IMG/VR virus record: IMGVR_UViG_3300008259_004660 | Location: 32,001 to 96,000 of that record | Strand: one strand, 5' to 3' | Length of the DNA stretch: 64,000 nucleotides | DNA from: a virus | Shown here: piece by piece, positions 1 through 64,000 of the stretch | Position numbering within the stretch: the first letter of the stretch is position 1 | Layout of the letters: the number at the start of each line of letters is the position of its first letter | Position numbers and translations under genes: made by a program | Notes under the pieces: generated by a model | The model's database searches: none | Told to the model about the DNA's origin: nothing | The model's input: only the letters and a program-made list of their open reading frames with translations

Positions 1-195
1 TTTGATTTATTCTTATCGCGTGAAGATATTTCTAAAATAATGAAGTTTAAGAAAATCACCGACGATCAAAATCCAAATATGGTTGTATATCAGACAGAAG
101 GAACAGAAGAACATATTGTGTTTGGAATTAGTGAACAGGGTTGGAAAGGAGATTATGGCTTGACACATAACGATATGGTTGTTAGCATCCATTGA
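1..195 (+). CDS. 3' end of a hypothetical protein (partial, enters from left edge)
   Basis: Frame 1 open from base 1 to TGA 193-195. Confidence 0.6.
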   Translation, partial: FDLFLSREDISKIMKFKKITDDQNPNMVVYQTEGTEEHIVFGISEQGWKGDYGLTHNDMVVSIH

Positions 196-197
196 TT

Positions 198-923
198 ATG
201 AAAGTAAAATACTATATTAAAAACGTTGATGGAGTCATCGTACCAAAGCGAGCAAATGAAAGTGACGCTGGATATGATGTAATTGCAACCAGCGGACCAA
301 AGATAACGGGCGAAGTGTATTCTGGTCCATCATACAAGCGAATCGATTATATTGAATACGAAACAAATCTATACATCGCACCAGATTCAAAGTTTCATAC
401 GGATCTCAGAGCAAGAAGTAGTATCAGTAAATATAATCTTGTGCTTGCCAATTCTGTTGGATTAATTGATCGTGGATATAGAAATCAAGTCCTTGCCAGA
501 TTCAAGTATATTTGGAATCCAGAGGATTATTCCATATCAGATGGTGCGATTTTTGGAATACCTAATATTTCCAAGATATATCAAAAGGGAGACAAAATTT
601 GTCAATTGGTTCCTATGGAAACTCATGCGATTGACTTTACTTTAGTGAAAGACCTAGATGGCGAAGATCGCGGAGGCGGATTTGGAAGCACGGATAAACC
701 ATCACAGAGACCGATTAGTACTGAATTTCAACTGAAAGAAAGAACAACTGTTGGTAAATTCCTTGCAGGACAAAATCCAGCCAAGATTGAAATTGCAAAA
801 TCATATTATTCAAATTATCAAGGAGAATTGTATGTGTATGAAGAAAATGGAATGAGAGGGCTTTGTGTAATAGATGCATCTGGAGAAATACTCATAAAGA
901 CTCCAATTGAAAGAATTTCGTAA
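198..923 (+). CDS. dut: dUTPase with about 70-aa C-terminal extension
   Basis: Trimeric dUTPase motifs: SDAGYD, ARSS, GLIDRGYR, GDKICQLV, RGGGFGST; ATG at 198. Confidence 0.92.
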   Translation: MKVKYYIKNVDGVIVPKRANESDAGYDVIATSGPKITGEVYSGPSYKRIDYIEYETNLYIAPDSKFHTDLRARSSISKYNLVLANSVGLIDRGYRNQVLARFKYIWNPEDYSISDGAIFGIPNISKIYQKGDKICQLVPMETHAIDFTLVKDLDGEDRGGGFGSTDKPSQRPISTEFQLKERTTVGKFLAGQNPAKIEIAKSYYSNYQGELYVYEENGMRGLCVIDASGEILIKTPIERIS

Positions 924-927
924 AAAA

Positions 928-960
928 ACAAACCCACCAAATACGGTGGGTTTTTCTTTT
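928..960 (+). terminator. Intrinsic terminator (probably bidirectional)
   Basis: Stem aaacccacc/ggtgggttt, A-run before and T-run after, right after dut stop. Confidence 0.75.
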
Positions 961-997
961 GTGTCAAATATTTATATGTGGATATGCTAAAAAACAT

Positions 998-1153
998 ATG
1001 AGTAAAAAAAATGATAGATACAAGGAAGATTATTCCAACGTCGATATAGAAGAATTGGACGAAATTGAAACAGAAAAATTTGAAAAATTTCGTCCTAAAA
1101 AGAAGAAAAATAAAAAACCAATACACAAAGATACTCAACACGATGACGAATGA
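998..1153 (+). CDS. Small charged hypothetical protein
   Basis: ATG 998, MSKKNDRYKEDY... Confidence 0.6.
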   Translation: MSKKNDRYKEDYSNVDIEELDEIETEKFEKFRPKKKKNKKPIHKDTQHDDE

Positions 1154-1323
1154 GTGTCGATGACAAGTGTATAGATTATTTGGAAATGTTCCGAGATGGA
1201 AAATATCTTGAACTCTCTGAATGTTTGAAAAATGAAAACGCCGCTGTCGTAGCGGCGTTTTGTTATTACTTGTCAAAGTACGAGGGTGTCGTACATTTGG
1301 ATTTTGTTCGCAAGCTTCTTTAA
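1150..1323 (+). CDS. Hypothetical protein, 57 aa (not in ORF track)
   Basis: ATGA overlap with previous stop; MSVDDKCIDYLEMF...RKLL, TAA 1321-1323. Confidence 0.55.
   Translation: MSVDDKCIDYLEMFRDGKYLELSECLKNENAAVVAAFCYYLSKYEGVVHLDFVRKLL
1229..1261 (-). terminator. Intrinsic terminator for guaC
   Basis: 11-bp stem aaaacgccgct/agcggcgtttt with T-run on minus strand about 60 nt past guaC stop. Confidence 0.6.
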
Positions 1324-2318
1324 CGGCGTGGATAAACAACCCCCCAATCAGCCAAACGAATATCACCACCAGCATATGACATGCTGCTTTGTAGACTTTC
1401 TGTCATTTCGTTTAGCTTTTGGTGAACGAAAAACCCATTACATTCAAGAGAAACAAGTCTACCTTCAACGTGAACATTCTTTCCCTTGTTTATTGCAGAA
1501 GCGGAGCCAAAATATTGCTTATATTTTTTGTCTCCCTTTACAACTGTCTCAGCAGGTGAGTCTTCACAAGCAGCAAACACACTACCCACCATAACCATTG
1601 TACCACCAGCACGAATAGCCTTCGCAATATCTCCATTCATACGAATACCACCATCAGCGATAAGTGGTTTACGAGCGGCAGCAGAGCATTCAAGCATACA
1701 ACTAAACATTGGGAGACCGAACCCAGTTTGACCATATGTTGTGCATGCGTCGCCTTGAGCAATACCAACCTTTACAGCATCGGCACCCCAATTTTCAAGA
1801 TCAACAACAGCGGCAGGAGTAGCAACATTGCCGGCAATTATGAATGGCTTATCCAACGAGCAGTTCTTGCTACGATACATTGTAAGAATATATGAAAGCA
1901 TTTCTTTCATACGAATACTGTGAGCGTGGGCAATATCAATAGTGATATAATCAATACGAAGATTTTGTTTGATACAGTGGTCAATCAGATCCATATCTTC
2001 TTGTTTAACACCAAGACTGATACTGATAGTTTTCCACTTGTCTATATTTGCCTGTTCAATAAAGCGAATATTATCTGTATTTGGCGTGTCATAATGATTA
2101 GCATTAAAGCGATGCATTACGTAAAAGTAATCATTGTCGCTCATCCATAATGCCAACTTTTGATTTATGGTACATTTCATGTTTGCCGGAATTACAGGCA
2201 TTCTGAACTTTCTATTACCTAATTCGACCGAAACATCCGCTTCAGATCTCGAATGATATTTTGAGTATTGCGGTTTTAGGAATACATCTTGATACGATAG
2301 ATATTGTGCTTTTTGCAT
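1320..2318 (-). CDS. guaC: GMP reductase
   Basis: PVIPANM, ITIDIAHAHS, IAGNVATP, KVGIAQGDACTT (catalytic Cys loop), IADGGIR, YFGSAS. Confidence 0.9.
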   Translation of the reverse strand: MQKAQYLSYQDVFLKPQYSKYHSRSEADVSVELGNRKFRMPVIPANMKCTINQKLALWMSDNDYFYVMHRFNANHYDTPNTDNIRFIEQANIDKWKTISISLGVKQEDMDLIDHCIKQNLRIDYITIDIAHAHSIRMKEMLSYILTMYRSKNCSLDKPFIIAGNVATPAAVVDLENWGADAVKVGIAQGDACTTYGQTGFGLPMFSCMLECSAAARKPLIADGGIRMNGDIAKAIRAGGTMVMVGSVFAACEDSPAETVVKGDKKYKQYFGSASAINKGKNVHVEGRLVSLECNGFFVHQKLNEMTESLQSSMSYAGGDIRLADWGVVYPRR

Positions 2319-2403
2319 ATATGTTTTTAATTGAACCGTGATATACTCTACCAAATATTACTAAATCGTCAATTTAAATAAAGTCGTATATATTTATTAA
2401 TGT

Positions 2404-2829
2404 ATGAACGCCAAATTAGTCATGGTAAAAGGATGCCCCGAACTTGATGAGTTCGAGCTAAAACTTATTGCCAAGTATGTAAAATACTGCATAGAGCAGT
2501 TAGGTTTGGAAAAACAAGACATCAAGATCAGATTGCTTGGTAAAAATCCAAATGAACCTATTACAACTGGCTGCTATAACCCATCAGACAAAACAATATC
2601 AAGTATAGCTGGCGGCAGACATATGATTGATTATTGTCGTACAATTGCTCATGAACTTGCTCATATGAAACAAGACGTTGATGGTAGAATAAATGGAAAG
2701 CAGGAAGAGATTGGCGGCGAGATAGAAGATGAAGCCAACGTTTTGAGTGGTAGATATACCAAACACTTTATCAAGAACATACTGACGGCAGAAGAAAAAC
2801 AAAAACTTGGATTGGGTTCATACAAATAA
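2404..2829 (+). CDS. Hypothetical protein with HExxH zinc-peptidase-like motif
   Basis: RTIAHELAH followed by EDEAN. Confidence 0.6.
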   Translation: MNAKLVMVKGCPELDEFELKLIAKYVKYCIEQLGLEKQDIKIRLLGKNPNEPITTGCYNPSDKTISSIAGGRHMIDYCRTIAHELAHMKQDVDGRINGKQEEIGGEIEDEANVLSGRYTKHFIKNILTAEEKQKLGLGSYK

Positions 2830-2976
2830 TGTTTGATAAGTTTGTAAAAGTAGCAAAGAACACACTTACTGTTATATTGCTTGTATTATTATTGGTGATG
2901 TTCTTCGGTGCGGTAATGTGATATATAAAAAGATGTATTAGTTGATCTGGTTTATATTTATATAAAGACCATATAT

Positions 2977-3288
2977 ATGAACGAAAATTGGAGCACAATG
3001 AACATGGATGCATTTTATCCTCGCGGAAAAAGCAAGGATGAAGTAAGTATGAATGACATCAACAATCTTCTTAAAGGTCGTTCGTATACCCAAGAACCAC
3101 TGGCATATAATCAAATACAGGAACACGATCCAAACGATATAAGAGAACTTGAAGAATATTGCCAAAAGCGTGGTATACTTGGTGTAAATTTTGGCGGAAG
3201 AAACCCAAAAGCCGTGCTGCAAATGCTAAAAGCAAGAATGGGTGAACGCAGCGAGCCAACAATCAAAAGAGGAATACTAAATGGATAA
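2977..3288 (+). CDS. Hypothetical protein
   Basis: 103-aa ORF overlapping next start. Confidence 0.65.
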   Translation: MNENWSTMNMDAFYPRGKSKDEVSMNDINNLLKGRSYTQEPLAYNQIQEHDPNDIRELEEYCQKRGILGVNFGGRNPKAVLQMLKARMGERSEPTIKRGILNG

Positions 3289-4141
3289 ATCAATTGCAGA
3301 ATATTTTGTTGGACAATCTGGTGGATATGGCGGCGGAGCTATGACAGGCGGTGCGGTAGCTCCAACAAATTGGGCTGGAACATTTTCGAGTAATCAAACA
3401 TCTCGTCGTTTGAATGACTATCCAGCAAGTCGTCGCTACACATATATGCAAGGCAACACTGTGATTGGTAGTTCGCTATATGATACCATAACAAGCGACG
3501 ATCTTAAACATCCAAGATTTTCTCCACAAGAAATATTCACGGGACTTAGAAAAGAAATGAGCAGAATGGAATATCCAGACAAGGATGTGGCAAAACAAAC
3601 TGTGTTGAAAAATCTGGACTCAGACCCAAAATATTACAGCGATCTACACATGTATTTTAATTCAGATAAAGAAGGAAGCACTATTATGGAAAACATTGAT
3701 CAAAATGAACTAAAAATTGGTATTCAAGTTGAAAAAGAACATACTCAAGATGAAGCATTGGCAACCAAAATTGCTATGGATCATTTAAAAGAGGATCCAA
3801 AATATTACACTAAACTCAAAGCAGCTGGACTTGAAGAATATGGTAATATGGACATTGGAAATGTGTCACCAATTGCACCATCAATTGCCGTGGTAAAATT
3901 GGCAGCACCTGTTATTGGCGCGGTAATGGGTGGGAACGATGATCAAGAAAAATTGACCAGTTCTGGTTTGGGATCTTCCGGAGTTCCAAAGCCTCTTAAG
4001 AGTGATAAGTTAGAGGCACCCGAGGAAAGCAATAAAGTTGGTCCGAACAGTGTCGCCGTATCAAAGACACCTCCTATTGGTGGTCAAGCTATGTGCGATC
4101 CGTTGGATCACTATGGTGCGCAGATGAATGAAAAATGGTAA
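3281..4141 (+). CDS. DUF5661-like protein with two copies of the domain
   Basis: GIQVEKEHT..A.KIAMDHLKEDPKYYTKL plus a degenerate upstream copy (..KNLDSDPKYYSDL). Confidence 0.65.
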   Translation: MDKSIAEYFVGQSGGYGGGAMTGGAVAPTNWAGTFSSNQTSRRLNDYPASRRYTYMQGNTVIGSSLYDTITSDDLKHPRFSPQEIFTGLRKEMSRMEYPDKDVAKQTVLKNLDSDPKYYSDLHMYFNSDKEGSTIMENIDQNELKIGIQVEKEHTQDEALATKIAMDHLKEDPKYYTKLKAAGLEEYGNMDIGNVSPIAPSIAVVKLAAPVIGAVMGGNDDQEKLTSSGLGSSGVPKPLKSDKLEAPEESNKVGPNSVAVSKTPPIGGQAMCDPLDHYGAQMNEKW

Positions 4142-4494
4142 ACTTGGACCCAATTGATCATTATTGCTCCTTTATTCAAAAAATAACTGAAGGAGGAGCA
4201 AAATTGACCACACCGCGTGGACACGAGGGTCTGACTACAGACATGAAAGGTAGATGGACAATTGGCACGTTTGATACATCAAAGAAAAACAAGAAAGAAA
4301 CACCTCCAATGAAAGAAGCAGTTTACGCTAACAACGCAGGAATAATGGAAGTATTCAAATTTTTTGAAGTGGCATCGGATGATCAAAAAACTCAATTTGA
4401 TAATCTTGTAAGCAGCGGAAATCACAAATTGGCATTGCAGTTGGTTGAAAAAGTTTTAGGAATAAAATTTCAAGGAGATTTAACTTCTCAATAA
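4135..4494 (+). CDS. Hypothetical protein
   Basis: 119-aa ORF coupled to previous gene. Confidence 0.6.
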   Translation: MVNLDPIDHYCSFIQKITEGGAKLTTPRGHEGLTTDMKGRWTIGTFDTSKKNKKETPPMKEAVYANNAGIMEVFKFFEVASDDQKTQFDNLVSSGNHKLALQLVEKVLGIKFQGDLTSQ

Positions 4495-4520
4495 AGGTCA
4501 CATAAACAAATGAATAAAAA

Positions 4521-4781
4521 ATGATTAATCCTATTTTGCGCCACGAAGAATCATCAAAAACGGTTCATATTTGCGCGTGGTGCGATGATAGCGGTGTACT
4601 AACCAAAGAATATAAAGATCAGGGATACTATACAACACACGGAGCTTGCAAATTTCACTTTGAGCAAGTAATCGACGAAACAATTAAATTTTATGAAAAA
4701 AACGGTTTTAGTATTGGTAATGACGATATACACGCTGATGTTTCTTCCAGCGTGCAACACGATCCAAAATTTCCTATATAA
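4521..4781 (+). CDS. Small putative Zn-binding protein
   Basis: CAWC ... HGACKFH motif. Confidence 0.55.
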   Translation: MINPILRHEESSKTVHICAWCDDSGVLTKEYKDQGYYTTHGACKFHFEQVIDETIKFYEKNGFSIGNDDIHADVSSSVQHDPKFPI

Positions 4782-5763
4782 CAACGGCTATACAAAAAGA
4801 TCTGATGTTGAAAATCAAATCAAATCTTTGGAAGAAAAACATAAGAAGGAAGTTTCCGAAAAAGTAAAAGATGTTCAAACCAAGCTTGAGAAAACAATAG
4901 AATCTCAAGACAACCAACTTCAAGAAGGTGCCAATAAACTTTACGGTGCCAATGAAGCATTTAAATTTTACAAAAATCCAGAAAGACTGGACCTTATCAT
5001 AAACAACAGAGTAACAGAGGCACAAGCTGCAATAGGAAAACAACCAACATACAAAGCCGTACAAGAAGAGAATGAGCGACTCAAAAAAGAATTGGATGAA
5101 AAACTTACATCACTAGACGATCTTAGAAAGAAACATAATGAAGTAATAGCGGAAAATGTGAAATTATCTGAGGCAACATCAACTGCAAAGAAGGAAGTCG
5201 AAATAGCAAAAGCAGAATGGTTAAAGATTGAGCAAAAATACATATCGGACTCAACACTTCTACAAAGCAAGTTGAAGGAGGCAAATGATAGGATCATACA
5301 AATGGAAAAAGAGAAGGGAGATAATGCGGCGGCAATTGAAAGAATGAAAACCAAACTCATGATTGGATGTGGAATAGCAGCGGCAATATGTGTGATTGGA
5401 ACAATATATTCTCCTGTTGGCAAAGGTTCATTGGCAATAGCCGCTGCTGTATTTGGCGGAGCAGCCGCTGCCATACCATTCATAGAAGGTTGGATGATAT
5501 TGATTGGTGTACTTGCAGTTGCACTAATCATTACCGCTATATTCTTATACAAACATCATGTGGCGGATAAAACAAGTGACAATCTTATCAATCACATACA
5601 AGACATGAAAGAAAATCCAAACATATCTGATGATGTGAAGAAAATGTTAAAGGAAAGTCTTACACAATGGAACAGCAAATATATTGATGGTAAATCAACA
5701 ACCACGGATATATCGGTGGAAAACTATATAAAATCAAAGCTCAAGACTCATGGAAGGCTTTGA
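4693..5763 (+). CDS. Lipoprotein with long coiled coil and three C-terminal TM helices (envelope-spanning, u-spanin-like topology)
   Basis: MKK + hydrophobic + lipobox LPAC; about 200-aa E/K-rich helix; three hydrophobic segments. Confidence 0.6.
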   Translation: MKKTVLVLVMTIYTLMFLPACNTIQNFLYNNGYTKRSDVENQIKSLEEKHKKEVSEKVKDVQTKLEKTIESQDNQLQEGANKLYGANEAFKFYKNPERLDLIINNRVTEAQAAIGKQPTYKAVQEENERLKKELDEKLTSLDDLRKKHNEVIAENVKLSEATSTAKKEVEIAKAEWLKIEQKYISDSTLLQSKLKEANDRIIQMEKEKGDNAAAIERMKTKLMIGCGIAAAICVIGTIYSPVGKGSLAIAAAVFGGAAAAIPFIEGWMILIGVLAVALIITAIFLYKHHVADKTSDNLINHIQDMKENPNISDDVKKMLKESLTQWNSKYIDGKSTTTDISVENYIKSKLKTHGRL

Positions 5764-5791
5764 GTTATTATGAATTGACACAATCACACTT

Positions 5792-6349
5792 ATGTTGGAT
5801 ACTATATCCATCATGAGTAATATTTTAAACAAGACTACATGTACAGTTATTGGTCCCATGCAATATGCGGATGGAAGATCCATTCGTAGTTATTTGACCG
5901 AAGAACTTGGAAAACATGGCATCACTGTATATGATCACTATCACAAGCCGTTCGTTCAGTCGGTTGATGAGGATGAAAACATAAGAGCCCAATTCAAAGT
6001 GTGGTTGGAAAATGAACAGTATGATAAATTGTCTGACCAAAAAAACATTCGCACGTTTGACCTCAAGCTTATTGATATATCTGATTTTATTATAGTGATG
6101 TTTGATCCTACAGTGCTTACTGTTGGTACATGGGAAGAATTTTTCTGGGCAAATCGCTTAAAAAAGCCTATCTTTTTTGTAAATACAAAAGGAAAGAAAA
6201 CAACTCCATATTGGATTTTTTGGACTATTCCACACAAATACATTTATTCTTCAGTAGAAGATTTGCTAAAAACAATAAATGACATAAATAGCGGAAAACA
6301 TCCATTGGACAACGATAGATGGAAACTGCTGAAACCAGAGTTTCGTTGA
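5792..6349 (+). CDS. Nucleoside 2-deoxyribosyltransferase-like protein
   Basis: VIGPM, DLKLIDISDFIIV, GTWEEFFWANRLKKPIFF pattern. Confidence 0.7.
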   Translation: MLDTISIMSNILNKTTCTVIGPMQYADGRSIRSYLTEELGKHGITVYDHYHKPFVQSVDEDENIRAQFKVWLENEQYDKLSDQKNIRTFDLKLIDISDFIIVMFDPTVLTVGTWEEFFWANRLKKPIFFVNTKGKKTTPYWIFWTIPHKYIYSSVEDLLKTINDINSGKHPLDNDRWKLLKPEFR

Positions 6350-6362
6350 TATTTATATCATT

Positions 6363-6518
6363 ATGTATACTGGACAAATATATTACAAGGGAGAGCCAAT
6401 AACCGTTCAACAAGCCGTTGATTTGAAACTAGTCACCGTTGATGAAAATGGCGACATTTGGTTGTACAATGACACGGCACACTTGATAAGAATTACAGGC
6501 GATCTCAATTTAGGTTAA
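6363..6518 (+). CDS. Hypothetical protein, 51 aa (not in ORF track)
   Basis: ATG 6363 to TAA 6516-6518 fills the gap. Confidence 0.5.
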   Translation: MYTGQIYYKGEPITVQQAVDLKLVTVDENGDIWLYNDTAHLIRITGDLNLG

Positions 6519-6534
6519 AAAACAAAAAGGTTAT

Positions 6535-6852
6535 ATGTCAAAATATTATATTGTGGACTCTACTAAAAAGCAGGGTGGAAAAAATCCTGTTCTCATTTTT
6601 GAAAGTGTTGATGGCGTTGTTAAATATTTGGAGGGTATGTGCCTTCGAAGTTTTGGAAAGACACGTGCCCAATATATGAATGAAGCAGAAAGTATTGGAT
6701 ATGGGGCGGATGAGGCAAGTGGTCGTGCGTTCTATGATCAAATGGAACAATACTTCAATATCGGAGTAATTCGTAGAGATTCAACTCCAGTAAAAACAAA
6801 TATCTTTGAGGCCGCTGCATTCCTCAAAGGAAAAGATGTTCACGGCGATTGA
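6535..6852 (+). CDS. Hypothetical protein
   Basis: 105-aa ORF, stop overlaps helicase start. Confidence 0.65.
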   Translation: MSKYYIVDSTKKQGGKNPVLIFESVDGVVKYLEGMCLRSFGKTRAQYMNEAESIGYGADEASGRAFYDQMEQYFNIGVIRRDSTPVKTNIFEAAAFLKGKDVHGD

Positions 6853-8495
6853 TGGAAGGCGGATCAAAACTGTTTATCAATTGGTCTGAGCCTTCTAAGG
6901 TCAACACCAAATATGGTCCAAAGTGGATGCGTTGGTGGGTTATACCCACAGAATACCTTGAAGGATTCTTTGTGTTTTGGAACAGCAGCAAAGTCAAATT
7001 AAAAGCACAAGGATACAGTGTTGGAAAAAACAAACTTGGGCAATGGTCATTGTATGAATGGCAAACATACAAAGCGGATTTTCGCGAGGACTTTGGTCGA
7101 GATAATAAAGTTGCTCCACTAAAAATACAACAAGAAAGCACTCTTCAAGAATATACGGTTAAAAACAAAAATGGATTAAGAGAGTTTCAAGTTCCAAATG
7201 TCAGTAAACTATGCGCTGCAATATTGAAAAACAAAGCAGCACTTGATGGTTCCGACACTGGTGCCGGTAAGACATACACAGCAGTTGGAGTGGCAAGAGA
7301 ATTGGAAATGAACATTGCTGTTGTATGCCCAAAAGCAGTGATATCATCTTGGAACAAGGTTATTAAAGATCATTTCAAAATGAAGCCTATATTTGTATTG
7401 AATTATGAGTCTGTAAAGACTGGTAAATACAAGGAAATTGGTGTATGGAAAAAGATTAGTCGCACAAGTAATCGTGAATATTTTCAATGGAATATTCCAA
7501 AAAACACACTGCTTGTATTTGATGAAAGTCATAGATTAAAAGGACACGGTACACAAAACAGTGAAATTGCCATGCAAGCAAAGAAGCAAGGATACACCAT
7601 TCTTTGCTGTTCTGCCACAAATGCCATCAATCCAATTGAACTAAAAACTGTTGGGTTTATCACAGGATTGTACAAGAGTGGTAAATGGACAAATTTCTTG
7701 CGTGAACATGGTTGTGAACAAGGTAGATTTGGTTGGGAATTTAGCGGAGACAAAGATGTGTTGAAAAAATTACACGCGGATCTCTTTTTAGATAGAGGAG
7801 TAAGAGTTAGACGCGAAGATATTAAAGGATTTCCAGACAGTGAAGTTATTGCTGAAGCATATAACATAGATGAGCAGTCCGAAAAAGAACTAAAGAAAAT
7901 CTATGAAGAAATGGACAGAGAACTTACCAATCTTAAAGCTATATGCAAGAATACTAAGGAATATAAAATTAATGCCATGACAATCATGCTGCGTGCAAGA
8001 CAACAAGCTGAACTTATCAAGGTTCCATTGTTTGTTGAGATGGCAGAAGATGCAATTGAAAATGGTATGAGTGTTGTGTTGTTTGTGAATTTCAGCGAGA
8101 CTGTGCGAGCATTATCAAAGCGGTTGGAAACAAACTGTGTTGTGTGGGGAGAAAATAAAGGAAACGAAAGAGAAAAACACATTGCGGATTTTCAGGCAGA
8201 CAAAAAGCGTGTTATCATTGTTAACATCAAAGCGGGTGGCGCGGGATTAAGTTTGCACGACCTCAATGGAAATTATCCTCGCATAGCTTTAATATCTCCA
8301 ACACCTTCTGCTGTTGACTTACGCCAAGCACTTGGTAGAGTATGGAGAGATGGAGGCAAAACTAAATCACTTCAAAAAATTATTTTCGCGGCAAATACCG
8401 TGGAGGAAGAGGTGTGCGAAAAAGTAAAATTAAAATTAACCAGTTTGGACACTATAAATGACGGAGATGTGTCGATTGGAACCGAATTTGACTAA
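6852..8495 (+). CDS. SNF2/SF2-type helicase-like ATPase (paralog 1)
   Basis: GSDTGAGKT (motif I), LVFDESH (II), SATNA (III), GGAGLSL (V), QALGRVWR (VI). Confidence 0.9.
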   Translation: MEGGSKLFINWSEPSKVNTKYGPKWMRWWVIPTEYLEGFFVFWNSSKVKLKAQGYSVGKNKLGQWSLYEWQTYKADFREDFGRDNKVAPLKIQQESTLQEYTVKNKNGLREFQVPNVSKLCAAILKNKAALDGSDTGAGKTYTAVGVARELEMNIAVVCPKAVISSWNKVIKDHFKMKPIFVLNYESVKTGKYKEIGVWKKISRTSNREYFQWNIPKNTLLVFDESHRLKGHGTQNSEIAMQAKKQGYTILCCSATNAINPIELKTVGFITGLYKSGKWTNFLREHGCEQGRFGWEFSGDKDVLKKLHADLFLDRGVRVRREDIKGFPDSEVIAEAYNIDEQSEKELKKIYEEMDRELTNLKAICKNTKEYKINAMTIMLRARQQAELIKVPLFVEMAEDAIENGMSVVLFVNFSETVRALSKRLETNCVVWGENKGNEREKHIADFQADKKRVIIVNIKAGGAGLSLHDLNGNYPRIALISPTPSAVDLRQALGRVWRDGGKTKSLQKIIFAANTVEEEVCEKVKLKLTSLDTINDGDVSIGTEFD

Positions 8496-8504
8496 TATAT
8501 ATAC

Positions 8505-8849
8505 ATGAGCAGTTCAATGAATAAAACAAAGATGATGAGTTTTTATGTCGAAGGACCAGATTGGGGACATACCGTCTCAATCGATCCAGAATTATTTGAT
8601 AATGAGCGTGCTCAAATCATGGAAGCTGCGAGTTCTGGTGTTGAAAAACAAATTGACTCCGACGAATTTAATCTTGGCGCAATTGTTATTGTGAAAAAAA
8701 ACAAATCCTCCAAGAAAGAAGCACTTGTTAATGCTTATCTATGTCTTGTCAACATAGGAAAATACAAAATGGCAGAGGATCTTCGTGCCAATTTCAAAAA
8801 GAGTTCTGGCCAAGATCTGGCAGAAGATAAAACAGGATACTCATTCTGA
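8505..8849 (+). CDS. Hypothetical protein
   Basis: 114-aa ORF. Confidence 0.65.
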   Translation: MSSSMNKTKMMSFYVEGPDWGHTVSIDPELFDNERAQIMEAASSGVEKQIDSDEFNLGAIVIVKKNKSSKKEALVNAYLCLVNIGKYKMAEDLRANFKKSSGQDLAEDKTGYSF

Positions 8850-8850
8850 T

Positions 8851-9111
8851 ATGACACGCAATCAGGCACAATCATTAATGGAAGATATTGAAAAGTCATT
8901 GACCAAGTCTGATTATTGCGAGGACATATATCTTAGCATACGAGATATTGGAACGAAAGTTTTCAAGAAGTGTGCGTATCATGAGGTTGAAGGATACACC
9001 TTCATATGGACGGTAAAAGAAAGATATCTTATCAGCAGAAAAGAAATTGGCGATTATGTTGTGATACCGTATGATGCTGCTATACAAATAACACTAAAAA
9101 AGGTTACATGA
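8851..9111 (+). CDS. Hypothetical protein
   Basis: ATG 8851 (MTRNQAQ...) directly after previous stop. Confidence 0.6.
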   Translation: MTRNQAQSLMEDIEKSLTKSDYCEDIYLSIRDIGTKVFKKCAYHEVEGYTFIWTVKERYLISRKEIGDYVVIPYDAAIQITLKKVT

Positions 9112-9114
9112 TTT

Positions 9115-9729
9115 ATGTTGTACAATAACGGAAGACCAAAAAGAATGCTCCTTGAGAGCGAAATAATGGCGGCTCAGAGTATCAGCAAAACAGAAGCCGA
9201 GGCATCTCGCAAACTTGGTGTGTCTTTCATGACATACAGAAAATATGCAAAAATGTATGGACTATATGGCAGAGTAGCAAATGCCGCTGGAAAAGGAATT
9301 TCAAAAGCAATCAAGAATGAGGACAGTGGAAAATATCCATTGAACAAGATTTTGGAAGGAAAGTATCCAAACTATAGCACAAATAGATTGAAGGTAAGAA
9401 TGATTCGTGGGAAAAGAATAGAAGAAAAATGCAATAAATGCAATTTCTCAGAACGAAGAATATCAGACAATATCATGCCGCTGCTATTGAATTATATTGA
9501 TGGGAACATCAAGAACAAAAAGCGCGAGAATCTGGAACTACTTTGCTATAATTGTTATTTTCTATATGTAAATAACCCATTTGGATGCAGAAAAACATTC
9601 AAGGTTTCAAATTCTGATACACAAATTGAAACCAACATAGAAGAACTTTCCGCCGAAGAAATAGAAAACATAAAGATTGAAGTGCAGGAAGAAATCAAAA
9701 ATGAAATTCAACCGCCACAAATATCATGA
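9115..9729 (+). CDS. HTH plus degenerate HNH/Zn-finger protein
   Basis: EAEASRKLGVSFMTYRKYAK helix-turn-helix; CNKC ... NYIDGN..NKKRENLELLCYNCY. Confidence 0.65.
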   Translation: MLYNNGRPKRMLLESEIMAAQSISKTEAEASRKLGVSFMTYRKYAKMYGLYGRVANAAGKGISKAIKNEDSGKYPLNKILEGKYPNYSTNRLKVRMIRGKRIEEKCNKCNFSERRISDNIMPLLLNYIDGNIKNKKRENLELLCYNCYFLYVNNPFGCRKTFKVSNSDTQIETNIEELSAEEIENIKIEVQEEIKNEIQPPQIS

Positions 9730-10055
9730 GCGAAGAAAATCTACAAACTGAACAAGTAAGAATAGATCCAAATGAAGAAATCACGGATCAAAAGAAAGTA
9801 ATTTTGCTGAATCAATGGAAAGACAAAGTGCAAAACGAGATTGATGAGTATAATTCTGAAAAAGACAAAGTATATCAGGAATACAAAAAGCAAAAAGAAA
9901 AGTATGACAAGGTACTTGGTGTAAAACTCAAGAAAATGAAAAAAATTGATGGATTGATGAACAATCGAAAAAAGGTATTGGTAGATATTACCAAGGAAAT
10001 AACCAACCTTCAATCAACCATATCTCCAACGCAGAAATCAGATATTATTACATGA
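9726..10055 (+). CDS. Coiled-coil hypothetical protein
   Basis: K/E/Q-rich 109-aa ORF. Confidence 0.6.
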   Translation: MSEENLQTEQVRIDPNEEITDQKKVILLNQWKDKVQNEIDEYNSEKDKVYQEYKKQKEKYDKVLGVKLKKMKKIDGLMNNRKKVLVDITKEITNLQSTISPTQKSDIIT

Positions 10056-10112
10056 TTTGCGCTATCATGTAGGTGATTAAAGCATACTCATGTTTATATT
10101 TATTATATATAC

Positions 10113-11465
10113 ATGAGATTACTGCCATTAACAGGTCAAGTAGAACTGGAAGAATCTAATCCAGAGAAGCTAATTAAAGCTTCAAAAGGTGACTATTTTT
10201 ATAGAAAAGGAAATGATTTGTTTTATGTTGTAGGAAAGGATGGAGAAAGACGAAGAATATATATTCCTAGAAAAAGTTTCGCACTTAAATATAGAAATCA
10301 GCCTTGGTATTTGTCTATTTCGGACCATCTGATAATATTTCAAAATTCATATGAGGTTTGGATAAAAGTTGGAAGTGGATATAATTCTGTTGGATGGCAG
10401 CTTTTGAGTTATAAGTCTTTGGATTCTATTAATCCGGCAACACCTACACCAACACCAACGACTACACCTACACCAACTCCAACGGCTACACCTACACCAA
10501 CTCCAACAGGAGCGCCTACATCAACTCCTACACCAACACCCTCGCCTGCTCCTACAGCAACCCCATCGCCCACACCAGCACCAACGGCTACCCCAACTCC
10601 AGCACCGACAGCAACACCAACACCAACTCCGACTGATACACCAACTCCAGCACCAACTTCAACGCCAACACCAACGCCAACAGCAACACCAACACCTGCG
10701 CCAACAGCAACGGCTACACCAGCACCAACTGCAACACCAACCCCAGCAGCACCGACTGATACGCCAACACCAACACCTGCGGCAACTGCAACACCAACAC
10801 CTGCGCCAACTGCAACGGCTACACCTGCGCCAACAGCAACACCAACACCTGCGCCAACTGCAACGGCTACACCAACGCCTGAACCAACGGATACACCAAC
10901 ACCAACCCCAGAACCTTCTTCAACACCGACACCAACGCCTGAACCAACGGATACGCCAACGCCGACACCAGAGCCAACGGATACGCCAACACCAACGCCT
11001 GAGCCAACGGATACACCAACACCAACGCCTGAACCAACGGATACTCCAACGCCGACACCAGAGCCAACGGATACGCCAACACCAACCCCAGAACCTTCTT
11101 CAACACCGACACCAACGCCTGAACCAACGGATACTCCAACGCCAACACCAGAGCCAACGGATACGCCAACACCAACGCCTGAACCAACGGATACACCAAC
11201 GCCGACCCCTGAACCTACCAACACTCCAACGCCGACACCAGAGCCAACGGATACGCCAACACCAACCCCTGAACCTACCAACACTCCAACGCCGACACCA
11301 GAGCCAACGGATACACCAACGCCGACCCCTGAACCAACCAACACTCCGGTTCCAACAGACACTCCATCACCAACCAATACACCAGAACCAACACCAACGC
11401 CAACGCCTACAATATATGTTGGATTTGCAAGAAGTCCTATTAGTGGCAGCGAACTATTCCCGTAA
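10113..11465 (+). CDS. Pro/Thr-stalk protein 1 (probable virion decoration/fibre)
   Basis: About 105-aa globular N-domain, about 330 aa of PT/PTD/PTE repeats, short C-tail. Confidence 0.8.
10870..11345 (+). repeat. In-frame 30-bp tandem repeat ([10 protein letters not shown]) with 180-bp higher-order unit
   Basis: gaaccttcttcaacaccgacaccaacgcctgaacc recurs 180 bp apart (about 10911 and 11091). Confidence 0.85.
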
Positions 11466-11502
11466 AATTAATCACACAGTTTTCAATCAAGTTTGAAATA
11501 AA

Positions 11503-12216
11503 ATGATCAAAATATATTTAACCAGTTCAAATCCAAATGGTGTCGTACAAGGAAACTTGGGTGATACATTTTACAGAGAAGGAAATAATTTTTATTTGCT
11601 CAATGCAGCAAAAGTGTTAAGTTCTTTATCAATTTCTAAAAAAGCATTTGCTTTTCAGTTATTAAGATCTTCAGCAAATCAATACAAAGAGAATGAAATA
11701 GCGTTCAGACAGCCGAGGGAAGTTTGGATTAAGAAAACAAGAACCAGAGACAACAGACAAGGTTGGACATTTGTAAAAAACGCAACTCCGTTGGCGCAAA
11801 TGATGCCAACACCGACACCAACTCCTACTCCAAATCCTACATACACACCTACACCAACTCCAACGGTTGCACCAACAAGCACTCCTACCCCCACACCAAC
11901 TCCAACAAATGCAGTAACAAACACACCAACCCCTACACCAACTCCTACACTTACAGCAACGCCAACAGCAACACCTGCGCCAACGAATACTCCTACACCA
12001 ACAGCAACACCAGCACCAACAGCCACACCAACGGCAACGCCAGTGCCTACAGCTACGCCAACACCAACACCCACATTGGCTCCAACGGCAACACCAACGC
12101 CAACATCTACACCAGCACCAACAGCAACTCCCGCTCCAACAAGCACACCAACTCCAACACCAACTCCGACACCAATACCGCCGGGATCTGGAGTTGTATT
12201 TGTTAGATATATTTAA
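11503..12216 (+). CDS. Pro/Thr-stalk protein 2
   Basis: N-domain paralogous to 10113 (NPNG..G..GDTFYR.GN.FY ... W.K ... GW), PT repeats, tail FVRYI. Confidence 0.8.
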
Positions 12217-12221
12217 AAATT

Positions 12222-14516
12222 ATGAACGCTGAAAACATAGACATTGCAAAAAAAGAAATAGAGCGATTAATAGTTGATAATCCATATGATGCATATGAAA
12301 TTGCAATAGGATGCAAATCTACAGGTGGAACATATACAGAAGAAAAGGTAATACGATTTGGCGTAGAACAAAAACTTCCCTTGGATCAGATACCAACCGA
12401 AAAATTAATTCCAAAAACAATTAGTATAGATGGGGTAGAATATAAAACGGATGTATACGTGGCTCCAACAGAAGTATACACCGCAGCAGCTATAAGAAAA
12501 ATAGACGATGTCGATTCGCAAGATTTAATACGTGTAATGGCAGTATCATATTGCAACCCTATAGGAGACAATAGTGTTCCTCCTGTAGTTTCTACGCCTG
12601 TTAGTTATAACAGAGCAACAACAAGACCATTGAGAGGTGGAGTATCAATGGCAGCGCCGCCGCCGACTGGATATGTTAATGCAGGAACTTTGGGATTGAT
12701 GGTGGTAGATAGCATGGATAGCAAATTGGTTGGACTAACAAATAATCATGTGTGTGGAAATCCCGGCGGATCAATTAACAAATCCAAATTTTTCGCAAAC
12801 GATGAATCATCTGCAAGTTTTGGGTATTACAATACTATAAACATATATCAGCAAAGTTCGTGGGATAGTGGCGTAGTAAACAAAGCATCGGACAATATAG
12901 GATTTGCAAAAAGACAATTTCCATTATCCACCAATTTCATTAATTACATTGATGCGGGAATAGTAAATTTGACTGCGTCTATTGTAGACAGCGGTAGTTG
13001 GAATGCAGTTGGATCAAGTTTTGTATCATCTCCACCTTTTGCAACGACTGCGGAAATAGATTCTATTACATCCAGTAATCTCGTATTCAAATCTGGAAGA
13101 ACAACGGGACCAATAGGACCAGATAATTACAGTGGGTGCGTTATTCAAATTACAAACACATCAACGGCATTATATGTTTCTGGATATACACCAAGCGGTC
13201 CCGCATTGCTTTTCGGAGATTGTTTGAAAATTGAAAGCACGGGTACAGTTGTCGGAATTGGTGGAGATTCTGGATCGGTGGTATATGCGAAAATAGGAGG
13301 AGTTTGGAAGGTAGTGGGATTGTTTTTTGCAGGAAACGGTGATGGTAGTGCGGGATATGCATGTAGAATAGATAGGGTTTCAAATTTATTAAAAATAAAT
13401 GCATATGATGGTGGATCATATTCCGCAGATCCGGGAACAAGAACTTATGTCACCGCAAGTCTTGCAGAGTTTGGAGGAAAAGCCAGCGCATCTTTTAATG
13501 GAGAAATTTATTGGCAGGTTGGAAAATATGAAATTTCCGATGGACCAACCCCGACTCCAACGCCTACACCTACGTTGACGCCTACGCCTACGCCAACATT
13601 AACATCTACGCCGACACCAACCCCAACACCAACCCCAGTTCCAAATACACAAAAAGCAATTTTTGGATATGGTTACAATGGATCTATATATTTGTCTCTT
13701 ACCAATCTTGTAAATAATACTGGCGTAGTTGCGACGGATACGACAGGTGTAGGTACAGCGAGAATGGATCTTGCGGCTGCTGGATATGGAACAGATAAAG
13801 CCATTTTTGGATATGGTACTGGTGGAGGTGGTGTGGTTTCACTTACAAATCTTGTAAGCAATACTGGCGTGGTAGCCACTAACACCACTGGTGTTGGAAC
13901 TGCCAGATCTACTTTGGCAGCGGCAGGTTATGGTGGAGACAAAGCCATTTTTGGATATGGATATACATCAGGTGCAGTCAATGTTTCACTTACAAATCTT
14001 GTAAGTAATACTGGTGTGGTGGCAACAGACACCACTGGTGTTGGAACTGCTAGACACTTTTTGGCAGCATCTGGATATGGCAGTGACAAATCTATATTTG
14101 GATATGGAAATGGTACTGGAGGATACCTTTCTCTTACAAATCTTGTGAGCAACACTGGAGTTGTGTCTGGAGATACATCAGGTGTTGGTACTGGAAGAGA
14201 ATATCTTGCAGCGGCTGGCTATGGTACAGATAAAGCAATCTTTGGCTATGGTACCACAATAAACGCTCTTTCTATGACAAACCTTGTAAGTAATACTGGT
14301 GTGGTGGCAACAGACACCACTGGTGTTGGAACATCAAGACTTGCCCTAGCAGCCGCAGGTTATGGAAATGATAAGGCAATATTTGGCTATGGACGAGACT
14401 TTGGATATTTCTCAACAACAAATCTTGTAAGTAATACTGGAGTTGTTGCGACAGATACAACTGGAGTTGGCACGAGTAGAATGGGACTAGCCGCCGCTGG
14501 ATATTCCTTGTCATGA
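12222..14516 (+). CDS. Trypsin-like (Nal1-like) serine protease + PT linker + six-repeat beta-propeller-like domain
   Basis: Triad TNNHV / IDAG / GDSGS; six 47-49-aa repeats KAIFGYG..SLTNLVSNTGVVATDTTGVGTAR..LAAAGYG. Confidence 0.75.
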   Translation: MNAENIDIAKKEIERLIVDNPYDAYEIAIGCKSTGGTYTEEKVIRFGVEQKLPLDQIPTEKLIPKTISIDGVEYKTDVYVAPTEVYTAAAIRKIDDVDSQDLIRVMAVSYCNPIGDNSVPPVVSTPVSYNRATTRPLRGGVSMAAPPPTGYVNAGTLGLMVVDSMDSKLVGLTNNHVCGNPGGSINKSKFFANDESSASFGYYNTINIYQQSSWDSGVVNKASDNIGFAKRQFPLSTNFINYIDAGIVNLTASIVDSGSWNAVGSSFVSSPPFATTAEIDSITSSNLVFKSGRTTGPIGPDNYSGCVIQITNTSTALYVSGYTPSGPALLFGDCLKIESTGTVVGIGGDSGSVVYAKIGGVWKVVGLFFAGNGDGSAGYACRIDRVSNLLKINAYDGGSYSADPGTRTYVTASLAEFGGKASASFNGEIYWQVGKYEISDGPTPTPTPTPTLTPTPTPTLTSTPTPTPTPTPVPNTQKAIFGYGYNGSIYLSLTNLVNNTGVVATDTTGVGTARMDLAAAGYGTDKAIFGYGTGGGGVVSLTNLVSNTGVVATNTTGVGTARSTLAAAGYGGDKAIFGYGYTSGAVNVSLTNLVSNTGVVATDTTGVGTARHFLAASGYGSDKSIFGYGNGTGGYLSLTNLVSNTGVVSGDTSGVGTGREYLAAAGYGTDKAIFGYGTTINALSMTNLVSNTGVVATDTTGVGTSRLALAAAGYGNDKAIFGYGRDFGYFSTTNLVSNTGVVATDTTGVGTSRMGLAAAGYSLS
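13653..14513 (+). repeat. Six in-frame repeats of about 141-147 bp
   Basis: acaaatcttgtaagtaatactgg and gcaatttttggatatgg variants recur with codon-conserving changes. Confidence 0.85.
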
Positions 14517-14560
14517 TATTCTTGGTAGATTTAAAAAATATTTGATACTTATATACAAAT

Positions 14561-15430
14561 ATGACATACGTGCCACATCAGTTGGAAGAATCTAGTCCAG
14601 AAAACATTGTTTCTGCGCCAATCGGAAGCATGTTTTTAAGAGACAATAATAATTTTTTTCTTCTTAGTAATGGCAAGTTAGAGTCTTTGCAAATTTTAAA
14701 ATCATCATTTGCCATACACTACAGAAACAAAATATGGTTTCATACTTTGAAAGAAGAAACCATAACCTTTAAAAATGAAAAAGAGTTGTGGATAAAGAAA
14801 ACTGGACAAGGAAAAACAGGATGGGAATTTGTAAGCAACAAGAGCATAGAAGCGGAACAATATGAGTCCCCAGTTGCAACAGCAACACCAACACCAACGC
14901 CAGCACCTACATCTACTCCAACGCCAACGCCAACTGATACACCAACACCAACGCCAGCACCTACATCTACGCCAACACCAACGCCAGCGCCAACTGATAC
15001 ACCAACACCAACGCCAGCACCTACATCTACGCCAACACCAACGCCAGCGCCAACGGCAACACCAACGCCGACTCCTACGGCAACTCCTTCTGGCCCAATG
15101 GCGGCTGGATCTGGCAGCATGACATGGGCAGCGGTTGGTAATTGGACAATAAATTATACAAACGGAGTATATTCGTCGGGAACTTGGACATTTGAATTTT
15201 CAAACACAACTTCAAATGTAGGAGGATCATTTGAAACCACGGTGACATACTATTATACTGGTGGTCCTACTACAATAACCGTAGGATTTAATCCTTCATA
15301 CAACACAAATCCTGCATACTTGAATGTAAGCACAGTAACATATCCTGATTTGTACAAGATAGTAATGACTCCAAGACAGTCTCTAATAGACGCGGGCGCA
15401 GCTGGATCGATAACCATAGATATTACATAA
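14561..15430 (+). CDS. Pro/Thr-stalk protein 3 with beta-rich C-terminal domain
   Basis: [18 protein letters not shown]-domain like 10113; 60-bp tandem repeat about 14890-15060. Confidence 0.8.
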
Positions 15431-15436
15431 TAATTC

Positions 15437-15697
15437 ATGAAAAAAGATAACGAGTTACATTTGACATGCTCGTGTCATACACACGAACTTCATTTTGAAA
15501 AAGATCACGACATGGATATGTGGTATATTTCATTTTGGCAGCGTGGATACGTTGAACAAACATCGTGGAAATATAGATTAAGATATATTTGGCATATACT
15601 CAAAAACGGTAGACCATATGGTGATGAGGTTGTTCTTGAAAAGAAAGATCTTGAAGAGTTGAAAGATTATATTGACGAACAAGTAAAAAATACTTGA
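15437..15697 (+). CDS. Hypothetical protein
   Basis: 86-aa ORF with CSCHTH motif. Confidence 0.6.
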   Translation: MKKDNELHLTCSCHTHELHFEKDHDMDMWYISFWQRGYVEQTSWKYRLRYIWHILKNGRPYGDEVVLEKKDLEELKDYIDEQVKNT

Positions 15698-15720
15698 CAT
15701 TCTATAAAATGTAACTCAAT

Positions 15721-16572
15721 GTGTGGGCTGTGAATAACGGTCCACACATTTCCATTTTCAGCAAGGCACTGTATAGTAATTGGTGCCATTATCCTACTTA
15801 TAATCTATTATTCGATTGTGGCGAAGGGTGTGCTACTCATATTGGAAATCACCTCGCGGGTATTGACAGCATTTTTCTCACACATGATCATGGTGATCAT
15901 ACCCTCGGTATTCCAAGTGTAGTTGGATGTCGTAATGCTGGCAGAGGAATGAGTCGCAATAAAGACACAATGGAAAATAACAAACCGTTGTATGTATATT
16001 ATCCCGATGACAATTTCTTGATGAATGATCTTATCAAGTTTGTGCAATCTCGCACAGATGGATGGCTTCGTTATGACATGAAGTTTATTCCTATCTCTGC
16101 TGGTTTTGAAAAACAACTTGGTAAGAATGTATTTCTGCGTGCTTTCAATATGCAGCATCAAAAGAACAAAAGCACTCTGGGTTATGTTATTTACGAAAAT
16201 CGCACAAGACTCAAGAAAGAATATCAAGGGAAAGATATTCCAACTCTGATCAAGCATGGTGTTGACGGTAAAACTCTCAATGAGAATTATCGTGCCAACT
16301 TGTTCGCATATTGCTTGGATGCATATGCTATTCCAGATTATAATCAACTCATTGAGTGCAAAGATGTTATAATGGACTGCACATTTATCAACGCCGATGA
16401 TCGTGATGATCCTACGCACTTTACACTTGACGAAGCATATAAATTTTGTCAGTGTATCGGAATCAAAAACATAATTGCCGCACATCTGTCTGGTCGCTAC
16501 AATTATAATGAAGTATCCAAAGATTATCCCAGTATTAAATTCATCAATCCATATAAAGTAAACGAATTATGA
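15721..16572 (+). CDS. Metallo-beta-lactamase-fold nuclease, RNase Z-like
   Basis: LLFDCGEG, THDHGDH, MQHQ..STLGY, MDCTF, HFT, AAHLSGRY. Confidence 0.8.
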   Translation: MWAVNNGPHISIFSKALYSNWCHYPTYNLLFDCGEGCATHIGNHLAGIDSIFLTHDHGDHTLGIPSVVGCRNAGRGMSRNKDTMENNKPLYVYYPDDNFLMNDLIKFVQSRTDGWLRYDMKFIPISAGFEKQLGKNVFLRAFNMQHQKNKSTLGYVIYENRTRLKKEYQGKDIPTLIKHGVDGKTLNENYRANLFAYCLDAYAIPDYNQLIECKDVIMDCTFINADDRDDPTHFTLDEAYKFCQCIGIKNIIAAHLSGRYNYNEVSKDYPSIKFINPYKVNEL

Positions 16573-17438
16573 GTATCGAACATTCCATCAGGTCAGTAAA
16601 AATGCCAGATGAGCCACATCTACTCCGCAAAAAGTGGTGGGAGTTCTGTTGGTGGTGTGAAGAAAACAATCCATTCACTAAGTTTATATATGTAAATAGT
16701 GCCGAGGAATATATGAATATGCCTCGCAAAGATCGTACATATCTTTATTTTTGGTACAATCACGCCATTATCAATGGCGGAAAGCGAATACTTGGTAGCA
16801 AAGCTGACCGAGACGCTATTGATACATTTCTAAAGTATAAGTTTCCTATTCAATATTGGATTCGCGAGAACGGTTTCAAATTGAAAGTCAAATCATCTTT
16901 GATGTGGGACAAGGTACGTTGCGCAATCAACCCTCGCCAAAAATGGTTGATTAAACAGATTCCAAACGAATGGAACGATAAAGTTACACTTATCAAAGAT
17001 ATTAACTTTGCCATGATTGTTCATTTCATTGAAGGCGAGAAGTGTTTTGAAAATACTGATTATGAAGGCAGCAGTGAAGGTCATGCCAAGTTTGCCAAGG
17101 AACTTATAGAGTGCTATAACTACATAAAGAATGAAAGACCAAACTTGGACAACGCGATGATTGCGGCTGGAGGTAATGATAATACGAAACAGTGGAAAGC
17201 ACACTCTCTTGAGGAGTTTGTAGAAATTTTTGCTCAAAATGGAATTAGAGCGGTCCATATGCCAGAAAAACATATGGACGCGATTGAGATCATTTGGAAG
17301 GATCCAAGAAACAACAATATCCCACTTACCCCGCCAAATCAGCCATATAGTCCACCGAAAAAAAAGCAACTATTATGTGACTCAATGGACAAAGGTGAAA
17401 GTGATTGTGAGTTTGATGGTGATGATGTGGGTAGATAA
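16569..17438 (+). CDS. Hypothetical protein
   Basis: 289-aa ORF, ATGA overlap. Confidence 0.65.
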   Translation: MSIEHSIRSVKMPDEPHLLRKKWWEFCWWCEENNPFTKFIYVNSAEEYMNMPRKDRTYLYFWYNHAIINGGKRILGSKADRDAIDTFLKYKFPIQYWIRENGFKLKVKSSLMWDKVRCAINPRQKWLIKQIPNEWNDKVTLIKDINFAMIVHFIEGEKCFENTDYEGSSEGHAKFAKELIECYNYIKNERPNLDNAMIAAGGNDNTKQWKAHSLEEFVEIFAQNGIRAVHMPEKHMDAIEIIWKDPRNNNIPLTPPNQPYSPPKKKQLLCDSMDKGESDCEFDGDDVGR

Positions 17439-17813
17439 ATGAAACATATCATCCACATGGATGAAATTCATGTTAGCAGCTATGCTAACTTGGTTTTGCT
17501 CAATAAAACTTATGCTTCTATGGAGAGCAAGAGATGGAATAGAGCAAGGCGATTATTTTTGAGTGAACAAAGGAAAAAAGGTTCACTCAAGTGCTTTTAT
17601 TGCAAAAAAGATAATTTGAAATTAAGATCATTGGCAAGGAAAGACCAAGCCACCGTAGATCACTATGTACCTAAATCTGGTGGGGGAGATAAATTTAGCT
17701 CATCTAATTTTGTTGTATGTTGTCATAGTTGCAATCAAAGAAAAGGAAACATGACGCCGTATGAATTTTTGAACAGTTCTTACATTAAAAAGAAGACATT
17801 TGAAAAAATTTAG
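17439..17813 (+). CDS. HNH endonuclease
   Basis: CFYC ... TVDHYVPKSGGG ... NFVVCCHSCNQRKG. Confidence 0.85.
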   Translation: MKHIIHMDEIHVSSYANLVLLNKTYASMESKRWNRARRLFLSEQRKKGSLKCFYCKKDNLKLRSLARKDQATVDHYVPKSGGGDKFSSSNFVVCCHSCNQRKGNMTPYEFLNSSYIKKKTFEKI

Positions 17814-17825
17814 GTACCCCCACCT

Positions 17826-18698
17826 ATGAAAACTCTCGTGTTCTCAGACATACACCACAAGCATAAGACTGTCCAGAAAATAATTAATTCTGTAAAACAT
17901 GACAATGTGATATTGTTGGGTGACTACTTTGACGCATTTCATGATAGAGTAGAAGAGGCGATTGAAACTGCCGCATGGCTCAAGGAACATGTGCTACATA
18001 ATCCAAATATCGTAGCATTGATTGGAAATCACGATGCATCGTATATTTGGAAAGACAATCATTATCTACGTTGCAGTGGATATAGTGATGAAAAAAGTTC
18101 CGCTATCAACAATATACTGAATGACAGTGACATTTTAAAATTTAAGCCATACCATATTGAACACGGTTATGTGTTTAGTCACGCCGGATTATCAAATGCA
18201 TGGTGGAAAGTTTTTTCCGAGAAAAGCACACAAAATGAAAATGAAAACAAACTACAGTATTTTGATCGCGTAATGAAATATTACATCGACGTAGATATTG
18301 AAAAAGCCAAAAACAACAATGACGCACCACTATTTAATGCAGGATGGGATCGCGGCGGCATACAAAAAGATGGTGGAATTAATTGGGTAGATTGGGAAAA
18401 TTTTGCACCTATTAAGGGAGTAAATCAAATACTTGGTCATACCACTCATTTGTGTCCACAGATATGTATCCAGAAAGTTGGAGGCGGATTACAGAAAAAA
18501 GATATATCTGAATATTACATTACTGAATTGGATAAAAATGAAACTTATTTAAGTCTAAGTTATGGATTGGATACTTGTTTAAGACACTATGCTTTGATCG
18601 AGGACGGCGATATCAATATATTTCATATTGACACAAATACAAATCTCAAGGATGTAAGAAAAATATATTTACCAGACAATCCTATGAGTGGATTGTAA
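17826..18698 (+). CDS. Calcineurin-like metallophosphoesterase
   Basis: SDIHH, LGDYFD, IGNHD, FSHAG, ILGHT. Confidence 0.85.
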   Translation: MKTLVFSDIHHKHKTVQKIINSVKHDNVILLGDYFDAFHDRVEEAIETAAWLKEHVLHNPNIVALIGNHDASYIWKDNHYLRCSGYSDEKSSAINNILNDSDILKFKPYHIEHGYVFSHAGLSNAWWKVFSEKSTQNENENKLQYFDRVMKYYIDVDIEKAKNNNDAPLFNAGWDRGGIQKDGGINWVDWENFAPIKGVNQILGHTTHLCPQICIQKVGGGLQKKDISEYYITELDKNETYLSLSYGLDTCLRHYALIEDGDINIFHIDTNTNLKDVRKIYLPDNPMSGL

Positions 18699-18702
18699 TT
18701 TT

Positions 18703-19338
18703 TTATTTTGAGCAATCGCTCAACTCTTTCAAACAAAGATCTATCACATTTTCAATTCCTGTAGGGAATCCTACTCCGTGTTTTTCATCGTCGTCAAGGT
18801 ATACAACGCAGTGTTTTTCATTTTCCATCCAAACCGCATATTTGTCGTGCCAAAGGTTCAAGTGAAGTTCCAGTTGATTTAACTGATCTGCCACACCTTC
18901 ACCAAATTTATCACGAATACATTTTACACTGTTGATTTTGAATTCTTTGTCCTCTTTCAACCACTTCAACATTTCCGTGTTAACAATTTTCATTGAGTTC
19001 ATTGTTGTACCACGAATGACAGAATGCATATCTCTCTCATGTTCATCCATCAATTCATAATGATCGCAAATAAATGATTGAAAACTTATTGATGTTGGTA
19101 AACTCATTTTGAGCCTTTCACTCATTGTTGAAACCAGTCTGCGAAGAAGTTTATTTTGCATTACAAATAAATTACCACTTTCAACGAGCAATCCTTTCAA
19201 CGTCTCCAATTTCTTTATACGATCCTTTTGAACTTGTCGCTTAGATTGAAAATAATCCCATCCATACTTGGCAAAAAAGCCAAAAATAGATGCTAAACCC
19301 GTACCAATCATTTCACTTATCCAAGATGCCATTGCCAT
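18703..19338 (-). CDS. Hypothetical protein with N-terminal TM helix
   Basis: 211-aa minus-strand ORF filling a gap with no plus-strand ORF. Confidence 0.65.
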   Translation of the reverse strand: MAMASWISEMIGTGLASIFGFFAKYGWDYFQSKRQVQKDRIKKLETLKGLLVESGNLFVMQNKLLRRLVSTMSERLKMSLPTSISFQSFICDHYELMDEHERDMHSVIRGTTMNSMKIVNTEMLKWLKEDKEFKINSVKCIRDKFGEGVADQLNQLELHLNLWHDKYAVWMENEKHCVVYLDDDEKHGVGFPTGIENVIDLCLKELSDCSK

Positions 19339-19406
19339 ATAGTATAAGTATCAAATATATGAGTGAAAAATCTTGACTTACACATAAAACGCGGCAAAAT
19401 TTAACT

Positions 19407-19817
19407 ATGAAAATGAAATCTAGATACAAAATCATTCCTCTTGAAAAGAAGAGTATTATCCAAATTACTACATACAAAACTGGGGACTCTACTCACATGA
19501 GTGAAGGAGATAAAATTGCAACCCGAGAGGATACATATCGTTGGGGATATGCTGTGGTAGAAGCAAATAAGAAAGATTTGCCCAAAGATGGTGAGATCAT
19601 TGTGTCCGACTATGAGTTGATTGAAAATGATTATCAAGATGGTGTCGCGGTATTTTGGGATTGTTCTGATAATGTAACTGAAGAAGAACTGGAAGTCATC
19701 GAAAACGCATATAATGAAGATGGTGATGATGGCTTGACCAAACTTGGTTGGCATTATTTTGACAGTGAAGATAAAATTCTTGGTCCATTTAAGATAGAAA
19801 AACAAAAACAAAAATAA
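19407..19817 (+). CDS. Hypothetical protein
   Basis: TTGACT promoter at 19373; 136 aa. Confidence 0.7.
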   Translation: MKMKSRYKIIPLEKKSIIQITTYKTGDSTHMSEGDKIATREDTYRWGYAVVEANKKDLPKDGEIIVSDYELIENDYQDGVAVFWDCSDNVTEEELEVIENAYNEDGDDGLTKLGWHYFDSEDKILGPFKIEKQKQK

Positions 19818-19818
19818 T

Positions 19819-20214
19819 ATGAAAATACGAGTAATGTATGGTGAGTCATTCGTCACAATTTGTGGATATGAAGATTATATCGTAGATCTGGACAAGTTTC
19901 CAGAACTACAAGGCAAGAGCGAGGAAGAAATCACTGAATGGTTGTATAAGAATAGCGATAATCTTTATATCAATGATTCTTATGAAGATCCAAATCCTCG
20001 CGAAGAGATGGGTGGTGCATATGAAATTGTTCCCGAAGGAGAAGGCGAATATACTTTGGCTGATACTGTTGGAAACAATGGTGTCACTTGGGACAAGATC
20101 AAAAATGAAGAGCATTATTTCGTTTATGTAGGCGAAGAAGAGGAAGAAGCAGAGGAAACAGAAAGCGAAGAAGAAAATGGTGAAGAAGAGGGCGAGGAAA
20201 AAGAAAGTTCTTGA
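19819..20214 (+). CDS. Acidic hypothetical protein
   Basis: Poly-Glu tail; stop lies in next -35 box. Confidence 0.7.
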   Translation: MKIRVMYGESFVTICGYEDYIVDLDKFPELQGKSEEEITEWLYKNSDNLYINDSYEDPNPREEMGGAYEIVPEGEGEYTLADTVGNNGVTWDKIKNEEHYFVYVGEEEEEAEETESEEENGEEEGEEKESS

Positions 20215-20247
20215 TTTTCTATAAACTTTGCTTAAAGTGTCTTCATT

Positions 20248-20457
20248 ATGGATGAAGTCACATATTACAACCTACACGCAAGTGCTGTTGGTGCTGGACA
20301 CGAAGCCAACAGAAACGCAAAAAAGTATGCTGAAGATTTGATGATCATTCATCTGCATCTTGAGCACAAGATGGGAGTGCGTGAACTTGCCAAGCGATTC
20401 AATCGCAAGATGGTCGAAATCAAGAATGTTATTCACCCAAGTGAAATCAACGCTTGA
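20248..20457 (+). CDS. Hypothetical protein (possible HTH)
   Basis: Own promoter; MGVRELAKRFNR. Confidence 0.6.
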   Translation: MDEVTYYNLHASAVGAGHEANRNAKKYAEDLMIIHLHLEHKMGVRELAKRFNRKMVEIKNVIHPSEINA

Positions 20458-20492
20458 CTTTTTATAATCCATCACTACTCTAAAGATCTATT

Positions 20493-20819
20493 ATGAAAGA
20501 TCCACTTCGTTACTTCATTGATGAAGGCTTTGGCTGCGTTTTCGCCTACCGTGTTGGTGAAAATGATTATGCTGGAGAAATCATCTTCAACAAACTCAAC
20601 ACCGATTTTGCTCCGTCGTACTTGAACTATGATGGCAAAAAAATTGTTTATTTTGGCTGTAAGAATCGTGATAAGAAGTATGTTGTTGATCGTGAATTCT
20701 TTGAGAAGTATGCGGTAATTTTTGATAACAGAGATGATGCCGTTGATGCTGTGATGAAATATGCCGCTGAATGCGATGAAATTGCCAAGTTTGTTGCTGA
20801 ATCCACGCATCTTGCTTGA
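20493..20819 (+). CDS. Hypothetical protein
   Basis: Own promoter at 20454. Confidence 0.65.
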   Translation: MKDPLRYFIDEGFGCVFAYRVGENDYAGEIIFNKLNTDFAPSYLNYDGKKIVYFGCKNRDKKYVVDREFFEKYAVIFDNRDDAVDAVMKYAAECDEIAKFVAESTHLA

Positions 20820-20850
20820 CTTTCTATAAAGTATCTATACTCTATACCGT

Positions 20851-21999
20851 ATGAAATATCTTCCTACTCTGTTCTCTCGCACTTCAACCGGAGCAGTCCA
20901 GCAATGGACCGTTCAGATTGATGGCGACAAGTTTCGCGTCGAGTCTGGACAGACCGATGGCAAGAAGGTTATCAGTGAATGGACTGTGTGCGAACCCAAG
21001 AATGTTGGGCGTGCCAATGCTACAACTGCTGAACAACAAGCTGACAGTGAAGCACAAAGCAAGTGGGACAAGAAGGTCAAACTTGGTTATACAACCGATG
21101 TAACCAAGATTGATACTTCCACATCGTTCATTGAGCCTATGCTTGCCAAGGACTTTGATGACTATCGTGCTAAGATGGATTGGAAGAGTGGCTTGATTGT
21201 TCAGAACAAGTATAACGGTGTTCGTTGCGTTGCTACATTTGATGGTGAGCGTGTTGTTCTAAAGAGTCGCAAGGGTGAGGAATGGATTAGCGTTCCTCAT
21301 ATCAACAAGGACTTGGAAAAGTTCTTTGAGCAATATCCCGATGCTGTGCTTGACGGTGAACTGTACAATTACGATCTGCGTCAGAAACTCAATGAACTGA
21401 CCAAACTTGTTCGCAAGACCAAGAATATCAGTGATGCTGATCTGAATAAGAGTGAAGATATGGTTCGCTACTACATCTATGATGGTTATGACTTTGGTAC
21501 TGCCACCGATGTCTGTGTGAAGTATAGTTCTCGCAAGGCTAAGATTGATGAACTGCTGCCAAAGTATAGCAAGTATTATCGCAAGGTAGATGATGCGGCT
21601 GTATATTCGCAGGAAGAACTTGATAAGATTTACAACAAGTATCTTGATGATGGTGAAGAAGGTGCGATTATTCGTGTTCCTTATGCTCCTTATGAACATA
21701 AGCGTAGCAAGACACTGCTCAAGTATAAGCCCGAAAACGATGATGAGGCTGTTATTGTTGATATCATTGAGGGAACTGGCAACTGGGCTGGAACTGCCAA
21801 GACCTGTACGCTGAAGTGGAATGGCAAGGAGTTTGATGCTACCTTCAAGGGTACATTTGAGCAGGGTGTTGACCGTCTCAAGAATAAGAATGATTGGGTT
21901 GGCAAGACTGTTACATTCCTTTATACAGGCTTGACTGGTCTTGGTGTTCCAAACTATGCTCGCATTGATCCAGACAATTGCTTCAAGGGAGATCGCTGA
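20851..21999 (+). CDS. ATP-dependent DNA ligase
   Basis: PMLAK, QNKYNGVRC (motif I), LDGELY, YYIYD, EGAIIR, LLKYKP, OB-fold tail. Confidence 0.92.
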   Translation: MKYLPTLFSRTSTGAVQQWTVQIDGDKFRVESGQTDGKKVISEWTVCEPKNVGRANATTAEQQADSEAQSKWDKKVKLGYTTDVTKIDTSTSFIEPMLAKDFDDYRAKMDWKSGLIVQNKYNGVRCVATFDGERVVLKSRKGEEWISVPHINKDLEKFFEQYPDAVLDGELYNYDLRQKLNELTKLVRKTKNISDADLNKSEDMVRYYIYDGYDFGTATDVCVKYSSRKAKIDELLPKYSKYYRKVDDAAVYSQEELDKIYNKYLDDGEEGAIIRVPYAPYEHKRSKTLLKYKPENDDEAVIVDIIEGTGNWAGTAKTCTLKWNGKEFDATFKGTFEQGVDRLKNKNDWVGKTVTFLYTGLTGLGVPNYARIDPDNCFKGDR

Positions 22000-22039
22000 T
22001 GCTTGACATTCTATAATCTTCTGCTATTCTATAACCATT

Positions 22040-22678
22040 ATGAGTAAAACTCCAAGAACAGATGAACAAGCAGGGGCGTTAATAGACGCCGAAGAAGTAG
22101 TTCCGGCAGATTTTGCTCGTGAGCTTGAGATTGAGCTAAATGAACAAGTATTGCTCAATGGCAAGGGTAGTGAGCGTGAATATTCTCTGCTTGGAAAGAT
22201 TGAGCGACTTGAGCGTGAAAACTCCGCACTAACACAAAAAAATTCAGAATGGGAATCAGAGCGACTACAGTTTGCTAACCGCTCAAAAAAATTGCACAGA
22301 CTGGAAGAAGAGAATACTGAGTTAAAAGCAGCAATCAAAGATATGCTTCACGCTGCCGACGATCTTGGAATATATCCCGCCGCCACTATTCAACCTGATG
22401 GTACAGAAGTAAAAAGAACACCGCAACAAGAAGGTTATAACGAAGCAGTTATGACACTTGGATCAGCATTGGATCTTATTGCTGCTAAATATAAGATTGA
22501 AGTAGATGAAAATCGCGAAGATCCTTGGTGTTGGTCAAAACCGTTGGCAAATCTGCAAAATCTTATTGAGCAACTTAAGCGTGAGAAGTTGGAACTGTTG
22601 AGCAATAATCAAACTGAAGAATATATCTGCGTGGACAGAGAACACGGTCTGTGGAAACGAAAGGACAAAACTTTATGA
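22040..22678 (+). CDS. Coiled-coil hypothetical protein
   Basis: TTGACA promoter at 22003; 212 aa. Confidence 0.65.
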   Translation: MSKTPRTDEQAGALIDAEEVVPADFARELEIELNEQVLLNGKGSEREYSLLGKIERLERENSALTQKNSEWESERLQFANRSKKLHRLEEENTELKAAIKDMLHAADDLGIYPAATIQPDGTEVKRTPQQEGYNEAVMTLGSALDLIAAKYKIEVDENREDPWCWSKPLANLQNLIEQLKREKLELLSNNQTEEYICVDREHGLWKRKDKTL

Positions 22679-22956
22679 AAGCATACTTTGTATTCTTTTT
22701 ACCAAAAGGCATTCCTGCTCACCCGATTGCAATTTATTTTGACAAGAAGAAAGCATACGAGCATATGAAGACTGCCAACAGAGAATATGTTCAGTTGCGT
22801 CTTTGTGATTGGAAAGATGGAATATTACCTTGTTGGTCAGAAACAAGTTTTGTTGACGTTCCTGTGCCAAAGCCTAAGAAAAAGAAGTTGACAACTGAAC
22901 CTGTTTTGAGTAAGGTTTCAGAAAATGAAAGCAACAATAGAATTCCAGTTACCTGA
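22675..22956 (+). CDS. Hypothetical protein
   Basis: ATGA overlap. Confidence 0.55.
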   Translation: MKAYFVFFLPKGIPAHPIAIYFDKKKAYEHMKTANREYVQLRLCDWKDGILPCWSETSFVDVPVPKPKKKKLTTEPVLSKVSENESNNRIPVT

Positions 22957-23137
22957 AGATAGGCACGAACATCTACGAGCCATTTACGCCACCGAGGCTT
23001 GGTCTGTATTGTATGATATTGACAATACACTTCGTAATGTATTGAAACACGGCGATTACAGATACAAGACTGTAGAGGATCTTGCTACCGCCATTCGAGA
23101 ACAAGCAAGAATCGCGTTGGACAAGATTGATGAATAA
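22925..23137 (+). CDS. Hypothetical protein
   Basis: MKATIEFQLPEDRHEH.RAI, familiar small phage ORF type. Confidence 0.65.
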   Translation: MKATIEFQLPEDRHEHLRAIYATEAWSVLYDIDNTLRNVLKHGDYRYKTVEDLATAIREQARIALDKIDE

Positions 23138-23512
23138 ATGAAAAGAAAAAAGAAACCACAAATTTCTGAACAAGATGCCAATCTATTGTCTTGCTTCATT
23201 GACACTCCAAGTGAGCTTGTGTTTTGGAGTTTCAGATACTTTATTGGTCGCATGACCATTGCCACTTGCTGCTTTGCTGATGGTTTGGCGAAAGGTTGGG
23301 TACATCTTAATCCTCGTATTCAAGAACTTATCAAACGTGAACTTGAAAGAGAGTTTGAGCGTGATGACGAAGCAAGAAAAGACAGAGTTGAAAATCCAGA
23401 AAGCATATTCAAATATTCTCTTCCACTTGGTCACGACTGTGATCGTGAAGCTTGGCAGAAAGTAAGAGATGCCTACACACATGAAGAAAAAAATAAAGAG
23501 TTTCAGAGTTAG
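23138..23512 (+). CDS. Hypothetical protein
   Basis: 124-aa ORF abutting previous stop. Confidence 0.6.
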   Translation: MKRKKKPQISEQDANLLSCFIDTPSELVFWSFRYFIGRMTIATCCFADGLAKGWVHLNPRIQELIKRELEREFERDDEARKDRVENPESIFKYSLPLGHDCDREAWQKVRDAYTHEEKNKEFQS

Positions 23513-23807
23513 CAGGAAATATCTAACTAGCGTTGATGATACACGGACGATAACATTATTTTATCCATCTGGCCAAAAGGTGGAAGGAACGGCGGTTGGC
23601 ACAAAAGATCATCCCAAATTTACAGAGTTCAGAAACAAACTAGAGAAACTTGGTTATATTCAAACAGAAAGAAATTGGATAAATGGAGACAGAGTGTTGA
23701 AGTCATTCATATTAAATGGAATGAAACTAAAAAAGGGTGACAAGTTTGTATGTGCTTGTGCTCTTGAAATTCAAATCAGGGTTTATAAAAATTATGAAAA
23801 AAAGTAA
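23481..23807 (+). CDS. Hypothetical protein
   Basis: ATG 23481. Confidence 0.55.
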   Translation: MKKKIKSFRVSRKYLTSVDDTRTITLFYPSGQKVEGTAVGTKDHPKFTEFRNKLEKLGYIQTERNWINGDRVLKSFILNGMKLKKGDKFVCACALEIQIRVYKNYEKK

Positions 23808-23982
23808 AATATTAGCAATACTTGGAACGGTGATTGGATTAATTATTATAATCATAGGGTTTTTTATGAAAAATACTTGGCAAGTTTGTGCTGGAACATA
23901 TATGATTCTATGGGTGTATGAAGTATATCAAAACCATAAACTCATGCAGCATCTAACAAGTATGCTTGCTAGCAAATCTTAG
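23794..23982 (+). CDS. Small membrane protein
   Basis: Two hydrophobic segments. Confidence 0.55.
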   Translation: MKKSKILAILGTVIGLIIIIIGFFMKNTWQVCAGTYMILWVYEVYQNHKLMQHLTSMLASKS

Positions 23983-24029
23983 TAAATATAAAAAGTTTTA
24001 TATTATATCTCCATATATTTATATAATAT

Positions 24030-24215
24030 ATGGAAAATACTAAATATCCTATCACATTTTTAGATTATACAATAATAGTTCCGATGCCCGGTATAATAAT
24101 GTTTGACGAGGAAATAAATCCCGATGCACTCTGTGTAAGAGATGGCGATACATTTAAAGTTGTTATAGATGAAGGTAGGATAAGATTTGTAGGTGTCAGC
24201 AGAAAGCCGCAATAA
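24030..24215 (+). CDS. Hypothetical protein
   Basis: 61-aa ORF. Confidence 0.45.
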   Translation: MENTKYPITFLDYTIIVPMPGIIMFDEEINPDALCVRDGDTFKVVIDEGRIRFVGVSRKPQ

Positions 24216-24321
24216 ATCAAAAATAAAAGGTTCTAAAATTGAAGTTGATAGTTTGTGGTAACAAAATATTTAACAAGAACTGCTTGACACAAACACACTT
24301 CCAAAGTAATATACTTGGAAT

Positions 24322-24573
24322 ATGATTCAAATAATGGCGATTTATTTTGCTACACTGATCGTGGCGTGTGCGGTAAATTTTCAATATCGCAATGCTATCA
24401 AAGGTGACTATTTTGCCATAGCACTTACATCATGCTTGATTGGGTCGCTCAATTTGTTTATGCTCAAAACAATTCCACATGTAACTCAATTTGGAGAGGG
24501 GCTTGCTTATATTCTTGGTGGAGCATGTGGTGCAATCGGAGCAAATTATTTACACAAAAGATTTTTCAAATGA
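24322..24573 (+). CDS. Small three-TM membrane protein
   Basis: Three hydrophobic segments; TTGACA at about 24284. Confidence 0.6.
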   Translation: MIQIMAIYFATLIVACAVNFQYRNAIKGDYFAIALTSCLIGSLNLFMLKTIPHVTQFGEGLAYILGGACGAIGANYLHKRFFK

Positions 24574-25247
24574 CAAAACTAGTAGCAATTTCAGATACAC
24601 ATGGAAGCCATTGGAATGTGAAAGTTCCAGACGGTGATATTCTTGTACATGCTGGTGACTTTTGTTCTCATGGAAGTATGCCAGATGCATTGGACTTTTT
24701 GAAATGGTTCAACGTACATCCTCATAAGCACAAGATTATGATCGCGGGAAATCATGATTGGATTTGTGAGAGAGATCCAAATCTGTTTACACTCTTGTTG
24801 AACAATTTTCCAGACATAAAATACTTGGAAGATAACGCCTGTAAAATTGGGAATTTAAAGTTTTATGGCTCACCACAAACTCCTCGCTTTTTCAATTGGG
24901 CGTTCAATCGTGATCGTGGTGAAGACATCAAACAATATTGGGACGTTATACCAGATGATACTGATGTATTAATCACTCACGGTCCTCCACATGGCATTTG
25001 CGATGAAGCATACCGTGTTGGATTTAATACCACAGAGCATACTGGATGCAAGGATTTGCTTGACGCTACACTACGTATTGCTCCCAAGCTACATCTTTTT
25101 GGTCACATTCACTATTCTGGTCAAACATCTTATGTTGCTCCAAAAACAACATATGCCAATGTATCTATGCTCAACGAAGCATATTTGGTTTGGGGTAAAC
25201 CAATGATATTTGATATTGACAACAACAAAAATGTGAGCATAATCTAA
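24570..25247 (+). CDS. Calcineurin-like metallophosphoesterase (MPPED-like)
   Basis: ISDTHG, HAGDF, AGNHD, ITHGPP, FGHIH; ATG 24570. Confidence 0.88.
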   Translation: MTKLVAISDTHGSHWNVKVPDGDILVHAGDFCSHGSMPDALDFLKWFNVHPHKHKIMIAGNHDWICERDPNLFTLLLNNFPDIKYLEDNACKIGNLKFYGSPQTPRFFNWAFNRDRGEDIKQYWDVIPDDTDVLITHGPPHGICDEAYRVGFNTTEHTGCKDLLDATLRIAPKLHLFGHIHYSGQTSYVAPKTTYANVSMLNEAYLVWGKPMIFDIDNNKNVSII

Positions 25248-25255
25248 AAAAGTAT

Positions 25256-25573
25256 ATGAAAAAATCTTCACTATCTGTGTTTGGTCTAACGTGTGGTATT
25301 ATTGCAACTGTGATGAGTGGAATATTATTTCCACTTGCGTTGATAACAAATTCATCAGCGGGTATTATATTTTTGGGATTCGTTGCTATATTCATCACTT
25401 TCATAGGTATGGTTGGAATTATTACTTCTACGATAAAACTTCTTATCACTGGAAATGAAATCGTGGTGGATCAGGAAAATAGAATTATAGCAAAACGAGG
25501 ACTTTGGTTTTCTCTAGTTCCTACTATCTTTTGGATTTTTACCTTTATCATGATCATTGGATCTATCAAATAA
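25256..25573 (+). CDS. Membrane protein
   Basis: Three hydrophobic segments. Confidence 0.6.
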   Translation: MKKSSLSVFGLTCGIIATVMSGILFPLALITNSSAGIIFLGFVAIFITFIGMVGIITSTIKLLITGNEIVVDQENRIIAKRGLWFSLVPTIFWIFTFIMIIGSIK

Positions 25574-25582
25574 TAAAATAAT

Positions 25583-26128
25583 ATGAGTACACTAAGAGAA
25601 CTTACATCAGAGAATCACAAAAGAGCAGAAAACACATTGTTTATGCGCTTGTTTATGTCTAGAGGTCTTACAGAAGAAGAGTATATGGAATATATCACTC
25701 AACTATCTGTAATCTATACAGCACTTGAGTTTGCAGCTGAAAAGGTTGGCATTCTACAAGAACTTCAAGGTATTGAACGAGCAGCAAAAGTTCGTGCTGA
25801 TGTGGCTGAACTTAACAAGAAGCTTGGCAAACAGTCCCAACTCAATTGGGAAACGATGGCGTATTACAACCAAATCATACGAATGACTGACAAGAAAGAA
25901 ATTCTCGCTCATTTTTATGTTCGTTATGCTGGAGATATGTTTGGCGGTCAAATGCTCAAGTCTATTTCTCATGGTAGCGGAACAATGTATGAATTTGGAG
26001 ATAATCTTCCTGTTCTTCGCCAGAAAATGCGTGAACTTGCTACACCAGACTTGGCAGAGTATGCGAATGATGCATACAGTAAGAATATTCAAATATTAAA
26101 CGATATTATGAAGGTAAATAGTTTCTGA
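25583..26128 (+). CDS. Heme oxygenase (HemO/Ho1 family)
   Basis: LRELTSENHKRAE (proximal His), AHFYVRYAGDMFGGQ distal helix. Confidence 0.88.
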   Translation: MSTLRELTSENHKRAENTLFMRLFMSRGLTEEEYMEYITQLSVIYTALEFAAEKVGILQELQGIERAAKVRADVAELNKKLGKQSQLNWETMAYYNQIIRMTDKKEILAHFYVRYAGDMFGGQMLKSISHGSGTMYEFGDNLPVLRQKMRELATPDLAEYANDAYSKNIQILNDIMKVNSF

Positions 26129-26129
26129 T

Positions 26130-26807
26130 ATGAGCGTCATATTCGACAAGATGAAAGTACTAGCAAGTGAACTCTATATAGAGATTGCTTCTGGTAATAG
26201 AGAAATTGAAAACTCCGATTTGGCAAAATATGCGTGGACAAACCGCATATTTCGCGGAGATAGATTTCGCCGTGGTCATCTTGAAGTACTAGATACCACA
26301 GAATCAAAGAAGATGTGGATAATGCATATCTGCATCTTTCCTCATCTTGATGATAGTTCTCCTATATTTGGATTTGATGTAATCTGCGGTGCCAACAAGA
26401 TCACAGGAGTATTCCTTGATTTTAGTATGGCTGATGAAAATCATCCTATGAATATTTGGTTCAAGGAAAGAACCAAAAATCTTGTATGGAAAAAAGATAG
26501 AGAATTGCCTGATTGGGGTAAGCGCATTTTTAGTCCAAACATGATTGCCGCTGGACAAGTTAATACTGATGAAGAACTAAATCAAATCATCGATGTGGCA
26601 AAAGATTGCTTGCATTTTTACGTAAACAATGTAGGATTAACCATCAGCAATGTTAGCAGTGTACTTGCGCACAATCATTATTGCGTTAATCAAAAACAGA
26701 ATGTTCATACACAAAGATTCCTTGTGAATTGTGGTTATGATCTGAAAGATGTAAACACATTCATTGACAAACATTTGTTCCCAGAAATTGAACCAAACTA
26801 TCCATGA
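26130..26807 (+). CDS. Ferredoxin-dependent bilin reductase (PcyA/PcyX family)
   Basis: FRRGHLE, IMHICIFP, PIFGFDVICG, FLDFS, LPDWGKRIFS, HYC.NQKQN.HT; adjacent to heme oxygenase. Confidence 0.85.
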   Translation: MSVIFDKMKVLASELYIEIASGNREIENSDLAKYAWTNRIFRGDRFRRGHLEVLDTTESKKMWIMHICIFPHLDDSSPIFGFDVICGANKITGVFLDFSMADENHPMNIWFKERTKNLVWKKDRELPDWGKRIFSPNMIAAGQVNTDEELNQIIDVAKDCLHFYVNNVGLTISNVSSVLAHNHYCVNQKQNVHTQRFLVNCGYDLKDVNTFIDKHLFPEIEPNYP

Positions 26808-27388
26808 GTCCATCACTCGACAAACAACTCTGCGAAAAATATCCAAATATATTCTTGACTCAAGAATTGGGTACCTCATTTGGATTTGAGTGTGGAGACG
26901 GATGGTACAAAGTAATTGATATGCTTTGTATGGCTGCATCAAATACATACAGTACAGGTCTAAGAATAGACAAAGAGGATGCTGCCAAGTATGGCATTGA
27001 AAGTCCAGACGACGAGGCGGGCGAAAGATATTATTTCACTGTAGAATCTCCGCAAATTGTAGCTTCACAAGTGAAAGAAAAGTTTGGTTCACTCCGTTTC
27101 TATTACCGATTGGACTTTGACCCAAGAGTGACTGAACTTATCAAGACAGAAAAGTACCCAGAACTACAAAAGATCGTGGATAATTTTCATTTTTACTTCG
27201 ACGGTATTGTTTATATGGCAGAAATATTGTCTATCAATACCTGTGAAATTACCGGCAGAGAAGGTGAAATGCATGTAAGCAATGGTGGAAAAAACGGATG
27301 GTATAAAACTCTAAATCGTGAATATGCCAAATCTGAAGAGTTTTATGTAAGCCGAAATTATGTTCCATTTAAAGATATACCAAAATAA
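26804..27388 (+). CDS. Conserved phage hypothetical protein
   Basis: FECGDGW ... QVKEKFGSLRFY ... CEITG pattern. Confidence 0.7.
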   Translation: MSPSLDKQLCEKYPNIFLTQELGTSFGFECGDGWYKVIDMLCMAASNTYSTGLRIDKEDAAKYGIESPDDEAGERYYFTVESPQIVASQVKEKFGSLRFYYRLDFDPRVTELIKTEKYPELQKIVDNFHFYFDGIVYMAEILSINTCEITGREGEMHVSNGGKNGWYKTLNREYAKSEEFYVSRNYVPFKDIPK

Positions 27389-27393
27389 GAAAT

Positions 27394-27552
27394 ATGAGCC
27401 AAAACGGAAAAGGAAGCAAACCACGACCATACAGCGTGAAATATTCTCAGTATTGTGAGAATTGGGAAGTAATATTCAACAAAAATAAAACCAAGGATCA
27501 AAATGATAACGATAGACACAAAATTCAAAAAAGACATACAAAGAATTCGTGA
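27394..27552 (+). CDS. Small conserved phage peptide (GKGS.PRP type; not in ORF track)
   Basis: MSQNGKGSKPRPYSV..Y.ENWEVIF. Confidence 0.55.
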   Translation: MSQNGKGSKPRPYSVKYSQYCENWEVIFNKNKTKDQNDNDRHKIQKRHTKNS

Positions 27553-27706
27553 TGCTCATAAAGCTCACAATGACATGATTGATTATTTCATCAAAAAAGT
27601 TGGAGAGCGTGCTGGACTAAAGACAGTAGAAGAACATGAAACGTTGTGGGATCATGTACTAAATGAAAGTAGTTGGACCGTTGAATATAAGAAAGGAAAC
27701 AAATGA
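27503..27706 (+). CDS. Hypothetical protein
   Basis: 67-aa ORF. Confidence 0.55.
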   Translation: MITIDTKFKKDIQRIRDAHKAHNDMIDYFIKKVGERAGLKTVEEHETLWDHVLNESSWTVEYKKGNK

Positions 27707-27879
27707 AAATTCAAATTCAAATTAATGATGAAATCACCGACAGGATTATTCGCGCTGAACTGAAATGGCATAGAGACAATACCAAAGACATTGGTGATAT
27801 GTGCAAAGAGGACAAGAAGTATTTCAAAAAGCTTGCTCCTGCTTTGGATATTGTGAATGAGCGAAGAAGATGCATATGA
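27703..27879 (+). CDS. Hypothetical protein, 58 aa (not in ORF track)
   Basis: ATG overlapping previous stop; TGA 27877-27879. Confidence 0.5.
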   Translation: MKIQIQINDEITDRIIRAELKWHRDNTKDIGDMCKEDKKYFKKLAPALDIVNERRRCI

Positions 27880-27952
27880 ATATTTTGATTTCAACATTGA
27901 ATGCGCTTATGTCGGAGAAAAAACACCAGTTTATCTGAATACAATATCATGA
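27857..27952 (+). pseudogene. C-terminal remnant of a common small phage protein
   Basis: MSEEDAYEYFDFNIECAYVGEKTPVYL; N-terminal half absent. Confidence 0.45.
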
Positions 27953-28374
27953 AAATTGCAATCAATGCAGCACACGGATCATTTGGATTATCTCCAGATG
28001 CAATTAGATTATACTGCAAGAAAACTGGAACACCATGTTACTTCTTTGATCTTACATTTAAAAACAAGGAAAACAATTACGAGGTTATATTCATGCCGAC
28101 TGATACTCCTGTAGGAATGCTACGTTGGTCTGCTTATACAATTCCAAATCCTTCCGAAGTAAAAGACCCGCACAAATACCGCTTCAATGATAATTTCAGA
28201 GATGATCGTGCTAACAAATATCTAATCGAAACAATTGAGGAACTTGGATCCAAAGTTGCAAGTGGACCATTTTCTAAATTGAAGATCGTGGAAGTACCAG
28301 ATGATGTCAAATGGCATATCGCTGAATTTGATGGATGGGAATGGGTGGCGGAAGATCATAGAACTTGGGAATAA
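27949..28374 (+). CDS. Conserved phage hypothetical protein
   Basis: MKIAIN..HGSFGLS ... LKIVEVPDDVKWHIAEFDGWEWVAEDHRTW. Confidence 0.7.
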   Translation: MKIAINAAHGSFGLSPDAIRLYCKKTGTPCYFFDLTFKNKENNYEVIFMPTDTPVGMLRWSAYTIPNPSEVKDPHKYRFNDNFRDDRANKYLIETIEELGSKVASGPFSKLKIVEVPDDVKWHIAEFDGWEWVAEDHRTWE

Positions 28375-28380
28375 AAACTT

Positions 28381-28596
28381 ATGAAACTAGAAGTAGATGA
28401 AAATATGTTGGATGGTATTATTGTTGCCTCATTGACTGACAGCATCAATTGTATTGAATATGAGATCAAACGGTTGAAGAAAATAAAGAAAAGAAAAGAA
28501 TATCAAGAACGTGATTTAGGAGATTGTTTCATTCATCTTGACGCATTGAAACTTACTCGCTATTATTATGGTGGCGCAAAATATTTGCCTAAATAA
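28381..28596 (+). CDS. Hypothetical protein
   Basis: 71-aa ORF. Confidence 0.6.
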   Translation: MKLEVDENMLDGIIVASLTDSINCIEYEIKRLKKIKKRKEYQERDLGDCFIHLDALKLTRYYYGGAKYLPK

Positions 28597-28616
28597 TATT
28601 TAGGTACCCTCCCCCT

Positions 28617-29015
28617 ATGGAATTACATGAAAAAATAGACACCATAGTAAAGGAATATGCGGATGCTATACTCAATCGTGTAAAAAGTATATCACCCAAT
28701 ATCCCCTTGGTATCTGATTTTGAACGAGGTCCAAGTGAAGATGGAAAATATTACGCCTCCGTTTGTGACATTCAAACGGAGTATGGATTTGTAACAATCT
28801 TTCCAGATTTCAACAAAGAAGGTGCCAAAGCTGCTATATTAAATAGAGGATTGGTAAGAGCAATGGATTTGGAAGGATTTAATGAAGATGAAATCAATCA
28901 AGCAAAAGTGTATGGTGACCTTATGCCTTTCACGGAAGAATCGGTGGATATAATTGTGTTGGTGCTCACAGAAGATCTTGGACTCCAACATCAAAAAAAT
29001 TTAGACGATGAATAA
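28617..29015 (+). CDS. Hypothetical protein
   Basis: 132-aa ORF preceded by TTTAGGTACCC motif. Confidence 0.6.
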   Translation: MELHEKIDTIVKEYADAILNRVKSISPNIPLVSDFERGPSEDGKYYASVCDIQTEYGFVTIFPDFNKEGAKAAILNRGLVRAMDLEGFNEDEINQAKVYGDLMPFTEESVDIIVLVLTEDLGLQHQKNLDDE

Positions 29016-29637
29016 CAATAATACTGTAGAATTAATTGGATATTATGGAAGCGATGAAATCCACGCTTGTTCGGCTTGGACTTCTACTAGCAGAGAGATC
29101 ACTGAAGAAAAACGTAATCGCATTCCATCTTTATTGAAGATGCTTGCAGATCATGGGCATCATACTCCGTTTGAAAAGTCAAGCCTTCATTTCCTTGTTG
29201 ATACAGATATTGCGTCACATATTCATATCATCAAGCACCGAATTGGTGTAAGTGTTAATGGTGAAAGCGCACGATATAAAGAAATCAAGCAAGACAAGTT
29301 TCTAATTCCAAATGATTGGCCAACGGAGTGGAAGGAATTGCTACAAGCATATACTGAAAAAGGAAATGAATTGTATCACAAGTGCGTTGCCGATCTTGTT
29401 AACAAGGGATACGACAAGAAACGTGTAAAGGAAAGCGCCCGATTCTTCAAGACATACAACAGCCAAATTTGCGCCGACGTAATGTTTAATTGGAGGTCAT
29501 TCTATCATTTCTTGGCACTGAGAAACAAGCCAGACGCTCAAAAAGAAATCAGAGAAGTTGCCGCCGAAATGCTTAATCTTGTTAAGAACATTGAAGGTAA
29601 TCCATTCAAGCACACAATCGACGCATTCAATCTATGA
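29008..29637 (+). CDS. thyX: FAD-dependent thymidylate synthase
   Basis: HHTPFE, KHR..SVNGESARY, NWRSFYHFLALR...AQKEIR. Confidence 0.92.
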   Translation: MNNNNTVELIGYYGSDEIHACSAWTSTSREITEEKRNRIPSLLKMLADHGHHTPFEKSSLHFLVDTDIASHIHIIKHRIGVSVNGESARYKEIKQDKFLIPNDWPTEWKELLQAYTEKGNELYHKCVADLVNKGYDKKRVKESARFFKTYNSQICADVMFNWRSFYHFLALRNKPDAQKEIREVAAEMLNLVKNIEGNPFKHTIDAFNL

Positions 29638-30146
29638 AATCATTAGACTGCAATACACCAAGGGGTCAAATTTATATAGGCACACAGCTTTCTTGTCATA
29701 CAAGAATAGAAGAAGCGTTGAACTGCGAGGTAATTTCCACAAATACAAAAAGTTCGTCTGACATAGATGCACTACTAGTGAGAAATAAGATATTAATTGG
29801 TCTTGGTGAAGTAAAATCCAGAGAGATGTCATTTGATTTAATTTCCAAAAAATTAATGTATAACGGAAGAGGATACGATTCATATTTAATCACACACGAG
29901 AAGCTTGAAAAGCTAAGAAACCTATGTAAGATATTTAATGTATCTGGATTTCTTTTTGTATCTCTTCTATTGGATGGAAAAATAGCGGTGTGGAAAATAT
30001 GCGACGCTAATGGAAATTTTTGCGTTGAAATGAAAAAAGAAAAAACAAAAACTCAAGCTACTTGTAATGGAGGAACTGCTTTTAGAGAAAACGCATACTT
30101 ATCATTAAACTCAATGCAAATATTGAAAGAGAAAGTTTTGACTTGA
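29634..30146 (+). CDS. PD-(D/E)xK nuclease-like protein
   Basis: DIDALL ... GEVKSR. Confidence 0.55.
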   Translation: MKSLDCNTPRGQIYIGTQLSCHTRIEEALNCEVISTNTKSSSDIDALLVRNKILIGLGEVKSREMSFDLISKKLMYNGRGYDSYLITHEKLEKLRNLCKIFNVSGFLFVSLLLDGKIAVWKICDANGNFCVEMKKEKTKTQATCNGGTAFRENAYLSLNSMQILKEKVLT

Positions 30147-30172
30147 TATATATAAGATAAAAAGGATTACTT

Positions 30173-30733
30173 ATGGGAATGTTCGATTATATCTCTGTAG
30201 CTGATAAGCTTCCTACAAACGCGGAAATTGACGCCGCTGGATTGGATCTTTATAAAGAACCATTTCAAACAAAAGACTTGGATAATGTTCTAGCCACGTA
30301 CTATATCCAAGGTGGTAGATTGTTTGTTGAAAAATATAGATCTTCAACTTGGGTTGCAGATGCAGATGCATTTGCCGGTGGATATCTCGACCGAGAAGAA
30401 CCTTATCAAGAAGAACTAGTAGATTTTCACGGCAAGATCAACTTCTATCATCTTATTGATAAAGATGACAAAGATCATTGGGTTGAGTATAATGCCTTCT
30501 TTACTCACGGTAAGCTAGACAAGATTGAACTGTTTAAATACAGTGTGGAGTCAAATGTTGAACGCAAACAAAGCCTCAAGGAAATATTTGCCAAGAGTGA
30601 AGAGCGTAATAGGATTTGGTATAACAAATATATCTTTCACACAAAAGTATGGAGAAAAGTCCGTAGGGTTATGTTCAGATCTCTTTCTTTGGTGGAAAGC
30701 AGCATCAGTTACATCAAGTACAGATTGCCTTGA
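30173..30733 (+). CDS. Hypothetical protein
   Basis: MGMFDYI ... FQTKDL, common phage family pattern. Confidence 0.65.
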   Translation: MGMFDYISVADKLPTNAEIDAAGLDLYKEPFQTKDLDNVLATYYIQGGRLFVEKYRSSTWVADADAFAGGYLDREEPYQEELVDFHGKINFYHLIDKDDKDHWVEYNAFFTHGKLDKIELFKYSVESNVERKQSLKEIFAKSEERNRIWYNKYIFHTKVWRKVRRVMFRSLSLVESSISYIKYRLP

Positions 30734-30737
30734 TGAC

Positions 30738-31505
30738 TTATTCAAGTTTTACATCAAAAGCTTTTTCAAATGCCTTTGGTGCTTCTTTATAGCTTTCTTG
30801 AGTTTCATCTTTTGGATCATTCAAGTATTGCCAATTAAAACTTAATTCATTTGGAACTTTGAACCCAAAGAACTTCAAAACGTTCTTTTGTGTTTCCAAA
30901 ACTTGCTCACCGTTCCAATTTTGACCAATAAACACAATACCTGCATCTTTATCTTTAATAATGTTATCTTCGTTCAAAGTGCTGTGTCTGTTTTCAAGCC
31001 AAGTCAAACGTTCGATCAATCTTTGATATACTCCGTTTGTTTGTCCCCATCTTACACTGCCAAAAAATACAACTGCGTCTGACTCAAACAATACTTTGCT
31101 GATCTTCCATAACTCATCGTCTTTGTTGTTGTAGCTGCACCAACAACGATGATCTCCTGTAGGATTCTTGGTTTTGTCTTTTAGTGCTGCTTCTTTTACT
31201 CCACAATTATTTCCTTCGTTCTTACTGACGTTACCTTCACAATCATATATCTTCAATTTTGATACATCGATAACTTCAGCGTTTCCAATTTCGTTTGCAA
31301 CATATTCAGCTAGTACACTGCTCTTTGGTTTTTGTTTGTCACCAACCCAACGATTGCTCGTAGTAAGAATCAGCACTTTTTTCTTTTGTTTCAGGCTATT
31401 GATCAATTTGTCCAACTTGCCTTCATACTCTGCATTCTCATTCAACTGAAAATGCTCGTTCAGAAGCTTACGATGCTTTAAAAATGTTTGTTCGAAATTG
31501 GACAT
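30738..31505 (-). CDS. Flavodoxin-like / NADPH-dependent FMN reductase family protein with Cys cluster
   Basis: VLILTTSNR, KSSVLAE, CEG..C..CWC, SDAVVFFGSVRWG..NGVYQRLIERL. Confidence 0.75.
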   Translation of the reverse strand: MSNFEQTFLKHRKLLNEHFQLNENAEYEGKLDKLINSLKQKKKVLILTTSNRWVGDKQKPKSSVLAEYVANEIGNAEVIDVSKLKIYDCEGNVSKNEGNNCGVKEAALKDKTKNPTGDHRCWCSYNNKDDELWKISKVLFESDAVVFFGSVRWGQTNGVYQRLIERLTWLENRHSTLNEDNIIKDKDAGIVFIGQNWNGEQVLETQKNVLKFFGFKVPNELSFNWQYLNDPKDETQESYKEAPKAFEKAFDVKLE

Positions 31506-31563
31506 ATATATAAATATTATCATTTATTATTTTAACATAGATTATTTGATATTTATCTACTGT

Positions 31564-33084
31564 ATGAAAAACTCAAATGTATTGAGTATAAGCGTTGAAA
31601 ATGCATGGAAGCCGTTGCCAGTTTCAGAGTGGAATGAAGAAAATGCACGGCATCTATTAAACAGAGCAGGATGGACAGCGACACCAGAAATGTTGAAGCT
31701 TGCTGTTTCAGAAGGATTGGGAAAAACACTTAATAGACTTTTTTCTTTGGGAGCAATGTCAAAGGGAATTATAAAACCGCCTTCTGTAGTAAGATTTGAA
31801 AATGAGGAGAAAGAGCTTCAAGCATCATTAAGAGGAGCAACTTCACCAGAAGAGCGTGCAAAAATTCGCAGAGAAATACAAAACAAGGAAAGAAACGGAA
31901 TAAATGATTTGGCGATGCAATGGATTAAAGATGCCGCCGAAATTGAAAATTCTGCATTTTACAAGTGGGTGTTGTTTTTAAGCGATGTGTATGTAGTTGG
32001 CGCGGACAAAGTGAGAAACCCAACATTCATACATCAACACTTCCAAATCATAGCAAAGAACGCATATATAACTGCACCATCTCTAACCAAAGAAATATCT
32101 CGTTCACCTGCTATGATTCAATACTTGGATCTAAATAGAAGCGACAAAAAAGCTCCAAATGAAAATTTTGCCAGAGAACTTTTTGAACTGTTTGTGCTTG
32201 GAGAGGGAAATTACAACGAGAATGATATCAAAGAATCGGCCAAAGCGTTCACTGGATATAGAACAAAAGGTGGAGACTTTTTCATCAACAATCAACAGCG
32301 CGACATGGGAATAAAAAGCATTTTTGAAAACACAGGAAGATTCAGCGGTGATGATGTAATAGATATTGCATATAAACAACCATCCGCAGGAAGATTCTTG
32401 CCGCAAGAAATGATAAAGTTCTACCTTACGGACACAGAAATTCCAATACAATATTTGGACGAGATAGCTAAGATATGGAGAAGCAAAAATTACAGTCTGA
32501 GGACTTTGCTTGGATTGTTTTTTGGAAGCAATATCTTTTACTCCAAGGAATACAAAAGAAACTATATCAAGAGTCCTATTCATTTTTACTGTGGTCTTGT
32601 ACAGGATATGGGAATAAAAGTTTCGCCGCTTCAAAGATTGGTTACACAACCATTAAGATCAATGGGTCAAATGCCATTTTATCCACCAAACGTTCGTGGT
32701 TGGGTTGGTGGAACCAATTGGATAAATTCATCAACCATACAAGCAAGAAGACAAACCGTTGAAAATCTTTTCGCCACAATAGATGAAAAGACATTAAATG
32801 CCGATGAACAAAAACAATTATCATTGGCAAAGGAAAATGGAACATATGAATTTGTGTTCAACGAAAAATCGTTAGCCGAACTATCAAAGCTATCAAACAA
32901 GGAAGCATCTTTTGTTTTATGCCATAGATTCATAAACAATCCTTCAAGAGAAATTCTTTATGGGATTGAGAGATTTTTAGGTACCCCCACCCTCAAAGGA
33001 AAAAAAGACAGCGGCACTCCCACCACAAGATTGAAAAGAGCAATTGTTACGATACTACAATCGCCAGAATATCAACTATGTTAA
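31564..33084 (+). CDS. DUF1800 family protein
   Basis: ARHLLNRAG, PAMIQYLD, PNENFARELFELFVLG, PPNVRGW, SPEYQLC. Confidence 0.9.
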   Translation: MKNSNVLSISVENAWKPLPVSEWNEENARHLLNRAGWTATPEMLKLAVSEGLGKTLNRLFSLGAMSKGIIKPPSVVRFENEEKELQASLRGATSPEERAKIRREIQNKERNGINDLAMQWIKDAAEIENSAFYKWVLFLSDVYVVGADKVRNPTFIHQHFQIIAKNAYITAPSLTKEISRSPAMIQYLDLNRSDKKAPNENFARELFELFVLGEGNYNENDIKESAKAFTGYRTKGGDFFINNQQRDMGIKSIFENTGRFSGDDVIDIAYKQPSAGRFLPQEMIKFYLTDTEIPIQYLDEIAKIWRSKNYSLRTLLGLFFGSNIFYSKEYKRNYIKSPIHFYCGLVQDMGIKVSPLQRLVTQPLRSMGQMPFYPPNVRGWVGGTNWINSSTIQARRQTVENLFATIDEKTLNADEQKQLSLAKENGTYEFVFNEKSLAELSKLSNKEASFVLCHRFINNPSREILYGIERFLGTPTLKGKKDSGTPTTRLKRAIVTILQSPEYQLC

Positions 33085-33088
33085 TACC

Positions 33089-34324
33089 ATGAAAAATCTA
33101 CCACACACACGCAGAGAATTTCTAAAAGTATCATCCACGGGAATTGGACTAATATCACTTGGTCAATTTGCACCGGAATTTCTGGTGCAATCGGCAATGG
33201 CGTCAACTCCGTTGCCAGAAAAAGATAAAAGTATACTTGTAATTGTTCAATTGGCAGGTGGAAATGACGGTCTTAATACTCTTATACCATACGAGGACAG
33301 CAATTATTACAAACTACGTCCGAAAATAGGTATCAAGAAAAAAGATGCAATTGTTATCAATAACACACACGCTCTACATCCTTCAATGGCAAAATTCAAT
33401 CAATTGTTCATTGAAGGAAAAGCTGGCATCATTCAAAATGTTGGTTATCCAAATCCAAACCGCAGCCATTTCAGATCGACTGAAATATGGGAAACCGCCG
33501 TTGACAGCGACAGAACATCAACAACTGGTTGGGTTGGAAGATTCATGGACAATCAATGTTCTGGTGTGCCAATAAATTCAACTGATCCATTGGCTGTGCA
33601 TATGACAAACAACACGCCACAATCTTTTGGAGGAAAAAAACCACATTCAACATTTGGATTTGTCAATAGAATAAACCGAAGAGACAACGAAGACACCAGA
33701 AAAGTATTAGAAACAACATATTTAAATACCAATGGTGAAAATGACAATAGTACATTTCTGAAACAAACACTCATGAACACTTTGCTTACTGAAAGAAAAG
33801 TGCAGCAAAAATTGGATGAATATAAACCATCGCACAATTATCCAAACAGTAATCTTGCTACATCATTGAAGAATGTTGCCGCCATGATAAGAGCAGGATT
33901 TCCAACCAGAGTATATTTCGTATCAATTGGTGGGTTCGACACACACAGCAATCAATTGATAAATCATTCAAACCTTTTGACACAGTTGTCTGATGCACTC
34001 CACGCATTTCAAAAAGACCTTGAAGGTCATAAACTAGACAAACAGGTCACCACAATGACATTCAGCGAGTTTGGTCGCCGCCCAAATGAAAATGAAAGTG
34101 CTGGTACAGATCATGGAACAGCCGCTCCCCTCTTCGTAATTGGATCAAATGTAAAAGGTGGAGTTTATGGCACTGCGCCAAATCTTAATCTGAAGAAAAA
34201 TCAAGATGTTGAATTCAGCACAGACTTCAGACAAGTATACAGTACTATGCTTGAGAAATGGATGAATTGTTCGTCTGAAAGTGTTCTTGGAAGAAAATAC
34301 AATGGTTTGGATATTATCGTTTGA
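33089..34324 (+). CDS. DUF1501 family protein with Tat signal peptide
   Basis: TRREFLK twin-Arg leader; VIVQLAGGNDGLNT, NRSHFRS, GGFDTH, FSEFGRR, GTDHG, DFRQVY. Confidence 0.9.
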   Translation: MKNLPHTRREFLKVSSTGIGLISLGQFAPEFLVQSAMASTPLPEKDKSILVIVQLAGGNDGLNTLIPYEDSNYYKLRPKIGIKKKDAIVINNTHALHPSMAKFNQLFIEGKAGIIQNVGYPNPNRSHFRSTEIWETAVDSDRTSTTGWVGRFMDNQCSGVPINSTDPLAVHMTNNTPQSFGGKKPHSTFGFVNRINRRDNEDTRKVLETTYLNTNGENDNSTFLKQTLMNTLLTERKVQQKLDEYKPSHNYPNSNLATSLKNVAAMIRAGFPTRVYFVSIGGFDTHSNQLINHSNLLTQLSDALHAFQKDLEGHKLDKQVTTMTFSEFGRRPNENESAGTDHGTAAPLFVIGSNVKGGVYGTAPNLNLKKNQDVEFSTDFRQVYSTMLEKWMNCSSESVLGRKYNGLDIIV

Positions 34325-34355
34325 CAATTAAGGTGAGTAGGAATAAATTCATGAT

Positions 34356-34670
34356 ATGATCATAATCAAAACGATATACAGTGCCGGTGGCGCTTGCCCA
34401 TATCAATTGGAAGCAAAAACAAATGATGGCCAATGGTTTTATCTTAGATATAGGAATGGAATGCTAAGATATGCGATTGCTCCTAGTTCAGAATCTTGGA
34501 TGAAGCGAAAAGGTGATAGCGTATATGATTATAGCAAGAAAATCGGAGATGATCTTGACGGATTTGCCAACCACAATACAATATATCCACACCTCAAAGA
34601 ACTTGTTAAGTTTCCAGAGGACTTTAAAATAGACTCCAACGAGATTATTGACCCACTTGAATTAAAGTGA
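34356..34670 (+). CDS. Hypothetical protein
   Basis: GACPYQ..FYLRYRNG pattern; TTGACA promoter at about 34321. Confidence 0.6.
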   Translation: MIIIKTIYSAGGACPYQLEAKTNDGQWFYLRYRNGMLRYAIAPSSESWMKRKGDSVYDYSKKIGDDLDGFANHNTIYPHLKELVKFPEDFKIDSNEIIDPLELK

Positions 34671-34856
34671 TCAAGGAAAATCTTTGCTTCCGCTACTAGG
34701 ATTTGTATATCCTTGATACTCATCAACATCATCTGTAGTGGATGGTGTACTTGGAGTAGGTTGAGGTGTAGGAACAGAATTACTGTTCTTTTTCTTTTTC
34801 AAGAAAAATACTGCTGCGCCGCCAACCAAAATTAATAGTATTATTATCAACATCAT
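34671..34856 (-). CDS. Small membrane-anchored protein
   Basis: Hydrophobic N-terminus, KKKK stop-transfer, P/T/S-rich tail. Confidence 0.55.
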   Translation of the reverse strand: MMLIIILLILVGGAAVFFLKKKKNSNSVPTPQPTPSTPSTTDDVDEYQGYTNPSSGSKDFP

Positions 34857-34921
34857 ATTCAATAAGTATGTAGATTTTTCTATAAAAGTATTGACTTTTG
34901 GTATAAAATAAGTCATAGTTT

Positions 34922-35977
34922 ATGACAATGAATACATTGTCCGTAACTGTAAATGTTGACCAAACTCTACTTAATGCTCTTGAGCCATTTGATTACAAAT
35001 TTGATGGCACAAGTACATTTAGTCTACCATCGTTTGATGCTCCTAAACGCGATGGTAGTTGGGCGATTGGATTGATTGTTGGTCCATCTGGCACAGGTAA
35101 GAGTCAACTTCTAAAAAAGCATTATGGTATTACCTCAGAGCCTATATGGGATGCCAGCAAAGCTATTGCTAGTCAGGTTCAATATCAAAAATTAAGTGCC
35201 GTGGGATTGAATAGTGTACCGTCTTGGTGTCGCCCATATCATGTGTTAAGCAATGGTGAACAATTTAGAGCAAGAATGGCTGCAATGCTTGACAGCAATA
35301 CATCATTCGACGAGTTTACTAGTGTGGTTGATCGTACCATAGCAAAAAGCTGTTCTCACGCTCTTCAACGTCAAATTAGAAATGATAAATTGAATGGTGT
35401 TGTATTTGCCACATGTCATTATGATGTCACCGAGTGGCTGCAACCTGATTGGGTTTTTGATACACTTACACAGTCATTGACTGTGGGGAGGTCTCTTTGG
35501 CGACGCCCCGATGTTCATCTTTCCATCGAACGATGCGACAGTAGTTGGTGGCAAGTTTTTAAAGACCATCACTATTTGAGTGAAAACATAAACAAAGCAT
35601 CGCGCTGCTATATTGCAAAGTGGAACGACAACCCAGTTGGATTTGTATCCGTTCTTCCCATGCCAAGTGGAACTCTCAAGAATGCTTGGCGCGAACATCG
35701 TGTTGTAATTCTTCCAGACTATCAAGGAATTGGCTTGGGAGTAAGACTGAGTGATGCAATTGGACAGATGTATGTTGACGACGGCAAACGCTATTATAGC
35801 AAAACCGCACACCCTCGCATGGGAGAATACAGAAATAAATCCAAAAATTGGAAACCTACCAGCAAAAATATGAAAAACAGACAAGATTATAAAGCTGGTC
35901 ATGATAGGAAATACAGCAGTCAAAAACATGCGGACAGAACTTGCTACAGTCACGAATATATCAACAAAAGTTGTTGA
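34922..35977 (+). CDS. ABC-type ATPase fused to GNAT (Mom-like) acetyltransferase
   Basis: GPSGTGKS, LSNGEQFRA, FDEFTS; HHYL, V.PDYQGIGLG acetyl-CoA motif. Confidence 0.82.
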   Translation: MTMNTLSVTVNVDQTLLNALEPFDYKFDGTSTFSLPSFDAPKRDGSWAIGLIVGPSGTGKSQLLKKHYGITSEPIWDASKAIASQVQYQKLSAVGLNSVPSWCRPYHVLSNGEQFRARMAAMLDSNTSFDEFTSVVDRTIAKSCSHALQRQIRNDKLNGVVFATCHYDVTEWLQPDWVFDTLTQSLTVGRSLWRRPDVHLSIERCDSSWWQVFKDHHYLSENINKASRCYIAKWNDNPVGFVSVLPMPSGTLKNAWREHRVVILPDYQGIGLGVRLSDAIGQMYVDDGKRYYSKTAHPRMGEYRNKSKNWKPTSKNMKNRQDYKAGHDRKYSSQKHADRTCYSHEYINKSC

Positions 35978-36035
35978 CAACCGTGAAAAAATCTGCATTA
36001 TGCGGCGAATAATTAAGTAATTTAAAATCTTCGCC

Positions 36036-37028
36036 ATGTCTGAACCAATTGATTTCATCAAAACAAACTTCGAATACAACAATCAATCATTGTATAATCG
36101 ACTTTCAACATGCAGTTTCAGAACATTACTCCTTAATGGAATATGGAGAACGATGAAATCAAACGGCGAACCAGAATATGTCTTGATTGAAGATATGGCA
36201 CCAGATCATATAGCTCGTTCTATCAAAAAAGCAAAAGCAGACAACAACTCTCTTATCATTGATATTCTTGCAAGTGAAGTTGAAAGAAGAAGCAAAAGAG
36301 GAGAAATGGCACTTTCCAAGTTAAACAATAGCAATAACAAAAACACAGAAAAAAACACAATGAGTACAAGCACAAGTAACAACATAGAAACAAACCAACA
36401 CGTTTTCAGATATGCCCTGAATGATGTTTTGCGAGTGGCGGGTAAAGACAACAAAGTACGCGATGTAATCGTTACATTTAGACAGGAAGCCTTGGCTGAA
36501 AATGGATATCGCGCTGCATATAGATACAAGGTAAAGGGAAGCAATGGAGATAACAGTGCATTGTACTCTCAGCGAGATATGATTGAAATGGAAAATCGTG
36601 CTGTTAAATTGGAAAAACGCCGTAGCAAAAAGGCGAGCAAAACAAAGACACAGCGTGATGTATCACAGAAGTTTGAAGTAAATAAGACGTATGGTAGATA
36701 TACCATTGTAAATCACGATGCTGTTATGCGATTTGGAAAGAGAAAAGACGGAACCCTCACGGTTTCAAACTCTGTCACCGGTCACAGATATGATGTTACT
36801 GTTGATGGAGGAAAGACGGTTGTTACATTCACTCAAACAGAACTATCCAAGGCAATTGAAAGAGAAGCAAAAGCAATTGATACAACAAATGCTATTGTGC
36901 AAAGCGAACTTGATTTCAATTCATCCGAAAATTCGCAACTTCGTGCAGAGAATAATGAATTAAAGAGAATGATTGCTGAAATTCACGAAAAGCTTAATAT
37001 GCGAGCGGCCACAACAACTATTCAATAA
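36036..37028 (+). CDS. Hypothetical protein (possibly two products; internal ATG at 36360)
   Basis: 330-aa ORF; low-complexity A/C-rich linker before Met109. Confidence 0.6.
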   Translation: MSEPIDFIKTNFEYNNQSLYNRLSTCSFRTLLLNGIWRTMKSNGEPEYVLIEDMAPDHIARSIKKAKADNNSLIIDILASEVERRSKRGEMALSKLNNSNNKNTEKNTMSTSTSNNIETNQHVFRYALNDVLRVAGKDNKVRDVIVTFRQEALAENGYRAAYRYKVKGSNGDNSALYSQRDMIEMENRAVKLEKRRSKKASKTKTQRDVSQKFEVNKTYGRYTIVNHDAVMRFGKRKDGTLTVSNSVTGHRYDVTVDGGKTVVTFTQTELSKAIEREAKAIDTTNAIVQSELDFNSSENSQLRAENNELKRMIAEIHEKLNMRAATTTIQ

Positions 37029-37033
37029 TCCTC

Positions 37034-37159
37034 ATGAGTATACTCGGCATTATTCTATGGACATTGGCAATAGTTTGGATAATTGGAATCGCAGTCTTTG
37101 TTTATGGAATAATGACCGCAGAGGACAATGATGACCCAGATGAATGGGAAGGAAAGTAA
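37034..37159 (+). CDS. Small single-TM protein (not in ORF track)
   Basis: MSILGIILWTLAIVWIIGIAVFVYGIM + acidic tail. Confidence 0.55.
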   Translation: MSILGIILWTLAIVWIIGIAVFVYGIMTAEDNDDPDEWEGK

Positions 37160-37165
37160 GAACAT

Positions 37166-37489
37166 ATGAAAAATATATTGACAAAGCTTTTTGGGAAAGA
37201 AGAGCCAAACAACAAGGAAATAATGCCGCCATCTTATATTCCAGAGGCATTATACAACCTTGGTTGGGAGATAAACATCAGTGGCTCCAAAAGAGTATCA
37301 TCTGAATGGCAAAGAGTGAATGAAAAAGATATCAACGAAGCCAAGGAATCGCTGAAGAATCAAGTAGAAGAAATGCACAAGATTCTTGAAAAGGCACATA
37401 CCCAAAAGAAAGAATTCGTTAATCTTGAAAGTAATGTGTTTAGACTAAATGATGTATCATCAGTTACATCATATTGCTACAAAATTTAG
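37166..37489 (+). CDS. Hypothetical protein
   Basis: 107 aa; TAG stop supplied by TTTAGGTACCC motif. Confidence 0.55.
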   Translation: MKNILTKLFGKEEPNNKEIMPPSYIPEALYNLGWEINISGSKRVSSEWQRVNEKDINEAKESLKNQVEEMHKILEKAHTQKKEFVNLESNVFRLNDVSSVTSYCYKI

Positions 37490-37514
37490 GTACCCTACCC
37501 CATTATATTCATAT

Positions 37515-37790
37515 ATGCTGCGCTTATCATTCAAAATTCAAAACATATTCTCCAAAGACATATGGTATGATATGTACACATATACCAAACAGCTATCACG
37601 TAACAAATACTTTGAAAGCCAAGTAATATATTCAGACCACAATATATTTGAATTCGTATTAGATCTATCTTGGAATGGTAGAGATCATGTTGGTCCAAAT
37701 ATTGAATTATCATTATTTGGTTACCATATTATTGTAGGAATATATGACAGCAGACATTGGGATTATAAAGAAGGAAAGTGGGCGAGTTAA
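37515..37790 (+). CDS. Hypothetical protein
   Basis: ATG 37515. Confidence 0.55.
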   Translation: MLRLSFKIQNIFSKDIWYDMYTYTKQLSRNKYFESQVIYSDHNIFEFVLDLSWNGRDHVGPNIELSLFGYHIIVGIYDSRHWDYKEGKWAS

Positions 37791-37892
37791 ATACAAAAAA
37801 TAACACAAAAAATATATATAAAAAATGATATATAGATATATGTAACCGTATATATAATATATATCATAGAACAATCAACGAAAGAATAATAT

Positions 37893-38303
37893 ATGGCAAC
37901 AAAGAAACCCAGTTCAAAGAAGGCTGCAAAGAAAAGCAGCAACACAACTAAAAGATCAACAAAGAAAAACAAAAATAACGCGGCAGAAATTATTAACGCT
38001 ACAGAAAATAAAGAGCTTCAAACGCTCGCCGCTCAAGTTGATATAACACCAGTTGTAGAAAATAATAATACAGCAGAAACAGTAGTAGCAGAAACAGCAC
38101 AAGTTGATACAACAGCATCAACAGAACAAACACCGGATACATCGTCATTAGCATCAAGTGCCGCCGCTATACATAAAGACGAAGTTGTTGTTGAAAACGC
38201 ATCATATAACAATATGGTAGTTCCACAAACAAAAGATAATACATATGCGTTTATTATTGGTGGATTTGTTCTACTTATTACTTTGATGTTGTTTTTCATA
38301 TAA
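37893..38303 (+). CDS. Basic N-terminus, C-terminal membrane anchor
   Basis: ATKKPSSKKAAKK ... YAFIIGGFVLLITLMLFFI. Confidence 0.65.
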   Translation: MATKKPSSKKAAKKSSNTTKRSTKKNKNNAAEIINATENKELQTLAAQVDITPVVENNNTAETVVAETAQVDTTASTEQTPDTSSLASSAAAIHKDEVVVENASYNNMVVPQTKDNTYAFIIGGFVLLITLMLFFI

Positions 38304-38329
38304 GAAATAACAAACATAAAAAGGTTATA

Positions 38330-38548
38330 ATGAGCAGAAAGAAAAAAGAAAACAAGGCATTATCCAAAGAAGATGATGCCTTTTTTACATATGAAGAAGA
38401 GAAAAAAGATTTAGGTACCCTATTGCCTAATAAAAATGATACTTCTAATACCAAAAATACCATATATGTGTTTAAAGATAAAAGTACAACAACTGTGTGC
38501 TATGATGGTAAAAATGTAAATTATATCACCGTACATATGAATTCTTGA
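38330..38548 (+). CDS. Hypothetical protein
   Basis: 72-aa ORF. Confidence 0.45.
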   Translation: MSRKKKENKALSKEDDAFFTYEEEKKDLGTLLPNKNDTSNTKNTIYVFKDKSTTTVCYDGKNVNYITVHMNS

Positions 38549-38553
38549 AATAT

Positions 38554-38721
38554 ATGAGTAACAATACTAATAACAATATATCAAATATCAAGTATGATAG
38601 TCTAGAAGCTATGAAGGTAGAATATAGCTATCTAAGCAAAGAAGAAAAAAAGAAGTATATGAATATGCTTACTGAGTGGTATATGCGAGAAAAAGATATT
38701 CTTAGAAATGTTACAAACTGA
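38554..38721 (+). CDS. Hypothetical protein, 55 aa (not in ORF track)
   Basis: ATG 38554 to TGA 38719-38721. Confidence 0.45.
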   Translation: MSNNTNNNISNIKYDSLEAMKVEYSYLSKEEKKKYMNMLTEWYMREKDILRNVTN

Positions 38722-38779
38722 AATATAAAGTTGGGGAAATATACCCATATATACCATCAAATCGTGTATATACAAAAAG

Positions 38780-38814
38780 GTGGGATAGTGTGGGGTGAAA
38801 TGGGGCAATGTGGT
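38780..38814 (+). promoter_or_regulatory. MraZ-type direct-repeat operator (4 boxes, 10-nt period)
   Basis: GTGGG 38780, GTGGG 38790, ATGGG 38800, GTGGT 38810 in intergenic DNA. Confidence 0.55.
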
Positions 38815-39119
38815 AACGTAATGATATAAAAAGGTATACTAGAGTATATACAAGAATAAAAAATATATTATACTATACGGAGTAGATAATAGTAGGTATA
38901 TTAGGAGTAGATAGATACTAATGCACGCCGCCCGCTGTCAAGCATTTTATTTTATGAGAAATTTCATATATATCTTGACAAAAAATTTAGGTACCCCCTA
39001 TAGCTAATTTATTCATATGTTGTCAAGATCAAAATTGTTCCACGTGGAACATCTTTTTTGTTGACCTATACAATATAGTATGCCAAGATATTCAACGTTA
39101 AATAAACAACACACAAAAA

Positions 39120-39470
39120 ATGGCTAAGATTGATAACAATACCAACACTAAGAAGAACAGCAATAATATGCCCAAGGGTACAATGCCCAAGGACAAGCTA
39201 ACACGCTTTAAGCTCAAGGGTAATATTGATGAGCCGGGCGAATATAAGCATCGCACAATTGCTGATGTTAAGACAGTTGCTAAGAGTGCGCGTGCTGTTC
39301 ATACGTATAGAATGTATGTTCATGGTTGCACTGAAAAGCGTCTGCCATCTAGTCTTCGTCGTACTGTTCATTATTTCCTTACTCCTATGAGTAGAATGGA
39401 TAGTGATAATAGTAAAGATCGTAAGCCAGTTATTGAAGTTGATAACACACCTGAAACAAATAACACATAA
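39120..39470 (+). CDS. Basic hypothetical protein
   Basis: 116 aa; TTGACC promoter about 39062. Confidence 0.6.
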   Translation: MAKIDNNTNTKKNSNNMPKGTMPKDKLTRFKLKGNIDEPGEYKHRTIADVKTVAKSARAVHTYRMYVHGCTEKRLPSSLRRTVHYFLTPMSRMDSDNSKDRKPVIEVDNTPETNNT

Positions 39471-39475
39471 ATTTT

Positions 39476-39667
39476 ATGATTAGCATTTTGGTTGTAATTT
39501 CTGTACTATTCTTCTTGATTGTTGCTGTTTCAATTATTGAAAGCCGCAAGCAAAAAATTGAAGTAGATAAAAATGAATTTGACAAAGCTAATTTAAATAA
39601 ATGTGGCTGCGGCAAAACAAATGATATTGATGGTAACTGCGATGGCAGTCATATGAGCAATAATTGA
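39476..39667 (+). CDS. Membrane-anchored CDGSH-type [2Fe-2S] protein (mitoNEET-like layout)
   Basis: N-terminal TM, C-terminal CGCGKTNDIDGNCDGSH. Confidence 0.7.
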   Translation: MISILVVISVLFFLIVAVSIIESRKQKIEVDKNEFDKANLNKCGCGKTNDIDGNCDGSHMSNN

Positions 39668-39700
39668 TAATAGTGTAAATTTAAACTATTATAGATTTTT

Positions 39701-39740
39701 ACCCATTATGGTTTTTCATAATTACCATAGTGGGTTTTTC
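39701..39740 (+). terminator. Intrinsic terminator
   Basis: acccattatggt/accatagtgggt stem followed by T-run. Confidence 0.65.
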
Positions 39741-39783
39741 ATTTATATACAATATTTAAATTTTAGGTACCCACCACATCTAA

Positions 39784-39864
39784 ATGATATTGATATTAAT
39801 GTTTAGCGCCTTGATAATTTTGATCATTGCTATTATGATGTATGAGGATCATAAAAAATTTTAG
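39784..39864 (+). CDS. 26-aa hydrophobic micro-peptide
   Basis: MILILMFSALIILIIAIMMYEDHKKF; bracketed by TTTAGGTACCC motifs. Confidence 0.4.
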   Translation: MILILMFSALIILIIAIMMYEDHKKF

Positions 39865-39875
39865 GTACCCCACCT

Positions 39876-39947
39876 ATGATAATATTTACACTATTGTTGA
39901 TTTTATTTTTGTGCTATATAGCATTATTGCATTATACAGAAGATTAA
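39876..39947 (+). CDS. 23-aa hydrophobic micro-peptide
   Basis: MIIFTLLLILFLCYIALLHYTED; bracketed by TTTAGGTACCC motifs. Confidence 0.4.
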   Translation: MIIFTLLLILFLCYIALLHYTED

Positions 39948-40087
39948 AAATTTAGGTACCCCCCCCCCCTTCTTATATACAACAAAATATTGACAGCTGG
40001 CTAAAAATGTATATAGTACCAAATATCTTAAGCACATAATGTGTTTAGGTATAACATAACGAAAACAAAAAGTAATACGATAAATAT

Positions 40088-40477
40088 ATGAATAATATAT
40101 CATTGGTAGGTAATGTAGTTAAGGATCCAACAACACGTTCTACACCCTCGGGTAAGAATGTATCAACACTGCGTCTTGCGGTCAACAATCCTCTTAATGA
40201 CAAAGAAGTTCTTTTCATTGATGTTGATAGTTGGGACAAGCAGGCAGAATTTGTTGGTAAACATGTTAAGAAGGGCAGCTTGGTCAGTGTAGCTGGCCGA
40301 CTCAAGATGGATGAATGGGTAAAAGATGGTGCAAAGCAAAGCAAGTATTTTGTTGTTGCTGATCGCATCAACTTTGTTGGTGGAAAAAAGAAGGAAGATG
40401 GTGGTGTTTCAAGTGATTCACAAAGTGATGAATTTGATGATGCTGCTTTTGCTGCTGCCGCAGGAATCAAGCAGTAA
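40088..40477 (+). CDS. ssb: Single-stranded DNA-binding protein
   Basis: MNNISLVGNVVKDP, LRLAVN, FIDVDSW..AE, KGSLVSVAGRL..W, acidic tail. Confidence 0.92.
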   Translation: MNNISLVGNVVKDPTTRSTPSGKNVSTLRLAVNNPLNDKEVLFIDVDSWDKQAEFVGKHVKKGSLVSVAGRLKMDEWVKDGAKQSKYFVVADRINFVGGKKKEDGGVSSDSQSDEFDDAAFAAAAGIKQ

Positions 40478-40489
40478 AATAAAATAAAA

Positions 40490-40565
40490 AATTGGGGAAA
40501 TTTCCCCAATTCATAAGTTCTTGAGTATCAATGAGTTACAAAGCACATAACTTGTTGATACTCAA
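40490..40565. repeat. Perfect 22-bp palindrome followed by an imperfect inverted repeat
   Basis: aattggggaaatttccccaatt (40490-40511); ttgagtatcaa...ttgatactcaa (40521-40565). Confidence 0.8.
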
Positions 40566-40856
40566 TTACTTACAATAAATTTATTTTTCCTAGCACCATT
40601 TTTTGTCTCGACTTTTTTTATTTTTTGTGCTATACTATTTGAGTCAGGGGGAGTCATTTTTTTTGACACAACCTTGGAATTTGGGTAGCCTTCGGTCCCC
40701 TACCCTTGGGTCACCCTCTCGGGATTCGCCCTGTCTCGGCTTTTCGGAATCTATCTCCTACTTCCACCGTGATACCATTATCGCAGAAATTAAAAAAAAT
40801 GGAAGCCCAACGAATTTTGTAACTCGTTGAGCTGTAACAACCGAACAAAAACCCCC

Positions 40857-41387
40857 TTAGTAGGGATTGTTGCTCTTGATCCATTCCTCAAGGTCAGCCT
40901 CGCTTGGAGGCGTTACGCCGAGCTTCATCACGTTATCCATTGAGGTATAGACCCTTGTGCCGTCCAATAGGCGCAACCCGATGCGATATGAGTTTGGGCG
41001 AAAGCTGTCCCTACCTTTCCAAACCACTTCACCCTTCGTTCCCTTGGCTACCTTGCGGCCCTTGACTACCTCAACCTCGCAGCCAACGTCGATAAACGCA
41101 CGGCGACCCATCAGCACGCTGTACGCCATCTTGGGGCCAACCTCACGGTTCCACCAAGCACGCGCCTTGGCTACCACTTCCTCCGTAGCGTCAGCGCGGT
41201 GATACTTGCTTGGGGCGTATGCGCGAGTGGTGCCGTCATCAATGGTGCGCACGCAACCCTGCTCTTCGTCCCAAACCGTCGCGTAGAAATCCGAGTCGTG
41301 ATAGCCGTTGCGCTCGCTGGTTCCAAGCACGCAACCCGTGAAATCACGGTCATAGTCACAAACCTTGGCTTCAATGATGGTACTCAT
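40857..41387 (-). CDS. Hypothetical protein with KOW/SH3-like segment
   Basis: GCEVEVVKGRKVAKGTKGEV; minus-strand promoter CTTTAC..CAAACT..GCACT-ATG. Confidence 0.7.
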   Translation of the reverse strand: MSTIIEAKVCDYDRDFTGCVLGTSERNGYHDSDFYATVWDEEQGCVRTIDDGTTRAYAPSKYHRADATEEVVAKARAWWNREVGPKMAYSVLMGRRAFIDVGCEVEVVKGRKVAKGTKGEVVWKGRDSFRPNSYRIGLRLLDGTRVYTSMDNVMKLGVTPPSEADLEEWIKSNNPY

Positions 41388-41665
41388 AGTGCAGCCAGTT
41401 TGATCAAATATTTTTAAAAGGTAAAGAAAAAAATGATGTACATTGAATTTTTCGCATCAACAAAATTTGTGTAGGAGTTGGTGCCCTACTCTTGGAGTTT
41501 CATCTCCTCATCTAGTCTCTTCGGGATCTTGCCCTACTCTCGACTACCAAAACAGTCTAGCAGAGTTTTTAAAAAATACCATCAAATAAACTTTTGTAAG
41601 TCGTTGATGAATTTTCTCAACTTTGTTCTTTACTTTTTTATTTTTTCCATCAAGATGTATGCACA

Positions 41666-41929
41666 ATGAAGACCACATACGGTTCAGCGGTTCCGATCTA
41701 CTGCTCCACCAGTTTTGATTGGAAGGGCAATGTTGGATGGGCGGACGAAAGCAAACTCATCAAACTTGACACATATCATTCTTCTCTTAATTACAATGGA
41801 GTTGGTATCAAAAGCATCAAAACTGGTGAAGTTAAATATTTCGAGCCCATCTATGATGAAGATGGTTATGATGGCGAGTATATGATGTTTGGCTGCGACA
41901 ATATAAGTGTGCAGATTTGGAACTATTAA
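41666..41929 (+). CDS. Hypothetical protein
   Basis: Own promoter, GCACA-ATG. Confidence 0.65.
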   Translation: MKTTYGSAVPIYCSTSFDWKGNVGWADESKLIKLDTYHSSLNYNGVGIKSIKTGEVKYFEPIYDEDGYDGEYMMFGCDNISVQIWNY

Positions 41930-41932
41930 AAA

Positions 41933-42115
41933 ATGAAACATTCTTTGGAACTTAATAAGAACCAACTAGTAGCTACATTGTGTGCGCTAGAATTGTTCTT
42001 GGAGGATTGTGAACGTGAAGAGCATCATGGCAGCAATCCTATTGACCCATCATTCAAGAAGGGTGTAGAACAGACCATCAAGAAGTTGAACAAAGAATAC
42101 AAGAAACTTTCTTGA
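41933..42115 (+). CDS. Hypothetical protein
   Basis: Stop in next -35 box. Confidence 0.6.
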   Translation: MKHSLELNKNQLVATLCALELFLEDCEREEHHGSNPIDPSFKKGVEQTIKKLNKEYKKLS

Positions 42116-42147
42116 CTTTTCATAAATCCTAGATCAACATCTGGACA

Positions 42148-43539
42148 ATGCAAATCGATACCACAGGTTTGCTTGAACCTCAATTCAAGCACGTGCAGAA
42201 GCTCGTAGACTCACTGTATCTTAATGGTCATGCCGTGGATATGAGTGAGACGGGCACCGGAAAGACTTATGCGGCAGCGGCGGTCATTCGCGAAATGAAT
42301 CGTCCATTCGCCGTGATTTGTCCCAAGAGTGTTATTCACCAATGGGAAAAGATTCTGGCCAGCTTCAAACTTAAAGCCACTACACTGATCAACTATGAAA
42401 AGCTTGGTCGTGGAAACACCAAGTATATGAAGTGGAAGAAGTTGCCGGATCCCGTGCGTCCTTATCAGGAGAATGCCACTGCCGAACTTCCTCAGTTCAA
42501 TTTCGATCCCAACACATTAATTGTGGTTGATGAGGGTCACAAGTGCAAAGGTAATAACACCAGCAACAGTTGGATGATGATTGCACTAAAGCTTCAAGGA
42601 TATCGTGTACTGGTATCTTCCGCCACTGTTGCAACGTCTCCTCTTGAGATGCGTGCGTTTGGGTTTTTGACCAATCTCCATGCTCTCTACAACTTCAGAG
42701 ATTTTTGCCGAGTGCATGGTGCGGAATTGCTTCCACAGTATGGCGCGATGAGTTTCAATCTTGCGAGCCAAGCTGCACGCGAGTCTATGCTGAGACTTAA
42801 TGAGTATCTTTTCGATACCAGCAAGTGCGCAAGTCGCATGAAGGTAGAGGATTTTGGCAAGCAGTTTCCAGAGTCCCATATTGTGGCGGAAGCATATGAC
42901 CTTGGGTCCAATGAAGCCAAGATTCAATCCGTTTACGATGATATGGACGCCGAGTTGGCCAAGCTTGAAGAGAAGGCTCAGAACTACAGCGAACACGTGT
43001 TTGCCGTGATGATGGAGGCTCGTCGCAAGGCAGAACTTTGCAAGGTGCCGCTATTCGTTGAAATGGCGGAAGATCTCTACGACGAAGGTAAGAGCGTTGC
43101 GTTGTTTCTCAACTTCACTGATACTGTGGATGCCGTCGTCAAGCGTCTTGAGAAGATGCCGAAATTCAAGGACCAAATTGGCTACATTGTCGGCGGACAA
43201 ACTGACAAGCAGCGCATTTCTGACATTGAGGCATTTCAATCCGACAAGAAGCGAGTGATGGTGATCAATATCGCTGCTGGCGGAACGGGTGTTTCATTGC
43301 ACGACCTCAATGGCAAATTTCCACGCGCCAGCATCATCAGCCCCAATTGGAGCGCATACAATATGCGCCAAGCATTGGGTCGAATCTGGCGCTTGGAAGG
43401 CAAGACCAAGAGTTATCAGCGCATTGTTTACGCTGCCAAGTGCATCGAGGAAAATATCTGCCATCGCGTTCAAGCCAAGTTGCAGTGCCTCGACACGCTC
43501 AACGACGGTGACCTCGCTGAGAGTTTGACTTTGGTGTAA
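42148..43539 (+). CDS. SNF2/SF2-type helicase-like ATPase (paralog 2)
   Basis: SETGTGKT, VVDEGH, SSATVAT, GGTGVSLHDLNG, QALGRIWR. Confidence 0.9.
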   Translation: MQIDTTGLLEPQFKHVQKLVDSLYLNGHAVDMSETGTGKTYAAAAVIREMNRPFAVICPKSVIHQWEKILASFKLKATTLINYEKLGRGNTKYMKWKKLPDPVRPYQENATAELPQFNFDPNTLIVVDEGHKCKGNNTSNSWMMIALKLQGYRVLVSSATVATSPLEMRAFGFLTNLHALYNFRDFCRVHGAELLPQYGAMSFNLASQAARESMLRLNEYLFDTSKCASRMKVEDFGKQFPESHIVAEAYDLGSNEAKIQSVYDDMDAELAKLEEKAQNYSEHVFAVMMEARRKAELCKVPLFVEMAEDLYDEGKSVALFLNFTDTVDAVVKRLEKMPKFKDQIGYIVGGQTDKQRISDIEAFQSDKKRVMVINIAAGGTGVSLHDLNGKFPRASIISPNWSAYNMRQALGRIWRLEGKTKSYQRIVYAAKCIEENICHRVQAKLQCLDTLNDGDLAESLTLV

Positions 43540-43549
43540 ACCATTGGAG

Positions 43550-43590
43550 TGGCGGGGGATGTGAGTGGTATCCATCCCTCGCCACTTTAT
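43550..43590 (+). terminator. Probable intrinsic terminator
   Basis: gtggcgggggat ... atccctcgccac followed by ttt. Confidence 0.5.
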
Positions 43591-43630
43591 TCTCGACTTT
43601 TTATAAAACATCAACCATACTGCTTGCACG

Positions 43631-43900
43631 ATGAACAACACCCTCACGTTTCACTCTGACGCTGGTCACGGTTGGCTGGAAGTCTCTGATCGCGATCTGG
43701 CTGATCTTCACGCCACTCCGAAGTACTTCTCTGGTTACAGCTATCGCAAGGGCAACCGCTACTTTCTTGAGGAAGACTGCGATGCGCCGAAGTTCATTGC
43801 CTTGTTCAAAGCTAAGTATGGTGAAAAGCCCACCATTGAAGAGCAGTATCACGATGGTGACTTTGTTGAGGACAACAATCTGAACAGCATCCGATTCTAA
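43631..43900 (+). CDS. Conserved MGE hypothetical protein
   Basis: FHSDAGHGWL ... YFLEEDCDA pattern. Confidence 0.7.
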   Translation: MNNTLTFHSDAGHGWLEVSDRDLADLHATPKYFSGYSYRKGNRYFLEEDCDAPKFIALFKAKYGEKPTIEEQYHDGDFVEDNNLNSIRF

Positions 43901-43901
43901 A

Positions 43902-44183
43902 ATGAAAACATCCACACTTCCTGTAAATTATGTGAACTGCCGATGCGTTACTATGAGCGCATTGGCAGGAATAAGTCGGGATGCTTCTGAAGCAATCAGC
44001 AGCCTGTATATTTCAGACATTGATCTGCATCTTGGACATAATGGAACTGGCACACTTATTTCCAATCGTGCTTTCATTGATCTGTTGGCAAAGGTTGTGC
44101 CAAACAAGCATCTTGGCTACGAGCAAATCATTCAAGCCATCAATGATCTTGACGACGACATTCACATCGACCTTGAGAATTAA
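43902..44183 (+). CDS. Hypothetical protein (paralog-like of 49786)
   Basis: TLISNRAFIDLL...DIHIDLEN vs RTLIDIPHFLRLL...EVYIDLEN. Confidence 0.6.
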   Translation: MKTSTLPVNYVNCRCVTMSALAGISRDASEAISSLYISDIDLHLGHNGTGTLISNRAFIDLLAKVVPNKHLGYEQIIQAINDLDDDIHIDLEN

Positions 44184-44223
44184 TCCTTGACTTTTTATAA
44201 ATTATCCCTAGACTGATTGGACG

Positions 44224-44424
44224 ATGAAAACCTACCGCATCTACACTCCTTGGGACAACATCACCATTGAAGCGAAGAACGCCAAGCAGGCTCGCATTGA
44301 AGCTGTGAAGCAACTGCTTTACGAGATTGAGACAGATTGCGGAGCTTCCCTCGACATTGAGGAAGTTGAAGAAGAGACGAATGGATTTGATGGCGTCGGT
44401 GCTGTTGACCAAACTGGCATTTAA
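44224..44424 (+). CDS. Hypothetical protein
   Basis: Promoter cassette at 44188. Confidence 0.65.
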   Translation: MKTYRIYTPWDNITIEAKNAKQARIEAVKQLLYEIETDCGASLDIEEVEEETNGFDGVGAVDQTGI

Positions 44425-44464
44425 TCCTTGACTTTTTATAATTCTCTGTTAGAGTATTACCACG

Positions 44465-44701
44465 ATGAAAAACGAACTCGCAATCAAGCTCGTCGCTGCT
44501 GCCGACAAGTATCGTGCAGTTGAGCGTAACTATGAGGGTGCTGCTGAAGTGGTCCAATCAGATTACGAAGACCTCATCAGCATTGCTGGTATGATTGAAA
44601 ACAACGAGAGTAAGAAATCCATATCCAATGCTATGTGGAATCTTGACACTCTTGTGCGCGATGTTATTCCTGATAAAGTTTATAACGCTTACAACCGATG
44701 A
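44465..44701 (+). CDS. Hypothetical protein
   Basis: Promoter cassette, CACG-ATG. Confidence 0.65.
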   Translation: MKNELAIKLVAAADKYRAVERNYEGAAEVVQSDYEDLISIAGMIENNESKKSISNAMWNLDTLVRDVIPDKVYNAYNR

Positions 44702-44862
44702 AAACATACACGGCTGAAGTTACTGTTCGTCTCAAGATCAACGCGAACAGTGAAGACGATGCGCGTTATGCGCTTCAAGAAATGGATTATTCGTTTGACT
44801 TTATTCAAGACCGCGCCGAAATTACTAGCTCCGAAATCACCGATCAACTCATCAAGGACTAA
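44698..44862 (+). CDS. Hypothetical protein, 54 aa (not in ORF track)
   Basis: ATGA overlap; MKTYTAEVTVRLKINANSEDDA. Confidence 0.6.
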   Translation: MKTYTAEVTVRLKINANSEDDARYALQEMDYSFDFIQDRAEITSSEITDQLIKD

Positions 44863-44864
44863 CA

Positions 44865-45269
44865 ATGGCTAACTATTACGAACAGGCTCGCACCAATTAT
44901 TTCAACGTCAAGGACGCTGCTGCATTCCAAAAGTTTATTGAGACATTCAGAGGTATTGATCTTGTTGTTCAAGAGCAGACTGGACAGTATGCTCTGCTTT
45001 TTGACGAGACTGGCATTCCTTGTTCTATCTACGACGAGGAGACTGATGACCACATTGATGTTGATTTTCCTTACGAAGTTTCACAACATCTGACCGATGA
45101 CAGCATTGCTGTTTTCGAAGCGATTGGTAGTGAAAAGATGCGCTATCTTTGCGGCTATGCCATTGCGGTCAATAGCAAGGGAGAGCGTGAGGACATTAAC
45201 ATCTCTGAAATCTATGCACGCGCCAAGGAAAAGTTTGGCGTGAAAGAAATTGGCGAGGCGAGTTATTGA
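44865..45269 (+). CDS. Hypothetical protein
   Basis: MANYY..ARTNYFNVKD pattern. Confidence 0.7.
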   Translation: MANYYEQARTNYFNVKDAAAFQKFIETFRGIDLVVQEQTGQYALLFDETGIPCSIYDEETDDHIDVDFPYEVSQHLTDDSIAVFEAIGSEKMRYLCGYAIAVNSKGEREDINISEIYARAKEKFGVKEIGEASY

Positions 45270-45309
45270 TCTTGACTTTTTATAAAATCTAACCAAACTA
45301 ACTAATACT

Positions 45310-45843
45310 ATGGGATACACAACTGACTTCAATGGTGACTTTGGTCTTGATAAGGTGCTCGCCCCCGAGCACAAAGCCTACTTGCAAAAGTTTGCTCAAA
45401 CGCGCAGAATGAAGCGCAAGGAAGAGCTTACGCTTGAACGCGAAGACCCTATCCGCGATGCTGCGGAACTTCCCGTCGGCTATGACGGTGCATATTTTGT
45501 CGGTGAATTGGGAGACTTTGGTCAAGGAATCGGACACAATCAAAAAGGCATTCCCGACCTTGTTGACTATAACAATCCTCCGTCTGGTCAGCCAAGTCTG
45601 TGGTGTCAATGGACTCCGAGCGATGATGGTTATTCAATCAAATGGGACGGTGGTGAGAAGTTCTATCATTATGTGGAGTGGATTGAGTATCTCATCGAAC
45701 ACTTCCTTAAGCCGTGGGGTTACACTCTTAACGGCGAGGTGGAGTGGTATGGCGAGGACGCCAATGATCGCGGCATGATTGTTATTGACAACAACGTTGT
45801 TAAGACCAAGATTGCTCGTATTGTTTACGAAGACGCCGAATAA
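45310..45843 (+). CDS. Conserved phage hypothetical protein
   Basis: MGYTTDFNG ... PSLWCQW ... WDGGEKFY.YVEWIEYLI..FL. Confidence 0.75.
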   Translation: MGYTTDFNGDFGLDKVLAPEHKAYLQKFAQTRRMKRKEELTLEREDPIRDAAELPVGYDGAYFVGELGDFGQGIGHNQKGIPDLVDYNNPPSGQPSLWCQWTPSDDGYSIKWDGGEKFYHYVEWIEYLIEHFLKPWGYTLNGEVEWYGEDANDRGMIVIDNNVVKTKIARIVYEDAE

Positions 45844-45844
45844 A

Positions 45845-46036
45845 ATGAGCAACAAGCAATACTATACAGACAACAAAGGTAGATGGATTGGTTCTGTCAC
45901 CACCGAAAGCAATGGTCGCAAGACCATTTTGGATAACAAAGGTGCTCTACTCGGTCGAGTGCACGATGGTAAGACACTTGACAACAAAGGAGCATTTTTT
46001 GGACGCGGAGATCAATCACAAAGACTGTTCAAGTAA
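45845..46036 (+). CDS. Small beta-repeat protein
   Basis: Three D-N-K-G repeats (YTDNKGRWIG, ILDNKGALLG, TLDNKGAFFG). Confidence 0.6.
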   Translation: MSNKQYYTDNKGRWIGSVTTESNGRKTILDNKGALLGRVHDGKTLDNKGAFFGRGDQSQRLFK

Positions 46037-46042
46037 AATTTG

Positions 46043-46315
46043 ATGACAAACAACGACACCGTAAAAATTCTTATCATTGATAGCGCCAAGACGCCGATTC
46101 ATACAGAGAAGTATGAATTCAATGCCACTGACGCTGATAAAATCAAAGAGACAATTCTTTCATCTCTTAATCGACTTGGCAAAGCAACACATGCATTAAT
46201 CAAGTACAAGAACGAGTATTTTATTGCAGATCATACTGCACAAGGTAAGAATATGTCTGAAACATATTATCGCCACAAGATCAAGTATCATCCGTTTATG
46301 AAGTATTTAGCATGA
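46043..46315 (+). CDS. Hypothetical protein
   Basis: ATG 46043. Confidence 0.55.
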   Translation: MTNNDTVKILIIDSAKTPIHTEKYEFNATDADKIKETILSSLNRLGKATHALIKYKNEYFIADHTAQGKNMSETYYRHKIKYHPFMKYLA

Positions 46316-46542
46316 ACATCTATCATCTAGACATCAAAGATAAAGAAGATCATCAGTTTGACATTGATTATCATTTTTCTCATCCTACAAAAGGTGCATC
46401 AAATCTGTATGATGATTTCTACACAGCATATGACAAGGTAAGTGAAAGTGAGAATGATTGGAACATTGTTGACATTTTAAATGAACTTGGTAATATGGGA
46501 TGGACAAAAGTAGATGTTCTAACGGTAGATGTCTTTTATTAA
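46312..46542 (+). CDS. Hypothetical protein
   Basis: ATGA overlap. Confidence 0.55.
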   Translation: MNIYHLDIKDKEDHQFDIDYHFSHPTKGASNLYDDFYTAYDKVSESENDWNIVDILNELGNMGWTKVDVLTVDVFY

Positions 46543-46821
46543 AAAATTAAAAAACCATCACTTTTTTCTCGACAAATAGAATATATATGCTAAAGTAGAA
46601 TTGTTCTTTAAATAACATAGATAGGTAAGCATCCCTTTGATGAACCTACGGTGCGCATATCGCGCCGCCAGAATAATACAAGCTACAGACAGAGATGAAA
46701 GAAGCAAGTAGAGATAATGGTGGAGAGAAAGCGACAAACAAACATAGACAAAGATCATTGCTTGGTTAAATCGTAGGCTGTGGATGGATGGAGAATCAGT
46801 CGGTTTGAAAAATAATTTTGT

Positions 46822-46896
46822 GGCAGGGTAGAGTATGCGGTAACTCGTCACGCTCATAATGTGAAGCAACGGATTCAAACGCCGTCCCTGCTCCCA
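46822..46896 (+). tRNA. Divergent tRNA with CAT anticodon (Met-like, non-canonical T-arm)
   Basis: GGCAGGG/CCCTGCT acceptor, GAGT/ACTC D-stem, TCACG-CTCATAA-TGTGA, T-loop TTCAAAC with A53:G61 mismatch, 3' CCCA. Confidence 0.6.
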
Positions 46897-46937
46897 ATTT
46901 TGTATGTGTCCTGCGACGGGGCATACAAGAAAAAAAG

Positions 46938-46971
46938 AAAAGACCACGCTCCCGAAGGCGTGGTCTTTTTT
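46938..46971 (+). terminator. Intrinsic terminator
   Basis: aaagaccacgc/gcgtggtcttt stem plus T-run. Confidence 0.75.
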
Positions 46972-47010
46972 CTTGACTTTTTTAAAAAAAGTCTCCAAGA
47001 TGTTCGCACG

Positions 47011-47157
47011 ATGAAACCCTGCGTCAAGGTTGGAAACAAACTCATTCCACGCAAAAACGTGGAGTTTATTGATATTGAAGAGTGTCCTCTTACTGGCAGA
47101 GATATCATCACGTTTGAATACAAAGGCAATATTCACAAGTCTTATCTCTTTATCTAA
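47011..47157 (+). CDS. Hypothetical protein, 48 aa
   Basis: Promoter cassette at 46974, CACG-ATG. Confidence 0.6.
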   Translation: MKPCVKVGNKLIPRKNVEFIDIEECPLTGRDIITFEYKGNIHKSYLFI

Positions 47158-47158
47158 A

Positions 47159-47497
47159 ATGAACATCGACTCTATTAGCATCAATGAGTATGATCTGCCC
47201 ATGATCATTCGCAACAATGTGCGAATTGATTGGGTCAATCTTGGTGAAGGAAATGATGGGGATTATGACCCAACTGACAAGTATGATGAAAACCTTCTTC
47301 GTTTTGATGTTTATCGCTTCGACGGCAAGGAGTGGGAAGCTATTGAAGATGGTAGCTATTGCACTCAAGTAGCTGCTGGTACAGACCAAAAGATTTTGAT
47401 TGAACATCTTCGTCACTTTATGGACACCATCTATGACGATGTTTCCACACACGGCAAAGCAAAGCGACTCTGCGAACAGCTTTCTTGGATTGAATAA
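47159..47497 (+). CDS. Hypothetical protein
   Basis: LGEGNDGDYDP..D.NLLRFDV ... SYCT pattern. Confidence 0.65.
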   Translation: MNIDSISINEYDLPMIIRNNVRIDWVNLGEGNDGDYDPTDKYDENLLRFDVYRFDGKEWEAIEDGSYCTQVAAGTDQKILIEHLRHFMDTIYDDVSTHGKAKRLCEQLSWIE

Positions 47498-47500
47498 TTC

Positions 47501-47537
47501 TTGACTTTTTATAAAATTAATGTAGGATGGTCGCACG
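47501..47537 (+). promoter_or_regulatory. Representative early-type promoter cassette (TTGACT-N16-YANNNT-N7-10-ATG), repeated dozens of times 15.7-59.6 kb
   Basis: TTGACT 47501, spacer ttttataaaattaatg, TAGGAT 47523, ggtcgcacg, ATG 47538; same layout at e.g. 20454, 20816, 22003, 42112, 44428, 45272, 46974, 49241, 49750, 52468, 54161, 55593, 58841, 59306. Confidence 0.85.
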
Positions 47538-48257
47538 ATGAACGAACTACTCCTCGCCAAACTCAAGAAGCTCCTCAATCTCAGCAAGTCCGCCAACATT
47601 CACGAGGCGGAGCTTGCTCTCCAAAAGGCTACGGCAATGGCGGCAGAAGCTGGTATCGACCTTGCGATGGTAACTGCCAAGGCTGACAGCGAGGCTGAGA
47701 AGCTGGAAATGGTGCAGGAGACTGCCTTCAATGGCAAGCGTCTGCCTAGCCTTCAGAAGTATGCCTCTTGGCTCCTAAACAAGCATTTCAATGTCCACGT
47801 GATTTATTCTGGCGGGCGCTACTTTGGTCGCAGCGTCAACATTCTCGGAGACAAGCGTGATGTCGAGTTTGCCAAGTTCGTCAACGAGTTTGTGCAGGAT
47901 GATATGCAGCGCCGTTGGGAGTATTACAAGAAGAGCAACGGTTTGAGCGTGCGCATGAAAGACACTTTCATGTACAACCTTTGGCGTGGGTTGGACAGCA
48001 AGCTGACCGAAGCCAAGGCGGCGGCGGAAACTGCCAAGTTCAACGCTATGCCGCAGGAGCAGGTGGCGGACACCAAAGCTCGTTATGGCATCGTGATTTC
48101 GGACAAGAAGGCGGCGGTGCAGCAGTTCGTCAGCAAGACTTATCCCCGCTTGTCAAGCACAAGAATTTCGGTTCGCAACTTTTCTAACTCGACAGTTGCG
48201 ACGGATGGGTATTCAGTTGGGCGTTCAATGAACATCAGCCGCCCAATCGCATGCTAA
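47538..48257 (+). CDS. DUF2786-like protein
   Basis: LLAKLKKLLNLSKSANIHEAELALQKA N-terminus. Confidence 0.7.
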   Translation: MNELLLAKLKKLLNLSKSANIHEAELALQKATAMAAEAGIDLAMVTAKADSEAEKLEMVQETAFNGKRLPSLQKYASWLLNKHFNVHVIYSGGRYFGRSVNILGDKRDVEFAKFVNEFVQDDMQRRWEYYKKSNGLSVRMKDTFMYNLWRGLDSKLTEAKAAAETAKFNAMPQEQVADTKARYGIVISDKKAAVQQFVSKTYPRLSSTRISVRNFSNSTVATDGYSVGRSMNISRPIAC

Positions 48258-48736
48258 CCTATCGCCAAAATATCACCCACTACCCACAGTTGGGAGCATA
48301 CAACTGTGGGCCTGTGGCCCTTTCCTGCCTCTTTGACACCTCGTTGGAGCAACTGGAGAAAATGGTGGAATGCGACAAAGACAAGGGCACGTACACCACC
48401 AAGGTGGTTGACGCAATGAAGCGTGAGAAAATTGAGTGCAGCCATATCTCCCTTAATGGTGACGGTGAAAACCATCTGTGGTGGTTGGAGCTTAACTCCT
48501 ACCGTTGGCCCATCTACCTTGGTTGTCACTTCATCGTGCAGGGCAAGCGTGGTCGCCCCAGCAACCACCATCACGCTGTGCTGCTCGCGAATGGTATGAT
48601 CTATGATGGCAACAGCCATCGTGAGGAGCCAATCGGTGCTGTCGCAGAGAAGTTCAACAAGAAGTTTGTTGTGAAAGATGCAATCATCTTCCATCATGAA
48701 TTGAAGGGTTGGAAACAAAATTTGGAAGCCGCATAA
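48251..48736 (+). CDS. Papain-fold peptidase (C39-like)
   Basis: Q..AYNCGPVAL ... HHAVLL..G.IYD. Confidence 0.65.
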   Translation: MLTYRQNITHYPQLGAYNCGPVALSCLFDTSLEQLEKMVECDKDKGTYTTKVVDAMKREKIECSHISLNGDGENHLWWLELNSYRWPIYLGCHFIVQGKRGRPSNHHHAVLLANGMIYDGNSHREEPIGAVAEKFNKKFVVKDAIIFHHELKGWKQNLEAA

Positions 48737-48968
48737 CTTTTTTCACGAAAAATTAAATTTTTTGTTGACTTTGTTTGGAAATAAAATATTTATCGGTGAT
48801 CCCTTTTTCTCCGATGAAGCTCATAATTTCCAGTGGTAAAATTTTAAAGGTCAATCACCCAAATCTTCCTATACCAGCCCCCACGCAATTACCCGCGCCA
48901 AGATTGGTCACAGAAAAAAAAGTGAAAAAGCCTTGACATTTTTTATTTTTTAATCATCCTAATTAGCA

Positions 48969-49142
48969 ATGAACACTTACAAAGTACCTGTTACTTGGAG
49001 AGAGTATGGTCATGTCTTTGTCAAGGCAGACAGTATTGAAGAAGCTATTCAAAAAGCCCACGATGAAGATTTGCCCCACGACAACAGCGAATATCTTGAA
49101 GGTAGTTTTGAAATTGATTACGAGGGCGTTCGCGCAATCTAA
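48969..49142 (+). CDS. Hypothetical protein, 57 aa (not in ORF track)
   Basis: TTGACA promoter about 48933; MNTYKVPVTW...VKADSIEEAI. Confidence 0.65.
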   Translation: MNTYKVPVTWREYGHVFVKADSIEEAIQKAHDEDLPHDNSEYLEGSFEIDYEGVRAI

Positions 49143-49148
49143 CCATAC

Positions 49149-49225
49149 GCGACCGTAGCTCAGTTGGATAGAGCAACAGATTTCTAATCTGTGGGTCGTG
49201 GGTTCGAATCCCACCGGTCGCGCCA
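49149..49225 (+). tRNA. tRNA-Arg(TCT)
   Basis: Canonical cloverleaf, ACAGA-TTTCTAA-TCTGT, GGTTCGAATCC, CCA. Confidence 0.95.
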
Positions 49226-49278
49226 TTCTAAAAATAATTCTTGACTTTTTATAAAAATCTGTCAACCTAATCAGCACT

Positions 49279-49746
49279 ATGGGACTAGATATGTATCTCA
49301 GCGCCGAGAAGTATATCTCGGGTTATGACCACGACAAGAATGAGAACTTCGGCAAAGTTCTTGATCTTTTTAATCTAAACGAGGATGATGTTCACAATTC
49401 TATCACGGTCAACATCACCGTTGGTTATTGGCGCAAGGCCAATGCCATTCATAATTGGTTCGTTCAAAATATACAGGATGGTAGGGATGATTGCCAACGC
49501 AGCTATGTTCGCCGCGAAAAACTACTTGAGTTGAAGAGTGAGTGTGAAGCTGCTCTTGCTGCCTACAACAATGGTGACAAGGATACGGCGGAAAACCTAA
49601 TTCCTCCTACTAGTGGATTTTTCTTTGGAAGCACCGAAGTTGATGATTGGTACAAGGCCGATTTGGTTGAAACCATCAAAATCATTAACACGTGTTTGAG
49701 TGATAAGTTAAATGGATTTGGATTTTACTACCAATCCAGTTGGTAA
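49279..49746 (+). CDS. Conserved phage hypothetical protein
   Basis: MGLDMYL ... YWRKANAIHNWF ... GFFFGS ... YQSSW. Confidence 0.75.
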   Translation: MGLDMYLSAEKYISGYDHDKNENFGKVLDLFNLNEDDVHNSITVNITVGYWRKANAIHNWFVQNIQDGRDDCQRSYVRREKLLELKSECEAALAAYNNGDKDTAENLIPPTSGFFFGSTEVDDWYKADLVETIKIINTCLSDKLNGFGFYYQSSW

Positions 49747-49785
49747 TACTTGACTTTTCTTAAAAAGTATCCACACTTCTACTCA

Positions 49786-50103
49786 ATGAACGCTACGAAC
49801 ATCGAACCTCAAACCTGCCACTACATCACTGCCAACACGTTGGCAAAGATGAGCAAGAATGCTGCCGAGGCTATTGATGCCTTGTTCAACTCTGATTTGG
49901 ATGTTAGCTTTGGCGATGCTAATCGCACTCTGATCGACATCCCTCATTTCCTACGCCTATTGGAGGATGGTATGGAGCAGCAGGGTATTTTTTGGGTTCC
50001 TCTTGGCCCCGATGATGACGAGACGCACCACGCTGGTTACGAGGAAATCAAGAACGCGCTTGACGAATACACTAACGAAGTTTACATTGATCTCGAAAAC
50101 TGA
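49786..50103 (+). CDS. Hypothetical protein
   Basis: ATG 49786 after promoter at 49750. Confidence 0.65.
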   Translation: MNATNIEPQTCHYITANTLAKMSKNAAEAIDALFNSDLDVSFGDANRTLIDIPHFLRLLEDGMEQQGIFWVPLGPDDDETHHAGYEEIKNALDEYTNEVYIDLEN

Positions 50104-50115
50104 AATAACACCACG

Positions 50116-50307
50116 ATGAAACTGACGCAATACATCCGCCAACTCCAAGAAATCGCCAAGAAGCAGCCTGACGCAGAAGTGATTTATGCGGCAGACGAAG
50201 AAGGTAATAGTTATTCTCCTGTTTTTTACGAGCCGTCTCTTGGTTATTTTGATGGAGACAGTTTTGACACCACGGCGAAGCCTGTCAACGCCATCTGTAT
50301 CAACTAA
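50116..50307 (+). CDS. Hypothetical protein
   Basis: CACG-ATG; V.YAADEEGNSY pattern. Confidence 0.65.
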   Translation: MKLTQYIRQLQEIAKKQPDAEVIYAADEEGNSYSPVFYEPSLGYFDGDSFDTTAKPVNAICIN

Positions 50308-50316
50308 TTTTAGCTC

Positions 50317-50392
50317 GGGCTGGTAGCTCAACGGTCAGAGCAGAGGACTCATAATCCTTTGGTTAGGGGTTCGAATCCCTTCCGGCCCACCA
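50317..50392 (+). tRNA. tRNA-Ile2 (CAT, lysidine type) most likely
   Basis: GGGCTGG/CCGGCCC acceptor, GAGGA-CTCATAA-TCCTT, CCA; resembles ileX-type rather than fMet. Confidence 0.88.
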
Positions 50393-50402
50393 CTTTTATC
50401 AT

Positions 50403-50588
50403 ATGAAAACAATAATCAACAAAATAAAGGAGAACTCCACACAACTTATTCAAGGACTGTTTCTTGGTCTTTTTCTAACAATGGGTATTTTCAACATCGT
50501 TGATGGCATTTTCTTTTCAAAGATTATGTGGCAGACGAACTGCGGAGTTAATCAGATCATCATCGGTGCAATCATGTCCAAGATTTAG
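50403..50588 (+). CDS. Small membrane protein
   Basis: Two hydrophobic segments. Confidence 0.5.
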   Translation: MKTIINKIKENSTQLIQGLFLGLFLTMGIFNIVDGIFFSKIMWQTNCGVNQIIIGAIMSKI

Positions 50589-50638
50589 TTCTTGACTTTT
50601 TATAAAGAACAAGTACTCTGTGTCTTGTTCTTTTCAAT

Positions 50639-50713
50639 GGTCTTGTAGCTCAATGGTAGAGCCGTTGACTTTTAATCAATTGGTTGTGGGTTCGAATCCC
50701 ACCGGGACCACCA
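50639..50713 (+). tRNA. tRNA-Lys(TTT)
   Basis: GTTGA-CTTTTAA-TCAAT, GGTTCGAATCC, CCA. Confidence 0.93.
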
Positions 50714-50717
50714 ATTT

Positions 50718-50792
50718 CGCGATGAACCCAAAGACAAGGAGGGGGTGGGCTCGGTTCCCACAATAGTGCGTGAAAGCTCGCACCATCGCACA
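50718..50792 (+). ncRNA. tRNA-like cloverleaf, CGG in anticodon position, non-canonical loops
   Basis: GCGATG/CATCGC, CCC/GGG, GTGGG-CTCGGTT-CCCAC, GTGCG-TGAAAGCT-CGCAC; no CCA. Confidence 0.55.
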
Positions 50793-50846
50793 ATTTTTAT
50801 TGACAATTTAGGTAGGTAAGTCATAGTTATCTTTGTTCTTTTTAAT

Positions 50847-50921
50847 GCCGAGTTAGCACAATGGCGGTGCAACTGTTTTGTAAACAGTAGGTTGTCGGTT
50901 CGAATCCGACACTCGGCTCCA
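50847..50921 (+). tRNA. tRNA-Thr(TGT)
   Basis: GCCGAGT/ACTCGGC, ACTGT-TTTGTAA-ACAGT, CCA. Confidence 0.93.
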
Positions 50922-51038
50922 TTTTTCAGACAGAGGTGCAAGTAAGTCGTCTACATCCTCTGGAGTACTGCATAAGGTGCTTGACAGCAGTAAATAACAG
51001 GGCTCATGATCCTGCCTCTTTATCTGAACATTTTTTAC

Positions 51039-51113
51039 GCCGCTATCGTCTAACGGTTAGGACGCCGGATTTTCATTCCGATAATCGGGGTTCGATTCCC
51101 CGTAGCGGTACCA
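51039..51113 (+). tRNA. tRNA-Glu(TTC)
   Basis: GCCGCTA/TAGCGGT, GTC/GAC D-stem, loop TTTTCAT, GGTTCGATTCC, CCA. Confidence 0.92.
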
Positions 51114-51118
51114 ATTTT

Positions 51119-51313
51119 ATGAACGATTCTCATTTACTTCCTCCTCAAGCAGACATTGACGCTGCACTTCAGATTGAAAAGAGTGTGAAGCCAAGTGAGC
51201 GTGAGCGTTATTTGGAGTACATGAACAATGTTCCTATGTCTGACCGCAAGACCGCAAGAGAATTGCGTGATGGATGTATCTTGAGCCAACTTTTCAATCG
51301 TTTTCGCAGTTAA
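51119..51313 (+). CDS. Hypothetical protein
   Basis: ATG 51119 just after tRNA-Glu. Confidence 0.55.
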   Translation: MNDSHLLPPQADIDAALQIEKSVKPSERERYLEYMNNVPMSDRKTARELRDGCILSQLFNRFRS

Positions 51314-51432
51314 AGTTCTTGACTTTTTTTAAAATCTGTTCATTCTATCTCTTGTCAATGAGGTTTGGAAGCCGTCAACTGCCTCATCATTAAATTCAGG
51401 TATTGCTGAATGGCGCGGCCCAATTTTTGTTC

Positions 51433-51539
51433 TTTGTGGCCACAAAAACCGGTGTCAGGGAGCCCACAGGGTTATCCCTTATTGTGGGGAACGCTAGTCC
51501 CACGGCTCCACGGGGAGTCTCCGGAAATCTAGCGCGCCA
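51433..51539 (+). ncRNA. Unassigned structured RNA candidate ending in GCCA
   Basis: GGAGCC/GGCTCC enclosing CCCACA/TGTGGG and AGGG/CCCT stems; 14-bp palindrome TTTGTGGCCACAAA at 5' end. Confidence 0.4.
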
Positions 51540-51589
51540 ATTTTCTCTTGACTTTTTTTAAAATCTGTTCATTCTCTTCTTTGTTCTTT

Positions 51590-51814
51590 GGTAGTATCAA
51601 GACAGATAAAAGTCGCCTTGCGCGATGGAATCAAAGTTGAACAGTGATGTGTTCAATGAAAGGGTTTGGATTTATCACCAAATACCTGAGATTTAACCGA
51701 CCAGCGCCACCATTAAAAGCAAAGCCACACGGCATTGATTCGTCGGAAAGAGCAGCTTGAAAGTGTGAAACTCTTGCGGAACAGCAGAATTCCGCTATCT
51801 GTCTTGATATTATC
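51590..51814 (+). ncRNA. Unassigned 225-nt multi-branched structured RNA candidate
   Basis: 19-bp closing stem 51590-51608/51796-51814 with two G-U pairs; internal hairpins TTGAACA/TGTTCAA, GTTTGG/CCAAAT, AAGAG/CTCTT, GCGGAA/TTCCGC; own promoter at 51548; no plus-strand ORF. Confidence 0.6.
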
Positions 51815-52000
51815 ATTGACTTTCTTTAATTTTTGTTCATTCTCTTCTTTGTTCTAGGGTGCATTGCCAATAGGAAGTACTCACGGAACTACAGTAAGCA
51901 ACAGTTAGTGCGGAACTCGTGACGAAGATTCTGATCAAATCCTAGTTAGCGTGATTATGGATCGGCTCCATCGCTGTTGCTGAAATCTTTTTTGTTCTTT

Positions 52001-52170
52001 TGATTTTCTCTCATTATTCCGCAACATTGTAAAAGGTGAAGCGCGTGTATCGAAAAATGTAATGGGAGAATATTTTTTGGCAGGTCGCTCTGCCGGAACT
52101 CTAAAATCTATGCCAAGCGCTAGTGACCCTTGCCGGTATCACACAGGTTGACCTCTGGATTTTAGAGAAT
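52001..52170 (+). ncRNA. Two further stem-enclosed RNA candidates
   Basis: attttctctcatta/taatgggagaatat stem; GGCAG/CTGCC hairpin; CTCTAAAATC/GATTTTAGAG stem. Confidence 0.4.
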
Positions 52171-52178
52171 ATTTTTAC

Positions 52179-52260
52179 GCAGTGTTGGTGTAGCTGTGCA
52201 ATAAACATAGTTGGCAATCCTGCCAAAAGTCGGGCAGCGCGTCCTGCTCACACTGCTCCA
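52179..52260 (+). ncRNA. tRNA-like RNA with perfect acceptor stem and CCA but non-canonical arms
   Basis: GCAGTGT/ACACTGC-T-CCA; CTGTG/CATAG; TTGGC-AATCCT-GCCAA; GGGCAG-CGCGTC-CTGCTC. Confidence 0.6.
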
Positions 52261-52305
52261 ATTTATCTTGACTTTTTTTAATTCTTCAACGACACTATCA
52301 GCAAG

Positions 52306-52470
52306 ATGAAACTTGAATGCTGCGATGTTGAGTTAGATTATGAGAGTGCTGGACGGCGTGACACCGAGACGATTGGTGGATACAGCGTCGAGTATTTTAT
52401 CTGTTCTGAATGCAAGCAGCGTTATGAACTTATCGGAAATAGTTTGTGTATGACTGAAGAAGAGCCTTGA
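52306..52470 (+). CDS. Small Zn-ribbon-like protein (not in ORF track)
   Basis: ECC ... CSEC; promoter at 52268. Confidence 0.55.
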   Translation: MKLECCDVELDYESAGRRDTETIGGYSVEYFICSECKQRYELIGNSLCMTEEEP

Positions 52471-52503
52471 CTTTCTTTAAATTTAGTTCAAACTGACTTC
52501 ACG

Positions 52504-52704
52504 ATGAAGCCCGAATATCGCATTCAGATTTACGACAAGCAGTACCTTGAATGGAATACTTTTCCTGATGGATGTTTTGATAGTAAAGAAAAGGCTATTG
52601 CTGAAGCGGTTAAGGTTCTTAAGGGGTGGGGTAAACGCAATCACAAGATTCGTTTGATTGAAGTGTGTGAGAAAGTTATTCGGCTTCCAAGCATCAAGAA
52701 ATAA
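52504..52704 (+). CDS. Hypothetical protein
   Basis: Promoter cassette, CACG-ATG. Confidence 0.65.
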   Translation: MKPEYRIQIYDKQYLEWNTFPDGCFDSKEKAIAEAVKVLKGWGKRNHKIRLIEVCEKVIRLPSIKK

Positions 52705-52709
52705 ATCAT

Positions 52710-52916
52710 ATGGAACACCCTCTATATTATGCCATTGATTATGATCTTAATGTGATCAAGTTGGGTTATTTTGACAACGATCATCTTGCTTGGCTTTATA
52801 CTGAAAAAAAGGAGATTGAGTTTATGAAAATTCTTAATCACGCTGAACTGATTACTCTTTACAACAACATTGATGCTGCCACATCAGATTCATTGGCTGG
52901 ACAACCTTTTGCTTGA
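52710..52916 (+). CDS. Hypothetical protein
   Basis: Stop in next -35 box. Confidence 0.55.
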   Translation: MEHPLYYAIDYDLNVIKLGYFDNDHLAWLYTEKKEIEFMKILNHAELITLYNNIDAATSDSLAGQPFA

Positions 52917-52950
52917 CTTTTTTTATTTAGGTCTCCATACTACTCCCATA

Positions 52951-53244
52951 ATGAAAATCAAACTGCAAGAAGCTCTTGACCTTATTCAAGCTGCTGATGT
53001 TGTTCGTGTAACTGATATGGATGGATTTATTGAGCCTATCATCTCATTCAGTGATATTGAAGGCAAGCCAGACAATGAGTTTATGTATATGAGTTGGGAT
53101 GATGAACATGATGAGTTTGGTGCCAGATTTCTTGAAGAAGGCAATGAAGAAGTAGAGCGTGATGGCAACAAGATTGCTATCACCGACAGCGAAGGCAGCG
53201 AGTTTGAGTTTAATCTGTTTCGCCTAGTGCCGATTCTAGCTTGA
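52951..53244 (+). CDS. Hypothetical protein
   Basis: ATG 52951 after promoter at 52913. Confidence 0.6.
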   Translation: MKIKLQEALDLIQAADVVRVTDMDGFIEPIISFSDIEGKPDNEFMYMSWDDEHDEFGARFLEEGNEEVERDGNKIAITDSEGSEFEFNLFRLVPILA

Positions 53245-53328
53245 CTTTTAATACATAGGCGCGTAACCTGACTGCCTATCAACGTGGAGCCAACCAAGCA
53301 CAACTCCACCAATCATTTTAAAAATCAA

Positions 53329-53691
53329 ATGCCTCGTCCAAAGAAGATCAAAGTTGAAGTTCCCAAAGGACCGCCCAAGAAACGTGGGCGCAAACCCAAG
53401 CCAAAGGTTTTGAGCATCAAAACTGAAGAAGGTTACACAGAAATTCCTTTGGATGGTTTGAAATTTCCTTGGACTGGTAATCCAGATTATTTCAAGAGCG
53501 AATCAACTCCATTAAGCATCAGCGAGATGACCAAGGAATCTTGTGCTTATCCCAATCGCTACCTTGATGATCAATGCTTTGGATGTTCCATCTATGATTC
53601 TTGTAGATGTTCTTTGAAGTACAACAAAGAAGATATGAAAAAGCCAGTTGAAAAGGTGAAGATTAAGAAGTTAAGTTCATTCGATTCATAA
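53329..53691 (+). CDS. AT-hook-like basic protein with C-terminal Cys cluster
   Basis: PKKRGRKPKP; CAYP...CFGCSIYDSCRC. Confidence 0.55.
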   Translation: MPRPKKIKVEVPKGPPKKRGRKPKPKVLSIKTEEGYTEIPLDGLKFPWTGNPDYFKSESTPLSISEMTKESCAYPNRYLDDQCFGCSIYDSCRCSLKYNKEDMKKPVEKVKIKKLSSFDS

Positions 53692-53778
53692 CTTATTTGA
53701 AATTAAAGTGTTAGAGGACGGGAGAAAAGGGTAAAAAGTTACAATTTTTCTTGATTTTTTTTAAAAATATGTCAGAGT

Positions 53779-54117
53779 ATGGCCAAGATGAACGCCACCA
53801 AGAAAGACACCGTCCAGTACGTCAAGAATCAACTCGCCACCAACAAGGTGTGGGCGCTGAAGGCTCTGATCCGCATCTATCAGGAGAACCAAACTGCCGA
53901 TGAGCAGGCGGCGAAGGTCACCAGTCACGACAACGGCATTGGTTTCAGCGGCTGTGATGCCGAGTTCCTTTCTAGTCTCGCGGAGCAGTATCTGCGCCGT
54001 GGTAACCTGAGCGACAAGCAAATGAGTTTCGTCCACCGCAAGATGCCGAAGTATGCTCGGCAGGTCATCGCGATGAGCGATGCATCCAAGTTGGACGCTA
54101 TGGTCGTAGCGGGGTAA
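53779..54117 (+). CDS. Conserved phage hypothetical protein
   Basis: KALIRIY..QTADEQ...NGIGFSG.DA.FLSSLA.Q ... LS.KQ ... MPKY. Confidence 0.75.
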   Translation: MAKMNATKKDTVQYVKNQLATNKVWALKALIRIYQENQTADEQAAKVTSHDNGIGFSGCDAEFLSSLAEQYLRRGNLSDKQMSFVHRKMPKYARQVIAMSDASKLDAMVVAG

Positions 54118-54197
54118 CCCCTGCTGTGGGGTGCGCACACAAATCACGCACAATAATTCTTGACTTTCTTTAATTTAAAATCCAAGATACTTGCACG

Positions 54198-54422
54198 ATG
54201 AAATACGGAAACATCAGCAACGTGATGGTATTCAAGACCGAGGAAACTTTCAACAAGGCGTTGGCCCTTCTCACGAAGAACGGTCACGGTTTCGAGATGA
54301 GTGGCTATCCTCTTGCTCTCAATTTCTATCCTGAACACCGCCACAGCTATGTTTATGCTCAGATCGATCTGGCGTTGGCTGGCATCAATGACGGAGAAGA
54401 TTATGGAATCAAGTATCGTTAA
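54198..54422 (+). CDS. Hypothetical protein
   Basis: Promoter cassette, CACG-ATG. Confidence 0.65.
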   Translation: MKYGNISNVMVFKTEETFNKALALLTKNGHGFEMSGYPLALNFYPEHRHSYVYAQIDLALAGINDGEDYGIKYR

Positions 54423-54464
54423 TTACTTGACTTGTTTTAAATTTAACACCAACATATCAGCACT

Positions 54465-54650
54465 ATGAACTACGCTTACTTGTCTGGATACCTTCAAAGC
54501 GCATTGGAAAATCTCGCTTATGATGACAAATTTCTTAAGATGAAAAGTGATGATCGTCGTAGGGATTATCTTCGAGAAATGGTTCGTGAGGCTCAACTCA
54601 AGGCAATTGAATTCGAGTCCGAAGTTAATTCCAAGATGATCAAGATCTGA
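54465..54650 (+). CDS. Hypothetical protein
   Basis: Promoter cassette, CACT-ATG. Confidence 0.6.
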   Translation: MNYAYLSGYLQSALENLAYDDKFLKMKSDDRRRDYLREMVREAQLKAIEFESEVNSKMIKI

Positions 54651-54656
54651 AAATTT

Positions 54657-54950
54657 ATGTCGAACAAAACCAAACGCATCAAGTACAACACGCCGCTGAC
54701 ATTTCCTCAGACATTTACTCTGAGGGAACTGCGAAAGGCAAACGCGAACAAGATGAAGCTGATTACCATCTACTCACGTGTGCAGAATGGAATTGAAAAT
54801 GGTACCATTGAAGAGGTTGGTATTCAACAGCCGTCTGTGTCTCGTCGTGGACGCAAGGAGATTGTCTACAAGATTGTGGAGGTGGTAGGTGCCCCTGCAT
54901 GCAACATTGCACCCATCACTGATGGCAACAGTTCAGACAATCCTTTTTGA
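54657..54950 (+). CDS. Hypothetical protein (possible winged helix)
   Basis: FTLRELRK ... RRGRKEIVY. Confidence 0.55.
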   Translation: MSNKTKRIKYNTPLTFPQTFTLRELRKANANKMKLITIYSRVQNGIENGTIEEVGIQQPSVSRRGRKEIVYKIVEVVGAPACNIAPITDGNSSDNPF

Positions 54951-54952
54951 AA

Positions 54953-55327
54953 ATGAAGTTAACTAATTTCCAAAAGTGGTATTACACTACACTTCCCAAG
55001 ATCTTTGAATCTGGTGACAATGTCGATGGATGGATCCGATTCGAAAGCAAATATCGAAAAATGGATGCATTTTACAATAAAAGATATGGCACAGTTGTGA
55101 AGCGTCCAAAGTTTATTATGGATAAGCGCACTCCGCTTTATTTGCGCGTACCCACAATCAATTTAGGTGATGGATGGGTTCTTCAGCCAATTGTGAAGAA
55201 AACCAATTTAAAGAAAGCTGTCAATGAAATCAAATCTGCACTCAAGAAGCACTCCGCTATTAATCCAGACATTCACGTTGGAAATGTTGGATGGTATGAA
55301 GGTAAACCATTGATGTTTGATTGGTGA
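54953..55327 (+). CDS. Miniature protein-kinase-like fold protein
   Basis: TVVKRP, WVLQP, DIHVGNVG, LMFDW. Confidence 0.45.
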   Translation: MKLTNFQKWYYTTLPKIFESGDNVDGWIRFESKYRKMDAFYNKRYGTVVKRPKFIMDKRTPLYLRVPTINLGDGWVLQPIVKKTNLKKAVNEIKSALKKHSAINPDIHVGNVGWYEGKPLMFDW

Positions 55328-55371
55328 AATTTTCTTGACTTTAAATAAAAATGAGGTCTTAATAACCCACG

Positions 55372-55596
55372 ATGAAATACGAATACGTTGCTGAAAAAAT
55401 TGCAGTGTTCATTACTGCATTGTGCGTTATTTTTTTGGGATCTTTGGTTCTTGCGCTTCCTTTGCTTTGGCTTTGGAACGCAACAATGCCTGAGTTATTT
55501 GGTCTAAAAGAAATTAGTTGGTGGATGGCTTGGAAGCTTATGCTACTCTCATCCATTCTGTTCAAGAATTTCTTCAGCACATCAAAAAGTTCTTGA
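55372..55596 (+). CDS. Small membrane protein
   Basis: LLWLWNATMPELFGLKEISWW pattern; CACG-ATG. Confidence 0.65.
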   Translation: MKYEYVAEKIAVFITALCVIFLGSLVLALPLLWLWNATMPELFGLKEISWWMAWKLMLLSSILFKNFFSTSKSS

Positions 55597-55630
55597 TTTT
55601 TATAAAAATTCTGCGATACTATTCAACATC

Positions 55631-55999
55631 ATGAGCAACACCACCATCGTTGAGAAGCTGAATCTGGATATGCCGCTCACGGATTTCATTCGTGGCGTGA
55701 ACAAGATCATCAATGATCATTGGACCAGTTCTGGGTTTGTCCACAACGATGCTCCGCTTGTGATGGTGGACAGTGTTGGACCCAAATATGCCAAGTTGGC
55801 GGTCTATGAGAAGCGTCCAGCTAAAACTGGTCCGCTTGTGGCGGAGCGGGTGTATTGCTTCTACAATCACACCAACGGCGACCTTCTCAAGGGAAGTTGG
55901 AAGGCTCCTGTGGCCAAGGGTGTGCGTGGCAATGTGAAGGAAACCAATGTGCTGGACAAGTTTGATTGGCACGGCCCCAAGTATCTGCGGGGTCTGTGA
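55631..55999 (+). CDS. Conserved phage hypothetical protein
   Basis: GPKYAKL ... NGDLLKGSWKAPVAKGVRGNV. Confidence 0.7.
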   Translation: MSNTTIVEKLNLDMPLTDFIRGVNKIINDHWTSSGFVHNDAPLVMVDSVGPKYAKLAVYEKRPAKTGPLVAERVYCFYNHTNGDLLKGSWKAPVAKGVRGNVKETNVLDKFDWHGPKYLRGL

Positions 56000-56044
56000 T
56001 TTTCTTCTTTACTTTTTATAAATCTGTGCTAGAGTATACGCACG

Positions 56045-56263
56045 ATGAACAACGAAACTTGGACCGAGTGCTTCAGTCAGTATCGCCTTCTTGGTGGTCT
56101 CACCCAAGCTATGCTGCGCAAGTGGGCGGCGGATTTCTTGGTAGAGCGTGGGTTTGACGAGATTGGATCCTCTGACATCAACCACAGCCTCTTTGATATG
56201 TGGGAGGCGGCGGGCGGCGATTGGCAGAAGGCGATCCTTAACGAGGTAGATGCTCGCAGTTAA
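56045..56263 (+). CDS. Hypothetical protein
   Basis: Promoter cassette, CACG-ATG. Confidence 0.65.
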   Translation: MNNETWTECFSQYRLLGGLTQAMLRKWAADFLVERGFDEIGSSDINHSLFDMWEAAGGDWQKAILNEVDARS

Positions 56264-56310
56264 AATAATTCTTGACTTTACTTAAAACATAAACCAACAT
56301 AAACACCGTT

Positions 56311-56607
56311 ATGATTAATCCTCCCAACACTGTTATCTTCCAATATGTCCGCAATCGGCGGCGGCAGAAGGTCGGCGTCGTTGCCGCTTTGAAGCGAAGC
56401 GACAACACGGTCGGTCTCGGTTATAGTCTTTGCGCTACCAATCGGGGCGACACTTTCAATCCTACCACCGCGCTAAACATCGCGCTTGGTCGGGCTGATA
56501 CCTTCCCCCATTTTGAGTGCAAGGAGATTCCGCAGAGCGTGGAGAAGGACTGGAGCGAGATCTATGATCGCGCCGTCCGCTACTTCAAGGGCTGCGAGAT
56601 CGGTTAA
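56311..56607 (+). CDS. Conserved phage hypothetical protein
   Basis: GLGYSLC..RGDTFN..ALNIALGRA. Confidence 0.65.
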   Translation: MINPPNTVIFQYVRNRRRQKVGVVAALKRSDNTVGLGYSLCATNRGDTFNPTTALNIALGRADTFPHFECKEIPQSVEKDWSEIYDRAVRYFKGCEIG

Positions 56608-56688
56608 AGTTTCCACGGTGGGGAGCGCATACCAGTTCACGCTCACTTTTTTCTTTACTTTTAATAAAAATCTGTCAGTGTTTGCACC

Positions 56689-56913
56689 ATGAACTCTGCC
56701 ACCATCTCCAACAACGAAGTTGCTGCTGTCTACTCTGCTCGCGATGGACGCGAGTATCTGACCATCGACATTCCCAATGGTTGGGATGATGTCAAGAAGC
56801 TGACCAAGAAGGTGCTGACCTACAACGGCAGCAAGTTCGTGTTCACGGGTTGGAACAGCGACACGCTCAAGTGCTACTTTGTTGGCACAAAGAATGTGGC
56901 GACGATTTCTTAA
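56689..56913 (+). CDS. Hypothetical protein
   Basis: Promoter cassette, CACC-ATG. Confidence 0.65.
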   Translation: MNSATISNNEVAAVYSARDGREYLTIDIPNGWDDVKKLTKKVLTYNGSKFVFTGWNSDTLKCYFVGTKNVATIS

Positions 56914-56956
56914 CTTTTTTCTTTACTTTTAATAAAAACCTGTCACTGTATTCACC

Positions 56957-57262
56957 ATGAACTCCACCATTACCTTCGCTGACGCTGGGCTGTTTGCTAT
57001 CGCCGTGACCGCCCTTGAGATGGATGCAACTCCTCCCTACACCGTGGACGAGGACACTCTCACCATCAACGCCGAGGACATTGATGGTGTGGTGGACATT
57101 CTCCACGACAACGGTATCTTCAACTTCATCTGCTATCGCGCCGATGGCGACACGGAGCACGATCAGTTCCGCAGTGATGCGGAGGCTGATGCCGATGCCC
57201 TCGCCTCTGCTGGATTCGGCACTGATGAGGACTATGGCTACTACGGTGGCGACGATGAGTAA
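56957..57262 (+). CDS. Acidic hypothetical protein
   Basis: CACC-ATG; DADALASAGFGTDEDYGYYG tail. Confidence 0.65.
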   Translation: MNSTITFADAGLFAIAVTALEMDATPPYTVDEDTLTINAEDIDGVVDILHDNGIFNFICYRADGDTEHDQFRSDAEADADALASAGFGTDEDYGYYGGDDE

Positions 57263-57458
57263 GATGGTTGGCCCCGCCAGCTTGGACGACATCCTTAATG
57301 GGCCTCGTCCAAGACTGGTGGGTCGGTTGGTGTTTGACCACAAGACCGCGCCGAGCTTGATGCTCCTCACAGAAGATCAAGCAAAAGCACATGACAAGGC
57401 AACACGCCGAGCAGGTTATGGCACTTGTTTAAAAAGAGTTTCGCCACACCGTTCTTGA
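57255..57458 (+). CDS. Hypothetical protein
   Basis: ATG 57255 overlapping previous stop. Confidence 0.5.
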   Translation: MSKMVGPASLDDILNGPRPRLVGRLVFDHKTAPSLMLLTEDQAKAHDKATRRAGYGTCLKRVSPHRS

Positions 57459-57491
57459 CTTTAATTAAAAAATAATCATCATTTCATCACA

Positions 57492-57788
57492 ATGAGCTAC
57501 AACATCTCTAGTTGCTTGATCAAGTCGTCTGCGATTACCAGCCATCCTAATGGTGAACTGACCACACGAGCTTTTGTTAATTATTTTGACAATCAGTTTG
57601 TTGGAAAGTTCAGTCCTGTCAAAGTGGAAAAGCTTGATATTACCAATTCAAATGGTGTAAGTTTTTTTAAGCGTGATGCTGATATCAGCGTTTCTGCTCT
57701 TCGCGCCATTGCTGCTGGTTTAATTGAAATTGCCGATAGTGCTGAACAGGCGCATGCTCGTATGGCTGAATTGAACAAGAAGGCTTGA
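57492..57788 (+). CDS. Hypothetical protein
   Basis: Promoter cassette at about 57456. Confidence 0.65.
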   Translation: MSYNISSCLIKSSAITSHPNGELTTRAFVNYFDNQFVGKFSPVKVEKLDITNSNGVSFFKRDADISVSALRAIAAGLIEIADSAEQAHARMAELNKKA

Positions 57789-57821
57789 CATTGGTTAAAA
57801 CAACATTCAATCTATCTACCT

Positions 57822-58511
57822 ATGCCTAATTGGTGCTCAAACACAATCGTTGTTAGTGGTGAAGCTGCTGATGTTGTCGAATTCAATGAGTGGCTTGGCG
57901 ATGGCAAGGCTCTGCTGTCCAAGATCAATCCTACGCCAACACAGTTGACTGAAACTACCGCTGGGTTTCACGGTGATCCTGAAAAGCAAAAAGAGCTTGA
58001 AAAGCAAGAGCAATCTAATCTTGAACAGTTTGGTCACAAGAACTGGTATGATTGGAACATTGCCAATTGGGGAACCAAGTGGGATGTTGATGCTGAAGTG
58101 GATGATGTCAGCAGCATTAATGAACAGATTATTTTTAGTTTTGAAAGTGCTTGGGCTCCACCGCAGCGTGCCATCTCTGCTATTGCTGAAAAGTTCAACA
58201 AGTTGACCATTCGTCATTCTTATCTTGAAGAGGGTGTTGGTTTCGTTGGATATGATTTGTATGAGAAGGGCGAGTTAGCCAACGAAGAATACAATGAGGA
58301 CTCTGATAGTGATGCTTGGAAGCAGCTTGCGCAGGATGAATTTGGTTGGGAGCCTTGGCCCGACGATGATACTGAACTGGAGCAGGTTGAAGTCACGGAA
58401 GTTCCAAAGCCTGCTGAAAAGCCTGCCAAGAAAAAGGTGAAGAAGACTGCTGTCAAAAAGACTTCCAAGAAAACGACAAAGAAAGTCGCAAAGAAGAAAA
58501 AGAAGAAGTAA
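57822..58511 (+). CDS. DUF1281/Api92-like protein with Lys-rich tail
   Basis: MPNWCSN ... WYDWNIANWGTKWD ... FESAWAPP ... YLEEG. Confidence 0.75.
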   Translation: MPNWCSNTIVVSGEAADVVEFNEWLGDGKALLSKINPTPTQLTETTAGFHGDPEKQKELEKQEQSNLEQFGHKNWYDWNIANWGTKWDVDAEVDDVSSINEQIIFSFESAWAPPQRAISAIAEKFNKLTIRHSYLEEGVGFVGYDLYEKGELANEEYNEDSDSDAWKQLAQDEFGWEPWPDDDTELEQVEVTEVPKPAEKPAKKKVKKTAVKKTSKKTTKKVAKKKKKK

Positions 58512-58537
58512 AATTTGGTGAGGTAGGTGTTCATAGT

Positions 58538-58571
58538 GGCGGGGGAGCGTAGTGGCTCCCCCGCCTTTTTT
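58538..58571 (+). terminator. Intrinsic terminator (copy 1)
   Basis: ggcgggggagc/gctcccccgcc stem plus T-run. Confidence 0.85.
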
Positions 58572-58610
58572 CTTGACTAACTTTAATTTTTAATCTTTAA
58601 TAAGAGCAAC

Positions 58611-58844
58611 ATGGACACCAAAGAATTTAATCGCGATCAATTGAAAAAATGCTTTCTTGATCTTTCAATACGAGCAAAAGAACTGAATGAACCCTACATC
58701 CAAAGTGTAGCAATGGTTCTTGCCGCATCAATTGCAGAAGAAAGTGATGCTGCTCTTGCTATTTGGGTAGGTGAGTTTGCCAAGATGAGAATTGATGACA
58801 TTGAAGATCAGATATTTGGTGAAGAAGATGAAAATGCGCCTTGA
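58611..58844 (+). CDS. Hypothetical protein
   Basis: Promoter cassette; stop in next -35 box. Confidence 0.6.
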   Translation: MDTKEFNRDQLKKCFLDLSIRAKELNEPYIQSVAMVLAASIAEESDAALAIWVGEFAKMRIDDIEDQIFGEEDENAP

Positions 58845-58878
58845 CTTTTGATAAAAAAGAATCATAGTTATCAGCACT

Positions 58879-59013
58879 ATGAAGATGAACACCACTATCA
58901 AGATTCGCAGCCAATTCACCTCTGGTCTTAATTTGGGTGGCTGCACCCACAAGACCAAGAAGGGCAAAGGCAGTTATTCTCGCAAAGCCAAGTATGGCAA
59001 TCGTTGGGAGTAA
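58879..59013 (+). CDS. arfA: ArfA-like alternative ribosome-rescue factor, 44 aa (not in ORF track)
   Basis: HKTKKGKGSYSRKAKYGNRWE matches the ArfA KKGKGSYxRKxK motif; own promoter and CACT-ATG. Confidence 0.65.
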   Translation: MKMNTTIKIRSQFTSGLNLGGCTHKTKKGKGSYSRKAKYGNRWE

Positions 59014-59033
59014 AATAAATTATTTCAAAGATT

Positions 59034-59309
59034 ATGAAACTGTACATCGCCAAATGGCCCAATGGAACCATCAGCATTCTTAATGCTTCAAGCAAAAAGG
59101 ATCTGTTCTTCAAATTGGACGAAGAAGGTGATCCTAATGAAGCTGAAATCACTTGTTTGAATTTTGAAGATAGCATTCATATCATCACAGAATTCAAAAA
59201 GAATGAAAATGGTATTGTTGAAATCGTGGATGATGTTCACCCAGAATTGAATTGGGATCTTGGTGAAACTAGTATTGATGCCGACGCAAAAATGATTTCA
59301 TTTGCTTGA
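59034..59309 (+). CDS. Hypothetical protein
   Basis: 91-aa ORF. Confidence 0.65.
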   Translation: MKLYIAKWPNGTISILNASSKKDLFFKLDEEGDPNEAEITCLNFEDSIHIITEFKKNENGIVEIVDDVHPELNWDLGETSIDADAKMISFA

Positions 59310-59343
59310 CTTTCATAAAAATTAGTTCAACCTTACCCAAGTT

Positions 59344-59631
59344 ATGAAAAACACCATCAAGTTCACCACGCCTGTTATATTTGGTTTGTCTACTGTTTTG
59401 GCCGACATCAACTCACTTGAATGTGCCATTGATGTTCAGAACAAGATCATCTACACTAATGATGTGGATGGATTCAAAACTGCATTTGATAATGGCGGTA
59501 TTGACCCCGAGGAATTTATTGTTGAGTCTGCCAACAAAGCAGATTACAACAAATTGATCAAGAAGCTTGAAGCTGAAAAGATCAAGGAAGAACAAGCTAA
59601 TGTAGCGTCTGATCTTGACATTTCAGAATAA
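59344..59631 (+). CDS. Hypothetical protein
   Basis: Promoter at 59306. Confidence 0.6.
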   Translation: MKNTIKFTTPVIFGLSTVLADINSLECAIDVQNKIIYTNDVDGFKTAFDNGGIDPEEFIVESANKADYNKLIKKLEAEKIKEEQANVASDLDISE

Positions 59632-59650
59632 AATATCATAGTTCAACAAT

Positions 59651-59995
59651 ATGAACATACTAGCACCCTCATTAATCAACAAGAATGCCGTGGTCAATGG
59701 ACCCAAGGTGGGTGATATTCTTTGCAGCACATATGGCTACGATGCTTGCATCGCCCATTTTGCCAAGGTAGTTGAAGTAACCAAGGCTAGTGTGAAGTTG
59801 GAACTGCTTGGTACCATTGATAATTACACAAGCCCAATGACTTGGGACAGCAAGCCAGACATTAATTCGTCTGGCGGCACTGTGGTAACGAAGCGATTCA
59901 AGGCCAATGGTGACAGCTATAAGGTCAAGGATACCAGCTGTGCCACGTTTTATCCTTGGTGCGGCAAGCCCATCAACTGCTACAACTATCATTAA
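59651..59995 (+). CDS. Hypothetical protein
   Basis: VGDILCSTYGYD...F.KVV pattern. Confidence 0.7.
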   Translation: MNILAPSLINKNAVVNGPKVGDILCSTYGYDACIAHFAKVVEVTKASVKLELLGTIDNYTSPMTWDSKPDINSSGGTVVTKRFKANGDSYKVKDTSCATFYPWCGKPINCYNYH

Positions 59996-60021
59996 AACAA
60001 TTGGTTAGGGTGTTCATGGAT

Positions 60022-60056
60022 GGCGGGGGAGCGTGGTGGCTCCCCCGCCTTTTTTT
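60022..60056 (+). terminator. Intrinsic terminator (copy 2)
   Basis: Same stem as 58538; loop differs by one base. Confidence 0.85.
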
Positions 60057-60102
60057 CAACTTTGTGCTTGAATTATTAAATTAATTTGGTCATAGTATTC
60101 TC

Positions 60103-60351
60103 ATGATGAACACCACCCTCACCGCCGATCAAGTCGCCCTCAATGCCTATCTCGCCGCCAAGAACGCGGAGTTTGAGGCTAAGTGCATTGCCGAGGGTGC
60201 AACGTTTTGGTGCGTCAGCGCCGTCACCGCCGCTGACCTTGCGGAGTATGGGGTATACACCGTTGAGCAATACAAGGTGTGGCGTGAGGAGCAGGATGCT
60301 CTGATTGACGCCAAGGAAGCTCGCAAAGCGAGCTATGGGTGGGGCGAGTAA
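60103..60351 (+). CDS. Hypothetical protein
   Basis: 82-aa ORF. Confidence 0.65.
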   Translation: MMNTTLTADQVALNAYLAAKNAEFEAKCIAEGATFWCVSAVTAADLAEYGVYTVEQYKVWREEQDALIDAKEARKASYGWGE

Positions 60352-60854
60352 GGTAACCCCCATACGGTAGGGGTGGGGGAGTGGGGGTCAAACGCGGCTT
60401 TACCCCCCACCCACCCCCCCGTTAGGTGGGGGTTTAGGTGTCTTCTAGGTGGGGTAAACCCCCCACCCCCCTACCGGGGCATATACGTTTTATTGTCGTG
60501 GTCAATTTTTCATATCCATTTTTCATATATACGTTTTATAGTTTTTTCGTATATTACTTTTTCGCCATATATCCTCTTTTTTCAAATTTTAAAATTTTTG
60601 AATTTTTTGTTGATGGATTTTTGTATATACCATAATTTGTATTATGTGCATATAATTGAACAATTGTTGTATATGTGTTTAATTGTTTGTTCAATTGTTG
60701 TTCTTTGATTTGGTTTTTATTGAATATGTCAAATAAGGTTTTACCTTTTTAAACTTTTTCAATCAGTATGTAAAAATTCAGAATTTGCACAGGCTAAAAA
60801 TTTAGTTAATGAATTTTTGTATATACTATAGAGGATTTATATTTATTATGATAT
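60352..60854. other. Non-coding G/C-tract hairpin cluster followed by T-skewed AT-rich tract (candidate origin or terminal region)
   Basis: cggtaggggtggggg 60365 pairs with cccccacccccctaccg ending 60476; nested hairpins; 13-bp direct repeat atatacgttttat at 60481 and 60527. Confidence 0.4.
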
Positions 60855-62882
60855 ATGCCTAGTATAGTAACCAGTAGTCTGCAATTATATCTTATAGCTT
60901 CAAATACTGGAAGCTATCCTACTTCTGGTTCTGTATGGACTGATTTAAGTCCTAATGGGTATAGTACAGATATTATTGGTGGCCCATCTTTTAATACTAC
61001 ACATTTTAGTTTTGATGGTAGCGTTGAATATGTTGATACCAATCAAAGTTTAAGTTCTGAAACATTCTCTGTTGGCGCGTGGTTTAGATCATCTGCGGGT
61101 GGTGTAAAGATGATATTGTCCAAAGAGACCACAGGTGGTTGGCCTTGGAATTATCGCATATGGTTGAATGGTGGAACGATTATTGGTGATATTGCTCTTT
61201 CTGGTGGTCAAAGTCAAACTATAAGCAGTACACTTACCAATTACAACAATGGGTCTTGGTATTATGTGATGTTTACCCGAGATGATTCCAATTTATATTT
61301 GTATGTAAATGGCGTCCAAATAAAGACACAAGCGGATACAATGGTGGGTAGCATAACAAATGCTCAAGAATTATGGATTGGTCGCAGCGCATTTACAGCC
61401 GGTGGTGTTAATCCAAATGGAAGTTATCAATATGTTGGTGATATTGCTGAAGTATTCATATATGATTCTATTTTGACATCGGGTGAAGTGTTGCAGAATT
61501 TTGACGCGACTAAACACACATATTATCCGCCAACTCCAACGCCCACACCAACTCCCACGGAAACGCCCACGCCATCACCCACAGCAACCGCCACGCCGCT
61601 TCCAACCGACACACCAACTCCAACACCAACGCCCACGCCATCACCCACAGCAACCGCCACGCCGCTTCCAACCGACACACCAACTCCAACACCAACGTTG
61701 ACAGAAACACCAACGCCCACGCCATCGGCAACTCCGACACCATTACCAACCGACACACCCACTCCCACTCCCACAAATACGGCAACTCCTACTCCTACAC
61801 CAACTCTTACCGCAACACCAACACCTACTCCTACGCCATACATACAACCAACTCCGGGGTGTCCACAAGTAACAAACAGTGGTAGCATATATTTCAATGG
61901 AACTTCATATGCTGAATTTCAATCCAGTAGTATATGGGCAGTAGGAAGAGGAGATTTTACCTTTGAGTGGTATATGAAAATCACAGGATCAGTTGCATCA
62001 CATCCTACTCAAAGTATATTTTACATGGGAGGACCGGGAGATACACTAGGACATCTTAGTGCAAGAATATATGATGGTGACACAATAAGATTTTCAATGA
62101 ATAATAGATATGTGGCAGAGGGGCATCCATTAAACATATATGATAAATGGACACATATGGCAATTTCTCATCGAAATGACAAATTGTATATTTTTCAAGA
62201 TGGTGTTCTGATTAGTGATTATACTTTGAATATAAATGCAAATGTTACCTCATCATTTCATCCGTTTAGTATTGGCGGCGCTTCAAATTTTGCATCAGTA
62301 TTGTATTATCAGGGATTGTTGACAAATTTTCATTACGTAAAAGGAGTTGGATTGTATGAAGGCGCTGGATACAGTATGGGTGACAAGGTTTTTCAAAAAC
62401 CAATGACGCCAATTCAGCCAGTAGAAGGAACAAAATTATTGTTGCTTGCTGATTATAGTTGCGTTCATCTATATAATTCTGCACCAGATACGCATATCAG
62501 TTCATCAAATCATGGCACGGCATATAACACAGCGCATCCTAATTTGAAAAAGTTCAACGTTCCAATCGGAGAATATTTCTTGGAGGGCGTGCCTAAAATG
62601 AATGATCAGAATTATTATTTGTTTGGGCTTGGAAAAGAAAAAGTGTATCCGCTTGAAGGTGGATTTGAATATGGTGAAAATATCGTGATGAACGCCACGG
62701 AAAAGAAATATAGTTTTGATTATTTTGAAATTCACTCTCCTATTACTGTTGTGAGTAGTGATATGTTCTATATTACAGCTTATGGATTTACCGCTTCGTA
62801 TGATCCAAGAACAGAAGTAAAAATGACTATAGATACTGATGTAAGTGGTAGCAACTCACCAATAATTGCCAGATATAGATAA
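60855..62882 (+). CDS. LamG/concanavalin-like domain + PT linker + second LamG-like domain (probable virion lectin-like protein)
   Basis: [45 protein letters not shown]; [24 protein letters not shown]. Confidence 0.78.
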
Positions 62883-62892
62883 TTATGTATAT

Positions 62893-63069
62893 ATGAATCC
62901 AAATATCAAAGAAATCGGACATGTTATCAAACAGATGCAAGTTTTGGGAGGGTCATCAAAAGCTCCCACTTTTAATCAAGCGGCAGCAAATATTGTGAAG
63001 CAGGGAATTGATCAAAAACGAGAAGAGCAAAAGCAAAATGTTCCACAGAATCATAAACCCCTAAACTGA
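62893..63069 (+). CDS. Hypothetical protein
   Basis: ATG 62893. Confidence 0.5.
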   Translation: MNPNIKEIGHVIKQMQVLGGSSKAPTFNQAAANIVKQGIDQKREEQKQNVPQNHKPLN

Positions 63070-63112
63070 TTATATTGATGGGGCGTCGTATATTTATATA
63101 TGCGACATTTTT

Positions 63113-64000
63113 ATGGTAAGAACAATTCCACTCAACGGCAATCCAAATGGCCAAGTTTTTGGCACAATTGGTTCATTGATTGAAATGTCGGATGGATTGA
63201 AGTATGTAAAAGTGTCTGACGACTCATTGAATATTGGTTGGGAATCATATAACGCAACTCCGACGCCAACACCAACACCAACTGTTACACCAACACCAAC
63301 TGTTACACCAACACCAACTCCAACTGTTACTCCGGTTTCAACCGCAACACCAACACCAACTCCAACAGGTGCTCCAACATCAACACCAACACCAACTCCA
63401 ACAGTGGGTGGCGGATCAAGAGTTTTGTCATCACTGACTCCTATACAATACGGAAAAAGTTCATGGGATCTTGACGTAGATGGTCCTCTTTATGTTTACA
63501 ACCCAACTCTTATTTTTAGCTCAAGTTTTTGCTATGCAAATTTTGAAATAAATGCGGCATATGGAGGAAATGGTGGAGATGATGATTTCCAAGGAGGACA
63601 AGGAAGCTTTGGAAACAGAATGATATTTGGTGTGATAATGAGTAATTCGGTAGTTTATTCAATATCAAATGGACAAGCTGGTGAAAGTGGCACAACGGGT
63701 ACGGCTAACACCGGCGGAGGGGGTGGAACTACTGGAGCGACTGGTAAAAACGGAGGAGATGGTGGAGATGCTGGACCAGATGGATTTTCGGGTGGAGGTG
63801 GAGGAGGTGGTGGAGCGACTATACTTTTTGGGAATGGGTCTCCGATTGCAATTGTAGGTGGAGGTGGAGGTGGAGGTGGAGGTGGGCAGTATTCACAGGG
63901 ACAAGATGCAAATTGGGGCGTACCATCTTGGAATCCATCTGGGATGGGAGGAACATATTATACTGGAAGTGATGGTGCAGATGCTACCGGAGACGGGGGT
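63113..64000 (+). CDS. Pro/Thr-stalk protein with Gly-rich C-terminal domain (partial, runs off right edge)
   Basis: MVRTIPLNGNPNGQVFGTIGS..YVKVS..NIGWE, PT repeats, GGGGGG-rich domain; frame open to 64000. Confidence 0.8.
   Translation, partial: MVRTIPLNGNPNGQVFGTIGSLIEMSDGLKYVKVSDDSLNIGWESYNATPTPTPTPTVTPTPTVTPTPTPTVTPVSTATPTPTPTGAPTSTPTPTPTVGGGSRVLSSLTPIQYGKSSWDLDVDGPLYVYNPTLIFSSSFCYANFEINAAYGGNGGDDDFQGGQGSFGNRMIFGVIMSNSVVYSISNGQAGESGTTGTANTGGGGGTTGATGKNGGDGGDAGPDGFSGGGGGGGGATILFGNGSPIAIVGGGGGGGGGGQYSQGQDANWGVPSWNPSGMGGTYYTGSDGADATGDGG

Follow-up and report, generated by a model that had tools for sequence, protein, structure and literature searches.

We asked what kind of RNA is encoded by a tRNA-like element of ∼82 nucleotides (nt) that lies among the tRNA genes of a viral genome and is passed over by tRNA finders: a decoding tRNA, a decayed one, or an RNA that has been put to another use. 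The element was analyzed in a 64,000-nt stretch of DNA (positions 32,001 to 96,000 of IMG/VR virus record IMGVR_UViG_3300008259_004660), referred to as the window here, and in contigs of related phages, which are large and uncultured.

Fold of the element and its detection by standard tools

A direct parse of the plus strand at window positions 52179 to 52260 gives a cloverleaf fold with the following parts.

52179..52185, + strand: acceptor stem, 5′ strand GCAGUGU, partner strand 52250-52256
52186..52187, + strand: U8 and G9 (positions 8 and 9), with U8 found in all members of the family
52188..52208, + strand: D arm, stem GUGU/ACAU with a 13-nt loop AGCUGUGCAAUAA, without G18G19
52209..52210, + strand: linker AG between the D arm and the anticodon-like arm, 1 to 2 nt across members
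52211..52226, + strand: anticodon-like arm, stem UUGGC/GCCAA with loop AAUCCU, UCC at 52218-52220
52227..52231, + strand: variable loop AAGUC, 4 to 5 nt across members
52232..52249, + strand: T-like arm GGGCAG-CGCGUC-CUGCUC, 6 bp and a 6-nt loop, without TΨC
52250..52256, + strand: acceptor stem, 3′ strand ACACUGC, partner of 52179-52185
52257..52260, + strand: discriminator U73 and encoded CCA, the same in 13/13 distinct sequences

The original prediction had described an acceptor stem with all 7 bp formed, followed by U73 and an encoded CCA, a 6-nt anticodon loop with UCC, a T loop without TTC and an enlarged D loop, and every one of these features is present on direct reading. The body of the fold is that of a canonical cloverleaf (7-bp acceptor, 2-nt connector, 4-bp D stem, 5-bp anticodon stem, 4- to 5-nt variable loop), but the elbow is not: it has neither a 5-bp T arm with a 7-nt TΨCRA loop nor G18G19. 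With 6 bp and a 6-nt loop in the T-like arm, the acceptor/T stack comes to 13 bp instead of 12. The A and U at the two ends of the AAUCCU loop are able to pair, giving an AUCC tetraloop on a 6-bp stem.

ARAGORN with default settings made no call at 52179-52260, and at a 60% threshold it returned a weak “tRNA-Ala” for the element. The Rfam tRNA model RF00005 did not match it at the gathering score or at an E value of ≤10, no tmRNA or tRNA-like-structure model of Rfam matched at its locus, and the long form of the element described below had no Rfam match. The six neighboring tRNA genes are all called by ARAGORN; five of them score 62 to 75 bits with Rfam, and the sixth, a tRNA-Met at 46822, scores 42.3 bits. 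The folding energy of the single sequence is unremarkable (z = −1.5). The window contains five instances of a perfect 7-bp acceptor with NCCA behind it, compared with 2.4 expected from shuffles; since this is close to chance frequency, the single sequence does not stand out, and its significance has to come from homologues.

Conservation and covariation among homologues

The related phage contigs yielded 13 distinct homologous sequences, which fall into five subtypes (six lineages by a fuller count). For the divergent members, whose 3′ halves were misaligned by MAFFT, we used a Python descriptor search. In 1.86 Mb of related loci, the descriptor retrieved all members together with one canonical tRNA-Gly(UCC) and two spurious matches, and on shuffled DNA it gave one match. 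Across the family, 96.8% of the paired cells can pair, and double-sided changes occur in 13 of the 22 pairs, compared with 4.4 ± 1.6 in shuffles (0 of 500 reach 13); in sliding controls, pairing drops to 22 to 45%. Once the L024 type had been put in register, the helices were 100% paired in the 13 sequences. Independent minimum free energy (MFE) folds of four subtypes gave one common cloverleaf, and compensatory changes are present in all four helices.

Conservation of the acceptor stem in homologues had been proposed as a check on the original prediction, and it came out in its favor, since in the 13 sequences acceptor pairs 1 and 2 are constant and pairs 3 to 7 each carry compensatory changes. 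The D stem is 100% paired in the same sequences, with G-C, G-U or A-U at 10:25. The anticodon-like stem takes five different sequences across the subtypes (UUGGC/GCCAA is shared by the window and the G003 type), and four of its five pairs covary, the one that never does being C31-G39. The T arm follows the consensus GGGCMG-CGYGUY-CKGCUC (6 bp and 6 nt), with one pair changing from A-U to C-G in the main family; in the members from G004 and G012 it is replaced by a 3- to 4-bp stem with an A-rich loop of 8 to 9 nt.

The loops differ more than the stems do. G004 and G012 have D loops of 6 nt, and the short forms have D loops of 13 nt; in the long forms of the G003 type, an insertion of ∼60 nt that folds as a long hairpin brings the D loop to ∼75 nt. 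The short D loops contain no GG. The anticodon-like loop has 6 nt (AAUCCU, AUUCCC, UUUCCA) or 5 nt (UUCCA), never 7, and in most members the MFE folds close it to 3 to 4 nt. Several tertiary contacts of a tRNA core are retained. The canonical partners U8 and A14 are constant in all members, and the Levitt pair 15:48 covaries, being G15:C48 in the window type and G001 and A15:U48 in the others. There is also a hint of a D-loop/T-loop pair R20:Y62, where the window type has G:C and the others have A:U, a single covarying change; the D-loop segment concerned is paired differently in the long forms.

Constant across the 13 sequences are G1-C72, C2-G71, U73, CCA and the UCC of the loop, against variable acceptor pairs 3 to 7, anticodon stem, T arm and D loop; for 11 of the sequences, the search pattern had prescribed the T arm, position 66, positions 71-72 and UCCA, so that in these the constancy of C2-G71, U73 and CCA is partly ascertainment. 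The loop was left out of the search patterns apart from one loop-based search. The two remaining members, from G004 and G012, were reached not by an RNA pattern but via a helicase anchor and a covariance model, which rewards the consensus. Their acceptors (GCGGUUA and GCGAAUG) still follow the scheme GC..GC-U-CCA, and their loops are UUUCCA and AAUCCU. The family persists across phages whose helicases are just 61 to 66% identical. Searches of viral contigs with a looser T-arm pattern and with the loop-based pattern returned just the known members and chance matches in coding DNA. Two candidates returned by a 5′-half pattern were set aside: L065 is a genuine tRNA-Gly(GCC) of another phage, which bears on ancestry, and L068:9838-9911 is a degenerate tRNA-like remnant that has the same 5′ half and lacks UCC and CCA.

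From this pattern of covariation, the element is almost certainly a real, functional structured RNA. That it is derived from tRNA and keeps an L-shaped core is nearly as secure, the conserved acceptor, U73 and CCA of the homologues backing the view of the element as a tRNA-like RNA. A non-decoding role, which had also been put forward in the original prediction, is very likely and a reasonable inference from the 5- to 6-nt loop in every member and from the remodeled elbow.

Glycine-type identity elements and genomic setting

The bacterial glycine identity set consists of U73, G1-C72, C2-G71, C35 and C36 (PMC9976931). All of these are constant in the 13 sequences, with positions 71-76 fixed by the search pattern in 11 and free in G004 and G012. 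The three acceptor-end elements that had been singled out from the window sequence as glycine determinants (G1-C72, C2-G71 and U73) therefore never vary and match the published set (PMC9976931). Pair 3:70 of the family is A-U or G-C. Given that G1-C72, C2-G71 and U73 are also found in the tRNA-Thr genes of these phages, the glycine assignment rests on the UCC of the loop. Overall similarity to canonical phage tRNAs was tried as a guide and rejected: it shows no preference for glycine, tRNA-Cys and tRNA-Arg scoring alike when L065 is left out. Global similarity being uninformative, the assignment is drawn from the identity positions. Canonical tRNA-Gly(UCC) genes are present as well in G003 and G001, within clusters of ∼30 and ∼20 tRNAs, respectively; in G003, the canonical loop is UUUCCAA and that of the mimic UUUCCA. 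Having a canonical tRNA-Gly(UCC) alongside makes the mimic dispensable for decoding.

The element is the last RNA of a putative transcription unit that is delimited by the following features.

51816..51843, + strand: promoter of the unit ending with the mimic, TTGACT, 16-nt spacer, CATTCT (predicted to be active)
52172..52178, + strand: 5′ leader TTTTTAC, presumed RNase P context with cleavage before G52179
52267..52281, + strand: next promoter, an exact motif match 7 nt past CCA, marking a unit boundary outside the RNA

The phage promoter motif CTTGACTTTYTTTAA has 32 copies on the plus strand, compared with 0.8 expected by chance, and no further copy lies between the promoter at 51816..51843 and the element. 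The leader TTTTTAC is the same as that of the genuine tRNA-Glu (51030-51038), and TTTTAY precedes G1 in almost all homologues; sequences farther upstream are unrelated, and homology between loci stops ∼4 nt past CCA. There is no terminator between CCA and the next promoter, so that the 3′ end would have to come from processing.

Copies of the element are 99 to 100% identical within each of two short subtypes and 91 to 99% identical among the long forms, in flanks that are unrelated. In L024 and L041, the copy lies 6 nt downstream of a tRNA-Glu, and in G012 it lies 10 nt upstream of a tRNA-Met. G000, G001, G003, G004 and G012 carry the element; it is missing from the syntenic island of G002, and G008, G010 and G013 lack it. 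It behaves as an accessory cassette within tRNA/small-RNA arrays. Several further small RNAs, conserved but unnamed, lie in these arrays. In G001 and G003, a gene of an RNA ligase family adjoins the large tRNA clusters; as context, it is consistent with pressure on tRNAs. A separate tmRNA gene is located at positions 8603-8996 of the same phage genome.

We found no conserved protein neighbor of the element: clusters of open reading frames near it are inconsistent or lie over RNA genes. A 351-amino-acid GNAT-domain protein (window positions 34922-35977) was considered as an enzyme acting on aminoacyl-RNA and discarded, as it has no relative in the PDB and is absent from G001, G003, G004 and G012. 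The class II aminoacyl-tRNA synthetase core, RtcB and a CCA-adding enzyme are absent from these phages. Among deposited phages, megablast and blastn gave no DNA match; the helicase has 1,941 homologues, and its cultured relatives are distant (<32% identity). A DUF2786 protein used as an anchor found no relatives in the viral collection. The host hint is a 3.3-kb contig binned with a Flavobacteriales metagenome-assembled genome (MAG).

Possible function of the proposed tRNA-Gly mimic

The reading that we favor, at slightly less than even confidence, is that of a tRNA-processed, non-decoding tRNA-Gly mimic that is recognized and probably glycylated through its glycine identity and serves as a bait or sink for tRNA-Gly-directed host factors. 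The mimic would be a small, stable, tRNA-shaped RNA, descended from a phage tRNA-Gly(UCC) and remodeled beyond decoding. A strong phage promoter would drive its transcription together with that of the adjacent small RNAs and tRNAs, and it would be excised as a tRNA is, with RNase P cutting ahead of G1 and the 3′ end trimmed back to the encoded CCA. With the core tertiary pairs U8-A14 and R15-Y48 and the full glycine identity set retained, host glycyl-tRNA synthetase (GlyRS) and acceptor-end readers could still recognize it; judged from the identity positions, recognition or charging by GlyRS is about an even call, and the mimic would then probably be glycylated; for this, GlyRS would need to read C35 and C36 within a loop of 3 to 6 nt. 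The 5- to 6-nt loop and the altered D/T elbow may keep it off the ribosome. The result would be an abundant off-ribosome stand-in for tRNA-Gly, most likely a bait or sink, e.g., for antiphage toxins that target the acceptor end, by which the decoding tRNA-Gly pool may be spared.

The bait or sink role by itself is possible, and we hold it to be somewhat less probable than its opposite. The toxSAS FaRel2 and the GNAT toxins TacT and AtaT2 select tRNA-Gly via the acceptor end (PMC11559606; PMC9976931). TacT picks Gly-tRNA-Gly through U73 and G71 (PMC9976931), and phages counter tRNA-targeting defenses with tRNAs of their own (PMC10264068). The conserved acceptor identity and the selectivity of these published toxins are the reasons why we move the target of the supposed decoy, for which anticodon nucleases had been suggested earlier, to acceptor-end readers. 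The determinants of FaRel2 are not all matched, as the family has U-A at 5:68 and not a purine-pyrimidine pair. Against a bait it also counts that a competitive substrate is a weak defense against a multi-turnover toxin. A more specific form of this reading, which is rather unlikely as it stands, holds that an aminoacylatable tRNA-Gly bait, abundant early in infection and either glycylated by host GlyRS or uncharged, draws off antiphage effectors that choose tRNA-Gly on the basis of the acceptor end and CCA tail (toxSAS pyrophosphokinases, TacT/AtaT2-type GNAT acetyltransferases, or CCA-tail nucleases). Since such a mimic would be barred from the ribosome, its modification would cost the phage nothing.

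Two other accounts are each unlikely. In the first, the element is a processing or stability module, i.e., punctuation for RNase P and 3′ trimming that releases its neighbors, or a protection of 3′ ends, with no tRNA-Gly-specific partner. The position of the element, always within terminator-free arrays made up of tRNAs and of small RNAs bounded by stems, agrees with this, as do the conserved leader and trailer. However, punctuation needs neither a constant UCC in a covarying hairpin nor a constant U73 and constant pairs 1 and 2 while pairs 3 to 7 drift; moreover, the neighbors vary by locus, and in L024/L041 and G012 they are genuine tRNAs, for which additional punctuation is unnecessary. In the second account, to which we give the same low weight, an uncharged mimic binds other tRNA machinery, and its glycine identity is not used as such. 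It might resist cleavage and compete for a tRNA-Gly(UCC)-specific anticodon nuclease or modification enzyme, or be a sponge for RNase P, for an effector that reads the CCA end or for RelA-type sensors, these roles sharing that weight among them. An anticodon triplet kept in a loop that is shorter than normal cleavage geometry requires would suit such a competitor, as would the accessory-cassette character of the element; immunity that targets tRNAs is common, and changes in the anticodon loop let phage tRNAs escape it (PMC10264068). Anticodon nucleases leave the constant acceptor pairs 1 and 2 and U73 unexplained, and we found no tRNA-Gly(UCC)-specific nuclease in the literature searched. This account overlaps the favored one, the main difference being the need for charging.

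Much less probable is a glycine donor for nonribosomal transfer, in which a Fem-type wall-bridge enzyme or another aminoacyl-tRNA-dependent transferase of host or phage would be served. The closest parallel is the nonproteinogenic tRNA-Gly(UCC) of Staphylococcus aureus, a cell-wall glycine donor that is charged by GlyRS and poorly bound by EF-Tu (PMC8007984; PMC9976931). The two share a tRNA-Gly(UCC) origin, off-consensus D/T loops, low finder scores and a kept glycine identity (PMC8007984; PMC9976931), and it is on this tRNA-Gly(UCC) ancestry, these altered D/T loops and this identity that the donor account draws. The S. aureus species works away from the ribosome, as we propose for the mimic; it differs in its 7-nt anticodon loop, 5-bp T stem, cellular genes and FemXAB partners, whereas the mimic is viral, has a 5- to 6-nt loop and a T arm of either 6 bp and 6 nt or 3 to 4 bp, and can carry a D-loop insertion of ∼60 nt. 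Searches for FemAB (PF02388) and Acetyltransf_6 (PF13480) matched control genomes but nothing in G000, G001 or the complete G003, so that the donors for peptidoglycan synthesis named as a parallel in the original prediction find no support in the phage genomes. The sole nearby GNAT gene is not conserved, no protein gene is linked to the element, and the Flavobacteriales-binned contig, the sole host hint, points to a Gram-negative host without glycine bridges. That the S. aureus tRNAs retain the 7-nt loop also speaks against this account.

An odd decoding tRNA that reads GGR or acts in frameshifting is, if anything, a shade more doubtful still. It would require C31-G39 to open, which would leave the L024 type with a CUUCCAG loop of 7 nt on 4 bp of stem and the others with 8-nt loops. 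C31-G39 shows no covariation, leaving its pairing unproven, CUUCCAG is a near-canonical tRNA-Gly(UCC) loop, and U33 is present in 3 of 4 loop types; 8-nt anticodon loops also occur among frameshift suppressors. Against it stand an arm of 15 to 16 nt instead of 17 with a length that varies by subtype, MFE folds that tighten the loop to a tetraloop, the missing TΨC and GG elbow motifs, a T arm of 3 to 6 bp, the tolerated D-loop insertion, the canonical tRNA-Gly(UCC) in the same genomes and a tRNA covariance model that stays silent even at the permissive E value. A decaying, functionless pseudo-tRNA, a reading that fits the rejection by tRNA finders and the degenerate remnants in other phage tRNA arrays (such as the one in L068), is close to refuted by the compensatory changes in four helices, the constancy of a specific subset of positions, the maintenance across phages with such divergent helicases and the near-identical copies in unrelated flanks; the covariation also contradicts an origin of the homologues by recent copying from a single sequence.

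The favored tRNA-Gly mimic can also be set beside other tRNA-like RNAs. The tRNA-like domain of tmRNA and the plant viral tRNA-like structures likewise mimic the acceptor/T arm and do no normal decoding, and theirs is an aminoacylated CCA end. They differ in that tmRNA carries the alanine pair G3-U70, keeps a canonical T loop and includes an mRNA-like part with a tag reading frame, and in that the plant viral structures are genome 3′ ends built on pseudoknots; the mimic is a free-standing cloverleaf of ∼70 to 140 nt with C2-G71 and A/G3-U/C70. A tmRNA tRNA-like domain was accordingly rejected as an identity for the element, which has A-U or G-C at 3:70, not G3-U70, and no tmRNA match at its locus. 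By description, the stable RNAs of phage T4 are similar too, being small RNAs among phage tRNA genes. Species 1 and 2 (RNA C and D) of the T4 tRNA cluster are stable non-tRNAs of 120 to 140 nt that are matured by tRNA-processing enzymes; we know of no function for them and of no specific aminoacylation identity set that they keep. The Bacillus cereus pseudo-tRNA tRNAOther is tRNA derived, nontranslational and recruited to another role (PMC3399842); it is a single chromosomal locus within longer regulatory transcripts, whereas the mimic forms a viral family of several members that encode CCA, have flanks of the tRNA type and share a conserved identity set. Anti-defense tRNAs of T5 and mycobacteriophage are array genes, too, whose divergence from host tRNAs is interpreted as an adaptation to tRNA-directed host immunity (PMC10264068; PMC11559606). 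Those tRNAs decode and replace damaged host tRNAs, whereas the mimic would be a bait or competitor. An RNA bait or competitor of this kind is undescribed in the literature as far as our searches reach.

Phage tRNA genes are now viewed as answers to tRNA-attacking immunity, and the described cases are all working tRNAs. Here, a conserved viral RNA retains the parts of tRNA-Gly that are read by GlyRS and acceptor-end toxins, without the decoding parts. The family has been missed by tRNA finders and Rfam despite its position inside tRNA arrays, which marks a blind spot. If the mimic is charged or acts as a bait, it would add a layer of RNA mimicry to phage counter-defense and would offer a naturally occurring minimal probe for the individual requirements of GlyRS, EF-Tu, RNase P and tRNA-directed toxins. 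Should the aminoacylatable-bait reading hold true, it would represent a new class of RNA counter-defense, based on substrate mimicry of tRNA.

The mimic as a single sequence and its transcription context

The original prediction described a tRNA mimic with a perfect acceptor stem, U73, encoded CCA, a 6-nt anticodon loop, a T loop lacking TTC and an enlarged D region, and a direct read of the sequence confirmed all of these features.

Window 52179-52260 (+): tRNA-Gly-like RNA gene (the mimic), GCAGUGU-UG-GUGU-AGCUGUGCAAUAA-ACAU-AG-UUGGC-AAUCCU-GCCAA-AAGUC-GGGCAG-CGCGUC-CUGCUC-ACACUGC-U-CCA

Judged as a lone sequence, the mimic is not compelling. ARAGORN, which found six ordinary tRNAs at 46822-51113, did not call it and gave only a weak call when run at a 60% threshold. 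Membership in the canonical tRNA family was rejected with the covariance model, the Rfam tRNA model giving no match at this position by gathering score or at E<=10, and the mimic was classed neither as tmRNA nor among the tRNA-like structures of viruses. The folding z-score is -1.5, and the window contains five cases of a perfect 7-bp acceptor with NCCA directly after it, versus 2.4 in shuffles, two of the five being AT-rich accidents.

The virus record containing the window is 184,824 bp long and estimated to be 78% complete. In the region from 40600 to 59320 of the window, almost all small genes and RNA units are preceded by a promoter-like motif, often directly 3' of the preceding unit.

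Window 40600-59320 (all +): 32 copies of promoter-like motif CTTGACTTTYTTTAA (0.8 expected by chance)

The mimic is the last element of a predicted transcription unit that starts from the promoter at 51816 and includes three further stem-bounded segments; no terminator was found from 51816 to the mimic, and the next promoter starts 7 nt downstream of its CCA. The leader TTTTTAC before G1 recurs in front of the genuine tRNA-Glu at 51039, and the CCA, followed by ATTT, is encoded, as in the real tRNAs of the region. Given these tRNA-Glu-like flanks and the lack of a promoter or terminator of its own, the mimic would be matured by RNase P and 3' trimming.

Homologues, conserved structure and cassette behavior

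Using the helicase at 42148-43539 as an anchor, we retrieved the related virus records G001, G002 and G003 (the last one complete, 297 kb). DNA and covariance-model searches found one mimic copy each in the source genome (G000), G001 and G003, while a pattern built from the T arm and 3' end yielded 19 additional metagenome loci plus a single contig of 3.3 kb that had been placed in the bin of a Flavobacteriales MAG. Covariance-model scans of helicase-anchored loci added two divergent members, from the related phages G004 (L050:6319-6390, 27.6 bits) and G012 (L088:5633-5701, 24.2 bits). A descriptor demanding only the helices, a 5- to 6-nt loop with UCC, and CCA retrieved all members from 1.86 Mb of fetched loci, along with three non-members, of which one was a canonical tRNA-Gly(UCC) and two were spurious (1 match in shuffled DNA). 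The mimic is not universal: the syntenic island of G002 lacks it, it was not found within the available sequence of G008, G010 and G013, and neither the covariance-model scan nor the descriptor search detected a member in more distant phages (helicase 36-51% identical).

These searches yielded 13 distinct mimic sequences in five subtypes. On their model-based alignment, 96.8% of the cells in helices are paired, the sole unpaired cells stemming from the L024 type, which is off by one column (its true stem, ACGAC/GUCGU, is fully paired). Both sides changed in 13 of 22 pairs, compared with 4.4 ± 1.6 in shuffles, none of which reached 13 in 500 trials, and sliding the partners lowered pairing to 22-45%. 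Separate minimum free energy folds of G001, L024, G004 and G012 gave an identical cloverleaf. Pairs 1 and 2 of the acceptor stem are fixed, pairs 3 to 7 vary in sequence, and the helices covary. Judging from the alignment, the tertiary signals of the tRNA core persist: U8 and A14 are invariant, and the pair between position 15 and the last variable-loop base, which is G:C in G001 and the window type, is replaced by A:U in every other subtype.

The mimic behaves as a cassette. Within each of the two short subtypes it is 99-100% identical, with the flanking 100 nt unrelated, and the long forms are 91-99% identical among copies; homology extends from the TTTTAY leader to about 4 nt beyond the CCA. 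It lies 6 nt downstream of tRNA-Glu in L024 and L041, 10 nt upstream of tRNA-Met in G012, and elsewhere downstream of various unnamed structured RNAs. No consistently linked protein gene was found among the loci compared. Three RNA segments of the window accompany the mimic or the tRNA genes.

Window 52080-52170 (+): structured RNA immediately 5' of the mimic
Window 51897-51981 (+): second stem-bounded RNA, closing stem AGCAACAG/CUGUUGCU
Window 50714-50800 (+): conserved RNA-like segment downstream of tRNA-Lys, GCGAUGAACCC...CAUCGC

The first, which has no Rfam match, contains a 41-nt core (AGCGCUAGUGACCCUUGCCGGUAUCACACAGGUUGACCUCU) identical in G003 and a covarying closing stem (CUCUAAAAUC/GAUUUUAGAG versus CUCUAAAGGUU/AAUCUUUAGAG), and also occurs in L030, L033, L034, L038 and L043. 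The second lies immediately 5' of the mimic in L026, L035 and L040, and its internal hairpin covaries (AUGGA/UCCAU versus AGGGA/UCCCU); the G001 homologue (L002:18553-18644) has the covarying stem UCAUCAAAG/CUUUGAUGA followed by A-CCA, and the window copy ends in GAAAUC without CCA. Close homologues of the third are present in G001 (L002, about 18926-19000) and G002 (L003, about 19945-20030, downstream of tRNA-Glu).

Glycine identity and relation to canonical tRNA-Gly

G1-C72, C2-G71, U73 and CCA are fixed in all 13 sequences. For 11 of them the search pattern had prescribed the T arm together with positions 66 and 71-76, while leaving positions 67-70, the loop and the 5' half free; G004 and G012 were reached without any RNA pattern. 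U11-A24, G12-C23, C31-G39 and the loop UCC are also fixed. Other positions drift: acceptor strands read GCAGUGU, GCGGUGU, GCGGUUA or GCGAAUG, all anticodon-stem pairs but one change among subtypes (four of five), and the loop is AAUCCU, AUUCCC, UUUCCA or UUCCA, in no member 7 nt long. The T arm consists of 6 bp with CGYGUY in the main family, CCC/GGG with GUCAAAAA in G004 and UCC/GGA with CUUCAAAC in G012, and the D loop measures 6 or 13 nt except in the long form, where about 75 nt make an extended hairpin.

Read from the alignment, the fixed set is the published bacterial glycine identity set (U73, G1-C72, C2-G71, C35 and C36; PMC9976931, a tRNA identity review). Since the phages' own tRNA-Thr genes share G1-C72, C2-G71 and U73, and global similarity to canonical tRNAs does not single out glycine, the glycine assignment rests on the combination with UCC.

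Canonical tRNAs form clusters of about 30 in G003 and about 20 in G001, both including tRNA-Gly(UCC) and the former additionally tRNA-Gly(GCC).

L047:823-898: canonical tRNA-Gly gene of a relative
L047:1236-1311: canonical tRNA-Gly gene of a relative
L048:18573-18648: canonical tRNA-Gly gene of a relative

Because canonical tRNA-Gly(UCC) coexists in related phages, the mimic is unnecessary for decoding. These three genes differ at the discriminator base, which is U73 in G003 tRNA-Gly(UCC) and A73 in both G003 tRNA-Gly(GCC) and G001 tRNA-Gly(UCC); A73 in two of three, against U73 in every mimic copy, is suggestive. In G003, the anticodon loop is UUUCCAA in canonical tRNA-Gly(UCC) and UUUCCA in the mimic. 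The leader and 5' half of the mimic family also occur in a phage tRNA-Gly(GCC) that is genuine, from L065 (GCGGUAU-UG-GUGU-A...GCAU-G).

Further observations concern tRNA-rich regions and other parts of these records.

L068:9838-9911 (+): tRNA-like remnant between tRNA-Gln and tRNA-Ala in an unrelated phage tRNA array
L068:1-302: tmRNA on this tRNA-rich phage contig (Rfam, 72.9 bits)
G000 8603-8996, outside the window: the phage's own tmRNA (ARAGORN tag AKRNLAKVSFLSVRKNADVEMLAAA)
G001:C1:122252-122761 (-): RNA ligase family gene (PF09414, 98 bits)
G003:C1:77497-78003 (+): RNA ligase family gene (PF09414, 91 bits)
Window 21196-21729: weak PF09414 match (22.7 bits, below cut-off) within ORF 20851-21999
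Window 31498-34324 (+): DUF1800/DUF1501 gene pair

The remnant, called by neither ARAGORN nor Rfam, has the family's 5' half (GCGGUUU-UG-GUGU-AAUGUA-GCAC-G), a 3-nt loop (CAA) at the anticodon position, a mutated T loop and the end UCUA rather than UCCA, and is possibly a decayed relative of the mimic family. Both RNA ligase genes of G001 and G003 adjoin the large tRNA clusters. Three tRNA-Leu genes at the start of the G000 record suggest that a similar cluster is cut off there. The DUF1800/DUF1501 pair is of a kind typical for cellular genomes and falls within that half of the window which has the lower GC (about 0.36 versus about 0.43 beyond 40 kb).

Possible roles of the mimic

The comparison demonstrates a conserved, structured RNA gene of tRNA origin whose pattern of selection centers on the glycine identity set and which is an accessory member of tRNA arrays, redundant for decoding. 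The 5- to 6-nt loop, the absent elbow motifs, the variable T-arm length and the tolerated D-loop insertion argue that it is kept out of decoding, and GlyRS would recognize and probably charge it. Small stable RNAs that are likewise unexplained occur in the tRNA cluster of phage T4, a similar setting. No phage-encoded tRNA mimic of the non-decoding kind turned up in the literature searched. In mode of working it would come closest to the S. aureus non-proteinogenic tRNA-Gly(UCC) and to tRNAOther, a pseudo-tRNA of B. cereus (PMC3399842).

A pure punctuation or stability module would leave the invariant UCC and U73 unexplained, just as an uncharged competitor of an anticodon-directed enzyme would leave the invariant acceptor pairs. 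The parallel with peptidoglycan tRNA-Gly donors drawn in the original prediction gained no support from the phage genomes, given that no Fem-type partner gene was found in G000, G001 or the complete G003 and that the conserved loop shortening is unlike the S. aureus precedent (PMC8007984). For an unusual decoding tRNA, C31-G39 would have to be open, which leaves a 4-bp stem and a loop of 7 or 8 nt; arm length would then vary from subtype to subtype, and the elbow is lost. The covariation seen in all four helices contradicts a decaying pseudogene, as does the conservation of the cassette.

As to enzymes that read the acceptor end, TacT acetylates Gly-tRNA-Gly via U73 and G71 (PMC9976931), and AtaT2, according to work cited in PMC11559606, is specific for Gly-tRNA-Gly; the determinants of the toxSAS toxin FaRel2 are not all matched by the mimic family. 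Against a toxin that acts catalytically, competition by a substrate would offer only weak protection, and none of these facts proves a bait or sink function. Since published antiphage-linked toxins read tRNA-Gly via its acceptor end, we favor the reading that the mimic may serve these phages as bait, or as a sink, for some tRNA-Gly-reading factor of the host.

Follow-up and report, generated by a model that had tools for sequence, protein, structure and literature searches.

Does a large phage carry its own factor for freeing stalled ribosomes? The question is raised by a short ORF in a large uncultured freshwater phage, known from a 184.8-kb IMG/VR virus record that is estimated to be 78% complete. 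We analyzed the surrounding 64-kb stretch of this record (hereafter the window) and, where stated, the record as a whole. The original prediction, made from the letters of the window, was that a 44-aa ORF at 58879-59013 encodes a miniature form of the ribosome-rescue factor ArfA. Inspection of the sequence confirmed an ATG-to-TAA frame of 44 residues at this position. The locus is laid out as follows, in window coordinates:

58841-58868 (+): sigma-70-like promoter cassette, with TTGACT, a 16-nt A/T-rich spacer and CATAGT (consensus scan)
58879-59013 (+): ArfA-like ORF, ATG to TAA, 44 aa
58879-58947 (+): codons 1-23, family-specific N-terminal module (alignments, dN/dS)
58948-59010 (+): codons 24-44, basic tail homologous to ArfA residues 30-52 (Pfam, phmmer, hhalign, shuffle test)
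59011-59013 (+): the gene's own TAA stop, directly after a W-E pair equivalent to ArfA W51-E52

The ORF is a conserved gene under purifying selection

A word-indexed search of 5.8 billion proteins returned six homologues of 43-46 aa, with 78-89% identity to the phage peptide. When 1.8 billion cluster representatives were searched with a HMMER profile, 15 matches were obtained, all but one of them short (38-54 aa, and longer only via upstream start calls). About 30 short homologues occur in metagenomes, and the exact 44-aa sequence is present in the ESM Atlas. Fused or longer forms of the family were also considered and discounted, as the all-length HMMER search gave short proteins only, plus an unrelated repeat protein (P0019).

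A scan of IMG/VR identified 14 phage contigs with the gene. All 11 distinct loci keep the frame, a Met-Lys start, a length of 41-46 aa and a stop codon 0-1 codon after a conserved Trp, and DNA alignment of these loci shows heavy change at third positions. Pairwise dN/dS values range from 0.05 to 0.24, with dS near or beyond saturation. When the two halves of the gene are considered separately, dN/dS is ∼0.30 for the N-terminal half and ∼0.23 for the tail, indicating that both are constrained. Most of the loci come from one group of related phages in which the genes of the early island, neighbors of the ORF, have been shuffled. Two sets of loci (L007/L008 and L011/L012/L015) have no neighbors in common with the window, and the gene is therefore present in at least three phage lineages. 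In a set of 50,697 phage records, blastn with a 6-kb region centered on the gene gave no match, and neither did tblastn with the peptide, whose signal was probably removed by the low-complexity filter. The 44-residue ORF is a genuine conserved gene.

The C-terminal tail is homologous to that of ArfA

As a reference, we used the E. coli K-12 arfA gene (b4550), translated from NC_000913. The E. coli segment that had been quoted in the original prediction turned out to be exactly residues 31-52 of this protein. Phage residues 25-44 align to these residues with 15 identities and one 2-residue gap, making the phage tail 75% identical to that of ArfA. The Smith-Waterman score of the tail (80; z = 10.3) was reached by none of 100,000 composition-preserving shuffles, and therefore the match is not an effect of Lys/Gly composition.

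Profile comparisons gave the same answer. ArfA (PF03889) is the sole Pfam match of the peptide (E = 3.2e-5), with residues 24-39 corresponding to profile positions 28-43 of 44. The ArfA HMM, a search with which had been suggested as a check, does detect the peptide, but at 23.7 bits the score lies below the gathering cut-off of 25.5, and by score alone the peptide is not assigned to the family. All 24 members of a wider alignment (A2) match Pfam ArfA and no other family (best E = 1.1e-5), and PF03889 is also the precomputed label of P0005, a close homologue. An NCBIfam search of the peptide returned no match. When all PDB chains were searched with phmmer, the ArfA chains of 5U4I, 5H5U and 5MDV were recovered, with phage residues 24-42 on ArfA 30-48. 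Comparison of A2 with an ArfA alignment (A4, comprising nine enterobacterial and seven phage sequences only) by hhalign gave a probability of 95.1% and E = 3e-8 over 23 columns, with phage 20-42 on ArfA 26-48. In PHROGs, the tail is matched by a 48-position family whose function is unannotated. Of the 30 clusters that lie nearest to the peptide in the ESM Atlas, 29 carry the ArfA domain and have lengths of 43-49 aa (score 0.93, 209 of 256 shared features), which we take as a lead only.

The aligned region corresponds to a functionally defined part of ArfA. Cryo-EM has placed ArfA residues 31-48 in the empty mRNA tunnel of the 30S subunit; ArfA cut at N47 is still active, while a cut after M40 abolishes activity (PMC5378476). 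The phage tail spans the whole of this required stretch, reaching the equivalent of N47, the minimum active length according to the same study. It has the basic character and the KGKGS-type motif of a predicted tunnel binder (ArfA 31-48). At its C-terminus, the phage protein stops at the counterpart of W51-E52; mature E. coli ArfA, a truncated product of 52-55 aa (PMC6299226), stops there as well. The ArfA-like C-terminal end noted at the outset is thus upheld by the Pfam, PDB and hhalign comparisons. On the basis of these alignments, residues 24-44 are homologous to the ArfA tail, and it is to the tail that the similarity to ArfA is restricted.

The N-terminal module is conserved and does not align with that of ArfA

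The N-terminal half had been described as divergent, and this is what we find. Neither Pfam nor hhalign aligns residues 1-19 to ArfA, and the RF2-activating minidomain is not recognizable. In ArfA, this hydrophobic minidomain (A18, L19, L24 and F25) binds Trp319 and the Val198/Phe217 pocket of RF2 and opens the factor (PMC5378476). The phage module nevertheless has a conserved pattern of its own, in that residues 8-21 are conserved to the same degree as the tail. Three of these residues (R10, S11 and F13) are invariant in the family alignments (A1 and A2), and three more (K8, L19 and G20) are nearly so.

If the register set by the tail is extended without gaps (phage i = ArfA i + 6), L19 falls on ArfA F25 and F13 on ArfA L19. 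The former ArfA residue inserts into the RF2 pocket and the latter belongs to the hydrophobic patch (PMC5378476). Position 23, which is hydrophobic in most family members, falls on ArfA V29 in the same register. These equivalences, which derive from the ungapped register alone, might be compatible with a diverged version of the ArfA strand and patch. AlphaFold2, supplied with the 24-sequence alignment, gave no secondary structure and no confident fold (pLDDT 62).

A separate resemblance was noted between residues 8-21 (window 58900-58941) and E. coli ArfA residues 57-70 (L016 4441-4482, minus strand), with 7 of 14 positions identical. This comparison was post hoc, and its score was reached by 28 of 20,000 shuffles; hhalign reports no match between the two segments. 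ArfA residues 57-70 make up the hydrophobic C-terminal extension that is removed from the mature active form in E. coli.

The gene has its own stop codon and a phage promoter-like cassette

Expression of E. coli arfA involves a non-stop mRNA, generated via an internal hairpin, RNase III site or terminator, and we found no such arrangement in the phage gene. There is no terminator-like site within the ORF. The single-sequence fold is mildly stable (z = -2.0), with a local 6-bp stem, and the consensus fold over 11 loci (-1.9 kcal/mol) contains no supported helix. A conserved hairpin or terminator inside the ORF, as expected of a non-stop design, was consequently rejected, since the 6-bp stem is not conserved across loci. 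Given that the stop codon directly follows the tail in 11 of 11 loci and that no conserved RNA structure precedes it, the arfA-type non-stop arrangement is absent and the short form is encoded directly. This agrees with the original prediction, which held that only the short form, with its own stop, is made.

An early-type promoter had likewise been proposed, and a repeated phage promoter cassette indeed lies directly upstream. Its motif occurs 11 times in the window, compared to 0.65 expected, and the same cassette is found at the same distance upstream of the homologues in seven other loci (L002-L006, L009 and L013). The end of the cassette and the ATG are separated by 10 nt, and no Shine-Dalgarno sequence is seen; from these two features, we infer that the mRNA is near-leaderless.

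Two further elements of the locus were recorded. Upstream of the ArfA-like cassette, a 229-aa ORF and a 77-aa ORF are separated by a strong terminator-like hairpin (window 58538-58565, plus strand), with a stem of 11 bp, 10 of them G-C, and a run of T after it. A 114-aa ORF (window 59651-59995, plus strand), with a weak match to phrog_37844, lies on either side of the ArfA-like gene and within ∼1 kb of it in eight related loci, making it the most faithful neighbor.

The phage encodes a tmRNA and probably infects Verrucomicrobiota

To whom do the ribosomes belong? The phage encodes a DnaK of 619 aa, outside the window (G000:C1:111465-113324; L044), whose nearest named cellular relatives, at ∼75% identity, are from Opitutaceae, Lacunisphaera and Candidatus Didemnitutus, all Verrucomicrobiota. 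Judging from this similarity, the host is probably a freshwater member of the Verrucomicrobiota. Whether the host has arfA had been put forward as a check, and we carried it out for the inferred host phylum. PF03889 was detected in 2 of 401 sampled Verrucomicrobiota genomes, and ArfA was not found in the other 399. One of the two matches is a mini-ORF with the same type of tail, and the other is a weak match inside a 575-residue open frame. The possibility that the phage family is a general chromosomal factor of Verrucomicrobiota was rejected, as the family profile matched only 1 of the 401 sampled genomes. ArfA itself occurs in beta- and gammaproteobacteria, whereas the gene described here is phage-borne.

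The record also encodes helicases, a ligase and six tRNAs, and an ARAGORN search of the whole record revealed a tmRNA (C1:8603-8996, plus strand; locus L036 1004-1397), 23 kb before the window. This tmRNA is full length in Rfam RF00023 (95.2 bits versus a gathering score of 47), and its tag, as predicted by ARAGORN, has 25 residues and ends in Leu-Ala-Ala-Ala. No gene for SmpB or for an RF-1-domain protein was found in the 184.8-kb record. A full tmRNA is present in 2 of 10 related contigs, which are 19-64% complete. In one of the two, which belongs to an otherwise unrelated phage lineage (L007 4001-4129 and 6180-7869; contig G408:C1:35765-36136), the ArfA-like gene, a block of nine tRNA genes and the tmRNA form a compact translation island of ∼5 kb. 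Among phages, tmRNAs have been described in mycobacteriophages and in Bacillus phage G (PMC4131195).

A proposed role in ribosome rescue

We propose that the gene product is a phage-made, ArfA-like ribosome-rescue peptide, and put the probability of this mechanism as a whole at roughly 55%. The tail would enter the mRNA tunnel that is left empty when a ribosome stalls at the 3' end of a broken or stop-less mRNA, and the N-terminal module (residues 8-21), placed in the A site, would recruit and activate a class-1 release factor of the host. The release factor would then hydrolyze the peptidyl-tRNA, as happens with ArfA, ArfT and BrfA. Because the host is itself inferred, the identity of the partner, RF2 or RF1, stays a proposal. 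Since the frame carries a stop codon and lacks a conserved internal hairpin or terminator, synthesis of the peptide would follow the activity of the promoter, and trans-translation would not repress it. The peptide might thus act in parallel with the phage tmRNA, so that ribosomes stay available during infection, when mRNAs of both host and phage are being cut. Against this reading count the Pfam score under the cut-off, the empty NCBIfam search and the unaligned N-terminal half; moreover, SmpB and ArfB, whose catalytic logic differs, likewise place a basic tail in the mRNA tunnel. For a factor of about this size with its own stop, the 40-aa ArfT may serve as a precedent (PMC6299226).

The part of the peptide that is homologous to ArfA is precisely the part that would bind the tunnel, and this raises the alternative that it plugs ribosomes rather than rescuing them. 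An ArfA-type tail would then occupy the tunnel of vacant or stalled host ribosomes without peptide release. The effect might be to bias or halt translation in the host, or to keep tmRNA-SmpB and other rescue or defense factors away from stalled ribosomes. Several observations fit such a role: no RF2-activating minidomain can be recognized, the gene is of the early type and sits in an island of small takeover-like ORFs, and ArfA A18T permits RF2 binding without peptide release (PMC5378476), so binding without rescue is physically possible. However, these are the ribosomes on which the phage itself relies, and it encodes a tmRNA, which favors the promotion of rescue; in addition, constraint on the N-terminal module equals that on the tail, beyond what a simple plug should need. 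We therefore consider a plug unlikely, although it is the alternative to be taken most seriously. Less probable still is that the peptide helps the phage's own tmRNA, acting with the C-terminal tail of SmpB or replacing its function, and so favoring the phage tmRNA on stalled ribosomes. The peptide does co-occur with a phage tmRNA here and in two related contigs, and the record has yielded no SmpB or RF-1-domain gene; yet the peptide shows no similarity to SmpB, the tails of SmpB and ArfA compete for the same tunnel in all solved systems, and most of the contigs bearing the gene show no tmRNA, although these are only 19-33% complete (compared to 78% for the record itself).

A chance open frame, or an ArfA likeness that merely reflects Lys- and Gly-rich composition, was also considered, given that the ORF is very short, its Pfam score falls under the cut-off, and its tail is rich in these two residues. 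This explanation is excluded by the dN/dS values and the shuffle test, and we assign it hardly any weight: random sequences of the same composition never attained the tail score, every member of the wider alignment matches ArfA, and frame, length, start and stop are kept in at least three phage lineages despite saturated synonymous change. The finding is real and biologically sensible; as for function, our inference remains rescue, with the phage probably freeing stuck ribosomes itself, judging from the homologies described above.

Comparison with known rescue factors

ArfA (YhdL; PF03889; PDB 5U4I, 5H5U, 5MDV, 5MGP and 7OJ0) of beta- and gammaproteobacteria is, like the phage peptide, small and basic. 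Both contain a Lys-Gly-Lys-Gly-Ser-Tyr core, followed by Arg-Lys and then by a Gly-Asn-Arg...Trp-Glu end. The N-terminal parts are similar in length, and in the ungapped register the phage peptide has hydrophobic residues at the positions of ArfA L19 and F25. In contrast to ArfA, the first 23 residues of the phage peptide have no detectable homology to the minidomain, and the gene has its own stop and lacks an RNase III or terminator hairpin, so that it should not be repressed by trans-translation.

ArfT of Francisella tularensis has 40 aa and its own stop, and recruits RF1 or RF2 (PMC6299226). Compared by description only, ArfT and the phage peptide are alike in size, in having their own stop, in not being subject to non-stop regulation, in an ArfA-like basic C-terminal motif, and in an N-terminal part that differs from that of ArfA. 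The ArfT tail is only loosely ArfA-like, however, and ArfT has no hydrophobic residue at the F25 position, where the phage peptide has Leu. BrfA (YqkK) of Bacillus subtilis is another small, RF2-dependent rescue factor whose C-terminal part binds the tunnel; its evolution was independent of that of ArfA (PMC6881298). Again by description, BrfA is made from a non-stop mRNA, as is ArfA, whereas the phage gene has its own stop.

Other phages also carry ArfA-like genes. A tblastn search with E. coli ArfA revealed short ArfA-like ORFs in cultured phages, most of which terminate at a stop of their own within a few residues of the tail. Those of Pseudoalteromonas phage J2-1 and Citromicrobium phage RXM are annotated as ArfA, and others were found in Pseudomonas phage pf16, Roseobacter phage CRP-212, Erythrobacter phage XM05, Ralstonia phage RsoM2USA and Salmonella phage Arash. 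The ORFs of pf16 (L023 295-438), CRP-212 (L025 289-414), RsoM2USA (L027 334-456) and Arash (L024 298-441) are unannotated, overlap other calls or are mislabeled; the one in Arash lies within gp99c, annotated as 'ribosomal protein L2'. In the literature, gp30 of pelagiphage HTVC027P has been named ArfA (PMC12753301), and our literature search found no experimental study of any phage ArfA. The cultured-phage proteins resemble the peptide described here in being phage-encoded, in their length (40-60 aa) and in their tail motif. They keep the canonical ArfA core, however, with an Asn-x-x-aliphatic helix and then a Phe/Tyr-Arg-x-Arg/Lys strand, in place of which the present family has a different conserved module. 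Since cultured phages already carry short ArfA-like ORFs with their own stop, this design is not unique to the gene.

Phage ArfA-like genes thus being known at the level of annotation, what is new here is the distinct N-terminal module and the probable non-proteobacterial host. One could go further and regard the family as a distinct, virus-borne class of release-factor-recruiting rescue factor, in which an ArfA-derived tail is joined to a new effector module for non-proteobacterial release factors (probably those of Verrucomicrobiota, which lack ArfA), without the tmRNA fail-safe and paired with a phage tmRNA as a two-part rescue kit. We offer this extended reading as tentative, and hold it with clearly less confidence than the rescue role itself.

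Should the peptide prove active, large phages would supply hosts without ArfA with a rescue capacity of viral origin, consisting of a tmRNA and a release-factor-dependent factor, and the tunnel-binding tail of ArfA would emerge as a portable module, able to combine with more than one kind of effector. With its 44 residues and new N-terminal module, such a factor would offer a compact means to study the activation of release factors in the absence of a stop codon, and could reveal the partner release factor in a phylum for which no back-up rescue is known. The element of surprise is moderate, since GenBank already contains annotated ArfA-like genes of phages and one paper mentions them.

Finally, a scan of 185,579 species genomes identified only three bacterial loci with this variant of the tail, two in Verrucomicrobiota MAGs and one in a Bacillota MAG. 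The corresponding ORFs (L018 about 2905-3138, L019 about 2884-3090 and L020 about 2935-3117) share the tail variant His-Lys-x-Lys-Lys-Gly-Lys-Gly-Ser-Tyr. The two Verrucomicrobiota ORFs are ∼48 aa long and have their own stop, and the Bacillota ORF, of ∼75 aa, continues into a hydrophobic C-terminal extension, which recalls the design of arfA and brfA. Based on their tails, these three ORFs may encode unrecognized rescue factors.
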